Source of the DNA: Dipteris shenzhenensis
Taxonomy: Eukaryota
DNA length: 64,000 nucleotides
Reading direction: 5' to 3' (one strand)
Assembly (NCBI GenBank): GCA_047967505.1
Contig: CM106538.1
The notes under the pieces: model-generated
Database searches by the model: none
Seen by the model: the letters and a program-made list of their open reading frames with translations, nothing else
Told to the model about the DNA's origin: nothing
Translations under genes and position numbers: made by a program
Part shown: piece by piece, positions 1 through 64,000 of the stretch
Numbering within the stretch: position 1 is the first letter of the stretch
Layout of the letters: the number at the start of each line of letters is the position of its first letter

Positions 1-3000
1 GAGGTTTGGTGATATTACCTTCCATTTTGGCATATACATTTGGGTGCACCTAGTATTTGGTGTGATTTCTCTCTTGCAGGTACTAGCATTTGGGATTTTG
101 TTTCATTAGCATCATGGCATCCTCTTCCATGTCTGAAGAAGAGATTTTCAGCATTAAAAAGTTTGATGGGACAAACTTTTCTTTATGGAAGGAATAGATA
201 AGGGATGTGCTTATTCAAAAAAAGCAGATTAGACCCTTGGCAGGGATTGGAGCTAAGCCTATAGATATGTCTGAGGATGATTGGAATGAGTTGGATACAT
301 TAGCAAAGTCTACTATTGGACTTCATCTTGTAGAGTCAGTTTATTTCACAATAGTAAATGATATGACTACGAAAGATTTGTGAAAGAAAGTATGTGCCAC
401 TTATGAGAGAGAAACTACCTCTAATAAAGTTTACCTCGTGAAGAGGTTTGAGCTACAGATGAAGGGATGGGTCTCCATTGCATCTCACTTGAATGAATTC
501 AATATTATTTTCAGCCAGCTTCAAGCTCAAAAGTATGTGGAGATTAAGGCCATATTCCTCTTATGTTTGCCATCCTCATGGGATACCTTCCATACAGTTG
601 TCAGTAACTCTGCACCTGATGGAGTACTGAAGTTTGATGTTGCTATGGGTAGCTTGTTGGTCAAGGAGATTGGATGGAAGTCTATGGATGGCAACAAGCA
701 GAATGCATCCTTAAATGCACAAATGGGTAGATCATAGTTCAGGGGGAAGTTCCAAGAAAGATGGAAGTCTCATAGTAAGGGCACACAACATTGAGTGTTA
801 CCATTGTGGCAAGAAGGGCCACATGAAAAATGATTGCTACAAGCTGAAAAGAGAGCAAAAGGATAAGAAAAATAATGAAAATTGGGGAGCAAATAAGAAG
901 GAAGAGAGTCCAAGGGAGGACACAAGAAAAATGAAAATCAAGGAGAATAATGCAGTCATCACTAAATAGTGACAATGACATTCCTTTCATGACTAGTCTA
1001 CCTGCAGACTTGCTTACCACTTCAGATGATGCATATTCCTAGGATTGGATTTTGAATTCTAGTGTTTCATTCCATGTTTCATTCCATGTTACTCCCCATA
1101 GGGAATGGTTCTCCACTTATGACAGTGGAAAGACAGGTTGTGTGCATCTTGGAAATAACTATGTATGTGACATAGTGGGAGCAAGTGACATACAGTTTTC
1201 TTTTGCAAGTATGCATTTGTTTTGAAAAATGTGAGGCATGTGCCTAAGCTGACCAAGAGTCTCATTTTAGCAGATCAGCTAGATGATGGTGGTTTTTAGA
1301 CCACTTTTGGCTTTCAGAGTTGGAAAATTTAGAAGGCCTCTATGGTTTTGGCCAAGGGTGCCAAGTGTGGGATTTTGTACCCCTTACATGTATCAGGGGT
1401 GTCCGATCATGTTGTTGCAATAATTGTGTAGCCAAATACTTCTTTGTGGCATTGCAGGTTGGGACACATGAGCCAAAATGGAATGAAACTCTTATGCCAT
1501 TTGGGTTATGTACCGCATTTGAGTTTTTCTGACTTTGAATTTTGTGAGCATTGTCTTTATGGGAAGCAGACTAAATCAGCCCATAAAAGAAGGGGAAAGA
1601 AAGATCTTGAAAGGCTTGATTTGGTGCATTCAAACGTATGTGGTCCCATGCCTACACAGTCATTAGGAGAGGTTGAATACTGTGTGACATTCATTGATGA
1701 TGCAACTAGGAAACTGTGGGCTTATGCTAGAGCTTAGAAGAGCGATGTATTCTAGGTATTTCCGAAATGGTTGGCTTTGGTTAAAAATCAGGCAGGTAGA
1801 ATGCTTAAATGCCTACAGACTGACAATGGTAAAGAGTATCTCTCTCATGACTTTTAGCATTTCTATGATACACATGGGATCAAGAGGGAGCTCACGTCCC
1901 CTCGTACTCCAGAGAAAAATCCCATTGTAGAACAAATGAACTGCACCATTCAGGAAAGGTTACAATGTATGATTTCCAATGCAAGTCTTTTTGGTGGTTT
2001 TTGAGGCAATGAAGACTACAATTCATGTGATCAATAAATCACCTAGTAAGAGTTTGGATGGTGGTAATCCTGAAGAGGCATGGAGTGGCAAGAACCCCTC
2101 TTACTCGCATTTGCATATATTTGGGTGTGAGGCATATGCACATGTTCCAAAAGAGCTTCGAAAGAAGCTAGATCCTAAGTCTAGGAAATGCATCTTTTTG
2201 GGTTATGGTGAAAGTGGAGAGATGGGCTATCATCTCTGGGATTCAGAAGCAAAGAAGATCATATGAAGCCATGATGTGGTCTTCAATGAGAAGAAGATGC
2301 ATAAGACACCAATGAGGGATGTGGAAATGAGGAGAATCACTTTTCAGTATGTGAATCCACCCACAGATGTTGATAGACACAATGCACCTAATGTGTGCAG
2401 GAAATGGTGCCCCCAAGTACTCCCACAGGTACACAATCAAGGGCAGATGATGGATCATCTATTAATGGAAATAATGAGCCAAATGTGGCTGATATGCAGG
2501 CAAGACAGCAAGTTGAAAATCCCTTGAGAAGATCATCTAGACTGTCTAGACCTCCTAAGAGATTTGTTCCAAGGGTAGACTATGTGATGCTTACTGATTG
2601 CCGAGAGCCTTCTTGCTACACAGAGGCTATGATGCACAAGGGTCAGCACAAGTTGTAGTATGCTATGCAATCAAAGATGAGTTCACTCGTAAAGAATAAG
2701 ACTTGGGACTTGGTTTCTTTGCCACATGGAAAGAAAGCATTGCCATGTAAATGGGTCTACAAGATGAAGGTCACAGGTGATGATGTGCCTAAATACATGG
2801 CCCATTTAGTTGCTAAAGGGTTCAAGCAAGAGAAGGGTGTGGACTTTGATGAGATCTTCTCTTTGGTTGTGAAGATGACCACACTTAGATGTGTACTTGG
2901 ACTTGTGGTAGCAGACGATAAGGAGCTTATGTAGATCGATATCAAGATAGCTTTCTTGCATGGGGATTCGCATGAGGAAATTTATAAAGTACAATCGGAA

Positions 3001-4385
3001 GGCTTTGAAGAAAAGGGCAAAGAGCATTTGGTTTGCTAGCTGAAAAAGAGTCTCTACCACCTTAAGCAAGTGCCTAGAGAATGCTATCACAAGTTTGATA
3101 CTTTCATTTGGTCCCAGGGTTTCAAAAGAAGTGAGATTGATCACTGTCTCTACACTAAAAGGGCTAAGGATAATAGCCTGATACTCATGGCATTTTATGT
3201 GGATGATATACTATTGGCTAGCAAGAACACTTATGAGCTAGATGCATTGAAGGCCAAGTTGCATGAGGCCTTTGACATGAAGGATTTGGCACCTGTAGGT
3301 CATATACTTGGTATGTGCATCACACGTGACTGGAGTAGGAAACTTCTTTGGATTTCAGAGAAGCAGTATGTTACAAAAGTGTTGCAGCATTTCAACATGG
3401 AGGGAGGGAAGGCAGTAAGTACTCCATTGCGTCCATATGTGAAACTAAGTCAGACAAATAGTCCCAAATCAAATGAGGAGAGGGCCCTGATGGCCAAGGT
3501 TCCTTATGCATCAGCGTTTGGGAGTCTTATGTATGCTATGATAGCTACTAGACCGAACATTGCATTTGCAGTGGGAGTTGTTAGTCGGTATATGGCTAAT
3601 CCAGGAAAGAGGCATTGGGAGGTAGTTAAGTGCATCATGAGGTACATCAAGGGTACCAAGTAGATGTACATTTGCTTTGGAAGAGGAGAGATATGTGTAC
3701 TTGGATATACATATTTAGACTATGCAAACATGTGGATAGTAGGACATCCACTTCTGGTTATGTATTCACCTTTGTAGGTGGTGCAGTGTCGTGGATGTCT
3801 CATGCACAGAAGTGCTTTGCTTTGTCTATCATAGAGACCGAGTATGTTGCAGCCACATACGGTTGCAAGGAGGCTATATGGCTTGATCACAGCTAGAGGG
3901 ATATTTGGGTATTCATACATGTGTACCAACATTGCATATGATTCCATGAGTAATATTCAGCTAGTATGGAATCTGATCTTTCATGCAAAGACCAAACACA
4001 TTGAGGTCAGGTACCATTTCATCAAGTACTTGAGGACAAGCACATAGAGCTTGTTAAGGTTCATACAAATGATAACCCTGTAGACATGCTGATGAAGAGT
4101 CTACCTAGTCAGTAGTTTGAGTATTATCATGTATTGATGGGCATTGGATAGTGTGACCATTGGTTGTTCTCCCTTAAAGGCACATTGGCCTTTAAGTGGG
4201 AGGTTGTGGGGGTTAAAGGCCATTGTACCTTAACCCCAGCTATGTATAATACTCAAACACATATATATATGGATGACATAGAAGATTAGCATGTTCTGCC
4301 CCCACCAAAACTTGTATGCCTCTCTCTTCTGGGTCTCTCTCTCTCTCACCTTCTTCCATTCCACTTCCGTTGTTAATATCTCTCA
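1..4385 (+). mobile_element. Ty1/Copia LTR retrotransposon copy 1, degenerate, 5' end outside window
   Basis: gag ATG at 114, CCHC knuckle CYHCGKKGHMKNDC, GAG-pre-integrase WHCRLGH, integrase LVHSNVCGP, RT FYVDDILL, RNase H TKHIEVRYHF, stop TAG 4149-4151, PPT AAGTGGGAGG 4194-4203, 3' LTR 4205-4385; many stops and frameshifts. Confidence 0.95.
4205..4385 (+). repeat. 3' LTR of Copia copy 1 (181 bp, TG...CA)
   Basis: Starts TGTGGGGGTTAAAGG right after the PPT, ends TCTCA; homologous to the LTRs at 6057 and 11782. Confidence 0.9.
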
Positions 4386-6056
4386 TTAAGAGGCATTACA
4401 AAAAGCTTTTATTGTAGGGTTCACCCCCATTGGTCATAAGTGGAGCCTGATTAATCAATTATATGAGGTGAAACAGAATAACAAGGAATACCTCTGTGAT
4501 TACATCGGTAGGATCAAACACCTCAATTCTCACTGCGAACTGCATGAGAGGATGAGCGACAAATGATTGTTGCCACACTTCCTCATTAGATTGGTAGACT
4601 CAAAGCTAGATATGACCACTTAACACTTCCTTTGAACTTTGTAGCAAAGTATCCATCCGTACAAGTGATACTATGATGGATAAGGTTGTCCAAGACAAAA
4701 CTACAACTCCATCCGAGGTATCACAATTGTAAGGTCTTCCAGTAGTATGGAGCCTACCAAGAAGGAGAACAATGAACCTAAGGGTTTGGATATGAGCGAG
4801 TTGGCCTCCAACCTACTGAATTAGCTAGGCCAATAGATGAATTCAGGGACCTCCAAGGAAACATGAGTAACCCCCACTTGTTTCCCAAGAGGGACAATGT
4901 TTGGTGTAGGATATGCAATGGCAATCACCCCTCCAATGAGTGCCCCCACCTTAGGTTAAGGCAAGCCCTCTACTTTGCACATTGCTATAGATGGGGACAC
5001 CACAACACCTCCCAATTTCGATTTCCAAAGATCCTTCCTCGATTGATCTATCAAACAAGACCCTCATTAACCCTAACGGGCCCTCCCAACCCGATGAATG
5101 CACAAGGTACCCCTCTAGCCAATCCAGAGCAATATAGGACATAATAGGCTCCCTTACCACCACCTATACTAGGTTCGCAAAATCACCGCAACCTCATATA
5201 ATGCCAGTCAATAAATTGTTAGTGGAGGAACTACCCAATGATTGAGAGGATAAGGATCATGAGCACGGACACCCTGAGTATTAGCCTTATGAGGAGAGAA
5301 GTGGCATCATAAGTCACTACCTCCTACAGGAGGATCAACACATGTCCCCTTGTTCCAAACAACGCCCGTGACCATGAGGGAAGAGACATGAACTTCGTAA
5401 TGCAAAGGCCCCCAATCCAATGCTATACTTACCAAGGTCAACACAAGCAAGTGAATGCTCATATAAGGGCTCAACGAACCCCCCCGTGTCATGCTTTAAA
5501 TGCCAAGGGCCACATTTTCTAAAGGACTACCCATATAGGGATCTTACCCCAATGGTTCCACCCACAACAAGCATCATGCCCTTGTGTGCTAGGTGTAGAG
5601 TGGACCATTTATTCAAGGATTTCCCCCTAAGGAGACCAACAACTCCGGCCACCCCGCCCAAGAGTACTAGCATCAATTTGTTGCGTTTTGAATAGGGCCA
5701 AGTAGCGGTAGTACACTTGAAGGTCATCACAAGGATGCAAGCAAGGGCCTTAGGCAACGAAATGAAAAAGTAGGCAAGGAAGGACAAAACATCTATGCCG
5801 CAAAATCCTGAGGTGCCCCATCCCCCATAGGTCAGGTCCAAGAAGGTCACCCGGTTGGGTGAAGGAACGAACCAAGTGCTCATCCAAGATAGTTCACCTT
5901 CAGACAACAAGCCCCCTCCTAGGATGACCCAAGTATACCCCGGTACTCAAATGTAAACAAGCCAGTGTGGGCCCAAGGCCTCACACCCTCACCCTTGTAT
6001 ACAGAAACATATCCAGACCTAGCCTTGGAAAACAACACTTACTAGACACTCATAAC

Positions 6057-6227
6057 CGTGGGGGTTAAAGGTCACTGTGCCTTTACCCCAGTTATGTACA
6101 ATACTCAAACACATATATAAATGAATGAAAAAGAAGATTAGGGTGGTTCTGCACCCACCAAAACTTGTGTGACTCTCTGTTTCTCTCTCTCACTCTTCTG
6201 TTCTTGCTTCCATTGAGAGCACTCTCA
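6057..6227 (+). repeat. 5' LTR of Copia copy 2 (171 bp)
   Basis: About 10 substitutions versus the 3' LTR; terminal TG mutated to CG; followed by AC + PBS. Confidence 0.95.
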
Positions 6228-7677
6228 ACTGGTATCAGAGCCCGGGTGATCTAGCTGAGCGTGTGTGAATGCTTGGAAGCTCAGCAGCTCTGTGGGAGAA
6301 AGGAGAAGCTCTGTGGGAAGCTTTGTGGGTGACTTTACTTGCATCCAAATGTGTAGGGACCTTGGAGGAACCTTTGGAAAAGTCACTTTGGCTTTGCGAA
6401 GTGGTTTTGAGAGCTTGTTAAGTGTTTTCAAAGAAAAAGTCGTTTTTTGAGCTTTTCCCTGTTCTGTTCGATGACAGAGACTCCGTATTGACTTGTAGAG
6501 GCAACTATTAATTGCTTTTGGTATCCACTTCACTTCAGGAGCTTGGAAACACCTTCATTCTTGAATCTGGGATCATTTCATTGGATTTCTGACTCACTGT
6601 GTCAGTTTCTGCGTTTTTCTGCCCGGGTGTTGGAACTCAAGTTTGGAGTAACCATTTGCAGATCTGTCAGTTCCGGTGGACTCAGGAGGTCCTAAACTTC
6701 TATGTTGCTCATCATTCACACTCTGGTGGAGTTTACAAATAGCTCTGTTTCTAAAAACGTTTTTCAGTTCGTGTGTTGGACCCAGTGATTGAGACCACGG
6801 TTTCCAAAACCGTCTGTCCCATTGCGTTCCGATGCCTAAAAACCACTACCTGTTAGTTCTTATGTGATTCGGTGGAGGATTTTCAGAGTTATAGATCTTT
6901 GTGTATTTGATTTCGTCTCTATGTTATGCATTTTTCATTCTAAGGTTTTGAAACCTTAGATTTATGCCACATGGCAATGGATAAGTGTTGACTCCCATTT
7001 CTCACTCATCACTTGAGATTTTGGAGTTTCAGCAGAAGAGAGATATTTGCAGATTTTCTTGCTGAGTCCGAGTATACAATGGCACCCATGTTTTGAGGCA
7101 TCTCAGGTTCTATTTTCAGTAGCGGTCATTACCGTGGGACTATGATTTCTTAAGCATACCTTATGCAGATCACTCTGGTTGCAGTTTGAGCAGTGTGTGC
7201 TCATTTGTGGTGTGCATTGGGTTGCAGTGGATGATTTATAGGCCATTTGGATGCATTGCGGTCCTTATTGGATGTGCTAATAGGCCCAAATTGCCTTGTG
7301 GGATGGTATTTTTATGGATGCTTTGCACATGGATGTTATCTTATGCTGAGGGATAGCTTTGACACATTGTAGGTGATGCACTGATAGTGCTATGCTCTCT
7401 TGGATGAGATATTATTAATGCATATGCCAGTGGATGGCGTTTATGCTTGAGTCATTTGGCACTTATTGGCATTTTGGATTGCCATTGCAGTTGGCATTTT
7501 CTTTTGGGCCATATTTGCTCATATGGATGCATAGTATATGCACAAGTCAGATGCTTTGAGACATGAGTTTTGGTGATATTTCACTCTATTGTGGCATACA
7601 CACTTGGGTGCACCTGGTATTTGGTGTGATTCTCTCTTGCAGGCACTAGCATTTCAGATTTTTGCTTCATTTGCATC

Positions 7678-10600
7678 ATGGCATCCTCTTCCATGTGTGA
7701 AAAGGAGTTTTTCAACATTAAAAAGTTTGATGGGACAAACTTTTCTTTGTGGAAAGAGCAAATAAGGGATGTGCTTATTCAAAAGAAGCAAATTAAACCC
7801 TTGGCAAGGATTGAAGCTAAGCCTGCAAATATGTTTGAGGATGATTGGAATGAGTTGGATGCATTAGCAAAATCTACTATTGGACTTTATCTTACAGAGT
7901 CAGTTTATTTCACAGTAGTAAATGAGCAGACTATGGCAGATTTGTGGAAGAAACTGTGTGCCACTTATGAAAAGGAAACTACCTCTAATAAAGTTTACCT
8001 CATGAAGAGGTTGTTTGAGCTACAGATGAAGGAAGGGGTCTCCATTCTTCTCACTTGAATGAATTCAATATTATTTTCAGCCAGCTTTAGGCTCAGAAGA
8101 TGAATTTTGATGCGGAGACTAAGGCAATATTTCTCTTATGTTCATTGCCATCCTCATGGGATACCTTCCGTATAGCTGTCAATAACTCTGCACCTGGTGG
8201 AGTACTGAAATTTGATGATGTTGTGGGTAGCTTGTTGGCCGAGGAGATTAGACAGAAGTCTATGGATGGCAACAAGCAGGATGCAGCCTTAAATGTGCAA
8301 AGGGGCAGATCACAGTTCAGGGGGAAGTCCCAAGAAAGAGGGAAGTCTCGTAGCAAATCCAGGGCACGGAACATTGAGTGTTACCACTGTGGCAAGAAGG
8401 GTCATATGAAAAAGGATTGCTACAAGCTAAAAAGAGAACAAAAGGATAAGAAAAAGAATGCAAATTGGGGTGCAAATCAAAAGGAAGAGAGTCCAAGGGA
8501 GGACAAAGGAAAAGTGAAGATCGAGGAGATCTATGCAGTCACACATGATAGTGACAATGACATTCTCTTCATGTCTAGTTTATCTGCAGAGTTGCTTAGC
8601 ACTTCAGATGATGCATACTCCTAGGATTAGATTTTGGATTTTGGTGCTTCATTCCATGTTACTCCCATAGGGAATGGTTCTCCACTTATGACAGTGGAAA
8701 GACAGGTTGTATGCATCTTGCAAATGACTATGCATGTGACATAGTGGGAGTAGGTGACATAAAGTTTTCTTTTGCAAATGGGTCTGCATTTGTTTTGAAA
8801 CATGTGAGACATGTGCCTAAGTTGACCAAGAGTCTTATTTCAGTGGGTCCGCTAGATGATGCTGGTTTTCACACCACTTTTGGCTTTCAGAGTTGGAAAA
8901 TTCAAAAGGGCTCTATGCTTTTAGCCAGGGGTGCCAAGTGTGGGACTTTGTATCCTTTACATGTATCAGGGGTATTTGATCATGTTTGTTACAATAACCG
9001 AGCAGCCAAGCACTTTTTTGTGGCATTGCAGATTGGGGCACATGAGCCAGAATGGAATAAATCTCTTATGCCATTTGGTTATGTACTGCATTTGAGTTTC
9101 TCTGATTTTGAATTTTGTGAGCACTGTCTCTATGGGAAGGAGACTAAATCAGCCCATAAAAGAAGGGGAAAGAAAGATTTTGAAAAGCTTGATTTGGTGC
9201 ATTCAGACGTATGTGGTCCCATGCCTACACGGTCATTAGGCGGGGCTAAATACTATGTGACATTCATTAATGATGCAACTAGGAAAGTGTGGGCTTATGC
9301 TATAGCTCAGAAGAGTGATGTGTTCCACGTATTTCAGAAATGGTTGGCCTTGGTTGAGAATCAGTCAGGTAGAACGCTTAAATGCCTATGGACTGACAAT
9401 GGTGGAGAGTATCTCTCTCATGCCTTTCAGCATTTCTATGATACACATGGGATTAAGAGGGAGCTCACATCCCCTCGTACTCCAGAGCAAAATCCAGTTG
9501 CAGAAAAGATGAACCGTACCATTCAAGAAAGGTTGCAATGCATGCTTTCCAATGCAAGTCTTTCTGGTGGTTTTTGGGCTGAGGCAATGAAGACTGCAGT
9601 GCATGTGATCAATAGATCACCTAGTAAGAGTTTGGATGGTGGTATTCCTGAAGAGGCATGGAGTGGCAAGAAGCCCTCTTACTCTCATCTGTGTATATTT
9701 GGGTGTAAGGCATATGCACATGTGCCGAAAGAGCTTCGAAAGAGCTAGATCCTAAGTCTAGGAAATGCATCTTTCTGGGTTATGGTGAAAGTGGAGAGAT
9801 GGGCTATCATCTCTGTGATACAGAAGCAAAGAAGATCATACACAGTCATGATGTAGTCTTCAATGAGAAGAAGATGCATAAGGCACCCATGAGGGATGTG
9901 GAAATAAGGAGAATCACTTTCTAGGATATGAATCCACCTACATATGTTGATAGACAGCAAGGTGTTCATGCACCAAATGTGCAAGAAATGGTACCACCAA
10001 GTACTCCCACAGGTATACAATCAAGGGTAGATGATGGATCATCTATTGGTGGAAATGATGAGCCAAATGTGGCTGATATGCAGGTGGGACAGCAAGCTGA
10101 AATGCCCTTGAGAAGATCATCTAGAGTGTCTAGACCGCCTGATAGGTTTGTTCCAAGGGTAGACTATGTGATGCTTATTGATTGTGGGGAGCCTTCTTGC
10201 TACAGAGAGGCTATGATGCGCGAGGATCAAAGCAAGTGGGAGTATGCTATGCAATCAGAGATGAGTTCACTTATGAAGAATAAGACTTGGGACTTGGTCT
10301 CTTTGCCACATGGAAAGAATTGCCATGTAAATGGGTCTACAGAATGAAGGTCACAGGTGATGATGTGCCTAGGTACAAGGCCCATTTGGTCGCTAAAGGG
10401 TTCAAGCAAGAGAAGGGTGTGAACTTTGATGAGATACTCTCCAGTTGTGAAGATGACCACACTTAGATGCATGCTTGGACTAGTGGCATCAGAGGATATA
10501 GAGCTTATGCAGATGGATGTCAAGACAGCTTTCTTGCATGGGGATTTGCATGAGGAAATCTGCATGGTGCAACCGAAAGGCTGTGAAGAAAAGGGCAAAG

Positions 10601-11728
10601 AGCATTTAGTTTGCAAGTTGAAGAAGAGTCTCTATGGTCTTAAGCAAGCACCTAGAGAATGGTATCAAAAGTTTGATGCTTTCATTCGGTCCCAAGTTTT
10701 AGGAGTGAAATTGATCACTGCCTCTACACTAAAAGGGCTAAGGATAATAGCCTGATAATCTTGGCACTATATGTGGATGATATGCTATTGGCTAGCAAGA
10801 ATACTTATGAGCTAGATGCATTAAAGGCCAAGTTGTATGAGGCCTTTGATATGAAGGATTTAGGGCTTGCAGGTCATATTCTTGGTATGCGCATCACACG
10901 TGATCGGAGTAGGAAACTCCTTTGGCTTTCACAAAAAGAGTATGTTACAAAAGTATTGCAACATTTCAATATGGAGGGGGGGAAGGCAGTGAGTACTCCA
11001 TTGCCTCCATATGTGAAACTGAGTCATACAAATAGTCCCAAATCAGATGAGGGAAGGGCCATGATGGCCAAGGTTCCTTATGCATCAGCATTTGGGAGTC
11101 TTATGTATGCTATGATAGGTACTAGACCAGACATTGCATTTGCAGTGGGAGTTGTTAGCCGGTATATGGCTAATCCAAGAAAGAGCATTGGGAGGCAGTT
11201 AAGTGCATCATGAGGTACATGAAGGGTACCAAGGAGATGTGCATCTGCTTTGGTAAAGGAGACATGCATGTACTTGGGTACACAGATTCAGACTATGCAG
11301 GGCATGTGGATAGTAGGAGATCCACTTCTGATTATGTGTTCACCTTTGCAGGTGGTGCAGTGTCGTGGATGTCTCGTGCACACGAGTGTGTTGCTTTGTC
11401 TACCACAGAGGCTGAGTATGTTGCAGCCACAAAGGGTTGCAAGGAGGCTATATGGCTTGATCGGCTAGTGGGAGATTTGGGGATTCATACAGGTGTACCG
11501 ACATTGCATAGTGATTCTATGAGTGCTATTTAGCTAGCACAGAATCTGGTCTTTCATGCAAAGACCAAATACATTGAGGTTAGGCACCATTTCATCAGAG
11601 AGGTACTTGAGGACAAGTGCATAGAGCTTGTCAAGGTTCATACAGATGATAACCCTACAGATATGCTGACGAAGAGTCTACCTAGTCAACAGTTTGAGTA
11701 TTATCGTGTATTGATGGGCATTGGATAG
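7678..11728 (+). pseudogene. Copia gag-pol polyprotein pseudogene
   Basis: ORF pieces 7678-8058, 8100-8624 (CCHC), 8711-9748 (integrase HSDVCGP, TDNGGEY), 10426-11213 (RT YVDDML), 11210-11533 (RNase H YTDSDYAG), separated by stops and frameshifts. Confidence 0.93.
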
Positions 11729-11781
11729 TATGCTCACTAGTTGTTCTCCCTTAAAGGCACATTGTCCTTCAAGTGGGAGGT

Positions 11782-11966
11782 TGTGGGTGTTAAAGGTCAC
11801 TATGCCTTTACCCCGGTTATGTACAATACTCAAACACATATATAAATGAATGAAAAAGAAGATTAGGGTGGTTCTGCACCCATGGTTCTACACCCAGCAA
11901 AACTTGTGTGGCTCTCTGTTTCTCTCTCTCCCTCTTCCGTTCTTGCTTTCGTTGAGAGCACTCTCA
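11782..11966 (+). repeat. 3' LTR of Copia copy 2 (185 bp)
   Basis: TG...CA; carries a 14-bp internal tandem duplication (TGGTTCT(G/A)CACCCA) absent from the 5' LTR. Confidence 0.95.
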
Positions 11967-14006
11967 ATAACTTGGTACAGGAATGCTAGGAGAAATTTGA
12001 GCATAGGCTCAAGGTCAACAAGGAGTCAAATAGCATCCACCTAGACCACCTGACCACTCATAGAGGGGAAAAGGCACTTAGGGTGTCAGAGGGGGTGGAA
12101 CACGAGGAGCTATCCAACTCCAGCAAATCAAAGGTTCTAGACTTGATGCAACAAATGTTCCAAGAGGACCCAGTGCTACAAAACCTAAGAGAGGAAGGAG
12201 GCATCTACGGTCTCGAGGATCTGCTATCAATAAGTAGGGAGACCTCTCAAGAACCATGCAATAGTGATGGGTTAGCAACCTTCCTCTCCATAGAGGTTAA
12301 GATGCCAATCACATCCTTGTTGAGAGGGAATCCTACCCTCAGGCAAGACCTCTCAAACTGGATGATCGGGTAATATCTGCCCCAAGGTCCTACTAGCCCC
12401 GAAGTCGACCAACCACAGGAGGAGAGATGGAACCTCTACCCAAGGTCCCCATCAACAAGTTAGGCCAATACTTTGAATGTGATGATACTAATGCAGCTAT
12501 CCCCATAACCTACCAGAACCAAAAGGTTGATGCCATCTTGGAAAGGGGAGCGGGTGTGAGTGTACTCCAAACTTACTCAAAATGCTGACAAGGTCATTTT
12601 GGTACACCACCTGGCTACTGCACCATGGAATGTTGGGATAGGTGTGGAAAACCTTCCCTCAAGTAAACCCACTTGGTAGTGAAGCTATCCAATGACGGAA
12701 CTGCTAAATCCTTGGGAGTCCTCACGGGTATTAACATTAAGGTACTTGGCTTCACATACCCCATTTGGTTTGTGGTCATGGACTTTACCCAATAACTTGG
12801 ATATGAAGCCATCCTTCCTGTGAATGTTTAGACTCATACATGATTGTCACATCAACAACATCTATTTATGGCATAGGGAGAAAATCATGCGAGTGGACAT
12901 GTGTACATATAAAGCCCACCCACTGTTAGGACAACTATTTGCTATGGAATCCAACACAAGCAACAAGATCACATCCCTAAAACTATTCCAAACTTGTGAG
13001 AGAGAAGGTGACGAGAGGGAGGCAGATGAATTTTGGTATGCCCCTCTCCCCGAGAAAGAGTTCTCTTAGAATTGGATGCACATTCTAGCAAACATCGATG
13101 TCCTAGAAAGAATAGGATTCCAAATAACAACCCTTGAGCATAAAGAGTTGAGCACAGTGGTTCCCCTCAGAATGTTTAACATGCTCAAACCCCACGAGAT
13201 GAGAAGAGGGATAGTAAGGGTCAAATCAAACCTCCATTGGCTAATATATGTGGGTGCTACTACTGCTCACCATGAGTTCTCCAATTGGGGATCTCGATTA
13301 AGTAAAGTTAGCTCTTCAGCTGGTTCCATAAGTGCCATGAAGGAGCCCCCCTCAGGTCCCCCCTTAGGTTTGAAGCTCCCAAGTTCCAAAAGCCTGAAGT
13401 ACACATACATGATGAGTGTGCCTACTAAAGTCATGCAGCAAACCATACCCATGTAGATGATTTTAGGCCAGTGCATTAGCGTCCTTATCCTATGAATCCC
13501 AAATATGAGCTCATAGTGAGGGAGGAAATCCAAAAATTCATAAATGTGGGATTCATCTATGAGATAGAGCATACAGACTGGGTGTCAGAAGAATGGAAAG
13601 ATTCGAGTCTATATAGAATTGAAGAAGTTCAATGTAGCTACAAGGCATGATCACTATCCCTTGCCTTTCACAGAACATGTTCTAGAGATAGTAGCCAGGA
13701 AGGAAGCTTACAGCTCCCTAGATGGATTCTTGGATACAATTAGGTACCTATCACCCCATAGGGTCAACATAAAACTACCTTTGCAATCGAGTCGGGTGTG
13801 TATGTGGCCAAAGTAATGATATTTGGGCTTACCAATGTGCCCACCACCTTTCAGCGAGGGGCGGTTGATGATCACCAAAGTTTGAGTACCTAGGGGACTT
13901 CGTAGAAGTCTTCTTGGATGATGTGTGTGTGAACTCAGCTTGGGATGATCACTTGAGATACCTGAAACTTGTCCTTGAGAGATGCAGGTTGTACCAGATA
14001 TCCCTA

Positions 14007-14590
14007 TGTTGAGATATGGTGCCATGAGCACATAAATCAGAGGCTAAGGTATGGTGTAGGATTGTATTAAAGTAGCCACCCAAGGATGTGGACTACATGA
14101 TGTGAAGATGTGGAGCAAGGACCACCACTAGCAGAGATGCGGATTTAACAATCCCATAAGTGTTGACTATTCTAAAGGCTCTCTCTATATAAGAAGCCTA
14201 TCATGTATTGTTGATATACACATACACTCAATATTCTCTTTATAAGTCCAAGCTAATCTATCTTAGAACCTAATTGACTTGAGTAGCATGTCTTGAGCAC
14301 TCTCTTCATCATGTTTCCACATAGGTTCCATCCAACATAGAGTGCCCCATAGATCTTCTTGTGGCATGCATGTTTTCTTATGGTATCAAAGCATAGGTTA
14401 ATCCAAGTTTAGGTGCCTTTAAGAGTGTTTTTTATGGTTTTTGTATAGAAAAGAAAACCTTTGGCATGCTCATCATATCCAGTAAGTATTCTTTGATTGA
14501 GAAAATTTGAGAGATTTAAGTTGATAAATTTTTTAGATAGGTTTTTAGTTCTCAAGTTTATAAAAAAGTCTCTCCAAAAGTTTCTAAGAG
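14007..14590 (+). mobile_element. LTR (~14007-14380) plus PBS and start of leader of a truncated LTR element
   Basis: TGTTGAG starts exactly where the Gypsy RT frame breaks; TATATAAG near 14187; PBS-like TGGTATCAAAGC 14381-14392; right boundary approximate. Confidence 0.65.
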
Positions 14591-15559
14591 GGACAAGACC
14601 TTAATCTACAACAACTGCAAAAGGTAACAACAAGCCATCGACATGCACATGAAGGTGATAAAGCAACTACTACAAACTTCAATGTTCAAGTCTACATGTT
14701 CAAGTCTACACTACAATAGAACGATGCAAACATGAACTCAGAGTAAGCAGATTTTGTATTCAATGTAAGGAGTATCGACATATATCGAAAAATAGACAAA
14801 AAGAGGCAACACATCTATGAGCAAGTAAAGAAGCAAGCCAACCCACAAAGAGAGGGACAAACAAAGAAAAGGCACTGCCACATAGTGAAGCAAAGGATTT
14901 GCTGACTTCAGCTAGCAAGTTGACTTCGACATCCAATAGACTCTCAAAGAAACTCCTATGCTCACATGTACTTGCGAACAAACAAGCAGCAAAAGAAAGC
15001 AACATGCAAAAAGGCAACCATGACAAACAAAAAGGCTATAGCATGCAAGCATCACAACAAAGCTTTGGCACACAACAACAAGCAAACTCAACATAAGGTA
15101 GCAGACACTACTTCAACAATGTACAACAATCATAGGTTGGAATCTCACAAGCACAAGGCAGAAACAAAACCACCAGTCAAAGCTTCACATAGATTCAACG
15201 TGCTTGACTAGAAGATGCTCATTAAAGCAACAATGAGAGCCAGCCACAAGCATTCAACCAAGCAATAATTATTGTTGATATGCTGACCTCAGTTGTCGTG
15301 TAATGTCGTCACTCCTACATGCAATATGTGAGTTCTACATGCAACTCCTACATCCAACTTCTATATGCAAGTTCTACATGTAGAGAGAGAATTTCTTAAA
15401 ATTCCTACATGCAGAGAGAGAAGCTCTCCAACTTATATAAATACCCTATAATGGAATGAAGGCCACACTCTTTGAGGCATTGTGATGAGTTCTACTTTGG
15501 TATTCCAAGCAATTGTCTCCAAGTGTTCATGCTTCCTTGCACTCCATGTCCAAAATCCC

Positions 15560-15730
15560 TCTCCTCCAACCTTACAACCCATCCTCTCCCTCTCCTCCTC
15601 CCCCCTCCTCCTCCTCCTTCTCCCTCCTCATCCTCCCTTCTCCTCCTCCCTCCTCCTCCTCCTCCTCCCTTCTCCTCCCTCCTCCTCCTCCCTCCTCTTC
15701 CCTTCTCCTCTCTTTCCTTCCCCCCATGCT
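15560..15730. repeat. (CCT)n-type pyrimidine low-complexity tract
   Basis: Imperfect CTC/CCT repeats. Confidence 0.9.
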
Positions 15731-16080
15731 CTTACACCTTCTTTCTCTCCGACTCCTATGCTCCCCTTAAACCCTTAGTCCCTCAACCCTTGACCTCCAT
15801 GATCTACAAGGGAGATGAGTTCTCCACCATGTACTTTACCTCGAACCTTGGATCCTCCTTCCAACCCTTAAACCCCTTCTGAACCTTGGAACCTCTTCTA
15901 AACTCTAGAACCTCTCTCTAAACCTTGGAGCCTCCTTCTAATCACGTGGTAAGAGGTTGGAGGTGATGAAGCCGACCGAAGAGGAGCAGCTACTACAGCA
16001 AGTGCTCAAAGGAAGGCAAATGCAATCTAGCAACGATAGGTTTGGGATGGAGCTGAAGAGGCAGGAGGAGTTACTGCAAG

Positions 16081-16263
16081 GCTCTAATACCAGTTGATGC
16101 TATGAGTGGAGAGTGAGAGAGAGTAGGAGACGAGAGTCAATAATGTGTGGGTGTGAAGAATGGATAATGGGCACACCACAACCCATGAGTTTTATTCATG
16201 TGTGGGTGGAACCAATTCAACGAACTGGTTTCACATGTTACATAGGGCCTTTACACCCCAACA
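16081..16263 (-). mobile_element. Short LTR (16095-16263) with PBS of a minus-strand element related to Copia copies 1/2
   Basis: Minus strand reads TGTTGGGGTGTAAAGGCC...GCATCA, AC, TGGTATTAGAGC; similar length (169 bp), start motif and AC spacer as the Copia 1/2 LTRs. Confidence 0.7.
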
Positions 16264-16600
16264 CCCCCCCTCTGCCCCCCACCCACCCCTCCCCCTCCAA
16301 CCCCCCCCCCCCCCCCTCGTTCCACCCCTCTACCCCCCCCCCCCCCCCCAACCCCCCCACCACCCCCCTTTTCCCCACCTCCACCCACCCCCTCCCCTCC
16401 CCTCCCCCCCCTTCCCCCCCCCCCCTCCATCTCCACACACACACCCCTCCACCCCCACCCCCCAACCCCCCCCTCCACCCCCTTTCCCACCCTCCCTTCC
16501 CCCCCCCCCCTCGCCCCCCCTTCACCCCCCGCTCCCTCTCCACCCCGCCCTGCCCTGCTGACCCCCACCCCCTCCCCCTCCTTAACCCCCTACTCTTAGT
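16264..16600. repeat. Extreme poly-C low-complexity tract
   Basis: Irregular C-runs; may include base-calling noise. Confidence 0.85.
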
Positions 16601-17399
16601 GGCCCTAAGGCCCCTGCTCTGCAAGGGCCACCCAACAGCGCCAGTCGCCAATAAACGACAGAGGCACACCTAAGGCAACACCATCCGCTAGCAGCGGCGC
16701 ATCGATGAACCTTGCCCTTTGGGCAGTGGTGATGCCCACGTAGTGCTCGCCTACCTGCCATCTCCTCCTCCTCTGCACCCCTTCCTCCACTCCACACCTA
16801 CTCCACATACACCGCCCCTACTCCGCCTCCACTCCCCTCAACCCCCCTCCTCACACCCCCTAGCCTCACCCCCCCCTCTCCCACCCAGCGGCAGCAGAAC
16901 CCCCCTCTCTACCTCCCAGTCGCCGCCGGCCGCCACTCCCCCTCTTTTTTTAAAAAATAAAAATAAAGGCTAACCCTAACACTAACCCAAGATCTAACCA
17001 AGGTTAGTTAGGGTTGGCTTAAATACATTTAGGGTGAGGTTAAGGTTAGGATATTTAACTGACAGCTAGCTATGTTAACTACCCTAAGATTTAAGTAACT
17101 AACGATTAGATTACCCCAGTCAGGTTAGGTTAGTTGACTTGTGGTTAATTTTAAGTTAATACTAATTGCAGTTCAGTTAGTAGACTAACTGTAGTTAGTT
17201 CAACTAACTACGATTAGTTAGCCACAATCAGTTAGGTTAGAGTAACAGAACTAATTGTGGTTGCCCACAATCACTTAGGTTAGAGTAACTGAATTGAGTG
17301 TCAGTTACTCTCCCTCGGTTAGACTTAAACTTAAAGCCCATTCACATCAAACCTTTGACGAAGAGAACCCCCCCCGCCCCCCTCAAACATTAAAAGGCC

Positions 17400-18600
17400 C
17401 AATCTTGATCATTTAGATGATCTGCTTTGACTAACATAGTGACTTCTTCCTTTTTGCTTTCACTTATTGTAACTACATTCTCTTTTCTCTTATCCATATT
17501 CAATAGCTCATCACGTTGCTTGGTATAGCAAAACCTTTCAATGTGCCCATCTTTACCATAGTAATGGCACTTCCTATATTTTCAAGCATCACGTCTTGTC
17601 GGTCACTGCATATACTCTTGGATCATAGACAAATACATGTTACACTTTTCCTCACCGAGTAACATCCTAACACAATCAAGAAAGTTCATCTCCTCATCAA
17701 AATGCGATATACATACTACTTCTCCATAATGATCGATAGGTAAACTTTTGAGAAGGATTGCCTTTTTATCTTCATCTTTGATCTTTGCTCCAAGCTCATT
17801 TAGTTGCCTTAGCAAGGCTTGCATCCTATTTAGAAACACTCGGAGTGCCTCGTCTTCTTGCATTTGTAAGTCAAATAGATCTTGCTTAAGATTAGCCTTG
17901 GAGTGTTTCATTCACACTCTAAACAACGTCTCTAGCATCTACCAATTCTCTGATGCTGTGACCATGTCAAGATGGTAAAAAAACTTCGGTCCTAGAACTC
18001 GTCCCATTTAGCTAATAGCCTTGTCATTCTTTGTCTCCCACGCATTCTTCTCTGCTTCTGATGCATTACCCTTCAGTTTCTTTTCAATGTTGGCTACAAT
18101 TTCCCATATCCCCTTTTGCATGAATAAAGTTGCCAAGACACAAAATTTTTGCCATGGAATATCACAAGAACTCCTCCGTTCTTATCCTTCTTTGTTGTAT
18201 CCATCTCTAAGACCTAAAGGGATTTAGTAGAACACAAAAACACACTTCAGCAAAGCATGTCCAATGATGTCTTTTCCTTCCTCAGACCTCTACTTCTTGA
18301 TTTTTTAAGATTCTCAGAAACAACTATGATCCGGTTGTTAGCATAGCTAGACCTCCTCGACATATGATAGTATTCTTCAAGAACTTCTTAGCAACCTCAC
18401 ACACACCACAACTCTTAGGACCTGAACGCTACTTTGATACCATATGTTGGTTATTGCATGCTATCTAGTCTAAATTAGAAACACAAGCTACCACAGTGCA
18501 AGATAGATCTCCACATAAAAGGACAAGTGCTTCTCATAAAATGATAGACACAAACCAAAGAGACGACTTCTATTCATCAACCAAAAGACTCCTACAAACT
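17400..18600 (-). mobile_element. Copia gag fragment with PBS and adjoining LTR end
   Basis: UBN2-type gag LKQDLFDLQMQEDEALRVFL...LLKSLP (17603-17911), decayed knuckle CHYYGKDGHIERFC (~17525-17570), PBS-like TGGTATCAAAG (18432-18442, minus), LTR edge at 18445; outer limits approximate. Confidence 0.8.
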
Positions 18601-18899
18601 GACTAAAATATCAAGACCCTATTGCTCACCCCTACCAGGTTTGTTGTAGCTTACAAGATCATGTAAAGAGCCACAAAGGCTTACAAGATACCCTATAAGA
18701 AGGGCAACACAGCCACAAAGGCTCAACTCAAACAACACACACACCCTAGGATGGTGACCTATGCTCACACCTAAGAGTTGTAGAAGATCGCCACATTCAC
18801 TGTGGAAGCCCAAAAATTGCAAATGAAGAAGCTACAAAGCTCCAAGGAAATACTACTAGTGTAGATAAGCCTTGTTCAACACAATAGTTCTAGTGGCTC

Positions 18900-20751
18900 C
18901 CTTGGACATAGAGACACTAGTCAATCAAGTTGATTATGGGGTCACTAAGCTCGAGTCCACAAATATACCTCAAGATGGGGGGGCAATGACCACAAATAAC
19001 TCAGATGTACCCACCAGTGATCCAAAGCAACCCAAGTCCAATAAGGGGAAGGAAGTCTAAATAATAGAGGATGAGGAAGAAGACAGAGATCAATAGCCAC
19101 CTCATAAGTCCCAAGGTATGTGTCCTCCTCAACCAGCTTAGAGAGAGCCACTGCTTCCTCCCTCAAGCTTTTTTGTTTGTCATTCGGAGCAGTGTGTCTC
19201 CAAGATTTCTTGGAGCTATTTTGGCCACCAATGGGTCTCCTTGTAGCTCACCTCTATTGGTCTTCGAGTTTGCTAGTTGTTGGCCACCCAAGTTTGTGTG
19301 CAGCTTCTCCCTTAGTTTGAGTCGATGCCCACCGTTCAAGCATTGAAGTTCATTGTTGAAGGTACTCTTCATCTATATGAGTTCTTCTAAGCTCTTATTG
19401 TCTGTGTCCACTCATGAGCTCCTTTTCCAAGAGCTTCTCTCACTGGGTGCTGTTAATGCCTCCATGGCTTGCATTACTCATCTCTATAGTAGTTTGTTAT
19501 AGCTCTCGCTCGATGGGGCACAGGTGGAGTCTATAACTCCTCAATGAACTCAAGGCTTCTCCTCCATTTGGGTTCATGTAGCTTGTCATGTTGCTACTCA
19601 ACCAGCTCTTCTTCTCACGACTTCAGTTATTCACACAACTTCTAAGTAGCTGTGTAGGGTTCTATGCGGGTTCATGGCTCCTTTATTGCCTTCAAGCTTC
19701 ATATCTGACTGCTACCTCTGAGCTCTTATCCCTAGCTCTCTTGGAGGTCTTCAAGATCTCACCTTGTGCATGAGCCTTCTTGAGCTCACCCAAGCTTCAT
19801 AGCTCCTCTTGCTAGCTCTCTTTGAGCTCTTTAGAGTTCTTGTTCAAGCTCTTTACTGCAACTCACCCTTTAGAATCTTTTTAGGATCTTTTTTTGATGC
19901 AACCCATCACAAGCTCTATTTCAAGCTTTTCTTCCATGACCTCTCTCCACAAAAGACTCCTTATTTACTACAGGTCATGGCCTTCTCCTTTGAAGCTTTC
20001 CTCTCAAGCTTCTTGTTGTACCTCCTTTTCTATAGCCTTGAATTGTAGGTATCTTGGTGATTTCCTTCCAAAAACACCTTCTCAAGGCATACATAGTCCT
20101 TGAGACTTGAAATGACTAGAGAGACACTCTCACTTAATGGGACACACCCTCAACAACATGAAATGACACTTAGCAAGCCTTGCAATAAAACACCACAAGC
20201 CTTCTACACTCACAACTTCAAAACTCAAACTGACATAAGCCTTCACTTGAGAGACACACTCTCAAAGTAGTTCAAACACTAGGCATGCCTTGCATACAAC
20301 CTTACACAACAACCCTCACACTAGATTTCAAAAAGTGAACCAATGGGAAAGGAGGAAACACATTACCATACACACAGTCAAATCCCCATGTAGTGTGGTT
20401 TCACCAACTTTGAGAATCTAATAGTTACTGACACATAGAGATAACTCTCACATACTAGGAAAGAACTTAAACTACTCTGATATGATGTGAAAGAGCACAC
20501 AACTCTAAATTGGGACACATAATCCAACACTCTAAGCACATGGCAAAGAGAGGATGAGAGAGGTCATACACATATTTGGATATACAAAATTTGCACTCTC
20601 ATATTGCCAAAAAGATGAATAGCATACAATATCTATTGAACCCTAAGTGGGTTGCCCTAAGTCCATAGGTACTATTCACACAGGGACTTAGGATCTCTTT
20701 TAGAGTCCTCTATGCTCCTATCCATATACCCATACATACAACATATCAACA
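18900..20751 (-). mobile_element. Degenerate LTR element: putative LTR 20486-20751, eroded PBS, leader and decayed coiled-coil-like ORF
   Basis: TGTGAAAG...ATCAACA segment preceded by CTCTGATA (partial PBS complement); Glu/Lys/Leu-rich broken frames on minus 19100-20100. Confidence 0.45.
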
Positions 20752-20860
20752 TGTGTAACACCATATGTACATGGATGATGACCAGCCGAATGACCCATAT
20801 ACTTCAGCAAAAATATCATGAGATAAGCATAAAAAATGGACTCATAAGTAACAACTTTAC

Positions 20861-21120
20861 GTGAATGAATTCTTAACTTGTATTCTTGCACTTACTTTTG
20901 AATGAATATATTTATTATTTTGATTGTATGTGAGTGAATGCTTAACAATTTGCATCCTTACACATACTTTTGAATGAAAATATTTATCTTTTAAATTATG
21001 TGAATGAATCCTTAAAATTTGCATTCTTACACTTAATTTGAATGAATCAATTTATTCCTTCAATGTACGTGAATGAATGCTTACAATTACTTTTGAACGA
21101 ATATGTTTATTCTTTCAATT
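20861..21120. repeat. AT-rich minisatellite, ~69-70 bp unit x ~4
   Basis: GTGA(A/G)TGAAT...CTTA unit starts at 20861, 20930, 21000, 21069. Confidence 0.85.
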
Positions 21121-21227
21121 CAATTGTGGAATTTGAATTAATGCTCTTAACAATATATTTTTTGTGACCGTGGTTCTAAATTAATTATTTTTTATGCAAG
21201 CTCTTGCTTATCATTCTTGAGATTATA

Positions 21228-22010
21228 AAGGATTTTAGCTTCTATTGTTTTGTAGCAACATTAAAAAAACATGGTGTGTAGTAAGATTTGGTCATATATG
21301 ACTGAGATATAAGAAGCTTGGGCATTATTCTATCTGCAAATATTATGGACACAAATTTATTGGTGATGCTACTTGCATAAAGTAATATTTCTCAGCATTT
21401 AGCGCAAATATTAAGTTGTCTTGTCCATGCTCCCCAGCCAGCATGGCAATTTATTACAAGTCATATTCACAAAAAGAAAAAAGTGTGGAAATTTCCAGTT
21501 TATTAAGGGCTAATGGTTGTAGTAATGCAAGCAATAAGGTGAATAAAGATATAGAGTCAATAGACCCTCTTGGTGTGAGGTGCAAATAATCACATGCTAA
21601 GAATCAAGAAATACAATAAGGATTTTAGCTTCTATTGTTTTGTAGCAACATTAAAAAAACATGGTGTGTAGTAAGATTTGGTCATATATGACTGAGATAT
21701 AAGAAGTTTGGGCATTATTCTATTTGCAAATATTATGGACACAAATTTATTGGTGGTGCTACTTGCATAAAGTAATATTTCTCAGCATTTAGCGTAAATG
21801 TTAAGTTGTCTTGTCCATGCTCTCCAGCCAGCATGGCAATTTATTACGAGTCATATTCACAAAAAGAAAAAGTGTGGAAAATTCTAGCTTATTAAGGGCT
21901 ACTGGTTGTAGTAATGCAAGCAATAAGGTGGATGAAGATATAGAGTCAATAGACCCTCTTGGTGTGAGGTGCAAATAATCATATGCTAATAATCAAGAAA
22001 TACCAATAAG
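21228..22010. repeat. 390-bp tandem duplication covering the hAT N-terminal/BED region
   Basis: AAGGATTTTAGCTTCTATTG... at 21228 and 21618, near-identical over the whole unit. Confidence 0.95.
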
Positions 22011-23700
22011 TGAGCCAGTGATTTTGAATGATACACGCCATGATATCCTCATTAATATGAGGGAAAAACTTGGGCAATCATCCATGGAGGATGGTTTTCA
22101 AAAAACAAAGTGCATTAAGAGAACTTGAGATGGACTAAAGCATTTCTAAATAATGGCATACATTTCAATGTCATGAGAGATGAAAATGGACTGAAGCATT
22201 TCTGAATAATGGCATACCTTTAAATGTCATGAGAGATGAAAATGGATTGAAGCATTTGTGAATAATGGCATATCTTTCAATGTTATGAGAGATGAAATGT
22301 TCCATAATGCTTTATAGTCTTGCACTAGACTAGGTTTTGTCTTGTTGAATTATAATAAAATGCACACGGTCCATCTTGACAAGGTAAAATGGACCATTAC
22401 TAAATGTCTAAAGGAAAAAGTTCTTGATTTCATTTCCACATATGGTAATACACTTGCTTTTGATGGGTGGACCAACAAGCAAGCAAGACCCTTGATAAAT
22501 ATTATGTGCATTAGTCCCAAGGGAATAATATTTTTAGATAGTATCAATACCTCTAAAAGAAAATAACGCTACTTAGATTCTTAAAGTACCTGTGAGAGCA
22601 ATTGCTAAGATTGGTGGTGGCAAGAATATTACTACATTAGTAACAAACAATGTTACTACATTATAATAGACAATGAAATCACAAATGAGGTGATCATGGC
22701 GAAGTATCCCTTTTTGACATGGGTGCCATGTGGTGCTCATACTCTCAACTTGTTGTTGAAAGATATCAAACAATTGTGATTTGTTTAACTAGTGCTGTAA
22801 GTGGCCAATACTCTTGTTAATTTTATGAAGAGTCACCAATATCTACATGCTATATTTAAGGAACACTTAGTGACGTAGCTATGGTAGTCTTATCAAGCCA
22901 CATTGGCCACATCTTTTCTTATCCTCGCTAGATTTTTGGAAGTTCATCAGCTATACAACCAAGACAATTGCTAACAAATGATGGGAGAATCGGCTTGGAA
23001 AAAATAAAGGATATACAACTATTGATAATAAATGTGCACATCTTGTATAATTTGGTTTACTTTGGAGAAATGTGGAAAGAATCAATGAAGATGTGGAGCC
23101 ATTATGCTTGTGCTATGGAGGATTGATTAAGATACCTTAGTTCAGGGTAAAGTGTATTGGGAAATCCTAGTAGGAATACGATGGGTAAAAGAAACTATGC
23201 ACTTTGCACCTAATGAGAATCATGCCATTGTGCAATTAGCTGAAAAAGTGACACCCCTTTACATGTAGGTGCATTTGCCTTGATCCACAATATCATATGC
23301 GTGCCTAGTTGTTGTAACATCTAGAGGTCACAAGCAACTTTTGAGAGGTTTGTAAAAACTTGCTACCAAGATACTAGGATAAACTACTAGCAATGAGTAA
23401 AGTACATGAATTTTGAAGGTTCTTTTAAAGACTTTGGCATCTTGATGCTATTAAAATAATACTACTACACCAGCTTGGTGGAAGGAATATTGTGGAGAGA
23501 TGTTAGTGTTATAGAATATTGCAATGCGTGTGTTCTCAGTTGCTGCATCATCCGATGCATGCTAGTGAAATTAGAGTGCATACAAATTTATTTGTTCAAA
23601 GACAAGCGACAATTGGACCCATCAAGGGATGTTCCCTTAGTTTATTCTTTTGGAAATCTAAGGCTCTTGAAAGGGTTCAATATTGTGGGTACTAGGGTGG
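21270..23700 (+). pseudogene. hAT-superfamily transposase pseudogene (BED, DUF659-type core, dimerisation domain)
   Basis: BED-like W..M...CKYYGHKFIGGATCIK, NGIPFNV-like segment, TLAFDGWTNKQARPLINIMCISPKG (22342-22566), WVPCGAHTLNLLLKDI (~22720-22767), WWKEYCG...IAMRVFSVAASSDAC (~23476-23562); TIRs not found. Confidence 0.85.
22131..22298. repeat. 56-bp unit x3 inside the hAT transposase
   Basis: TGGA(C/T)T(A/G)AAGCATTT...GAGAGATGAAA at 22131, 22187, 22243. Confidence 0.95.
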
Positions 23701-25579
23701 CAAGTTAGGCAATAATCTTAAGATGGAAAGGATTTTTATTATTACATGTTTGCAACTATGGTGGCTTTGTATGTATATGCAACTCATATTGTAGGTTTCC
23801 AATGCTACTCTAGAGACTTTAGTTTTTGTAGAATGAAGAAGATACAGGGGGTTTTGATCGACTCCTAAAGAAATTGGGTCTATATGGTATATGGATCAAG
23901 TACATCTCTCAGTTTCTTTTTTGTGATCAAAATGTTTTTTTAATTATGTCTTAAAAGACTTGAGTAGACTACTAAAGCTTTGATTACATTTGGTTCAACC
24001 ATTGCTCTCTTTTTCCATCTTTAATTGTGCTCAATGTTAGAGTTATGTCTTCTTTCACTGCAAATTATATGTGATCTTTGAGAGAATGCAAAAAAAGACA
24101 CATTCTCAATGCTCTTAGATTTATTTGAAATTATATAAGAGAAATTAGGGATAAACATCATGTTCTCTTTCCATATATCATATTCAAAATGATGTTCTTA
24201 TAATTACGTGCAACCAAGACATGTCTAAACCACAAAAGTGAACATGTTCACAAAATTGCATTACATTCAACACATGTCTAGAGCATAAAGTGAATATGTT
24301 TACAAATATACATGACATACTCTCAAGGAGCAAAAGAAATAGGTTTTGTGCCTTCAAATCCTTGATTGATTGATCTTATATCCTAAATATCTACACTAAT
24401 CAATTGGGTAAAATTGAACAAGACAAATGCCTTGTCCATGTCTATATCCCCAAACATGTTTCTATATCTTGTGATCTAGCCTCCAAAAGCTTGGTTGTGA
24501 GCTCTTACTATCAGGGTATCCTCAACTTGGGATGTGCTTCAAGCTTGCGAGACCTATACGGTGACACCTTGCTAATAAAGAGGAATGGTGGTAGTGGCTA
24601 GCACAACCAAGTCATTGTGTGCTTTTGTAGTGTTGTATGACTTTGTGCTCCATCATTCAACGCTCATCAAAGGCCTTCAATGCCGATCAATGGGACAGGG
24701 AGAGAAGAAGAGGGATGAAGCGGCGACATGGGAGGACTAAAATGGAAATAGGAGAAGAGGATGTGGGAGTGGCAACATGAGTAGAGGGAAAATAGGAAGG
24801 AGAAGGAGGAGGGAGAAAGGGAAGGGTATGAACATCAATAAGAGGTGAGTGTGGAGAAAAAAGGAGGAGGAGGAGGCATGATGGTATTGACAATAAGAGG
24901 AGAGAGTCATGGAAAATATGGGGATATATTAGAGCATGGTGGCTATACAAGAATGAGCATGTCGCATCAAAGGAATAGCCCCTCCTTTTATAACAAAGAA
25001 GAGGGGGCTCTCTCCCATAAATGCATCCTCCCACTTGCATGGTGTGGAGAGGGCATCTTCCATGTGGGTGGAAGGCTGTGCACCCTCAATTGCAATCAAC
25101 AAATTGAGGGATGAATTTTTTACATACTACAAGCCCCATATCTCTAGTGCAAAATGCACTTGATTTTTCTCTCTTATTTAAATACTCACACGGGTGGGTT
25201 GGCACAAATGACTCTTGCCACCTCAACCTACTTTTTCTTTATGAAAATATTATCCCTTGGACTATTCCACATGGGTCTAGCCCACATAGATGAGAAAGTC
25301 TAAGATGCCCTGCCACCTCTACCAATTAAATACAATATGTCCCCTTGACCTTGGCCATATATCACTTGATGTTTCATGGGACCGCCTAGGTGGAGGGGTG
25401 GCACATGGAGATTCTATGCCATCTCACCATACTATTTTATTTAGCTATGTAGGAGCACACATGCATCACTACGAATAGCAAGCACACATGCATCAGCTGC
25501 GTGACAAAAATGTTGGATCTTGCTCAACTAAATACTGAAGGATTAAATTAATGGGGTACTTCTAATTCTTGTAACAATT

Positions 25580-26260
25580 GTGACATGATTGAATGGGTGG
25601 CCAACCATTGGCCCACTAATACTATGTTTCACCTGAGCACTTGGGAGAAACTCTGGAAATGGAACAATGGTCAACGATTTGGGAAGACAAAAGCAAAAAA
25701 TATGCTCCTTTTGGTCTATGATGGTCTTGAGGATAGGATGAACATGATTTGGAACTCTAGGACTAGCCTAGATGGATGGAAAAAAAGACTCTGCATGTGT
25801 GCGGGAAGCAAAGCCTCCCCCTAAAGTCTAAATCACCCAATGGACTAACATTTAGCAATGGCATTTGTTGAGAGGAAAAAGTAGCAAAGGTGTTGACATT
25901 TTCTCATCTGTTCCATGTGTGGGAGAATGCAAGAGACCAATTTTCACTGATTTTGGCAATGCCCAAGTGTCATGAAGCTATGGTTCAACATAACTAAATG
26001 GATGAGGAAGCAAGTTTTGGAATTAGGATTACATGGGGACATTGTGTGCCAGGAGACATCAATGACATCTCTTCAACAACTACCACACCATGGCTAGCCA
26101 TAAGAGTTGTCATCTCTCATGTCTGGTAGGTGAGAAACTCATGAGTGTATGGGAAACTAGATGCCCAAAGATACTTAGCACCTAGGTTATAGTTGAGCTA
26201 GCATGCAAATGGTTTCAATCTCTAATAATGATAGGAAATAAGGAGTGGCAATAGAATGCC
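25580..26260 (+). mobile_element. Decayed L1-type LINE 3' end (zf-RVT region)
   Basis: WEKLWKW...KTKAK followed by ICSMCGRMQETNFH*FWQCPSVMKLWFNITKW (~25905-26003), matching the C..C...ET..H.FW.CP....W pattern. Confidence 0.55.
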
Positions 26261-27559
26261 AGATACCTTGGGAATTGCTTGCCAACATGAGCAATATAAC
26301 TACTTCCAAGCCTTTGACAAAGCTGCACCTTTCTTTTGATCAAAAAATCATTTCCTCACTTTAATATAGATTTTTGTTATTGGGGGAAAAATTAAGGAAG
26401 ACTCAAGAGGATGCAATGGTGGTGCCCTAGAAGGCCGTGCCTAATGGCAGTATGCCATAAGTAGGAAATCTATTAGAAATAACACTCGCTGTTCCTTATA
26501 TTTTTTAGGGGAAAACGTTTTCCCCTTCTATTTCCCATGACAATGTGACATTATACCGTTTTTGCACTTAGTCATTCTCCATCATGTAGGCATCTTCATC
26601 GCGCACATATAGAGCTCTACCCGCATGCTGTGGAGTTTTAGGATGATCAATGCCGAATTAAAGATCCTAGAAAGGGATATGTAGTGGTTACCACTGGCAC
26701 TTATGATAAGGGTCTTTATAAGTTCTTGCATGACAACATCATCCATTGCATGTGGAGGAACAAAATCAGCATGTGGCTGAATACAGACGTTTTCACACAC
26801 TCAAGCATTCTCCAACACGAAGACAACCATGAATATTTTAGGAAAGGGGATGTGGGTGCAAAAGGAGGGAGTGTGGGAAAGGTCTTAAGGAAAGTGTCGT
26901 GGGAAGCTTGCAGGCAATCGATGGCACAACTGAGAACTTGTCAAGCTAGCCACGGCACTTTCTTGTCCATCAAGGTTAGTCGTGAGCAAATAGTCCTTTT
27001 TGATATTGATAGGGAGCCATTCTGCCAGTGTAAGAAAAGTGACAAAAAATCCTTTTCTCACGATCTAGCCGGTCATACTTGCTAGTGGCGAGGGCACCTG
27101 GGTCTTGAGGAGGGGGGGGGGGGGATTGCAAAAGGAGGGAGTGTGGGAAAGAGAGCACCAAGGTCTTGAGGTGCTAAGGGCAAGTTCAGACTGTGCGGAC
27201 ACACTAGCCGTATAATGACATGGTGCAGTCTATTCGATTTTGGAATTTGTTCGGGCGGAAGGAGGCGTGGTCACCCGTGGTCCCCCCTCGCCCAAGCATC
27301 GATCGTTGCAGCTGTGGCAGAACGAAATTAGAGGTGTGAACCAGCCAATGATGTGTGAGAGAGCAAGAGTCAAATGTGTGCACCCCCTCCGAACATCGGG
27401 CCAAAGGGGGAGAGGGGGTGGCAAGAGCGAGAGAGGATGACATGAGCGTTTGAGATGGTCCCAATGAAAGTAGGGATGGTTCCAATGCGACTTCAATATA
27501 TATTATGATGATAGAAAAATAGAAATATATGCATTTCCATGACAATATAAAATAAGAAA

Positions 27560-27702
27560 GGAGAGGAAGGCAGAGGGGCGACAATGTCTCATCAAATGGT
27601 CTTCATTTAGTCTTGCCCTTCTTCATTCTCTTGTAACCAATTTCTCTCCGTTTTGTTGCTCTCCACTTTCGCCTCTGCCTCTCCGCATCTCCTTCGCCTC
27701 AG
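27560..27702 (+). promoter_or_regulatory. Putative TSS / non-coding first exon of the RNF170-like gene
   Basis: CT-rich tract in a CpG-retaining region, ending in a possible donor CAG|GTTTT at 27703; the first coding exon is preceded by an acceptor at 49636, so an upstream exon is required. The link is inferred. Confidence 0.35.
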
Positions 27703-29584
27703 GTTTTCTTCTTTCCTATCCCTCGCATTTTGTTTCTCCATTTGTTGCTGCCTTGCACCTTCAATCAACAATGCTATTACAGACAATCGGTCTTTACCCT
27801 TCCACGATTACATTACCCAAGCTTAATGACAATGCATGTAGGGTCTTGTATCGGCAGATCAGATCGGAGTTCCGCCACCATCGCCTTCGAGCTGTATTCT
27901 TCAGGAGAGCGTGCTTCCTGTAGAATTATTAGTCGTAGGCTGTATTTTTCAGGACAGCTTGCTTCCTAGCGACCGAAAATTGGAGAATGAATTGCCTCTC
28001 CTTGCCTTGGAAGGCGAAGCTATCTCTCTGTTGCTTAACTTTGCCTCGTTAGGCGCTCGTACATTTGGGTGTTAATGGAGTGTTTCCTCTGGAACGTGAC
28101 AATCAGCAAGTTTGAAGAGCGAATGTAGATTGTCCTTGAGAGAAGATCCTCTTTGCCCTCTCACTGTCCTTTGTATATTTGACCAAATACATGGTCTCCG
28201 TGTGAGGGCTTTTACTGAGAGTCTAGACCTTGTCTACGATTTGCGCGACCGAAATGTTCAAGACCGCCGTTCTGGCTCTTATGCTGGGAGTTTATGGGTA
28301 TCTACGTACGCGTCATGAGATGATGCCTACTTGGATTGCTATGATCTGGATCAACGTATCGTATTCAGTTTGCCTACGAAACTTGGATTTACATGATATA
28401 TAAGGAATGAGTCCGGAGTTTGGAGCTTTGCGGGATCACGTATTGATGCAGGATTCATCCTGTATTCAAGAGTTTACTATGGGGCTTCATTATTTACGAC
28501 CGCTGGATCAGAAACCAAGGATCTAGAGCAGGAACCTACAAGTCCCAAGCACCTGAATGTCTACCTCAGGCACTGGCACGATTGGGGGTCTCATGAACCT
28601 TCTGTCAATTACTAGCAGTGGCACATTATCATGTACCCATGACACGAGGATCAGGGGCCCAGTAGCTGTGGCAGAATCTGAAGCCTTGTTTTCATGGAAT
28701 GCCCTTAACATGTTTGCCACGACGTTAGAAGTGGTCATAGAGGTTGTTGTGAAAGATTAGGGGATATGTTACAGCCCAACGATATGTAGGTGACTTATAT
28801 TTGCCACGACTTTAGACTTGGTCATAGAGGTTCTGAAAGATTAGGGGATATTGAATTGACTTCAGCCAAACGATTGATGAGGGACCTGGAGGAAGTTCAT
28901 TTGAGTCCAGCGTTTTGAGCCTGTTAGGAGATCGTTAGAATCAGGTTACCTTGCATAATTGCACAGCACTGTGTGGAAGCTATGATACTACATAGGAAGG
29001 AGAGGTGTGTTGTCATGAAAGGATTTGCCGTATGATGAACTTCTTTTGTGGCTTGTTTATGCAAAGGCAAATCTCACAGAATCAATTATATTTTGTGTTT
29101 TTGCCATTGAAAGTGCCATGCTGGAATGTGGAACAAAATACAAAGCCGCTTTTGCTCTTTCATTTAGTCATGGTGTGTATTATATACTGCTTTTTGCTCT
29201 GTGTATGACTTGAGAGGTTTTAAATTTTTTTTGGACTCGAGAGGTTATGATGTCATGTTTTAGTTGTCCATTTTTTAGGATAACAATAGGTCAAGATGTG
29301 TTATAGATAGGTAGTGGGTTTGATGTGTTATTTTGAGTTCTCTAAAGATGCCATTGTGGTGGAGCCAAATAGCAACTTGCTGAACAGCTGCATTTAAAAC
29401 TGCCATATAGCTAATGGCTGGAGACAGGTGATCGTGTCACAAATTTTCCAAACTTGGCTCACATGGTCTGGCATGGTGTGAAGGAAGAGAGAGAAAGAAT
29501 GAAAGTCTTAGATCTAATCGAAAAGTGGGTGTTTAGATCATGGCAATATACACAATGAAGACATTTGGTGGGAACCAGATGTGT

Positions 29585-29633
<49 letters not shown>

Positions 29634-30459
29634 ATGTATTAACGTCTGCAGGAGGCCTCGCGGGCCTATGAGACAAAGTGCAAAACCAAAAGGTAACTCA
29701 TACAAGCCACTAGGGGCTGAAGCAAAGGGCGCACTAAGGCCTTTATTGAGTGCTATAGTGCTAAGCTAGTGAGCAGAATAGTAGAGTAGCAAAATATCTC
29801 AGAAGAGTATCAGGTGCTTAGAGCTAATGCCCAGGTTCCATGTATCCAGGAAACCTGGTGGCTCTTTGATGAGATGTGAGGAGCTCTCGTATATCTGTCT
29901 GTCGATCTATTTGTGGAGGGCATGGTCTCCTTGATCTCTAGATCCGGTGGGCTACGTCAAGGGTGGCGTCTCGTCTCTGGTGGTCACCTTTGAGGAGGGA
30001 CTGAAATAGGCCGAACTACGATCTCGTGTGCTCTGGTCCCTCTTTGTGTCTCACCTGGAGTGCGTGCCTCTCATCTAGCAGCATCGTGGTGGGGACTCCT
30101 ACTACTAGTCCATGATGCTCTCATCTCATTAAGCTCCTCTCCCTCTCCCTCAACCTCATCGGCAGCTGACTCAGATGCATAGAAATCCGTAACAAGTGTC
30201 TATGCTTCGTCAATCTCGGTGGCCTGTGGCATCAATCCTTGCTGTTCTCGGGTCTGTCGCATCAGTATATCTCTCTGTTGTCGCATTTCAATCAGATAGA
30301 GCCCAACACAAACTTGATCAGGAAAATGCATTAGCTGCGTAAGTGGACCAAAGCCATGGGTAGACACATAGAAAGTGCTCCTTTGTCTCGATCTCCTCCA
30401 TCGGGCATAGTGTGCAGATCCTCTGCTCTCTGGGTATGCAGCTCCTCTGCCTCGATCCG

Positions 30460-30509
<50 letters not shown>

Positions 30510-31521
30510 ACGTCCTCGGAAGACCTTGCGGGTCTATGGGACAAAATACACAAACCAAAAACTACAGCATGAGTTAGAGACTGAGAGTCTGTGGGGGAGT
30601 ACAACAACTCAGCCCCAGATTATTAGAATAGCATAACATAACTACATTCAGGTATTATGTAAGAGTGATCTGAATAACATGAGTTTAAGACTGAGAGTCC
30701 TTGGGTTTAGGTTTGAAATCTCTTATCAGTGCTTGCCCATCTCGGTAGACCGCCCATTTACCTTCCTTCCTTGCTTCTTTCACTTTGATGAGTTCAAAAA
30801 CTGATATATAACCCGGAGACTATCAACTATCAAGGGTGACGTATCGGCTTTGACAGTCCCCTCTGAGAAGAGTTGAGATAGCCCAGACCTTCATTGTGCG
30901 TGCTCTCATCAGCCTTTGTATCGTATGTAGTCTCCGTGTCTTTGGCAGCTCCGCGTTGTCTCTTCCTGGTGACGCACTCTGCCCTCATGTCAGCTAGCTC
31001 CTCCTCTACTCCGCTATATCCTGGGGCTGACCCAAATGCGTTGAATTCTGTGACATGTCGTGCTTGGCACAGTTCCTCCTGTTGTTCGATCTAATCTAGG
31101 TAGGGTATCTTTGTGTTGCCGCATTTCAATCAGATAGAGGCCAACATAGACCTGGTCATGGAGCCGAGAGAGTGATCCAAAACCATGCCCCTCTTCAAAG
31201 AGACAATGGTATCGTCTGCGGATTTGATAAAAGATTGGGCACGTGCATAGGAAATGCTCCTTTGTCTCCATCTCCTTTAGTGTGAGTAATTTGCAGATCC
31301 ATTGCTTCCTAGGTGTGTGCCTGCAGCTCTCCCTGCCTCGATCCTCAACTAATGTGACGAAACTGGCATTTGGCCACTACCCTTTGATACTCTTAGAAAG
31401 TGGTTTGAATCTCGGTTGGGAACTCCTTGTTCCCCGAGTTGGAATAGATCCAACCATACAATACTGTTGATCTCATTTTGTGGGAGCAAGGGGGCTGGGC
31501 ATCCAAGCTGTACTTGGGGGG

Positions 31522-31561
<40 letters not shown>

Positions 31562-32999
31562 CTATTAACGTCCATGGAAGACCAACAGGTCTATGGGACA
31601 GCACAAAACCAACTAATACATCAGTTTAGGGAGGGCACATGGCAGCTCCCATAGAGTGCAAAAACATCTCTATTTATTTAGAGTAGCTACATCTAATAAA
31701 GCATAAAAACATATAATCGGCCATACATCAATTTGAGACTGAGTCTTTTGGTTTGGATTTGAATTCTTTGATAATTGCCATGCCTTCACAGTATACTGCC
31801 CATTTTCCATCCTTCCTTGCAGCTTTAACCTTCGCTAATTCAGTCGCTTTATTCTTCAGTTAAGCTCGTGTGAGCTCCTCAGCTATCCATACCTTAGTTC
31901 CTTTCAGCTTATGTGATTGGCGAAGAACCTTGGTTTGTAGTTTACATGACTTGAAAGTGATGACGGCATGTCCCTTGGAGTGTTTGATATTAGTTGCTAC
32001 CTCATCGTCATCATCTCCATCATCATCCTTCCATTCAATGTTGGGCATGGCTGCTTTGACCTGTGCTAAAGTTTCACTAAAAGAGTCCTCATCCTTGTAC
32101 CAGTTTTCAGGAAGTCGTCCTATCCGAATCTTCAGTGAGTTTTCACATTTGGCTTCATGCTCCTTAATCTCTTCTTGAATGTTAGTTTTACTTGCCTTTG
32201 CCTTTGTCTCAGCTTCCACACTTACCTCCTTCTTGACTATTTGTACTTCAGAGTGAATGGAGTCTTTAAATGGAGATTAGTTGAGGAGTGGGTTTGGCTT
32301 CACATTTGGCTTCAGGCTCCTTAATCTCTTCTTGAATGTCAGTTTTACTTGCCTTTGCCTTTGTCTCAACTTCCACACTTACCTCCTTCTTGACTGTTTG
32401 TACTTCAAAGTGAATGAAGTCTTTAACTGTGGAGATTAGTTGAGGAGTGGGTAGGGAAGCCTTACATGCCTTCATAAATAAATACATGATTGCCTTGCTT
32501 GCCAGGTCCTTCAAAAACTGAAGTTTAGTTGTCACGGCTGCCAATTGCATCTTTAAGTCATGAATCTCTTGCTGTAAGTAAAAGATATGTCATGGTGACC
32601 AATGATAGGCCAATTTAAACCTCCTTTATAGTATGTATGTGCCTACGGGAAAGGCATCTTAGCTACAATTGTGGAGTACTGTACTCGATTGGTCGAAGTC
32701 GGTGGTGTAGAGAGGGGGGAGGATTTTGATTTCGAGGAGAGGCTAGACCTCTCCATGCTGGTCATATGTGCAGGACCCCAAGCTAACGAACGCTCGAACT
32801 GGGCCAGGGGTCTTAGCCCAATTCGAGGTTAGTTCGCTGCTAGGCTAGGCAGGAATTGAGAAGTTAGACAAGGGCAGGGAAGTAGGTAGGCGGAGAGGCT
32901 ATGAAGGTTGAAAGCAGGTGAAAGCTAAGAGGAGTGGAGAGGTTAGGTGGCAAGCCGTGTGAGGGCTGAGCGGAGGGGAGAGGCTAGGCGGCTAGGTTG

Positions 33000-33059
<60 letters not shown>

Positions 33060-33636
33060 TACTAACGTTGTAAGAGGCCTCGCGGGCCTATGAGACAAAG
33101 TACAAGCCAAAAAGTAACTCATACAAGCCATAGAGGGCTGAAGCAAAGGGTTCACTAAGACCCTTGCTGAAAGCTAAAGTGCTAAAATGCTAAACTAGTG
33201 AATCAAGTGTCCAAATACTAGAGTAGCAAAAGCAAAATAACAGAGATAGGTGCTCAGAGCTAGCACTCCTAGTACATGCTCAGGTTCTGTATATCCAGGT
33301 AACCTAGTGGCTCTCTGATGAGATGAGAGAGAGAAAGAAAGAAAGATATATTAACGTCCAGGGAGGCCTCGCGGGCCTATGGGACAAAGTACACAGAAAA
33401 CCGAACTCATATAAGCCTCAGTGGGCTGAAGCAAAGGGCATGCTAGGACCCTTGTTGAGTATTAATCTATGCTAACAAAGTCATAATCATAGTATATAAA
33501 TAGTCAACTGCAATTGCATGCATAGTGGGCTAGATCAATCTATCCAGTATCAGAAACAAACTGAAAAACAAGTCAGTCTCGGGGTTGGTGTAGGCCATCT
33601 TCTCCCGGTCGTATTGATGCCCTCTAGGCCCTGGTA
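29585..33636 (-). mobile_element. Tandem stack of five RTE-X-like non-LTR retroposon 3' ends separated by (GA)n microsatellites
   Basis: Shared terminus (T/C)TAACGT..GA(G/A)..ATG(A/G)GACA next to GA runs at ~29640, 30508, 31566, 33063, 33352; ORF2 C-terminal RICTLCPMEEIETKEHFLC (~30365-30422) and METKEHFLCTCPIFYQIRRRY (31014-31271). Clade assignment from recalled motifs. Confidence 0.85.
31558..33003 (-). mobile_element. ORF1-only (HAL1-like) non-autonomous retroposon
   Basis: C-rich leader, broken ORF 32550-31728 with coiled coil, IRIGRLPE, AVITFKS...KVLRQSHKLKGTKVWIAEELT...KVKAARKDGKWAVY (L1-type ORF1 RRM/CTD pattern), then ~170 bp UTR and the shared tail; (TC)n on both sides; no ORF2. Confidence 0.7.
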
Positions 33637-35297
33637 TGTGCCATGTAGCTTTAATTATTGGCACTTAGGTCACCTACTCCTTTTAGTGTCTTATGACACC
33701 TAGTACTAGTGGTACCACTAGGACACTAGGTCCTAGGGTTCTCTTTCATTTTCATTCTAGTTGATTTGACGGCTTCCACTTCTTGCTCCACTCTTTTGCA
33801 TCCTTTTGCTTCCGTGAGCCTATAGTGGTATCAGAGCACTTCCTACTTGTAGATTCTTTTGCAGGCTGAAGGTGTCTCGTGTCCGTCATCTATTGGTAGG
33901 ATTCATTTACAGACTCAGCTGTGCATTTAGCCATTGTTTGGCTTCGATTTTGGGAGCAGACATTGCAGTAGATCTGCAATTTTTGGTGACATTTGGGGCT
34001 TTTGCATTTGGGCTACGATTTTGCAGGTAGATTGCAGATTTGCAGACAATTTGGGGTTTTTCCTGAATTTGCCCTATTTTTGGCTCAGCTTTGCTCTACA
34101 AATTGGGGCTTTTGGGTCTATTGCAAGCAGATTGCAGGATACTTTCAAATTTGCAGTGAATTTGGCAAGAAATTGCAGGCCATTTGATCACATTTGCAAA
34201 TTACAGCTTAATTTGGGGCTTTTCCAGATTTGGACAGCAAGTCCTATTTTTTTGCAGTTGCAAGCCTTGAGGCTATCTTTTGGGTCACTTTGTTAGTGCA
34301 TTTTTGACTTGTCCTATTTGCAATGGCTGGCAACAATCATGATTTATTTGGCGTTCTTCGTGAAGATGATAAGTTGGATGGCACCAACTATCCGATGTGG
34401 TCTTATCTCATGAATATATTCTTGTTGCAAGACATTTTTGGAACATTGTTTCTGGGATTGATCTGAGGCCAGCCAATACTGCAGTGGCTGCCCCTAATGC
34501 TGGTGCCTTTGCAGAGGGGACTCCTCTTGATGCTTTATCCTCTAGCACCCTGTTGCTGCTCCTCCAACTCAGGAACAAACAAGATGGGATGCCAGAGATG
34601 CAAATGCACATTCCTGTATTGCTTTATCATGCAAGAGAATCATTATTCCACACATCCGGTCATGCAGGACAGCAAAGGATGCTTGGGATAAATTGGCTTC
34701 TCTTTATCAGATTCGCAATGAGTCACGTGTTGCATATTTAAGAAGGCAATTGCAGGAAGTCAGCATGAATGAAGGTGACTCTATGGATGCATACTTGACC
34801 AAGGTCAAGGACCTCATGGAACAACTTGCCATTTATTGATGAGGTGGTGACAAATTCTCAGCTTGTCAGTACCACATTGAATGGGCTGCTAGATACATAT
34901 CAAGGGTTTGCTACAACCCTTCGAGTAGTGGCCATGGGTAATCCAAACCACTACTCTGATCAGCTAGTCACTTTGCTTTTGCAGGAAGAGCAAAGTCGTG
35001 CTAATAGGCAAGCTACTATTCCTGATCATGCATTTACTTCATCAGCAGAAAGGAAAAGGCAAGGCTTCCAAGCCTATGGGTAAGCCTAAATATGCGCCTA
35101 ACAGTGGCATTTCCTCCAATGTATCTCAAAATACAGCAGATAAGTCAAAGAAGAAAAGATGCAACTATTGTCGCAAGCCAAGGCATGAAATTTCAGAATG
35201 TAGGAAGTGCATTGCTTCGGAGAAGAAAGCAGGATTGACAGTAAATGCCTCACATGCAATTGAATCCCATGAGCCAGCAGATGCCTCACATGCACAT

Positions 35298-35765
35298 TGA
35301 TACGCTCACTTTTCTATTTTCACTGTTCCGTCGAATTACGGGCAATACGTAGTCACAGGCGTTGGCATCATAAGTTTTCCTCCCAGCCTCTCTTGTAGAT
35401 TGCATGCACACAAAAGATACGTAACTTTTATTTCCTTCATGCCTATCCACAAGCCCACAATTCCCTAGATAGTTCCCCCTTGCCACATGTCATCATTTTA
35501 GACCTTTAGCTTGGTACACCATTTACCCCTCTCTTGGGGCACAATTAAAACATTTGCCCCTTGGCATTATCACACATTTAGGTGCACCTAGGCCTTAGCA
35601 CTCAGAACCACCTAGTCGATGCCAATACACCCTCACCTAGGACCTTGGCAGTTACTTCCCTTGACCATTTTATTTACGCACATAAACTATTACAAAAGTC
35701 GGTCATCTAAGAGAAAATGCCCACCGATCTTTCCGAGGTCATGCTATCTCGGCTAGAGCATAACA
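35298..35765 (-). repeat. Chromovirus 3' LTR
   Basis: TG...CA, ~98% identical to 41462-41929. Confidence 0.97.
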
Positions 35766-35777
35766 TTCCTTCTCTCT

Positions 35778-38700
35778 TCAAGCATCAACGTCCTCGATGA
35801 TGAAATTTGGGAACACTCTCCGTAACTGGTATACGGATTCCCAGGTAGCTTTCGATAGAGGTAGACCATGCCATGCAACCAACACCGTGGGTATCTTCCG
35901 ATTGCACACTTGCATTGTTCCTCGGTCCAGGATTCTTGTTGGCTTGCGTCTTGCATTATCCTCTATCTCCTGAAACAAAACCACACCTTCGATTAGTAAG
36001 TCACCGGTATGCAAAAATTTTTTCAAACGAGAAACATGAAACACTGGGTGCACCTTACACCCCGGTGGTAATTCTAATTTATAGGCTACCTTGCCTATTC
36101 TTTTTAGAATTAACCATGGCCCACAATATCGAGGTGATAACTTAGTACACTCTCCTGCAGTCAAAGACTTAGAGTGCGAAGGAACTCTAAGAAAAACCTT
36201 TTCTCCTTCCTTAAATTCTCTAGCGGATCGGTTTTCATCCGCATACGCCTTAGCTCTATCCATTGCTTGGTGGATGTTAGCTCTCGCAAGTGCTAGCATC
36301 TCCCGCATTTGAACCACAAAGTTCGCGGCACTAGGCACTTTCTGAGGTATTCCAACTATAGTTGGATTCGCAGGCCTATAACCATAGTTCATCTCAAACG
36401 GACTGAACCCTGTAGAGGAATGTTTTCTATCATTGTAGGCAAACTCTAACAATGGCAACCACTTGTCCCATGTATGTTGCCTCAATGACATATATGCTCT
36501 AAGCATATTCTCTAAAATTTGGTTGATTCTTTCTATCTGACCATCCGTACGGATGATCCCCACTACTCATTCCCAACTCAGTCCTTAGTGTCTCAAATAC
36601 CGCGGTCCAATAATGACCGGTAAATTTGACATCTCTGTCTGACACTATGGATCCGGGTAATCCATGTAGACGAAATATATGTCTAATAAACAAATCCGCC
36701 ACTTGCGGGGCACTAACAGACTCTCTAGTTGGAATGAAGTGAGCCATCTTGGTAAGACGATCAACCTACAAGGATAGAATCATATCCACCTTGTGTTGTA
36801 GGCAGCCCTACAATAAAGTCCATGGAAATGCTCTCCTACTTAGTCGTATCTACAAGGGCTGTAAGAGTCCGGGTGGCTTCACCCGCTCTGCCTTACTTAC
36901 CTGACATGAAAAACAACGTGTCACATATTGATGAATATGCTTTTTCATCTTTGGCCAAAAGAAATCTCGCTTCACGAGATCATATGTCTTCATGACTCCT
37001 GGATGTCCCGCACATGGGCTATCATGGCACTGTTGAATGACTTTCTGCATGAGATCATTCTGACTAGGTACTACTACCTTGCCATTTCTTTTCAGCACAC
37101 CATCCCTTATGGCATATCTTGCATAAGTTTGGCCTTTTCTGGATGCCAGGTCATCCTTTTCCTCGGGTTTCAATACATGAGCCTTAGGCCAAAGGCTCTG
37201 GACTAACTCGTCCATCTTTTGAGTTTCTCTTATCTCGGCCATTAGAGCACTCTCTAACACCGTGAAACTCATGTTATGCATAATGCGTGACAACGCATCA
37301 TCAACTTTATTATCCTTCCCTCTTCGGTACCGAATCGTCAAATTAAACTCCTGCATGAGTTCTGCCCACCTAGCTTGGCGGCCTCTCAAGTCAGTTTGTT
37401 TACAAAAATGTTTCAGAGTATCACGATCAACATCCACATAAAACTCTGATCCATACAAATAATGTCGCCATGTTTTCAAAGCATGGACAACAGCATACAA
37501 CTCTAATTCATGAGTTGGCCAATTTCTTTGAGAGGGAGAAAGCTTCTTGCTTTCAAAGGCTACTGGCCTTCCCTCTTGGAGGAGAACTGCTCCTACCGTA
37601 ATGCCACTTGCATCGGTTTCTAGGAACAACGGTTTCTGGGATCAACTATTTTTAACACCGGTCCTGTGACCACAGCTTGTTTTATGGTGTTAAAACTTTC
37701 TTGTTGATTTTGTCCCCATATAAAAGGTACTTTCTCTGAGGTCAGATCAGTCAATGGCGATACTATTTCGGAATATCCTTTGATATGCCTTCGATAAAAT
37801 TGGACAAATCCCAAGAATGATCGCAAAGCGGTCAGACTTTGAGGGATTGGCCAAGTCAGTATCGTAGCCACTTTCTTTGGATCCATTTCCACCCCCTCTG
37901 GAGTAATTATGAATCCTAAATATTCAAGTCTAACCATACACAGTATAGTTTTCTTCTTATTTACATAAAGACTGGCTTTCCTCAAAGTAGTGAACACTAT
38001 TCTCAAGTGTTCACGATGCTCAGTAATACTTTTACTGAATACAAGAATATTGTCAATAAAATGTACTACAAACTTTCTGATATACGGACGTAGTAAATCG
38101 TTCATAAGCATGACGAATCTAGCTGGAGCATTGGTAAGTCCAAAGGGCATTACCAAAAACTCATAATGACCAAGCCTACTTCTAAAAGCGGTTTTATGCA
38201 CATCCTCGACTCTAATACGGATCTGATGGTAGCCACACTTAAGATCTATCTTACTGAAAATTACGGCCCTATGTAATGCATCTAGCAAATCATCGATCTG
38301 AGCCATCGGATACCTGTGCTTAATAGTGATATTATTCAATGCTCTGTAATCTATACAGAGACGGAAAGTATTATCTTTCTTCTTCTTTAATATCACTGGC
38401 GAAGCAAAAGGTGAAAAACTGGGTTGAATCTGCCCCAGCTTGAGGTATTCTTCCAGTTGTCTTTGCACCTCAGCTTCTTCTGTAAAGATTAATCTATAGG
38501 GAGGTCTATTTACACGTTCTGTCCCCGGGATCAGCTCAATTTTATGTTGAACATTCCGCTCTGGAGGTAACCCATAAGGTAACTCATCCCTAAAACAATC
38601 AGAGAACTTCTCCGATATCTCTTTAGCTAACTCGGCCATTTTTCCATCTTGGGTAGCCTCAGTGCTAGCCGATGCATCATCAATCGACTCTATCGATGCT

Positions 38701-40599
38701 ATACACAGACACAGAAACTCTTTTGGAGTCTTTTGAATTTCCATGGCTGAAATCAATGGTCCTCGAGGTAAATCCTTTTCACCTCGCAAAACATATTCTA
38801 CCCCGTTTATCTTGAACTGGTAAATATGCTTTTTCCAATCAATGGCTGGATTTTTTTAAAAATGCCAAGCCATGCCTAGGGCTATATCTGCGTGAGCTAG
38901 CCTGGTCAATTCAAAGTCCAGCTTCTCAACATAGTCATGAATTCGAAGTTCCAATTGGGTAACCCTCTGGTCCCATACTTCAGTTGAACTTCCGTCTGCC
39001 ATCCTGACTGTATAAGCATAATCAGACGGACTAGTTTTTAACTTGAGCCTCTTAATAAGCTTCGAGTTAATTACATTGTGTGTTGACGCTGAGTCAAACA
39101 ACACAATCACATCATGATTGGCTCTTCCCCCGCTTCGCCACAGTGCCCCGGGATGCCTTCGCTCGGTACTAGTCCCACTTCCTTCCACGCTTTTCCTTTC
39201 GGGGTGGTGTGCCGTAAGTGAGGCGGTGGGGCCCCACCCCACCAAGCCGAAAACGACTTGCCCTTTCATTTTAATCAACTCGGGCTCATCGAAAACCGTA
39301 TATCCCGTTGCTGCGGGCTTTGAAAGGATGTTATCAGGTGCACCGCTTACTAACTTAGTAACAGACACACTTAACAATACAGGTACTAACCTTTGAGAAG
39401 GTCCCGCCAATTGCGTCTGCATATGTTCCGCATTGGGACTCTCCTACATTCCCGTGTTGCATTCAGATATTATCATATTGGCCGTGCGACGATCGTTGTT
39501 TAGTGGACAATCTTTCCATTGATGTCACTGAAGGCAGCCGAAGCACAATCCCTCTTTTCTAGCTTTTTCTTTTTGCTGAGGGGTGAACGAGGACTTTGAC
39601 CAAGCCCGGGCTGCCATTGGAGTTACTTTTCTTTTCACTCCAACGGTGGTACTTGTCTTTGCTGGTCCCTCAACCGGCTTCACCTGCTTGGTTTGGCCAC
39701 TTGGCTGCGAGACACTTGTCTTTGAAGTCCATTTCCTCTGAAATCCCCCTTTTCTCGGGTATTCATGCTGAGTCCCTGCCTGCACAAACCCACTATGTCT
39801 GCCTCCTGGCATCCTCGTAGTTCAGGGCTACTGCAATGGATTCATCTAATGTAGTCACTTATTCAGCCCGAACTTCCATTTTAATCTTGTCGTTCAGTCC
39901 ATAGATATAGTCTTTCAAGTGAACCGACATAGGGAGAGGGTCTGTTATCTTCATAACACATTCCCTGAACTTGTCAGTGTACTCTGCCACCGACAAATTC
40001 CTTTGGCGAAGGTTTCTTTAAGCATCCCAAGCTCGGGACTCTTCGTCAGGTGGAAGAAAGTGTTTCTTAAATTCAGCTTTAAACCCTTCCCAGGTGGTAG
40101 GGGCAACTTGATCTTTCTGTTGCTTAATCCACCATCTATCCGCTGCCTCAATAAACAGGTGAGTGGTCTCGTGGATTTTCTTTAGATCAGATCTGATTTC
40201 ACAAATGGCGAAGGCTTCTTCCCACTTGTGTAACCAAACCTCGATCACATCAGAACTGCGCTCGGTCATCCGGCCAGCGTACTTTTCCGGTCTATAGTTG
40301 GCAATATTAGGTACCTTGACCTTTGCACGTTCTGATGAGTGTATATTGGGATCTGGCTCTGCTGGAGCTTTGCTCTTTTCATTTCTAGATGGTCTAGCCG
40401 ACAAGGCTTGTACCATCTCTCTAATTTCATTTTGATTAGCGTTCACTTGAAGCTGCTGGTTCATGATCTGCTGTAAAGCATCTTCTAATACATAAATCCT
40501 ACCTACCAGAGTAGGTGTTGTATGATGGGACACTTGTTGTGTAGATCGTGCTCTAGATTCACCAGGATTTGCCCTGGAATCTTGTCCCTCTTCCTCCAT
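35778..40599 (-). pseudogene. Chromovirus gag-pol with chromodomain, a few frameshifts and stops
   Basis: gag 40599-40018, knuckle CFGCLQ*HQWKDC, protease VLFDSASTHN, RT RLCIDYRALN / MPFGLTNAP / FIDNILV, RNase H ETDASG, integrase HDSPCAGHPG, YCGPW (GPY/F), chromodomain LVAWHGLPLSKATWES. Confidence 0.95.
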
Positions 40600-40770
40600 T
40601 CTTTAAAAAGGGAAAATAGATTTTTTTTTTTCACTTCTAATTTCCCTCTGTTGTACAGGAATAATTCGATTGCAAACTGGAAACTAAAATTTTATACAGA
40701 AGGAAAAAATGATGCTCCCTGGAAGCTCCACGAATCCCAGATGTCCAAATTTCCTTCTTCTGCCAAAGTC

Positions 40771-41036
40771 TTTGCGAAAGTGAAGATCTTCATCATCATT
40801 GATGCTGACCATGACCCAAGGTCGTTTTACTCCGATTGCCTCAACTGCTTGGATAGCTGCATTTATACCTTCCCTTATTGCGCGCACTACTGACGGATCC
40901 GGAGCACAATTGATGCAATCAACGCCAACAAGCGTGTAAATCAAGGATAGGTTGCGAACGTCAGCCACCTCCTCAAAACTTGCTCCGTAGATAAGCTTTA
41001 CCCACGTTCTTGCTACCAAGGAATCCTTGGGAGAAA
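40771..41036 (-). pseudogene. ldpA: Captured N-terminal fragment of an LdpA-like Fe-S protein gene in the chromovirus 5' leader
   Basis: SPKDSLVARTWVKLIYGASFEEVADVRNLSLIYTLVGVDCINCAPDPSVVRAIREGI...KRPWVMVSINDDEDLHFRK matches, from memory, the LdpA family pattern W.KLICGASF....R.L.L.Y.LAG.DCID.AAD..V...PW.M.S.ND.ED.HFRK. Confidence 0.85.
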
Positions 41037-41461
41037 ACTTGGATAGAAGGCAGATGAGGTGGTGAAAGCTTCGCAGCGGGTGGGAATGGTGGATGGATAA
41101 TTTGCTGAAATGGAATAAGTAAACGAGCGTGAGAGGCTGTCATCACCAAGAGCCCGTTAATGCTGGTTGCCGCCCATCGTCAGCCTACCCCGCTGATTTC
41201 CCAGGTCTCTTAGACGTAGTCCCTCGCAATGGAATCAGCCTGCTCTTCTATCACCTGCCTACGGGAACCTTGCCCTGCGACAGCTGTACCCGCTCTTGTA
41301 GCGAATCCATCAACGGCTCAGCCGCTCCATCAATGGAAGCCCGCACGAATAAAGCCATCTAAAACACACGTCGTTCGCCTCACACCCCCAATACGTCCTG
41401 CGCCTTCTTGATACGTAACTCATATGAGTCCCCTTGTCCAGCCTGAGGCTCTGATACCAAA

Positions 41462-41929
41462 TGATACGCTCACTTTTCTATCCTCACTGTTCCGTCGAAT
41501 TACGGGCAATACGTAGTCACAGGCGTTGGCATCTTAAGTTTTCCTCCCAGCCTCTCTTGTAGATTGCATGCACACAAAAGATACGTAACTTTTATTTCCT
41601 TCATGCCTATCCACAAGCCCACAATTCCCTAGATAGTTCCCCCCTGCCACATGTCATCATTTTAGACCTTTAGCTTAGTACACCATTTACCCCTCTCTTG
41701 GGGCACAATTAAAACATTTGCCCCTTGGCATTATTACACATTTAGGTGCACCTAGGCCTGGGCACTCAGAACCACCTAGTCGATGCCAATACACCCTCAC
41801 CTAGGACCTTGGCAGTTACTTCCCTTGACCATTTTATCTACGCACATAAACTATTACAAAAGTCGGTCATCTAAGAGAAAATGCCCACCGATCTTTCCGA
41901 GGTCATGCTATCTCGGCTAGAGCATAACA
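41462..41929 (-). repeat. Chromovirus 5' LTR
   Basis: TG...CA; adjacent to PBS complement GGCTCTGATACCA. Confidence 0.97.
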
Positions 41930-43339
41930 CACATGCTCTCGAGGATGATTGGGCATGGGCTGTCCATTGCTCTTTTGATCCCTCCAAAGTTGATGCATTC
42001 TTTTCTACTAATGATGCTCAGTCTTGGTATTTTGATAGTGGTGCTTCCAAGCACGTAATCTCTTGCAGACAGTTGTTTCATTCCTTGGCTAATGCTCCTC
42101 GAGGGGGGACTGTCACATGTGCTAATAATGCTTCCTATGCTGTAAAAGGAATGCTTGGTATATGATCTTCATGATGACGATGCCATAGTTCTCATTGGCA
42201 CTTTGCAAAAGGGGCTTTATCACCTTGATCATCACTCAACTGCATTTTCTATTGAAGCATTTGCTATTTCAGGTTCACAGCTTGCTGAAACTCATCTTTG
42301 GCATGAGAGAATGGGTCATCTCAATTATAGAGCTCTTGCCAAGTTACATTCACAAGGCATGTCAAATGATGTACCTCAAACTCACACAGTTTCCAAACAT
42401 GTGTGTGAGGGTAGATGCATCGGTTTCTTTTTCAAAAGGATTGTTCAAAATTCTCACAAAGGAAATTGCAGCTAGTGTACAGTGATGTCTGTGGCCCAAT
42501 GAGGACAAATGCCATTGGAGGGTACAAATGTTTCATGACTCTAATTGATGACTTCACAAGATATTGCTGGGTATATGCTTTAAAAGCCAAATCTGAAGTG
42601 TTCTCATGCTTTCAGAGGTGGCTGAATATGGTTTAGAATGAATCATGATGCAAGCTTGTCACCCTCAACACAGATAGGGAGGGAGAGTATATGTCAAAGG
42701 AGTTTGATGCTTTTTTGGCTTCACGGGGCATTGTTCACTCATGCACTACTCCTTAACTCCTTAGCATAATCCTGTTCGTGAAAGAAAGAACAGGTCCACT
42801 GTGGAGATGGCCAGATGCATGCTTAAGGCCAAGTCATTGCTTAATAAATTTAGGCTTGATGCAGTGATGTGTGCCAACTATGTGGTGAATAGATCACCTA
42901 CAAGGGCATTGAGGACTGTTATACGTTATGAAGCATGGAAAGGCAGGAAGCCTTCACTTTCACACATGAGAGTTTTTGGGTCTTTTGCATATGTCGATGT
43001 ACCATCTCAGCTGAGACATAAGCTTGATGATAAGCCAATCTGAGACATAAGCTTGATGATAAGGCAATCAAATGCATAATTATTGGTTACAGCCAGGAGA
43101 GTAGAGGGTATTGGTTGTACCAACCAAATACTGGGAAGATTATTGTCAGTAGAGATGTAATCTTTGCTGAACATTCAGTTGACTTTGACCAGCAGTATGA
43201 GCCTCCTGCAGGCCCTCCAACAAGCAATGATCAGCCAGCACCCCATGTTGATTTGCAGGTTCCTGTTCCAGCACAAAATGATCCCAATATTCATGATGCA
43301 GTGATTGAAGAAAGAGCTGTCAGTAGACAGCAAAGGCAA

Positions 43340-44150
43340 GTTCGCCTCATTTTGCCTCCTTCCTTCAGTTGTTTGCACCCAACTAGAGCCTCTCCACAGC
43401 CTGCCTTCATTGTCGCCTCCATTTGGGAGTTTTTGGAGCTTTAGGTGCCCTTGACAGCCTGTTAGCTGGCTGGTGGGCACATTAAACAAGGCGTTTTTCA
43501 CACGTGTGGACCCTCGAAGTCATTTCAGAGCCTTTCATCGCCGACTTTAGGGTTTTATGTGCTGTTGTTGCATAGCTGACCACTTGTGAGCATCTTTTGC
43601 AGTACTTCGAGGTCTTTGAGGCAGCTCCGAGCTATTTCCAGTGCTCCAGCATACATATACCAGCCGACTTTGACCTGTCTTTGCACTTCGGAGCTGTCCA
43701 GCTGAGCTGCCTTACATCTTTCGGTCCTGCTGCAGCATTTTGAGCAGTCTGAACGCCGACAAGTTTTTGGTTCAGTTCTGCCTTTTGGAGCATCTTCTTG
43801 CTGTGTTTTGATTAGGGTTCGTATTTGGAGCACCACCAGCCACCTATAACTGCCCTTTTGCACACCTAGAGTCTACTGAAGCAGGTTGGAGACCTAGAAC
43901 AGCCATCTCAGCTTGCTGCAGATGCCTACAAGAACACCTGATTATCTCAGTTTGCATACATGGAGCCTTGTCCTCGTGGTGAAGACCAATCAGCACAAGT
44001 CACAGCTTGGGATGGGAAGAATGACAAGGCACTAGAGCTTATTGGTTTGAGATTGGTTGACAATCTACTTCATCATCTTGACCTCAATAGTTCAGCCAAG
44101 GCGACACGGGACACGCTCAAGAATCTTTTCACCACATCTACTGGACCCGA
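43340..44150 (+). mobile_element. Leader and gag fragment of another Copia
   Basis: WDGKNDKALELIGLRLVDNLLHHLDLNSSAKATRDTLKNLF (43960-44130) fits the Copia gag W...D..A...I.L.....L.......AK..W..L...F pattern. Confidence 0.6.
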
Positions 44151-44439
44151 GGAGCAAGCTTTATCTACTATATTGGATGATCTATTCCTCTTAGAGGTGG
44201 TATATGATGTTTAGTGCTACTAGTCCTTTTTGTGTTGAGTCAATAAAGGTTCTCAGCCTTGAGTTGTCCCTCTAAAATGAATGTATTTGGAGTCAGTAAG
44301 GGTACTGTGCCCTGGGTTGTTCCCTAAAAATGATTGTATTGTTTTTTCCTTTGGTGTGATTGTATCGACCATCGAGTTTAGAGTAAGGGGGGGTGACGAG
44401 TGATGGTCTACACTTGCCGGTCGCAAGTTGACTGAGAAG

Positions 44440-45520
44440 TCACTATCACATGGGAGGTGTTGGATAGTTGGATTGCTCTTTGGCATCGGGACATCATATA
44501 GTGAGCTCGCATAGGTGTGCCAAACCCCTGGATCTGTGATGGCTTCCCCTCGGATAAGAGCCCCCATCCAATGGTAGAGTCTCCTCCTTGAAAGGATTGT
44601 ATCACCTCCTCCATCTTGTCTGTGAGGAAAGCGTGCCTCTTATGATGTGTCAGTCGTGCAATCCGCTGCTCTCATGTGTCATAAGATGGCCCAAGACTGC
44701 TCACGCGTAAGGTAAGATCTCATTTGTCTGCACTGGTCATCATACCAGGATTCCGAGGCATCGTCCCCACTGAGGCATGTGCTGCAAATCGTGTCATGGG
44801 AAAATATCTAGCCGCAACGTCCTGTACGATTGAGACAAAGATATCTGAGGCATGGGTGAGGTTTGCAAGGTTTGCATCACCTCCAAGTAGATCTAGAAGC
44901 TCACGTGCTTCATGACTCACGTAGATTGGGTCAAGGGCATGGTCAAGGTGGACTTGGACACGGGTGTGGGTGTGGGTGGGGCTCTCCCTGTGGATGGCAT
45001 GGTAGCTGAGATGCTAAAAGCTAGGTATGAGTTATCAGTCCGGAGCGGGGGAGGAGGCACAATGAAATCATATATTCGTGGTACAAAGGTCAAGATGCCC
45101 ATTCGATAATCCAGTATATTGGTACCCCCACCATGTGGGAAGCACGTGAGCCCGCCAGATAATGGCCATCTCTAGAGACCGTTGTATATAATCAAGTTGT
45201 GGACAGCTCCCAGCTCAAGTGGATGCTGCCCATATTTTGTCATATGTGGTGCATCTGCCGAGTGTCTCACTATCCCAAGCTTTGCTGGGTCTAGCTACGG
45301 TATTGTGAGAGAGTCGTTCTCAAGATCCAACAAGCCCACTTGTCTATCTCCTGTTCGTGTATTGAAGTCACCAAGAAGGAGGATATCTCCATGTTTGGAG
45401 AACTCCATGATGTTATCATATATCGTCTCATAGGGGCTTTATCCTTTTGTGGTGACCTCATTTGCATAGGATGATATATTTGTGTGGAAGTAGCACATTG
45501 CAAGGAAGATTGGACGTGCC
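44440..45520 (-). mobile_element. LINE ORF2 APE-endonuclease and linker fragment (RTE-X-like)
   Basis: Minus frame reads EFSKHGDILLLGDFNTRTG...LIIYNG...TCFPHGGGTNILDY...RTDNSYLAF (GDFN, DY and decayed SDH motifs). Confidence 0.8.
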
Positions 45521-48234
45521 TCTAGTAAGTAGAATCATACCCACACATAGAAGTTCAAAGAGTCTAGCCTTGGCCCTCCAGAGACCAGAGTCATCTGGAA
45601 TCTGGATTCTGATACATAGTGTCAATGATCAAACATCATGATCAAAGGTAGCAGGTAGTAGAAACTTGGAAGTAGGTACTACACCGAAACATCAAAGGCA
45701 AAACATCATAGAAGAAAAGGCTGCCACAGCCCGGAAATAAAGCTGAAAATTGAAATGCATCACGATTCACAACCGATGAGGCTCAAGCCTCAAGCTCCAG
45801 CGTGCATCCTCATCCTCATTCTCTTGCTCATCCTCATCCTCATCCTTATTTGCATTAGTGCCATCCTCCTCCTCCTTGAGACCATCCTTGAGGCCAACCA
45901 CAGCCAAAGTCGGCGAACAGTGTACAGAGTCCAGATTAGCAACGTATGGATTAGAATAATGCTAAAAATGTGTTTTTCAAGGTTTTGGCCAGGCACAAAA
46001 TCGATCCCCCCTCCCAAACAAAACACCCCCCCCACACACACACACAACAAAAAACCAAACCACACCCAAAAAACACACCTCACAAAACAAAACCCCGCAC
46101 CCCCCCCCCCCCCCCCAAAAAAAAAAAAAAAAGAAGTACGGAAGGCCATATAGACGGAAAAAACATCCGTATGCGTATGGATGCAACTATGTACCCACAT
46201 ATGTTGTGCATGCTCCTCTCTCCGTACTATGGATATGAATGGCCTTAGGTGTGATCTGCAGCTTCTTGGAACTAGACTATGCGTTTGGTTACCCCAATCA
46301 CACGTATGAAATTCCTCTTTCCATACCGGTATGGAAAGGGGCAAACATACTCGACTTTTTGTTGGTTAAAAAGTTGGGGTCCTAGACCTTTCAAAAATCA
46401 TATTTTTGCAAAAAGCACTTGTCTTTCATGACTTTAAAGTTAATCCTAGTTTGAAGTTGAAATTTCTGTAAAACTCTGACAATTAAATTTATACATTCTT
46501 GCTTTTTGTTTTGTAAATTTAGGGTCACGTATGATTGAGCTGAACCATACTCCAATCATACTTCTGTACCGGTATGTGTTTTCCGTATGGAAATGTATCA
46601 GAAAAGCTATGGCTACAGAAGCTGAGAGACTGCCGAGGACTGCTAGAGACACTGAAGGGGCTGCTGCAGGCCCTGCAAGGGCAGCACATAGGGCAGCCAA
46701 CAAGGGCAGCAGGCCCTGCAAGGGCAGCACATAAGGCAGCCAACAAGGGCTGCCAGGGCTCATTTATAGGCCTGCAGCAGGTTGGTCATACAGTCTGGGT
46801 CAGTCGGCCGTACAGACCAGGGTCTGGTCGGCTAGGGCAGGGATCTGGTCGGCGAGTTGCAGATCTGTGGGCGTCTGGCCCTATAAAGGCTCTCATTGGG
46901 GAGTCATAGTTTGGCTGCAGAGCTGGTGGAAAATATCTGATCATGTACCTCTAGCTCAAAAGTCCTAGCTTCTAGTACCATGTCAGAACACGCAGTGGAA
47001 AATTGAATCAAATTGCGCAAAAGATCACACTTGGAAATGTAGATCCTAATGGAGAACATACATGTAACATGAACCTCCATGCTGGAATAGACAGCAAGAT
47101 ATGGCAATCCACAAAAGACTGTCCAAGAGAGGACTCATGGCAACCGACAAAAAACTGTCCAAGAGAGGACTCAAAATGTATCTCACATAGTGCACTCACA
47201 AACCACACTACGCGGACAGCTGGGTGCTGCCCACTACTGCTGGAACTGAGGCTGCAAAGATTTTGCCCTAATCTGCTGCTTTCTCCCTCTGCTGCATGCC
47301 TCCTATGAGGTCTTTGGTGGCTATGGGAGAAGCCCAAAACTTAGTATGCCAGTTCCCTTTCTGCCTCTGTGTGTTCTGCTCACTGAATATGAGCCCTACA
47401 CACAAGCTAAGGTCTACTGCTGCTACTGGTGCCTTTGTCTCATCCTGCTGGAACCTCTGTCTGCGCCTTCTATAATGCCCTGGTGCACTTCAGAAGTCTG
47501 GAACTGATGGCGGACTGCTGCACCCTTTCTTCTGCCTTCTCCTGGTCATGCTTGTGCCTGGGGATGCACTCTTGAAGTGCCTAAAACAGTCTGCAATGTT
47601 GTTCTGCAAACAGACTGGTCGACAGCCAATCAGACAGCCCACAGACTGGGCCGATGCAGTCTGTCCCTTCCTGGTCAGCAGGCCAGTCTGCAGGCCTATT
47701 TAAGGCCCTGTCTGCACGCGCTTCTCTGGGATTCTGCCCCAGCCCTGGTGCAGTCTTCAGACCCTGCGCTGTACTTACTGCAGCACCTGTCCAGTCCTGC
47801 AGTACTGCCGACTAGCTCAGCATCAGTCTGCTCCAGCCACTGTACTGCCGTGCTGTCTCTGCTGTTGTGCTGGATTCGCTGTTTGCTAAGCCTTTGTTCT
47901 CTCCCTTCATTCCCATGGTCAGCCCCCAGATCCATGGCAGTTCCCTGTGGACTGTTCAGCCTGCTGTAGAGGGTCAAACAAACCTGAGAAGGATTCTCTA
48001 TGCTGCCCACATGGCAGCTTGTGTGCTGCCGATATGGCAGCCTCTTCATCCCTCCATCTTCCTCTTCCATGGGACAGGTGTCACTCCTCCATGCTCCCCT
48101 CATTTGGGGGCTTACAAACGGGGAGTTGCATACCCCCTCTCAACGAGTTGTTATGAGTCGCAGCCCACTCCTTGAAGTATGCACAACTCTGTTCTGGAAG
48201 AGAGCTGAGGAACACATCGAAGGCATCTTCTAAG

Positions 48235-48710
48235 TCTGGTCCAAACACCCGTAGCTCAAACATCAACTGATGGTGTGGTCCATGTCATCTGGAAACTGCT
48301 CCGTATCATCCACATCCACCCCAGTCATTGTTGGTAACTCATACATGATGTCGCCCTCCAGATGGTAGCGTCCGTCTGACAAATTTCTTCGTAAACTCTT
48401 CTTATCTCTAGATCAATGCTCCCTATGAGCAATCCTTGGGTTCGGATCCTGAGTCTGGTCCAAACACCCGTAGATCAAACATCACCATATGTCCTCTGAT
48501 GGCGTGGTTTATGTCGTCCGGAAACTGCTCCGTATCATCCACACTCTACCCGAGTCATACTTGGTATTGGTAACTCATGCATGATGTCGCCCTCCGGATG
48601 GTAGTGATTGTTTGATAAATTTCTTTGTTGAAATCTACGTCCAGAAACTCTTCTTATCTCCGGATCAGTGCTTCCTATGAGCAATCATTGGATCGGAACC
48701 TGAGTCTTCC
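48235..48710. repeat. ~220-bp diverged tandem duplication
   Basis: GTCTGGTCCAAACACCCGTAG(C/A)TCAAACATCA at 48235 and 48453 with collinear downstream sequence. Confidence 0.85.
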
Positions 48711-49673
48711 AAGGTCTCATCCATACTCTCCTTGTGCTCTCCCGTCTCCTACAAGAAGGCTTTGATAGAGTGTGCTTTGTAAATCTCCAGCATTGTGCAA
48801 CTGAAACTGTTTGCGAAGGCTTCTTTTACAACCACCTTTGTCAGCTTTGTATCCTTCAAGAAGTCCACATCACCCATTTTTCAAACAGTAGACCCCAAAC
48901 CATAAATGATAGACCATTATTCGGTTGTTTATTTCATAGGTATAGGGGCCTTTTGTAGGTCATCCTAGTGTTTAATTTAGAGAGGATATTTATATTGTTT
49001 GAATAAATAAATACATTTGGAGGACGAACAATATAAATGCTTTCCTTTATTCATTGGTCTTATATGCTTTCCTTGGCATTCACTATCATTTCCCATGTAG
49101 AGGTATGCAACAAACTAGAGTAACAGAAATTGATGTAAGCTTGGTGTATGACAACAACCATGTATGTTGTAATCTAAAGTCAACAAACTTGGCATGATTA
49201 AAAAAGAGTTGAACTCACCAACGCAAGCTTATTCTTGAGAATGTTCAAGTAGATCTCGAGTTTCATCATGTAAAGGATAGTAATTTGGATTGGAAATAGA
49301 GGCTTGTTAGGTACGAATGCTATTAAATAAGTTTTGGCTCAAAGTGAAGGGTGTCAAATCCAGTAGAGAAAATGATAGTGGAAAAAATGTGAACATATTC
49401 AAAAGCTAAATGTGAACATATTCAAAAGCTATCTTAAAATGTTGAATGAAAAAGTTGATTGAAGAACACAAGCTCATGAATTTAGTGCATCCCTAGAGGT
49501 TGCTTGTGCTGGATGCAGCAGTCCATAGCCACATCTTTAATAGATTGCATGTCTTGTTTGAGTCTCTTATATTTTATCAATATAATTCTTTGGTCATTCA
49601 ACGAAACGCTTATATTTTAGCCTTTTTGGTGTGCAGATCCGAAGCCTACAAGAGAATTTTACGAGTTACACCT

Positions 49674-49762
49674 ATGCCCTTTATTGAAGGTGTTGGTGAT
49701 GAAATAATCATTGCAGCCCTTTTTGCTGCACCGGTTGTCATATTTTGTCACTCATCTCTTCG
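49674..49762 (+). CDS. RNF170: RNF170-like E3 ligase, coding exon 1 (N-terminal membrane anchor)
   Basis: Acceptor TGCAG| at 49636, ATG 49674, MPFIEGVGDEIIIAALFAAPVVIFCHSSL resembles the animal RNF170 N-terminus (IEGV.D + hydrophobic helix); donor CG|GTCAGT phase 2 fits the next exon. Confidence 0.75.
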
Positions 49763-52700
49763 GTCAGTACAAACAAAACTTTTGCTTGGTTTCTTGATTT
49801 AGTAATTGTCTCGAAAATGAACATCTTTAAGCTTAAGCTGTAAGAAATTCGTAATGGGATATCACGTGGTTAGAGAGTCTAAAGACAACTATGACCTTTT
49901 GTCTTTATGTTATTGTTTCCGTCACTGAAAGCCTGCTTTGCTGCTGAAGACACTCAAGAAAACGTGACTCTCTCCCCAATCGACACTGAATACAATTACT
50001 AGATGGTGGCCAATCTGGAAATTACAGCAGAAGTAAAGAGGCAAGCTAACCCAACAGAAATCTCATCCACTGATGTGGGATAAACAACTCAAAGGTGAGC
50101 AACAAACTTCAAGCTCAAAGGCTTGGAATACTACAGTCTCTAGTGAGGGCATTGGGTTGCCCTTCAATCCTCCTATGTTGCTTTAGATGGATCCAGTGTG
50201 GACACTGGAATGAGTAAGGATGGCAAATGGACCTCCTTAGATAGGGTAGAAAGTGGTCAACCAGTATTATGTTCAATTTTAGTTTAACACACTTCGCCAT
50301 GGAATTCAGAGTAAGCTCCCAGATCTGACAGGAATCCCGAAAATCAAAGATGTCTAGAGGGAGATACGGAATCGTTTTAGTTTAAAAAGGGGGTAAGGTG
50401 TGGTGTACATGGGAAAGAGGGGAAGAGTAGAGGAGATCAGGATTTCCATGTATGAAGAGCATGAAGAGAAAAGGGAGGACGTTGGCTATTCGATGTGTGG
50501 TTTTGGATGGATACTCTGTATATATGGTTTTCTTGAAATGGAATACAAATTTGAATGTTGATTGGCCCTCTCTCCTGCACCCCTGCTCGCATCTTGGTTC
50601 ACTTGGTTGAAAAAAATCCTGGAGATGCCGGGTAGCAGACTGGTCACATAGAAAAGGGGCGACCTGTGAATGCCATAAATTATCTTGGTGGAGAAGTGAC
50701 ACACGCAAAACACGTGGCTTGCGAGGAAGTGACGTGATAGATGATAGCCATGGATTATGAAGGCATCGAGTTTGTAAAGGCAAGAAGATGATCGCCAATT
50801 GAGTGATGTGGGATGGTAATTACCAATTGATAGTGGGCTGAGGTACAAGGCTGTGGAAAGGTAAGAGGCACTGGTGATCAGAAGAAATGAAGATACAGTT
50901 GAACGTGTGAGGCGCAGAGATGGCCGATCATAATTGAGATCAAATTGTAGGCAAGGATGATAGAAAGTTAGCATTTGAAAAGCATATAAAGATAGAGGCC
51001 TCTTGCTGATGATAGGAGATGCAGACAATGCTAGAGACCAAAACAAACTGATAGGCGATGAGTGTGACCTGCACGACGAGCAGAAGACGCTGTAGGCAAT
51101 GAATTTAGCTGAGTAGCAGCTTGGAATTGTGACAAAAGTCAGATAAGAATAGGTGATGGGAGGCGATATCTGCCAGTCGTACTGCAGCAAGTACAATGGC
51201 TGCCAGGTGGGCAGCAGGACCAGCAACAGGAGTAAATGCTGAATGGCTTGTGGTCTTAACACCCTCCCTCAATTTAAGCACGAGGGGAATGGATCCACGC
51301 CATTGCACCAAGCATGACATGTGTCAGCCATGCCCCGTACGGGGTAAGTCTCTGTGTCTACCGCTGCCAGATGCCACTGGGTGGGCTGGTCTCTCTGTTC
51401 ATAGCGCAACCTGCTGCTGCAAATTATGCGCAAGCCTGCCCAGGGGTGGTCTGTTCCTTGTACACTATTTTTGCCAACTATCAACGCATGGTTTTGTGCC
51501 TTGTCGTCAGTCACTGCATCGTTTTGTGCCATGTGTATGGCGTGGGAGATGACACAGAATCCAGACCCTCTGCTCTGCACCACATGGAGGCGCACCATCG
51601 ACCCTTTACCTATGCACGGGTTAGTATAGCCACTACGCTCTGATCTTATGTATGGCCACCAAATCGGGTGGTGCCAGGGGCAGGGCTTATAGGCCTGCAA
51701 AGAAGAGACAGACTGTTCAGCATAGACAAGCCTGTGGTTGAAAGAAGGGTGCACCTGGTGAGGTCGGCCAGATCTGGGGTCTGGTGGGCTGATGGGCACC
51801 TATATAAGGGGCCCCACTTGGGGTTCCATGCATTCCAGGAGTTCCTACCTGCAGGTCACATTTCAGGGTGAGGAGCAAAAGGATCAAGGGATCTACACCA
51901 GAAGTTCTTGCAGGGCAGGAGTCCTAGATATCGACAGCAAACCTTGGTACAGACCTACACACTTTTGGAGAGCATAAGGTAGGGCAAAGGAAGGAGTTTT
52001 GTCTGCAGAAAACATGTGAGGAGATTTTGCAGGAGCGCCCAACCTAGAGCAGCCACTGAAGTATGATGAGCAAACAGTCCCTGAATTTGGTGACTTACCT
52101 CAGCGGATGTTTGTTGACGGTGTTGGTACAGATTTTTGAGAATTTTGTACGTGGATTTACACATCTATATGTAAGACTGTGTGGCTGTACAACTGTTGTA
52201 CTTTCTCTCTAGAAGCACACGGGTTGAGGTGGCATTCAAAGCTTTCATTGTGAGATCTCAAGACTTTCTTTATTCCACTGTGTAAGGGTTGACTGTAGTA
52301 AGCAATCCTTTTTGCTGCTGCTACCGATCAGGTAAGCTTTCTCTTATACAGCCCTTCTACTAGCCCCCTCTGGTGTCCCTTTGCTTCAGCGTATGTGCCC
52401 TCACCAAGGGTCTATTGCTGGCCTTTGCTGGTGGCCAGGGTGGCCCTTAGAGGCTGCCCTAAAATAACACCAAAGAGGATTTCTGTCTGCTGTCCATGCG
52501 CCTGCCATATTACTGCCCACCTGGCAGCCTCAGCCGATTCCCTTGCTGATGTAGAGCGCACCTAAAAACCACAATTTCCCATGTATTTCAATCTCGGATC
52601 TCTCATCCAACTATCCATGAAACACCCCCCCTAAAAAACACGATCCTTCCCACCAAGGATCGCCCACAGATCTCCCACGACCGAGAAGAAGTTCTATTGC

Positions 52701-53583
52701 GACATACTTGGACATTTTCTAACTTGCAAAAAGAAGAAGGTTGACAAAGTGAAGGAGGAGGACCAATCAGGCACGGCATCTACCAATGTGATAAGATAGG
52801 AACTTTTTCTTAGTTGCAACTCCATGTCCCATTGAGAGAGAGTTTGTAGACATAGTACCAAACACTGAATGTGATCCATAAATGGATTTCAATTGACCAA
52901 AGAGGCAGAGATGTTGATTCAATCCAAAATCCTTCTTGGGAGAAGCGATCAACAGCTCAATGATTGTCTTACGCATTTGTGCTCTTTTGAAAATGCGAAA
53001 TTGTTCAAGTCCATCACCATTTTATTAGAATGTCAATTTTCCCCAAATTTTAGTTGGTATTTACATTTGTATTTGCATCAATTATGGGTCAATGAACTCA
53101 AACAAAAAAATGATTACAAGGCATAACATTTCCAAGGTACCTAACTTAGAAGGCCTGAAATTGCATTGATGAAGTTCTTGATGAAGAAGTTAAATTATAT
53201 TTTTAGGTTATATTTAAGCATTGCAAATCTATCTCAACCATCCTAAGTTATTGCTGTGATACTACTTGAAGCAACTCGAAAGGTTGTAGTTCAAACTTTA
53301 CCATATTGGCACGGCCTTGCAGGATCTACCCTATGACTAACATGGGATCTCGACTCCAATCTGACCAGAATCAAGTGCAGGCAATCTCAATCCTCCTGTC
53401 CACCTCTAACACACGGGCTACAGCTCGACTCATCCATAGGCCCGTATCTAACTGAGGTGTCCTTACCACCCAAGCCTGTCCCGAAGACCTTCGATACGCA
53501 ATCCTATGATCCACCATGTAGATGGCCAGAGTCTCGGCCTCAGGTCCAAGTCCAACCATTAGTTGAGGAGCGCTCAACTGTAC

Positions 53584-55248
53584 TGCCACAATAGCACTGT
53601 CCCTCCTCTATATAGAAGGAAACCTCGCTATAAGTAGCATAATGCCATGAATAGCAAGCGAGCACTATATATAAAGGAACCTCTCTATATATAGCAATAT
53701 CGGCTAAAAATAGCCACTTGGCCCTTTGCTTTCCCTTGACCTATGTTACCCTGCTTCCTAACCCTAGTGTACACTATGCACATGACATACTCCCCTTCCT
53801 CTAGAACTCACTCTTGAGTTTCAAGAAAGTCCAAGAACTCTCTTTGAAGGTTAGTGAATGCCACCAACTAAACTTTGACTCTCAGATTGAGGTTAGCAAC
53901 CTTTCCATGATTCTTGAATCAATTCCATTCCGCAATCTTTGATATCAAGGTTATGGAAAGCAACAACATAACTCTCAATTGAAACAAGGTTACTTGGCGA
54001 TGAGTCCTGTCTCGAAACTCGGGGAAATCAAGTAACTTTTGAATCCACGGAGGTAGTTCCTTTCGCATGTCCGCACTTGGACATGTTAAAAAGTCTTTGT
54101 ACCGAGGAGATAATGATTCTGTCAACCCCATCTGTTGAATCTCTTGGTATTCACGGGAAAATATCCATCAAGCTGAATACCCTTGAATTCAAAATCTTGG
54201 GTTGAAATTGTATGTAAGGGCTAATTCACCAAGCTGAATACCCTTTTAATCCATTTGAAATTCCATGACCTTTCCAAGTATCTTGCTACAAAGGAGGCGT
54301 TCTCTACAGATAATGAAAGGTGTGCCCTATCTTGAACACCATTAGAGAATAGTCAACAAAACTTGGAATACCTTAAGTTCTTGATTTGTTATGAAAGAAT
54401 CTTTATGTAGCTATTGTCACAGGTAGTAGCTGATGAGCGAAATCTTGACAAAATTTTTTGTCCCATGACTCATCCTCCTGTTGCTCATACTTGAGGATAA
54501 TCAATAAAATTTCCGTTGACTATATCGGATCAATGGTACAGTTGGACATCCTTGTAGTCGACTATCATAGGAATACCATCCTATGTCATCCATTCCATCC
54601 AAGATCTCTCAAGATAGGATCCACTATTGGCTATCCTATATGAAATTTGTGCACAATAAAACCGCTCCTAGCATAGGACCATCCCATACTTAGGATTCAT
54701 AAACTTGGAAGACCATGTCCCATCAAGGAACTGATTGACCCGCATCATAATAGATGTGGTAACCCCTGGAGATTGTGTTTGAACTTTGGAGCTCCTTGCT
54801 TGGACCTATTATAGAGGTATGGTTGTACATGGCTTTCTTAGGGAAAATAAAATAGCAACTCCTTGTCTCTATTCACCTGTTCTCCAATTCAATACTCATT
54901 GCTTGTCCATCACCCTATTGACCCTTGGGTACGGATTCATGTTGGTTAATATTACCACATTAGAGAACCTTATATGTAACATATCTTAGTGTCCCATACC
55001 ACTAAGATACACTGCATGCAAAATGGTTTGACCATCAATCGAGGAGTGCTAAATCGAATTGCCACAATAGCACTGGCCCGCCTCTATATAGAAGGAAACC
55101 TCGCTATAAATAGCATGACGCTATGAATAGCCCCCTCCATGTAAAGCGAGTACTATATATAAAACAACCTCTATATATAGCAATCTCGGCTAAAAATAGC
55201 CACTTGGTCCTTCCCTTGACCAACTCTAGGTATACGATGCACATGACA
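53584..55248 (-). mobile_element. Small non-autonomous LTR element (TRIM/LARD-like Gypsy derivative)
   Basis: Direct repeats TGCCACAATAGCACT...CATGACA at 53584-53787 and 55060-55248; PPT complement TACTCCCCTTCCTCT 53788-53802; no intact ORF; TSD not matched. Confidence 0.8.
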
Positions 55249-57299
55249 CATAGCTATGGTCTGGATCGTCCTTAGGTACGATAGAATAAAGTGTAAAGCA
55301 ATCAAGGTTATCCCTCCCAAAGGGGAGAGCTAGCGGACTCACCTCCCAACCACAGACTTTGTATGGCGAGTGACCTCCCAGCTTGATGTCTAAATAACAA
55401 GAGACAATAAGATCTTGTCTCATACCATAAATGCTTATCATAGGTGTTGTGAAACAATCTCACAGGGAAAAGCTCCAATAGTTCTTCGTGCATCAAGACA
55501 ACGGGGGGCAGTGAAGCTCTTCATGTTCCTTGCTCTGGGTGAAGTCCATGTCTTGATGTAGAAGGGAGCTACATGTTACCCAATGCAAGGGCAGCAATTG
55601 AGGCGTCCACTATACATGTAGGGTAAGGTGTCTAGACTCCTAGGACACTGTCCTAACTAGGATAGGGTGTTGACTGTCTTGAGTAAGCAGTCTTGTTAGG
55701 GTTGTTTGGACATTGTCTATGGTAGCTTAGGTCTCAACCTGGGGCTAGTTCACCTTGGTTAGATTCTGACTTATGCCCAATGGAATATAATATTCAATAA
55801 TATTCACTCTTACATTATTATCTTTCTCTTATCATTCCTCCTTCTGTTTCCTCTCCTTGAGCCAATGTTGTCCTTTCGCACAATTTAGGTCATTTGGCTT
55901 ATCCTTTAGTAGTGATGATTTTGCCTTCGAAGACTACTTGATCTGTCTTTCTTTATCAGGGCTTTTACATTTAGGTTGTGACATCTCTTTTTATGTGTGA
56001 GAGCATGTTTTTATACTATGGTCTACACCCACTGTTGGGCGCTGATGACGTCAGTGGGGATGTCACAGTAGCTAGTCCCTGCTATGCGTGATGGAGTTTA
56101 TGGTTTTCAATCTTATGAGTGACTATCGTGAGATTGAAACTGCACTTTGCTGTGTTTTTAGAGGATGAGTTTGGGAATGTTCCTGGATTCATCTCGGTAT
56201 ATGTGACATCTCATTGTGCAACTAAGAATGCTGAGTTGGAACAATCAGTGATCTTCTGGGTTTGGAAGAATGTGTTTGCTTCAGGACTTAGTATAGGACA
56301 TGTTTACATGAATTGTTTATGCAATTATTTTGTTATCTGCACTACTCAAAGGCTTGCCAAGAGCTTGCTTTTTGTGTTTGAACACGCCTTTTGGGTCTTG
56401 TTTGTATGCCTTTTGTGAAATGAGATAGCTCATAGAATATATACGACTTCATAGGTATGCACACCCTAGGCAAGAGTATGGACACATATCTCTAACAATT
56501 TAAGCTTTAGGATAGCATAGTTGTACTCCACCTTGACTTTGTGAAATCGGGGTGTAATCTTACGGAGTGCCTTTTAAAGTGAATGTGGACCATGCACATT
56601 TACGTACTTGGAAAATATTTGGTTTTGTGTGTGGGTTGTCAGCAGCTCCTGACCCCATCGTCCCTGGCCCACCTATGCTGTCCACCCCCTTTCCTTACCA
56701 CTTTGCAAGCACACAACCCACATCTTTGACTGGGTGTAACATGACAGTTCTCGACGATTTGCTGCAGATGTAAAGAAATCCTTACCAGTAGTATCATCTG
56801 AACTCGTAAAGAATTTATTGATGTCTGTTGCAATGGCATAAAATTATTTTGCGAATGCTTCAGCTATTGTGCATGGCAAGGTGCATGACCAAAATTAAGA
56901 TGAATCAGTAGTGTTGTGTTAGATCCCTTGTAGGAACTTTTTGTGCTCACAACATGATAACTTGATAGGAGTCATTTACAACCAAGCTCAGCAGATAGAA
57001 AATAGGAGCCTCTGTTCTGGAATCCCTTGGATACATGCACCACCATCCATATGCCTGGCGGTCACTTATTAATTAGGAATGTTAGTCCAGTTAGGACACT
57101 AACGTCACTTAGGACCTAGGACATGCTGCTGTCCTAGCTGAGTACTAACCACCATGTAGGCCACTCGTGCCTACCATTAGGCCACAACTAATGACCATTG
57201 TCTTACTCGTGCCTTCTTGACCTAAGCAACCCCCCCCCCCCCCCCCTTTTCCTTCTGGGGTAATATACATGTTGAATGCTTTGTACTATTATAGGCAAA

Positions 57300-57690
57300 C
57301 TCTAAATTGGAAGATACTCTTTCCAATATGTTTGTGATTTACTAACATAAGCACACAAGATATCTTCCAGGGTTTGAGTGACCCGTTCTATCTGACCATC
57401 TGTTTATGGATAATCATACATACTGATATTCAACTTAGTTTTCATCTTGAAAGACAACCTTCCAAAGTCAAACTTACTGTCCTAGTCACTAATAATACGG
57501 TAGGTAAACCATATAACCTGAAAACTCCTTCAACAAAAAATCTTGCTAACTCAGGGTTTTCTCATTTTTTTTGTTGGAATGATATGGGCCATTTTGGTCA
57601 ATTGATCACCTATTACCCCACACAGAATCATGACTTCTATTTGTTCTTGATAAATCAATAATAAAGTCCATAGAGATGCTTTTCCATTTG
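57300..57690 (-). mobile_element. Gypsy integrase remnant
   Basis: VIGDQLTKMAHIIPTKK and downstream PTVLLVTRTVSL-type core remnants. Confidence 0.65.
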
Positions 57691-59526
57691 CCAGATGGAT
57701 TCTCGAATGGCTGTAGCAAACTCCTAAGGATGAGCCATAGCAGAGTCGACAATTTTTCAGGAAGTGTCTTCCACCAGGAAGGAAATGTGGCCTTTCTATC
57801 CAGCTAGAAATCAAAGAGCCCCTTTCCACTGAAGTCTCCCTGGCCATAGAGCAATCCTGCTCAGAACCAGATCCTTACGATTGTTAGATAAAAAGAATTC
57901 AAAGCTGCCCCTAAGACTGAAGGTCTTTTTTGAACGAAAGACTTGCTTTGGACAGATCAGCATCAGACAGGTGAGCACTTTTGAAGATGGCAGAGACCCT
58001 AATTGAATCGAGATTCATGAATGCTCCCTTACGAGAGAAGATTACCTGAGCTTTGATAGCCTCAAAGGAAGAGCTGAGAGATATCCATAGATTACTCCCT
58101 TTGGTAAAGCAGGGTTCAGGATTGCAAAAAGCAGAAAGTGTTGTATAGTTCTTGCACTTAGAGGCTTTGACAGTCCTGACAGTACTGATATTTCTTACTA
58201 ATGCATTATGCCTGTGCTCAGATACTGTCTGGATTAAGGACTGCTTTAATGATCCATGGAGCAAAGAGTTTGTAAGCTCCTTCACTTTTAGGTTTTCTAC
58301 AGAAGGAACACTTAACCTGAGCAAACTTCCTCCTACTGGGGTGGCCCTCCTAAAGGAAAAATCTGCAAATCTTAATGAACTTGTTCAAGCTGATGGGGGA
58401 GGGGCACCAATATGATAAGTAGGAAATAGATATAGGATAGATGTAATGATTAAGCATCAATGTCCTCCTTGCAAGGTTGGCCTATAAACCGCTCCATTTG
58501 TTTAGCTTATCATTGATTCTATCAAGGAACCAGTCCCATCTATCCTTCCTAGGCATTTCAAACCCCATGGGACTACCCAGCAACCACTAATGCAAGTCAG
58601 AACAAAGTATTTTAAAAAACAAATTGTATAGTCCAATCTCATTGAAAGTTTGCAACTATGGCAAACAAATTCTGACCAAATCAAGAACTGAGTCTCGGAA
58701 AATACCCACACATAAACATGCAAAACTGTCTGCTAATGAATCAACTGAGTACATGCGTTTATTTCACAGGCCTTTGAAAATAATATTAAAATCAGTCTAG
58801 ACATACCTGGCACAATTAATTCAAGAAGCTTTGAAGTACCCACAATAGTAAGCCACTGCTTAGCCTGTAAAATAATGCAATGACTGATGGAGTAGTTGTC
58901 ACATGATCACACAAGTGTGACAACTTGATTTGTGGCTTTTTCCACCACAAAAACAGCGCATCACCCGCCAGCCCAATTGAGCCGCCACCCCAAAAGTCCA
59001 ATGACTAATGACCATTGTCTTACTCCAATCTTAGAAGTCAACCCCCCCACCCCCCCAACAACAACAACAGCAACATGAGCTCACACAATAATTGAAAGGC
59101 AAAGTGCTATGCTTCACTCCGTCAACAAGCAACCTACAACCAGTCCATTCACTTCACGCAACTCATCGTCATAGTACGCCACCCTTCAGACCAGGTGATA
59201 TTGATATAAACAGATCATCACCCGTCAGCCCAATGGAATTGCTACTAAAGCCTAATGAATAATGACCATTGTCTTACGCCTATATTATTAACAACCGCCC
59301 CCCCCCCCCCCCCCCCCCTCTTTTCCCTTCCAAAATCATATCACCATCAATGTAACATGTTCCAACAAATAAGTTGTTCTATTTCAAATAGCTTGATAGA
59401 ATCGAGAGATCTCCTTAAATAGGTGGTCACAAGCAAGTGATTGATTTTTCAGTATAGTATGCATTCAGAATTGTATGTTCACGGTTTTGGACTTGTCTTG
59501 GAATATTTTTAAATGTCAACTTGCAG

Positions 59527-59846
59527 GCTCTGTTGGAAGTGGAGTTTTAGGAATAAATACAATGGCATTAATCTTACTTCAGATCCTGTTGTAAATAAGA
59601 AGTGTTTCTGGTACAGATCACATTCTTTCTATTTTTTCAAACAAGGAGTTTCTATTGTCCAAAATTGGGTCAGTGGGATTTGGAATTCCATGTGGGGCAG
59701 AGGGACGGCCTCTTCAGTTGCAGTCTCTGAAGGGGGACGCGAATATCTTGCAAGCATGGTTTCACCCCCCGAGAATGATTGCTGCTCAGTTTGTCATGAC
59801 GCTTTCACTCTGCCATGTCAGGCAAATTGTGCCCACTGGTTTTGTG
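59527..59846 (+). CDS. RNF170: RNF170-like E3 ligase, coding exon 2 (start of C3HC4 RING)
   Basis: TTGCAG| acceptor, open frame to MVSPPENDCCSVCHDAFTLPCQANCAHWFC, donor G|GTAAGT. Confidence 0.9.
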
Positions 59847-60051
59847 GTAAGTCTTTCACGTCCCAATTTAAGTATGATTGATGGCTTGGGGTTATTGTTT
59901 TTTATGTTTACTGCTTGTTCCACTTTCTCAGTAGAGCAATCTTTGTGTTTCTCAATGTTTAGACACTACCAGTCCCTTGAATTGTGCAAATCAGTTTCTT
60001 TGATGTCTTTGTTATTTTCTGGGTAAGCAAGTGTAAGATTTCCTGTATCAG

Positions 60052-60245
60052 GGGACTGCATATTACGTGTTTGGCAACACACCTCAGCCCTCCAGCCTTG
60101 CAAATGTCCAATCTGCCGACGTCCCATCAACCTTCTGATTCCTTCAAATTTTGCACGAAGTGAAGATCCGGAAGCAGAAAGAGTACTAAGTGAAATCTCA
60201 AACTATAATCGTTTACATGGAGGGGGCTCTGTGGGCATACTGCAG
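60052..60245 (+). CDS. RNF170: RNF170-like E3 ligase, coding exon 3
   Basis: TCAG| ... (G)DCILRVWQHTSALQPCKCPICRRPINLLIP...EISNYNRLHGGGSVGILQ |GTATGG; phase consistent. Confidence 0.93.
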
Positions 60246-60822
60246 GTATGGTTTTTGAGCTTCTATCATGGATTTCTTTTTCTGCAAGTATTATGCTATG
60301 CTATGCTGTGTTCAGTGATTCTATGTTTTCAGAGTTCAAATACTGGCAATTGACGATAACTTGAGTTTTTATATATAATTTCAAGGGAAAAAAAATCATT
60401 CTTGTTACTTGTATAATCCTTTATTACTCTTCAGAACGTCTTTATCCATCTTGTTTAGAACAACAATGCTTGATCCTTATGTTCCATTTCACAATGTTAG
60501 TGGTGATCCTATTGAAAGAAACCATCCATGGGACCTGAATTTGAGCGCAAGCTGGGTGTGTGGCAGACTAAATAAGGGGATATCACAATCCCCATTAGTT
60601 ACTTATCTCCTGCCTTGGCCTGGGGAGTTGGGCTTTGTCCTCAGCCATTATGTGGGTGTGTTTTTTGTGAGCTGGAGAACCAGATTTACTAGCAGAAATT
60701 CTTCGGTTTAAGTCGTGTAGTGTGTATGATGTATCAATCAATGCTAATGTAGAAAAGGCACAAAAGTTCGTTTGTAATCATAGAAACTGTCTTTTTAAAA
60801 AATTGTTTTTGTAATTTTGCAG

Positions 60823-60924
60823 CGTGCTCGGGACACGCCTTTATTGTTGCGGCGCATGGTACAGGACTTGATGGATCCACAACGAGCTCTTCCACTTGTG
60901 CATAGAACAAGGATTGTAGTATAT
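60823..60924 (+). CDS. RNF170: RNF170-like E3 ligase, coding exon 4
   Basis: TTGCAG| RARDTPLLLRRMVQDLMDPQRALPLVHRTRIVVY |GTAAGC; 102 nt, phase 0. Confidence 0.9.
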
Positions 60925-62185
60925 GTAAGCAACAACTCTATGTAGCTAATAATTGTAGAATGTTGGTTTATTATCATTTGTATATTTGAGAAATATGGTA
61001 GTGCACACCAATGCAATCTTCCCCCTCCACCTTTACTATCCAAAATCTCCTTTTGCACACACAGATAGATGATGATGATGATTACCTGAATGGTATGTAT
61101 TTAAATTGCAGACCCATATACCCATGACAATCTGGTGGTTACTTGCATTCATGGGATCCCTTGCCTGATGAATGGGTATGATAGTGTTTATAGTCTAGGA
61201 AGTTAGAAAGCCCTTGTAGAATGCTTCATTGGAAAGATTGGCTAGGATTGGAGCAAGTATCCCCCACCCGTGGGTTAGGAGTTCTGCTTGGAGGCCCTCC
61301 TGATTGTCGGCTTTGCCGTTCTGTACCTTCTTGATGGCTTCTTTAGATGAGTGTGGTGGAAGTGGTGTGGCTAGGGATGTCGTCTAGGGTGGGCACAGAC
61401 TGGTTTGGATCATCAAAGAGTGTGTCTATCTAAGCTTTTTAAAGACAAGTCCTTGATAGGACATGGTGACCTCCTTTTCAGCAGCTTCATCCAAAATTCT
61501 TTGGAATTACTGTTCAGAATATTAAAGAGCCTCGTTCCTGGCAGGAAAGAGACTGTCCTTTCTTTTGACGGATTAAATGTCGATACTCTTTTCCAGTGTG
61601 TTCCTGATCAGGGGTGTCCTGTTTTGTCTCATTGGGCTAGTGATTTTTAAGTGCTTTGCACTCATCATCACCAGATCATGAATGGTAGACCCCTTTGGTG
61701 TCATGCATGTATAACCACTTTGTGCTGCTCAATTGAAGAGCAACATTGAGTACTGTAGAGGCTGAACTGAGTAATTGCTTCTGATGGAGGATGTCCCTCT
61801 TGTTCCCTAAGATTCCCAATGCCTTTTTTTTGAGTTTTCACTATCTACGCAGATCTTTTCCATCCAAAGTAAAATTTCACCTTCTTTGTCATTAGTGCTG
61901 TTTGGATGCATCAATAATTGTTAGTCTTCATACACTTTCTAGCTATATTACTTATCATCGTCATCGTCTCATCATCATTACTGGTGCCTGAGGTGTGTAG
62001 CAGAGAAAGAGCGAGAGAGAAAGAGAGGTGGGGAGGCAATTAGGAATTCTAGTTTTCACAGACATTCTATACTTTGCTTTGCTAGTATCATTATGTATTG
62101 TAGGTTGATTTTCAAAAGATTTGGTGAAAAACATTTTTTGTTTATGTACATCTCTGAATTATTGTATGTGTGCTATGGTTGACAG

Positions 62186-62237
62186 TTGGTGTTAATGGCA
62201 TTTTACGTATTCAGTCCTCTGGATATTCTTCCTGAAG
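62186..62237 (+). CDS. RNF170: RNF170-like E3 ligase, coding exon 5 (DUF1232-type motif); gene continues beyond window
   Basis: GACAG| LVLMAFYVFSPLDILPE G|GTAAAG. Confidence 0.9.
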
Positions 62238-62549
62238 GTAAAGCTTTGGAGCTTTTCTCATGGTATAAATGGTGAGCAGAGATAAGTGTTTGTGTCAGCT
62301 ATACTAGAATCTTTAGTTGGAATAATGTCTGAGTTTCAGATTGGCTTCAGTAGCTAAATTGTCTTACAACCCACCTGCGCCTCCCTCTTGCTTTTCTCCC
62401 TAAAAACAAAACAATCCTGTTATTTAAAGACTCTCCTACTGTTTATTCTTTTCATCTCTCTCTCTCTCTCTCCCCCCCCAAAAAAAAAAAAAAAAAAAAA
62501 TCCCACTGCTCCTCTCCACCCTGCCTGCCCCCAAGACACACATATATAG

Positions 62550-62642
62550 ATGTGTGTGTGTGTGTACGCTCGCGCACATACACACACACACACAGACATA
62601 TGTATGCATATGTTCATATGCATCTCTCTCTCTATATATATG

Positions 62643-62700
<58 letters not shown>

Positions 62701-62759
62701 ACATACACACACACACACAGACATATGTATACATATGTTCATATGCATCTCTCTCTCTC

Positions 62760-62826
<67 letters not shown>
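62550..62826. repeat. Duplicated compound microsatellite (CA)n-spacer-(TC)n(TA)n(TG)n(GA)n
   Basis: Two ~125-bp copies at ~62575-62697 and 62701-62826. Confidence 0.9.
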
Positions 62827-62829
<3 letters not shown>

Positions 62830-64000
62830 ATTAAAGTCTTTGGAAGACCAATGGGTCCATGAGACTGTGAAAAACCTGATATAATGAGCTGTGGTAGTGG
62901 AGCTAGTAAACGAGCATCCACACCAATGCAGAATGCAAAAAATGCAAAATGGCAGTACTAAGTCCTAAGTACTAAGTACAACATAGTCATGTCGATAGTC
63001 GACTATATATCAATCTCAGCATCATCATCATCATCATCATCATCATCAGCATGACATCAGGATGGATGAGGCAGTGGAGGCATGAGGTTGGCAATAGAGT
63101 GCTGTCGGCCCCTCAAAGGTGCAGTCGTGGTACATCTCCTGGTCGTAGGTCTGCGTCTAACCAGGGCCATTGTGACCCTCGTCGGTCGGGCTCTAACTCT
63201 AAACAAGGAGGGGATGTCCCTAAGTATGATCTGTGTGTCAACCCTTTGTTTGAGCTGTCGGGTCACATGCTCCAGGTCACGGTCATGTCGAGGTCTCGTC
63301 TCGTGGGGGTCTATGTGATTTGGCTGAAAGAACTTCGTGATGGCGCTCTGAGAGGTATTAGTCGAGGAAGAAGTCAGCTCCAGTCTCCGTGCTCGTAGTA
63401 TCCTCTTGCGGTGTCTAAGCACGTCATGAATGAAACCTGCCAAACACCGTTGGTTTGGGTATGACATGTCCAATCATAATGGTCCTGTAGTTCTCCGGGT
63501 TCATAGGATCCCCTGCCTTGTGAAAGGGTGAGATATTGTTAATGGTCTAGGTGCGTGGAAACCCCAAATAAACAGCTTCATTAAATAGCTTTGCTAAAAT
63601 CGGGGCTAGGAGGTTAATCCCATATGCAATGAACTCAGTGCATAGTCCCTCATGATCCTTCGCTCGGCCATTCTGAAGTTTCATTACAGCATCCTTTACC
63701 CCCTCCCTAGTGAAGAGGGTGCAAGATGTGGGACGTGGCATATGTGAGAGGTTAGGGACTGGCTGATTTGGGATGCCATAGATTGTGCGTGCATAATCAA
63801 ACTACACATGAGTGTCAGTGAGTGGTGAGGGGGACCGTCCCTCTAGAAATCTCCGCCAAAAGTCCTTAGAGTTGAACAGAATGTTTAGTAGCTCCTCCTC
63901 GTTCCGGCGAACAAAGTCAAGTTTCTTCTTGCGTACTATTCAAAGGTACTCGCGTAGCATCTATGGTTTGCTCGGAAGATTGTTTTTGGTTTCGAATATG
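62827..64000 (-). mobile_element. RTE-X-like LINE, 3' part with internal deletion, continues beyond window
   Basis: RT N-terminus KLQNGRAKDHEGLCTEF...LAKLFN...PFHKAGDPMNPENYRTIMIGH joined near 63465 to C-terminal MSYPNQRCLAGFIHDVLRHR; same tail motif next to (GA)n. Confidence 0.85.

Follow-up and report, generated by a model that had tools for sequence, protein, structure and literature searches.

A 3'-terminal hairpin beside the TC tails of decayed LINE copies, probably a template-selection signal

Why should a small two-stem hairpin recur six times in one stretch of DNA, with a GA-rich tract lying a few bases before each copy on the plus strand? When checked against the window (the whole 64,000 bases analyzed here), all six strings listed in a sequence-only reading proved to be exact letter matches at their coordinates. 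That reading gave the hairpins on the plus strand, where its letters are correct; the element strand, however, is the minus strand, and on it the hairpins are the 3' ends of decayed LINE copies. The proposal that each adjoins a short-repeat tail at a LINE 3' end holds in 6/6 window copies, and the copy at 33067-33096 is indeed partly broken, having lost two outer pairs. The hairpin at 62836 has an A/C mismatch on the plus strand, yet a G·U pair on the element strand.

Hairpins, LINE bodies, and TC tails

On the element strand, each copy runs from the hairpin through a short conserved linker into a (TC)n tail. The motif comprises a 4-bp outer stem, a 5-bp inner stem, an internal loop of 3 nt + 4-6 nt, and a terminal loop of 4-5 nt, with (UC)n or (UUUC)n after the linker. 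The letters of the internal loop and linker are nearly invariant, and the terminal loop is the most variable part. At 33356, the adjoining GA tract is short and of the (AGAA) type.

The shape alone is not rare, since a generic descriptor of a perfect two-stem hairpin gave 35 rows for the whole window, including 4 of the present copies; the non-random feature is the recurring sequence together with its fixed place. Neither an HMM nor a covariance model derived from the copies picked out anything further in the window (that they match the six follows from their construction): the next-best window match had E=0.18, and the covariance model gave none up to E=5. A ribozyme or other known Rfam RNA was rejected because nothing in the window matched Rfam at the gathering score; three matches in 29500-33700 (E 1.7-9) fell far under it. 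Hairpin patterns were found 0 times in viral and prokaryote collections, and protein scans of these collections gave no confirmed locus, as expected for a plant element. A look-up of sequencing runs for 28000-34300 listed none, a blank that argues neither way.

Table 1. Positions of the hairpins and of the LINE copies that they end (window coordinates)
Feature	Position	Strand	Remarks
E1 hairpin	29644..29674	-	Linker 29638-29643; (TC)n tail 29585-29637
E2 hairpin	30512..30542	-	(TC)20 tail 30466-30505
E3 hairpin	31570..31599	-	(TC)18 tail 31524-31559
E4 hairpin, outer stem damaged	33067..33096	-	(TC)27 tail 33003-33057
E5 hairpin	33356..33385	-	(TTTC)n(TC)n tail 33325-33349
E6 hairpin	62836..62865	-	(TC)16 tail 62795-62826
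E1, 5'-truncated autonomous-type LINE	29638..30465	-	From tblastn and junction; 5' end abuts E2 TC tail
E2, chimera	30506..31523	-	5' end abuts E3 TC tail
E3, ORF1-only element of ~1.44 kb	31560..33002	-	5' end abuts E4 TC tail
E4, 270-nt 5'-truncated family A copy	33058..33327	-	78% to E1; 5' end abuts E5 tail
E5	33348..33460	-	Last 115 nt common with family A
E6, internally deleted LINE	62830..64000	-	From tblastn; extends beyond window

In 6/6 window copies the hairpin ends a LINE-derived body, always in a single orientation; the bodies were recognized by ORF2 or ORF1 homology in E1, E2, E3, and E6, and by a UTR shared with E1 in E4 and E5. There are three truncated copies on one UTR, two of them counted as having ORF2 remains, one internally deleted copy, one ORF1-only element, and one ORF2/ORF1-only chimera. 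E1 keeps the ORF2 C-terminus with a CCHC knuckle (30431-30254) and a weak continuation (29964-29836), followed by 3' UTR family A. In E2, the C-terminal part of ORF2 (~31523-30845), collinear with E1, stops ~50 codons short of the ORF2 end and is followed by 35 codons from the end of a short ORF1 (30795-30688; 86-89% identical to the protein P0007) and then by its UTR; a search with the ORF2 C-terminal piece found no homolog among 86 candidates. E2 might suggest a permuted ORF2-then-ORF1 layout, which was rejected because full elements put ORF1 first (the order in the relatives L001-L005) and E2 quits ORF2 early. E6 joins residues 390-553 (63939-63454) to 1093-1145 (63497-63321), in the ORF2 numbering of the relative L004. 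A tRNA-headed SINE was also rejected, there being no tRNA gene in the window and E4 starting inside sequence shared with E1.

E1-E5 form a head-to-tail array of five copies, of which E1, E2, and E4, being 5'-truncated, start at different internal points and share the terminal hairpin and tail. A TC-rich tract directly precedes the 5' end in E1-E4 and in L001-L004; the 5' side of E5 is not TC-rich, and farther upstream its flank is unrelated, likewise not TC-rich, toward an LTR-element primer-binding-site-like motif at 33826. TC or TTTC tails are present in 6/6 window copies and in L002, L003, L004, and L006; in these last four the tail is (TTTC)-like, and (TC)n is missing after it. None of the copies has poly(A) behind the hairpin. 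GA tracts make up 258 of the 64,000 window bases; of the six GA/TC tracts of at least 30 bases, five serve as tails of the present elements and the other falls within a duplicate of one tail. Because the junctions lie inside TC tracts, a target-site duplication is indistinguishable from the tract. L002 and L003 each resemble an assembly mosaic, young in the 5' part and old in the 3' part; the two ends of either are accordingly not treated as a single insertion.

Instead of growing by repeated insertion into TC tracts, the array might have formed in a single event or two, the RT switching from the template being copied to the 3' end of a following RNA; TC would then be nothing more than a tail (and, where a 5' end is full-length, belong to the leader of the element itself). 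R2 is known to jump between templates, E2 combines two templates in one copy, and the 3' flank of L004 is without (TC)n. However, E1, E4, and E5 are merely ~78-80% alike in self-comparison, and L001, L002, and L003 begin after (TC)n in three different flanks with no hairpin upstream. We regard this account, which concerns the array and not the role of the hairpin, as unlikely, though by no means far-fetched.

A full-length relative and a candidate template signal

The LINE clade is of the APE-RT type, and its named relatives are ferns. The window holds no intact ORF2; its ORF2 pieces match, by tblastn at E 3e-9 to 4e-32, that of L004, a full-length ORF1-ORF2 relative on a metagenome contig. 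L004 has an ORF1 of 359 aa and an ORF2 of 1235 aa with Exo_endo_phos (PF03372) and RVT_1 (PF00078) domains, both above cut-off, and it ends in the same hairpin behind an unrelated UTR. Its 3' end is 92% alike to that of E5 over 39 nt, and it stands on a different branch of the RT tree from E6. Measured against solved RTs, the clade RT is about as far from R2 as from L1 (70-79 bits); the RT and C-terminal motifs presumably resemble those of RTEX, a tentative clade label.

By analogy to the stringent LINEs of the L2 clade, the motif is probably a 3'-terminal RNA cis signal by which the ORF2p of this fern-centered APE-RT clade picks its template, the (UC)n tail steering it to TC tracts. The element RNA would end in hairpin and repeat, as the observed anatomy indicates, and ORF2p, as in stringent LINEs, may bind the hairpin and so select its own template. 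The endonuclease would nick the GA strand, and the freed end could pair with the (UC)n tail and prime reverse transcription; existing TC tracts, the tails of earlier copies included, would be favored, giving same-orientation arrays such as that observed. Any RNA keeping the last ~40 nt might then ride along by trans-mobilization, which would explain the ORF1-only element, the internally deleted copy, and the ORF2/ORF1-only chimera seen here.

The hairpin had been proposed to be common to an autonomous family and its parasites. It does end both the full-length L004 and non-autonomous elements, but not all window copies are of the latter kind: E1 and E4 are ordinary truncated autonomous copies, E5 shares their UTR, and none of the three is a parasite.

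The ORF1-only E3 carries a broken ORF1 (homology 32577-31734) with an internal 150-bp duplication (32142-32293/32299-32452), and a UTR of ~130 nt separates the end of this homology at 31734 from the hairpin, which starts at 31599. A search for an ORF2 remnant in E3 with 186 ORF2-clade proteins gave 0 matches. Its ORF1 is predicted to have the L1-ORF1p fold, the model of the homolog P0006 (pLDDT 85.9) having a match (E 5e-6) in the human L1 ORF1p trimer; the group to which it belongs is placed, with weak support, distant from ORF1 of the one autonomous subfamily sampled. Signs that this form may have amplified as a family are indirect. A second 3' end of the short-ORF1 type is present in E2; in the protein P0036, which comes from a different record, a short ORF1 continues into residues that, back-translated, agree with the hairpin and a TC-type tail; and five homologs of 196-269 aa, compared at the protein level, lie on contigs of 1.4-1.7 kb.

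A different role for a real RNA structure would be the formation or stability of the 3' end of a non-polyadenylated transcript, as a terminator or exonuclease block, in place of RT recognition. The position at the very end of the unit, the lack of poly(A) after any copy, and the freely varying loop all suit this role, but the near-invariant letters of the internal loop and linker suggest a specific reader, and the published LINE 3' stem-loops described in PMC4176376 are RT-binding sites. We consider such a role in place of recognition improbable, and the two need not exclude each other.

Pairing and covariation

In the six intact copies, 54/54 stem cells are paired on the sense strand and 52/54 on the other, and the G·U wobbles favor the element sense strand. 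No stem change in these copies breaks a pair, and this covers two G·U states that can pair on just one strand. The G·U of E6 is its first inner pair, and just outside its outer stem A-U replaces U·G; one or other of these outside pairs occurs in the 5 intact window copies. Sense-strand folds of the six intact copies contain both stems (z -1.7 to -2.3); when windows of 71 nt were folded, the sense strand had no advantage over the plus strand.

The sequence-only reading had claimed independent compensatory changes in the inner stem (AGGCC/GGCCT vs AGACC/GGTCT) and the outer stem (GTCT/AGAC vs GTCC/GGAC). The pairs are kept, but double-sided changes affect two stem columns only, with a third just outside the stem; all in-stem compensations are transitions, and 6/9 stem pairs are invariant among intact copies. 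Shuffling gave p ~0.01 for the six intact, related copies and p=0.125 for four lineage representatives. The covariation score was reached by 26/500 shuffles of a raw MAFFT alignment of 10 copies, on which RNAalifold predicted no pairs, and by 18/500 of a second tool-made alignment; both have gaps out of register, which lowered the tool counts. With 11 hairpin copies in total, the covariation is thin, being consistent with pairing and not significant once relatedness is allowed for. As for the claim that loops and upstream UTRs diverge, the loop does vary most and five lineages (A, E2, E3, E6, and L004) have unrelated sequence in the 110 nt before the hairpin (z <=3.5 between lineages), but E1, E4, and E5 share a UTR (z 17-35 within lineage A).

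One could ask whether a primary-sequence motif is what is conserved, the pairing being incidental and the apparent compensations going back to a single inherited event or two that tail exchange, seen in E2, has spread. The six never-varying pairs and the p value on lineage representatives agree with this; the retention of the pair in all stem changes of the intact copies, two of them as G·U valid on a single strand, argues otherwise, as does an outer pair that differs even inside UTR family A (E1 vs E5), and we judge it quite improbable. A short GC-rich hairpin near an element end might also be the DNA-level end of a DNA transposon (a Helitron terminator or MITE), but this is hardly credible, contradicted as it is by bodies that are LINE ORF1/ORF2 remains, by self-comparison, in which no inverted terminal copy appears, and by G·U-type changes that point to RNA.

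Implications and comparison with known systems

The template-selection signal favored here is, by analogy, most likely a known trick in a little-studied plant LINE family; the literature searched holds no description of such a hairpin for this plant LINE clade. It provides a short, testable handle on template selection in the clade and can be used as a probe for copies that protein searches miss (truncated, deleted, or ORF1-only). Of greater interest are the TC clustering and the parasite that has ORF1 alone. Such a parasite, living off a LINE that depends on the hairpin, would reveal whether making ORF1p in cis gives it an edge in the contest for the RT. If the tail origin of GA/TC tracts holds genome-wide, fern GA microsatellite markers would often sit at the ends of multi-copy elements, which bears on marker design and on the source of these repeats.

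A broader picture, possible but doubtful, is an old fern LINE ecosystem built on one ~37-nt motif, in which autonomous elements home to and seed TC microsatellites by tail pairing while an ORF1-only lineage persists across fern families via the hairpin and swaps tails with its host. Were this true, that lineage would be a further independent "half-LINE" beside HAL1, HeT-A, and Ag-Sponge, and the elements would be the source of a large share of the long GA/TC repeats in fern genomes.

Kibi elements, APE-type LINEs of fish, belong to the Tx1 group. Like the copies described here, they insert into TC microsatellites; their targeting is thought to be endonuclease-based, whereas here the preference may come from tail-target pairing and is not absolute, as E5 shows (PMC3812793). 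RTEX (RTE-X) elements share with ours the two ORFs, the APE-RT type, and a microsatellite tail, although such tails also occur in other clades; they are reported from green algae, the liverwort Marchantia, the fern Ceratopteris, and Ectocarpus (RTEX-1/2), the last with a non-autonomous RTEX-N1 whose 3' end is common with RTEX-1/2 (PMC3472496, 10.1101/827881, PMC6890710, PMC12477816). In the available portions of these same accounts, algal RTEX tails are listed without TC, in contrast to the TC/TTTC tails here, and no hairpin, TC preference, or ORF1-only derivative is mentioned.

The closest parallels in structure include UnaL2 and ZfL2-1/ZfL2-2, where an APE-RT element likewise ends in a two-part stem-loop followed directly by a short-repeat tail; the stem-loop is needed and is bound by ORF2p (PMC4176376). 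These belong to a different clade, ORF2p binding is demonstrated there and proposed by analogy here, and ZfL2 specificity lies in the loop (PMC4176376), whereas in the present hairpins the conserved parts are the internal loop and linker, and the terminal loop varies. A precedent for a conserved 3' hairpin in a plant LINE lineage is found in PMC3472496: the maize/sorghum L1 "monocot 1a" and ZmSINE show compensatory changes and non-autonomous partners as well, but are of the L1 clade with other conserved letters (PMC3472496, PMC3747384). The present copies carry TC/TTTC tails, and the window was found to lack any tRNA gene. Finally, HAL1 (L1), HeT-A (Jockey), and Ag-Sponge (CR1) are described as ORF1-only; E3 likewise has a 5' region, a predicted L1-type ORF1, and a 3' tail without ORF2, but it belongs to a plant LINE clade outside those three and carries a structured tail instead of poly(A) (PMC5786205, PMC5753468).

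The hairpin and its pairing

The six hairpin strings listed in the sequence-only reading match the window letter for letter at their positions, and in every copy (E1 to E6) the minus strand runs from the hairpin through a conserved six-base linker to a (TC)n tail. A GA-rich tract lies a few bases left of each hairpin on the + strand (6/6 copies). The two-stem shape by itself is common, a generic descriptor returning 35 rows in the window; the hairpin sequence is uncommon (profile HMM: six window copies at E <= 1e-5, next-best window match at E 0.18). Covariance-model matches number 11 in 93,492 bases, namely the 10 training copies and L006, one of the metagenome loci. GA tracts of at least five units cover 258 of the 64,000 window bases, and tails of hairpin copies make up six of the seven (counting the interrupted tract 29585-29629 as one); the seventh lies inside the tandem duplicate of the E6 tail region. 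No hairpin was found at any of the six TC tracts of the + strand in the window, or at either of two extra fragments of the same LINE clade (44487-45549, 61123-61669).

For pairing counts the stems were anchored by hand, with E1, E2, E3, E5, E6 and L004 (a full-length relative) as intact copies. In these, 54/54 stem cells are paired on the element strand versus 52/54 on the other, and 83/90 versus 81/90 when four damaged copies are included. Among the intact copies, outer pair 4 is U-A in three and C-G in three, and inner pair 3 is G-C in two, A-U in three and G·U in one; inner pair 1 of E6 is G·U. The position just outside the stem is U·G in four intact window copies, A-U in E6 and unpaired in L004. 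The two stems do change independently, as had been proposed: E1 combines U-A with G-C, E5 C-G with G-C, E2 and E3 C-G with A-U, and E6 U-A with A-U.

By shuffling, covariation has p of about 0.01 on the six copies and 0.125 on four lineage representatives; on alignments with gaps out of register, the score was reached by 26/500 shuffles (MAFFT) and 18/500 (model alignment), and RNAalifold, with gaps likewise out of register, predicted no pairs. Sense pieces of 45 nt fold with z of -1.7 to -2.3, and folding of 71-nt pieces did not favour the sense strand. A two-stem RNA structure is likely.

Features of the window and of related loci (E1 to E6: hairpin start, + strand coordinates)
Feature	Position	Strand	Description
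E1	29644	-	ORF2 C-terminal end and UTR
E2	30512	-	E1-type ORF2 that breaks off about 50 codons short of its end, then last 35 codons and tail of short ORF1
E3	31570	-	About 1.44 kb: leader, broken ORF1, about 130 nt UTR, hairpin
E4	33067	-	270-nt truncated copy, same family as E1
E5	33356	-	Just the last 115 nt in common with the E1/E4 family
E6	62836	-	ORF2 residues 390-553 joined to 1093-1145 (internal deletion)
Clade fragment	44487-45549	-	Decayed endonuclease and linker, 37% to L004 ORF2, E 8e-32
Clade fragment	61075-62030	-	Linker and RT start (61123-61669); 5' side after degenerate TC tract (~62002-62027), end near (ATC)n run
Tandem duplication	62575-62828		93%, about 125 bp; compound CA/TA/TG/AG microsatellite block including E6 tail
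Tandem duplication	21228-22010		390 bp, 95%; adjoining 69-bp and 56-bp arrays, AT-rich stretch
Copia-type LTR retrotransposons	1-4361; 7565-11950		Two copies, 87% alike over about 4.4 kb
LTR-like repeats of Copia-type copies	near 4206-4347; 6058-6228; 11783-11967		
Gypsy-type element	35298-41940		479-bp LTRs, 97% identical; apparently nested in a Copia-type element
Primer-binding-site-like motif	33826		In that Copia-type element
Weak host-exon hints	26642-27085; 59513-59881		PTEN2 C2 domain, E 0.018; RING finger, E 0.01; both below Pfam cut-off
L004 hairpin	L004:5205-5236		3' end of L004
Telomere-repeat-like motifs	L001:100-140; L002:705-745; L003:110-150; L004:33-65		Open the autonomous-element leader

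Element bodies and relatives

E2 is a chimera: it switches from ORF2 to the end of a short ORF1 (86-89% identical to the homologous protein P0007), and therefore gives no evidence of reversed ORF order, a reading we ruled out. In E3, none of 186 ORF2-clade proteins found a match. A query with its broken ORF matched 62 proteins, many of 230-270 aa, the ten looked up including two from Adiantum capillus-veneris and one from Psilotum nudum as named homologs. For one homolog a structure was predicted (pLDDT 85.9); it resembles the trimer of human LINE-1 ORF1p (E 5e-6), the protein behind all nine of its structure matches under E 0.001. P0035, a Psilotum nudum transcript (377 aa), carries an ORF1-like C-terminal domain after a long N-terminal region unlike that of other homologs, and is possibly a domesticated or chimeric ORF1.

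Scanning metagenome contigs with the E3-ORF protein family yielded eight loci (L001 to L008) out of 91 candidates. L004 is full-length: its ORF1 (359 aa) precedes an ORF2 (1235 aa) that contains an endonuclease domain, an RT domain and a CCHC knuckle. Of the 120 matches listed for this ORF2, 19 form a close group sharing 52-81% identity with it (named members: Adiantum nelumboides, Pteridium aquilinum), followed by a drop to <= 40%. The named members point to a fern as the source of the window. In an RT tree of 50 rows (13 excluded by a motif filter), L004 and E6, which covers just 29% of columns, fall on opposite sides of the deepest split in an 18-row group (SH-aLRT 92). By their motif patterns these LINEs may belong to the RTEX clade. 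The solved R2 and L1 RTs are both remote, to about the same degree. A PHD finger lies between RT and C-terminal zinc motif in the more distant relatives P0121 and P0143, and occurs in P0153, P0169, P0174 and P0185 by precomputed domains; the seven close-group ORF2 proteins scanned contain none. The leader motifs of L001 to L004, presumably of telo-box type, possibly form an internal promoter.

UTR turnover and the TC tracts

L004 ends in the same hairpin and linker as the window copies, then a (TTTC)n tail, and over the final 39 nt it is 92% alike to E5. Decayed versions end L002, L003, L006 and L008. In P0036, a short ORF1 is followed after about 85 residues by a stretch fitting the hairpin and a TC-type repeat, judged from the protein read back to DNA. 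Family A (the UTR of E1, E4 and E5), E2, E3, E6 and L004 share no related sequence in the 110 nt upstream of their hairpins (between-lineage z <= 3.5; within family A, z 17-35). Because of this, the last ~37 nt are, on sequence comparison, conserved despite turnover of the UTR upstream.

The copies from E5 to E1 stand head to tail in a single orientation, and the 5' ends of E1, E2, E3 and E4 each abut the tail of the next copy. A (TC)n run immediately precedes L001, L002 and L003, whose flanks all differ, and L004 follows the tail of another copy; E5 is the exception, its 5' side not being TC-rich. The TC is not the own leader of the truncated E1, E2 and E4, which argues for either insertion into TC tracts or template jumping by the RT. 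We favour repeated insertion, in which the (UC)n tail would pair with the nicked GA strand as a guide; that template jumping built the array is less likely.

Function and comparison with known systems

The hairpin is real, and the earlier reading, a recognition signal common to an autonomous family and its parasites, is supported in outline. Most probably it is a cis signal that ORF2p reads ahead of target-primed reverse transcription. Its position and pairing pattern suggest this, as do its conservation throughout the clade and next to unrelated UTRs, and its persistence in elements that are ORF1-only, deleted or chimeric. ORF2p would bind the hairpin, retrotransposition would need it, non-autonomous bearers might be mobilised in trans, and the tail could direct targeting. 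That the hairpin instead serves to form or stabilise the 3' end is unlikely, and so is a sequence motif with incidental pairing. A DNA-transposon end can practically be dismissed. Two additions are worth follow-up, namely the ORF1-only partner and the clustering in TC tracts.

A literature search found no description of this hairpin, fern ORF1-only LINEs or TC-clustered fern LINEs; Repbase, subscription journals and fern-genome supplements lay outside its scope and may already contain the families. In mode of action, the hairpin may by analogy be likened to the 3' stem-loops of stringent LINEs, whose RT recognises a stem-loop next to a short-repeat tail. ZfL2 elements cannot do without their stem-loop, to which the part of the protein linking endonuclease and RT binds (PMC4176376). 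In maize and sorghum, compensatory changes are seen in the 3' hairpin of an L1 lineage (PMC3472496, PMC3747384). Fish Kibi elements target TC (PMC3812793), and the clades L1, Jockey and CR1 include ORF1-only derivatives (PMC5786205, PMC5753468). The RTE-X label is reported in Ceratopteris (PMC6890710) and Marchantia (10.1101/827881), and in Ectocarpus there is a non-autonomous family whose 3' end is in common with RTE-X (PMC12477816).

Follow-up and report, generated by a model that had tools for sequence, protein, structure and literature searches.

Retroviruses that transduce oncogenes carry spliced host RNA that has recombined between the 5' LTR region and the element's own genes. Among plant LTR elements, Bs1 of maize reportedly holds an ATPase fragment without introns. 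A review describes Bs1 as carrying pieces of three genes joined in an expressed chimeric ORF, and lists among the routes of capture an abnormal switch of template from one co-packaged RNA to another (PMC13317346). Surveys of grass genomes report such captures in large numbers. For maize, 425 intact LTR elements (168 of them gypsy) are described as containing gene fragments, with at least 189 captures (PMC2774510), and captured genes are given as 672 in rice and 1,343 in sorghum, many of them characterized as pseudogenes under neutral evolution (PMC3726574). An LdpA-like donor is not known to be mentioned in the maize, rice and sorghum surveys, supplements aside (PMC2774510, PMC3726574). The locus described here represents the same class of event as those grass surveys describe, with best protein matches that are, in this case, from ferns; it is a well-known, ordinary kind of gene-fragment capture. 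In the reading we favor, to which we assign a probability of roughly 0.7, the 5' part of a spliced nuclear LdpA-like mRNA would have been caught in the leader of a gypsy element, where it persists as a non-functional passenger.

The carrier element

The window, meaning the whole 64-kb stretch of DNA that was analysed, contains a 6,632-bp Ty3/gypsy LTR retrotransposon at 35298-41929 on its minus strand. For comparison we used three public sequencing runs (X1, X2 and X3), none of them listed as RNA and each holding 0.05 of the words sampled from the leader of this element. Contigs from these runs were aligned to the leader at 80% likeness or more, and the runs may be from other species. The features of the element, from its 5' flank to its 3' flank, and of the transposon that it interrupts are as follows.

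41930-41934, minus strand: target-site duplication on the 5' side, ATGTG in the minus-strand reading
41462-41929, minus strand: 5' LTR, 468 bp, ends TG..CA, differing from the 3' LTR at 9 of 468 positions
41448-41459, minus strand: primer-binding site (PBS), TGGTATCAGAGC, 2 nt after the LTR
41302-41447, minus strand: native leader, 5' part, ending in GGATTCG (41302-41308); an X2 contig joins 41302 to 40731
41162-41301, minus strand: about 140 nt inside the extra block, perhaps parent 5' UTR or rearranged leader; contains the ATG at 41177
41049-41133, minus strand: LdpA-derived, transit-peptide-like N-terminus, one base out of frame with the downstream ORF
40771-41034, minus strand: 88 codons of the conserved LdpA-like N-terminal region (SPKDSL...HFRK), by profile, protein and contig matches
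40738-40769, minus strand: 32-nt filler from the end of LdpA homology to the second GGATTCG, by contig and 7-mer positions
40731-40737, minus strand: GGATTCG repeated, on the 3' edge of the 570 nt missing from the X2 contig
40600-40730, minus strand: native leader, 3' part, including the A11 run (40621-40631), with X2 and X3 contig cover
40018-40602, minus strand: gag ORF, with its ATG at 40597-40599
35778-39443, minus strand: pol, in five stop-to-stop ORFs
35766-35777, minus strand: polypurine tract (PPT), AGAGAGAAGGAA, abutting the 3' LTR
35298-35765, minus strand: 3' LTR, 468 bp
35293-35297, minus strand: target-site duplication on the 3' side, ATGTG
34546-35297, plus strand: interrupted Ty1/copia host, gag side (Retrotran_gag_2, E 4e-20 for 34546-34839)
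41935-42475, plus strand: interrupted Ty1/copia host, continued (Pol beta-barrel PF22936, E 1e-8, and pre-integrase PF13976, E 1.4e-11; domains given at 41875-42475)

The two LTRs, both ending in TG..CA, are 98.1% identical, and the 5-bp duplication ATGTG stands at both flanks of the element. Loose ends of other copies break exactly at the LTR edge (41929/41930) in all three public runs. The preliminary description of this DNA, made from the letters alone, had seen an element with both LTRs and a target-site duplication, and the paired 468-bp repeats and the ATGTG duplication bear this out. The PBS, which we take to match initiator tRNA-Met, and the PPT directly abutting the 3' LTR lie at the two ends of the internal region.

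From 39443 down to 35778, Pfam models place protease, reverse transcriptase (RVT_1, E 2.6e-33), RNase H, integrase, SH3 and a chromodomain-like tail in that order; an integrase zinc finger and a Tf2-type SH3 domain are also recognized. The gag ORF matches Retrotrans_gag at E 2.5e-4 with 21.7 bits, under the cut-off of 24.1, and the chromodomain PF00385 occurs in its expected place at the integrase C-terminus at E 0.001, with 19.4 bits versus a cut-off of 25.1. It is on this sub-threshold match that membership of the chromovirus branch, as named in the preliminary description, would depend. The element keeps both gag and pol in broken form. An in-frame stop and frame changes split the pol region over five stop-to-stop ORFs, and this copy is therefore defective. 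It had been called young, a label that is only relative, with LTRs at 98.1% identity and several breaks in the pol frame. The element is nested in a plus-strand Ty1/copia element, so that its immediate surroundings are another transposon and not intron sequence. No second copy of the gypsy family occurs within the 64-kb window, and Rfam models give no match at E<=1 on 40500-41950.

The LdpA-like fragment and its parent gene

Between the PBS and the gag ATG lies a leader of about 850 nt, in which the minus strand has a stop-to-stop ORF of 151 codons (40684-41139). Residues 35-123 of this ORF match the NCBIfam model NF045992, 'circadian clock protein LdpA', over profile positions 3-97 of 360 with E 4.6e-28 and 98.3 bits, a score that does not reach the model's whole-protein cut-off of 450 bits. 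Pfam finds no family on the 151-codon ORF at E<=1, and the LdpA identity comes from NCBIfam and from direct protein searches only. In a search of longer proteins, 198 of 489 candidates match the ORF at E<=0.001. The named matches among these are all plant LdpA_C/Fer4 proteins, the best is a Ceratopteris protein (E 5.4e-32), and Ceratopteris and Adiantum both appear within the four best. Identity between the ORF and plant LdpA-like proteins ranges from 50% to a maximum of 69%. An exhaustive search of representatives yielded 251 matches at E<=0.001, with none at E<=1e-30, and a search of proteins near the ORF in length yielded 14 matches among 33 candidates, none above 67% identity. The ORF of another carrier copy is absent from the near-length protein collection searched, and no LdpA/gag-pol fusion occurs among the 150 representatives listed, none of which is longer than 680 residues.

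The match to LdpA is far beyond chance. The identification as an LdpA-like N-terminus, first made by eye, is upheld by the profile match and by the 198 longer proteins, and the roughly 88 uninterrupted sense codons and their peptide are as described, at 40771-41034. The cargo, 40770-41133 in all, also sits where it had been placed, between the PBS and gag and outside the element's own genes. In the alignment, homology spans SPKDSL to HFRK and stops just ahead of the Cys-rich CPxxCxRPCExxCP, which agrees with the truncation before the cluster-binding cysteines that had been proposed. The Fe-S cysteines and the LdpA_C domain are not in the fragment, by alignment and by Pfam respectively, and what is left corresponds to about a quarter of an LdpA-like protein. 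Functionally the fragment is no member of the LdpA family, since it has neither the cysteines nor the C-terminal domain, has no start codon and scores below the cut-off.

Each of the three runs provides one contig (1420 nt in X1, 1425 nt in X2 and 1721 nt in X3) that covers 40770-41048 and 41046-41133. Over the first of these pieces the contigs differ from the window at 12-14 letters and carry 12 additional nt behind 40832; over the second the X1 contig has 4 other letters, for an X1 total of 13+4 = 17. Identity to the fragment is approximately 95% over 364 nt (40770-41133). Past 40770, all three contigs continue as K-AEFDPCDCPS in hand translation, which is the LdpA-like continuation found in the protein alignment. 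As they extend past the fragment into the remaining coding sequence of LdpA, the contigs represent the parent gene, and we interpret them as transcripts or intron-less copies of it from the same or closely related organisms.

On the other side, past 41133, the contigs reach only 39-62 nt further. A hand reading of this stretch gives MMSTLGWQSS, which resembles the M..GWQ N-termini of fern proteins and of two further aligned proteins. Between their two aligned pieces, which overlap by 3 nt, the contigs have 52 unaligned letters, which puts the gap in the window, at 41048/41049, at 55 nt. This length is not divisible by three, and the sequence upstream of the gap is therefore out of frame with the LdpA ORF. 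Read in the parental frame, 41049-41132 gives SRSFTYSISANYPSTIPTRCEAFTTSSA, a Ser/Thr-rich 28-mer with no stop. The preliminary description had instead seen a Ser/His-rich, transit-peptide-like stretch here. That 41049-41133 is transit-peptide-like and LdpA-derived stands, but the Ser/His reading was rejected: given the shift at the 55-nt gap it does not follow the parental frame, and it is open only by chance. An ATG near 41177 had been offered as the frameshifted start of the fragment. It opens only 6 codons and was likewise rejected as the parental start, which the loose ends of the contigs, read by hand, put about 28 nt 5' of 41133.

Mispredicted or truncated plant proteins, including those of Vanilla and Dionaea, diverge from the family at two places, after ...YTLAG and after HFRKA, and many short representatives start at query residues 70-73. 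For an intron test, we fetched 77 metagenome loci that encode the LdpA region; many are near-duplicates, and by eye they comprise about 14 distinct sequences. The best matches of the locus groups are conifer, liverwort and fern proteins. In 42 of the 77 loci, one HSP spans the whole query, and these are prokaryote-like or cDNA-like. In 32 others, VDC...HFRK forms a separate exon. The upstream HSP ends at LAG in 26 of these 32 split loci, where 101-831 nt separate it from the VDC exon, and GT stands right behind the exon-end G in 23 of the 26 (it is offset in locus L047 and absent as printed in L046 and L068). At the other end of the exon, GCx-G|GT occurs right behind the HFRK codons in 30 of the 32 split loci; of the two exceptions, L066 continues without an intron and L073 is cut by the end of its contig. 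Some of the metagenome loci show a further intron after query residue 21.

The window reads ...YTLVGVDCINCA... unbroken across the 'LAG|VDC' site. The stretch 40771-41034 thus covers at least two parental exons, joined without an intron, and the 3' limit of the fragment, 40770, lies 3 nt short of the next conserved exon end. Because the intron is missing at 'LAG|VDC' and the fragment ends 3 nt before the end of the second exon, we infer that it stems from spliced RNA, the intron in its own parental gene being extrapolated from other eukaryotes among which none is a demonstrated close relative. The RNA-mediated capture that had been proposed for this locus fits the absence of an intron so common among the split loci.

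Boundaries and age of the insert

In one contig of X2, 265 nt long and at depth 5.7, position 41302 is followed directly by 40731, with 39 nt on the shorter side of the joint and 570 nt omitted. The heptamer GGATTCG occurs at both edges of the skipped block, at 41302-41308 and at 40731-40737. The leader holds more than 20 chance 7-mer pairs, so the repeat was rejected as significant in itself, and only its position at both edges counts. The pair is what a template switch guided by microhomology could leave, or a short duplication that arose on going back to the first template; a deletion that later removed the stretch between two short repeats in the X2 lineage would explain it just as well. 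Two other joints, 41340 to 41169 in X1 (side 33) and 40606 to 41447 in X3 (side 21), are too short to interpret. A loose end in X1 after 41304, compared by eye and unscored, may be a weak homologue of 41301 onward, in which case the 'empty' X2 contig would be a deletion derivative; joint and loose end in X1 hint that 41169-41301 may be leader-like elsewhere. Contigs of this kind show presence, not absence. None in the three runs joins LdpA sequence to the leader of the element, so that the cargo may be confined to this lineage or even to this one copy. Contig cover is missing for parts such as much of 41139-41301 and of 40335-40602 in X1 and X2.

The A11 run (40621-40631) comes some 100 nt past the point where the extra block ends, and related contigs of transposon type cover 40628-40731 (X2) and 40489-40625 (X3), up to both edges of the run. 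As it is flanked by native leader and lies that far past the block, it is therefore not a poly(A) tail of the captured mRNA, a candidate we rejected. The preliminary description, which had noted the run just before the gag ATG, gave its position correctly; the run belongs, however, to the native leader and not to captured mRNA. At the 3' end of the insert itself (40738-40769) there is no A-run, and the block ends ...CTG|GGATTCG.

Comparison of the window with the contigs lists 14 differences, of which 11 are non-synonymous and 3 synonymous in the frame of the ORF. With the contigs taken as the older state and the sense strand read, G>A and C>T account for 8 of the 14, in keeping with the transition-type decay that had been suggested. 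At seven codons (44, 51, 57, 67, 77, 80 and 88) the contigs agree with the residue that ferns and other plants conserve, and the window has a derived one. The window has Y, V, N and P at columns that are invariant C, A, D and A in the aligned proteins, and the departures C>Y, A>V and D>N first noticed by eye do indeed fall at otherwise invariant columns. The indels in the fragment are the 55-nt gap and the 12-nt indel behind 40832. The leader contains 11 upstream ATGs, none of which opens the LdpA frame before residue 110, and this makes the idea of a uORF a weak one. Because there is no usable start codon, the gap shifts the frame, conserved residues have given way to derived ones and 11 of 14 differences are non-synonymous, the fragment is noncoding and evolves without constraint.

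The LTR pair provides a per-lineage rate of 9/468/2, from which 2.5 changes are expected in 264 nt since integration. At least 7 polarized changes are seen in the 264 nt, with a Poisson P of 0.015 (0.0013 if there are 9); the argument uses only the 7 polarized changes, and if the runs come from other species, part of the 17 differences may have arisen in the lineage of the parent. The calculation assumes equal mutation rates in LTRs and leader and no gene conversion between LTRs, and is weaker otherwise. The cargo is probably older than the present insertion and was probably decaying already in the master copy. As the changes exceed the LTR-based expectation, the cargo would have been retrotransposed at least once, judging from divergence.

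Origin of the cargo and comparison with known systems

The donor would be the spliced mRNA of a nuclear gene for a plastid-type LdpA-like Fe-S protein, and the captured piece would begin near the start codon and break off 3 nt before the ...HFRK exon ends. Most likely, reverse transcriptase switched template onto a co-packaged host mRNA and back, on a principle shared with Bs1 of maize and with retroviral oncogene capture, which would have deposited the piece in the untranslated leader between PBS and gag. After capture it would have changed without selection, for the most part through G>A and C>T, and decayed in the master copy through at least one round of retrotransposition, as the divergence suggests, before the present integration. 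An LdpA-like peptide cannot be made from it, because there is no in-frame start, 55 nt are missing, the cysteine motifs are absent and conserved residues are replaced. Any present effect could come, speculatively, only through element-derived small RNAs about 95% identical to the parent mRNA. A more elaborate route, which we consider unlikely, would create the 3' junction by splicing of a chimeric read-through transcript of host gene and retrotransposon, followed by one template switch; this would be the full pathway of retroviral oncogene capture in a plant, possibly a fern. The observations on which that route rests are the 3' end 3 nt from a deeply conserved exon end, the 32-nt filler and the 7-nt repeat. 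If it were true, the carrier family would spread an siRNA-competent, about 95% identical 5' end of a plastid Fe-S/redox gene.

The insert might instead be private to this copy, an LdpA-like cDNA or filler patched into the leader during repair of a double-strand break after integration and never mobilized. A leader without the block does exist in a related organism, to judge from the X2 contig, a 7-nt direct repeat flanks the block, and neither a contig joining LdpA to leader in the three runs nor another copy within the window places the cargo elsewhere. We nevertheless regard a private event as doubtful, since the derived changes (at least 7 versus 2.5 expected, P = 0.015) are too many for the time since integration, two indels and a lost start codon come on top of them, and the X2 contig may equally be a deletion derivative between two short repeats. 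Nor does retention of the fragment as a regulatory module, either a uORF tuning gag translation or a template for small RNAs that target the parent LdpA-like gene, seem at all probable. Its identity to the parent over 364 nt is in principle enough for siRNA cross-targeting, the leader has its 11 upstream ATGs, and a preprint on maize discusses how captured fragments and the genes that donated them may affect each other (bioRxiv 10.1101/777037). However, a non-synonymous to synonymous ratio of 11:3 together with the indels indicates no coding-frame constraint, and no ATG opens the LdpA frame ahead of residue 110.

That a LINE-mediated processed pseudogene landed in the leader by chance would account for the lack of introns, for a 7-nt flanking repeat resembling a target duplication and for an A11 run downstream. 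LINE copies, though, are usually 5'-truncated with the 3' end kept. This fragment keeps the 5' end of the mRNA, and its block ends without an A-run, the A11 being some 100 nt on in native leader, so that such an origin is very improbable. We give equally little credence to capture at the DNA level, by ectopic recombination or by read-through from a flanking gene. Read-through transduction is named as a recognized retrotransposon route in the review that describes Bs1 (PMC13317346), but this fragment is internal, between PBS and gag and not beside an LTR, it is without the intron that 26 of the 32 split loci have, and no intron sequence follows its end.

Capture from spliced mRNA, the reading we favor, makes this locus a clean and well-delimited case in which both junctions are readable, with a value that is illustrative, not conceptual; the phenomenon is known hundreds to thousands of times in grasses, and nothing in the fragment points to function. 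A junction adjoining a conserved exon end, with a short bounding repeat, could help show how plant LTR elements acquire host RNA. Should there be many carrier copies, they could mislead the annotation of LdpA-like genes and could feed small RNAs against the gene.

With cyanobacterial LdpA and plant LdpA-like 4Fe-4S proteins (NF045992; PF12617 with PF25160), the fragment shares the N-terminal 95 profile positions; unlike them, it has no start codon, no Fe-S cysteines and no LdpA_C domain, and scores 98 bits against a cut-off of 450. It has in common with LINE processed pseudogenes an intron-less mRNA segment and a short flanking repeat, and differs from them in that it has no 3' poly(A) and preserves the 5' part of the mRNA where they preserve the 3' part. 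Retroviral oncogene capture resembles the mechanism proposed here, with the difference that this cargo has no selectable function and no gag fusion, and is decaying. Unlike Bs1, described as three genes in an expressed chimeric ORF, the present element carries one fragment, in an untranslated leader and with no start codon; like Bs1 in that same review, it carries cellular gene sequence between the LTRs of a plant element as a passenger that mutates after capture (PMC13317346).

Nested retrotransposons around the gypsy element

Nested retrotransposons make up the bulk of the window, which also holds a short repetitive stretch. The features discussed here are:

3040-3663, 8091-9748 and 10677-11213, plus strand: further copia-type ORFs (RVT_2, gag with zinc knuckle, integrase core)
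33036-33458: two direct-repeat families, each of about 65 nt and with a spacing of 288-289 nt, starting with a GA-rich microsatellite
34546-35297 and 41935-42475, plus strand: Ty1/copia element interrupted by the gypsy element (gag, PF14223, then Pol beta-barrel and pre-integrase domains)

A tandem duplication, or else a small repeat unit, probably accounts for the direct repeats. Domain matches on either side place the defective Ty3/gypsy element within the Ty1/copia element, and the insertion point lies between the copia gag zinc-knuckle region and the protease.

State of the gypsy pol and leader

Despite LTRs that are 98.1% identical, the gypsy pol (35778-39443, minus strand) is divided among five stop-to-stop ORFs: an in-frame stop separates protease from RT, and there are several frame changes. 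The master copy of this element may already have been non-autonomous.

The native leader has a degenerate, roughly 25-nt repeat, ATTCGTG..GCTTCCA..GGAGC, on both sides of the extra block that holds the LdpA-derived fragment (41302-41350 and 40712-40737, minus strand); a related motif, TTCCATTG, turns up again at 41227-41234.

Introns of LdpA-like loci

Many eukaryotic LdpA-like loci among those fetched from metagenomes carry an extra intron after the residue matching GASFE (L041, L044-L049, L051, L053, L054, L058-L062, L065, L067, L068 and L070). This intron is absent from L040, L043 and L072, the loci whose exon 1 best matches fern proteins. Intron number in this exon region differs among plant lineages.
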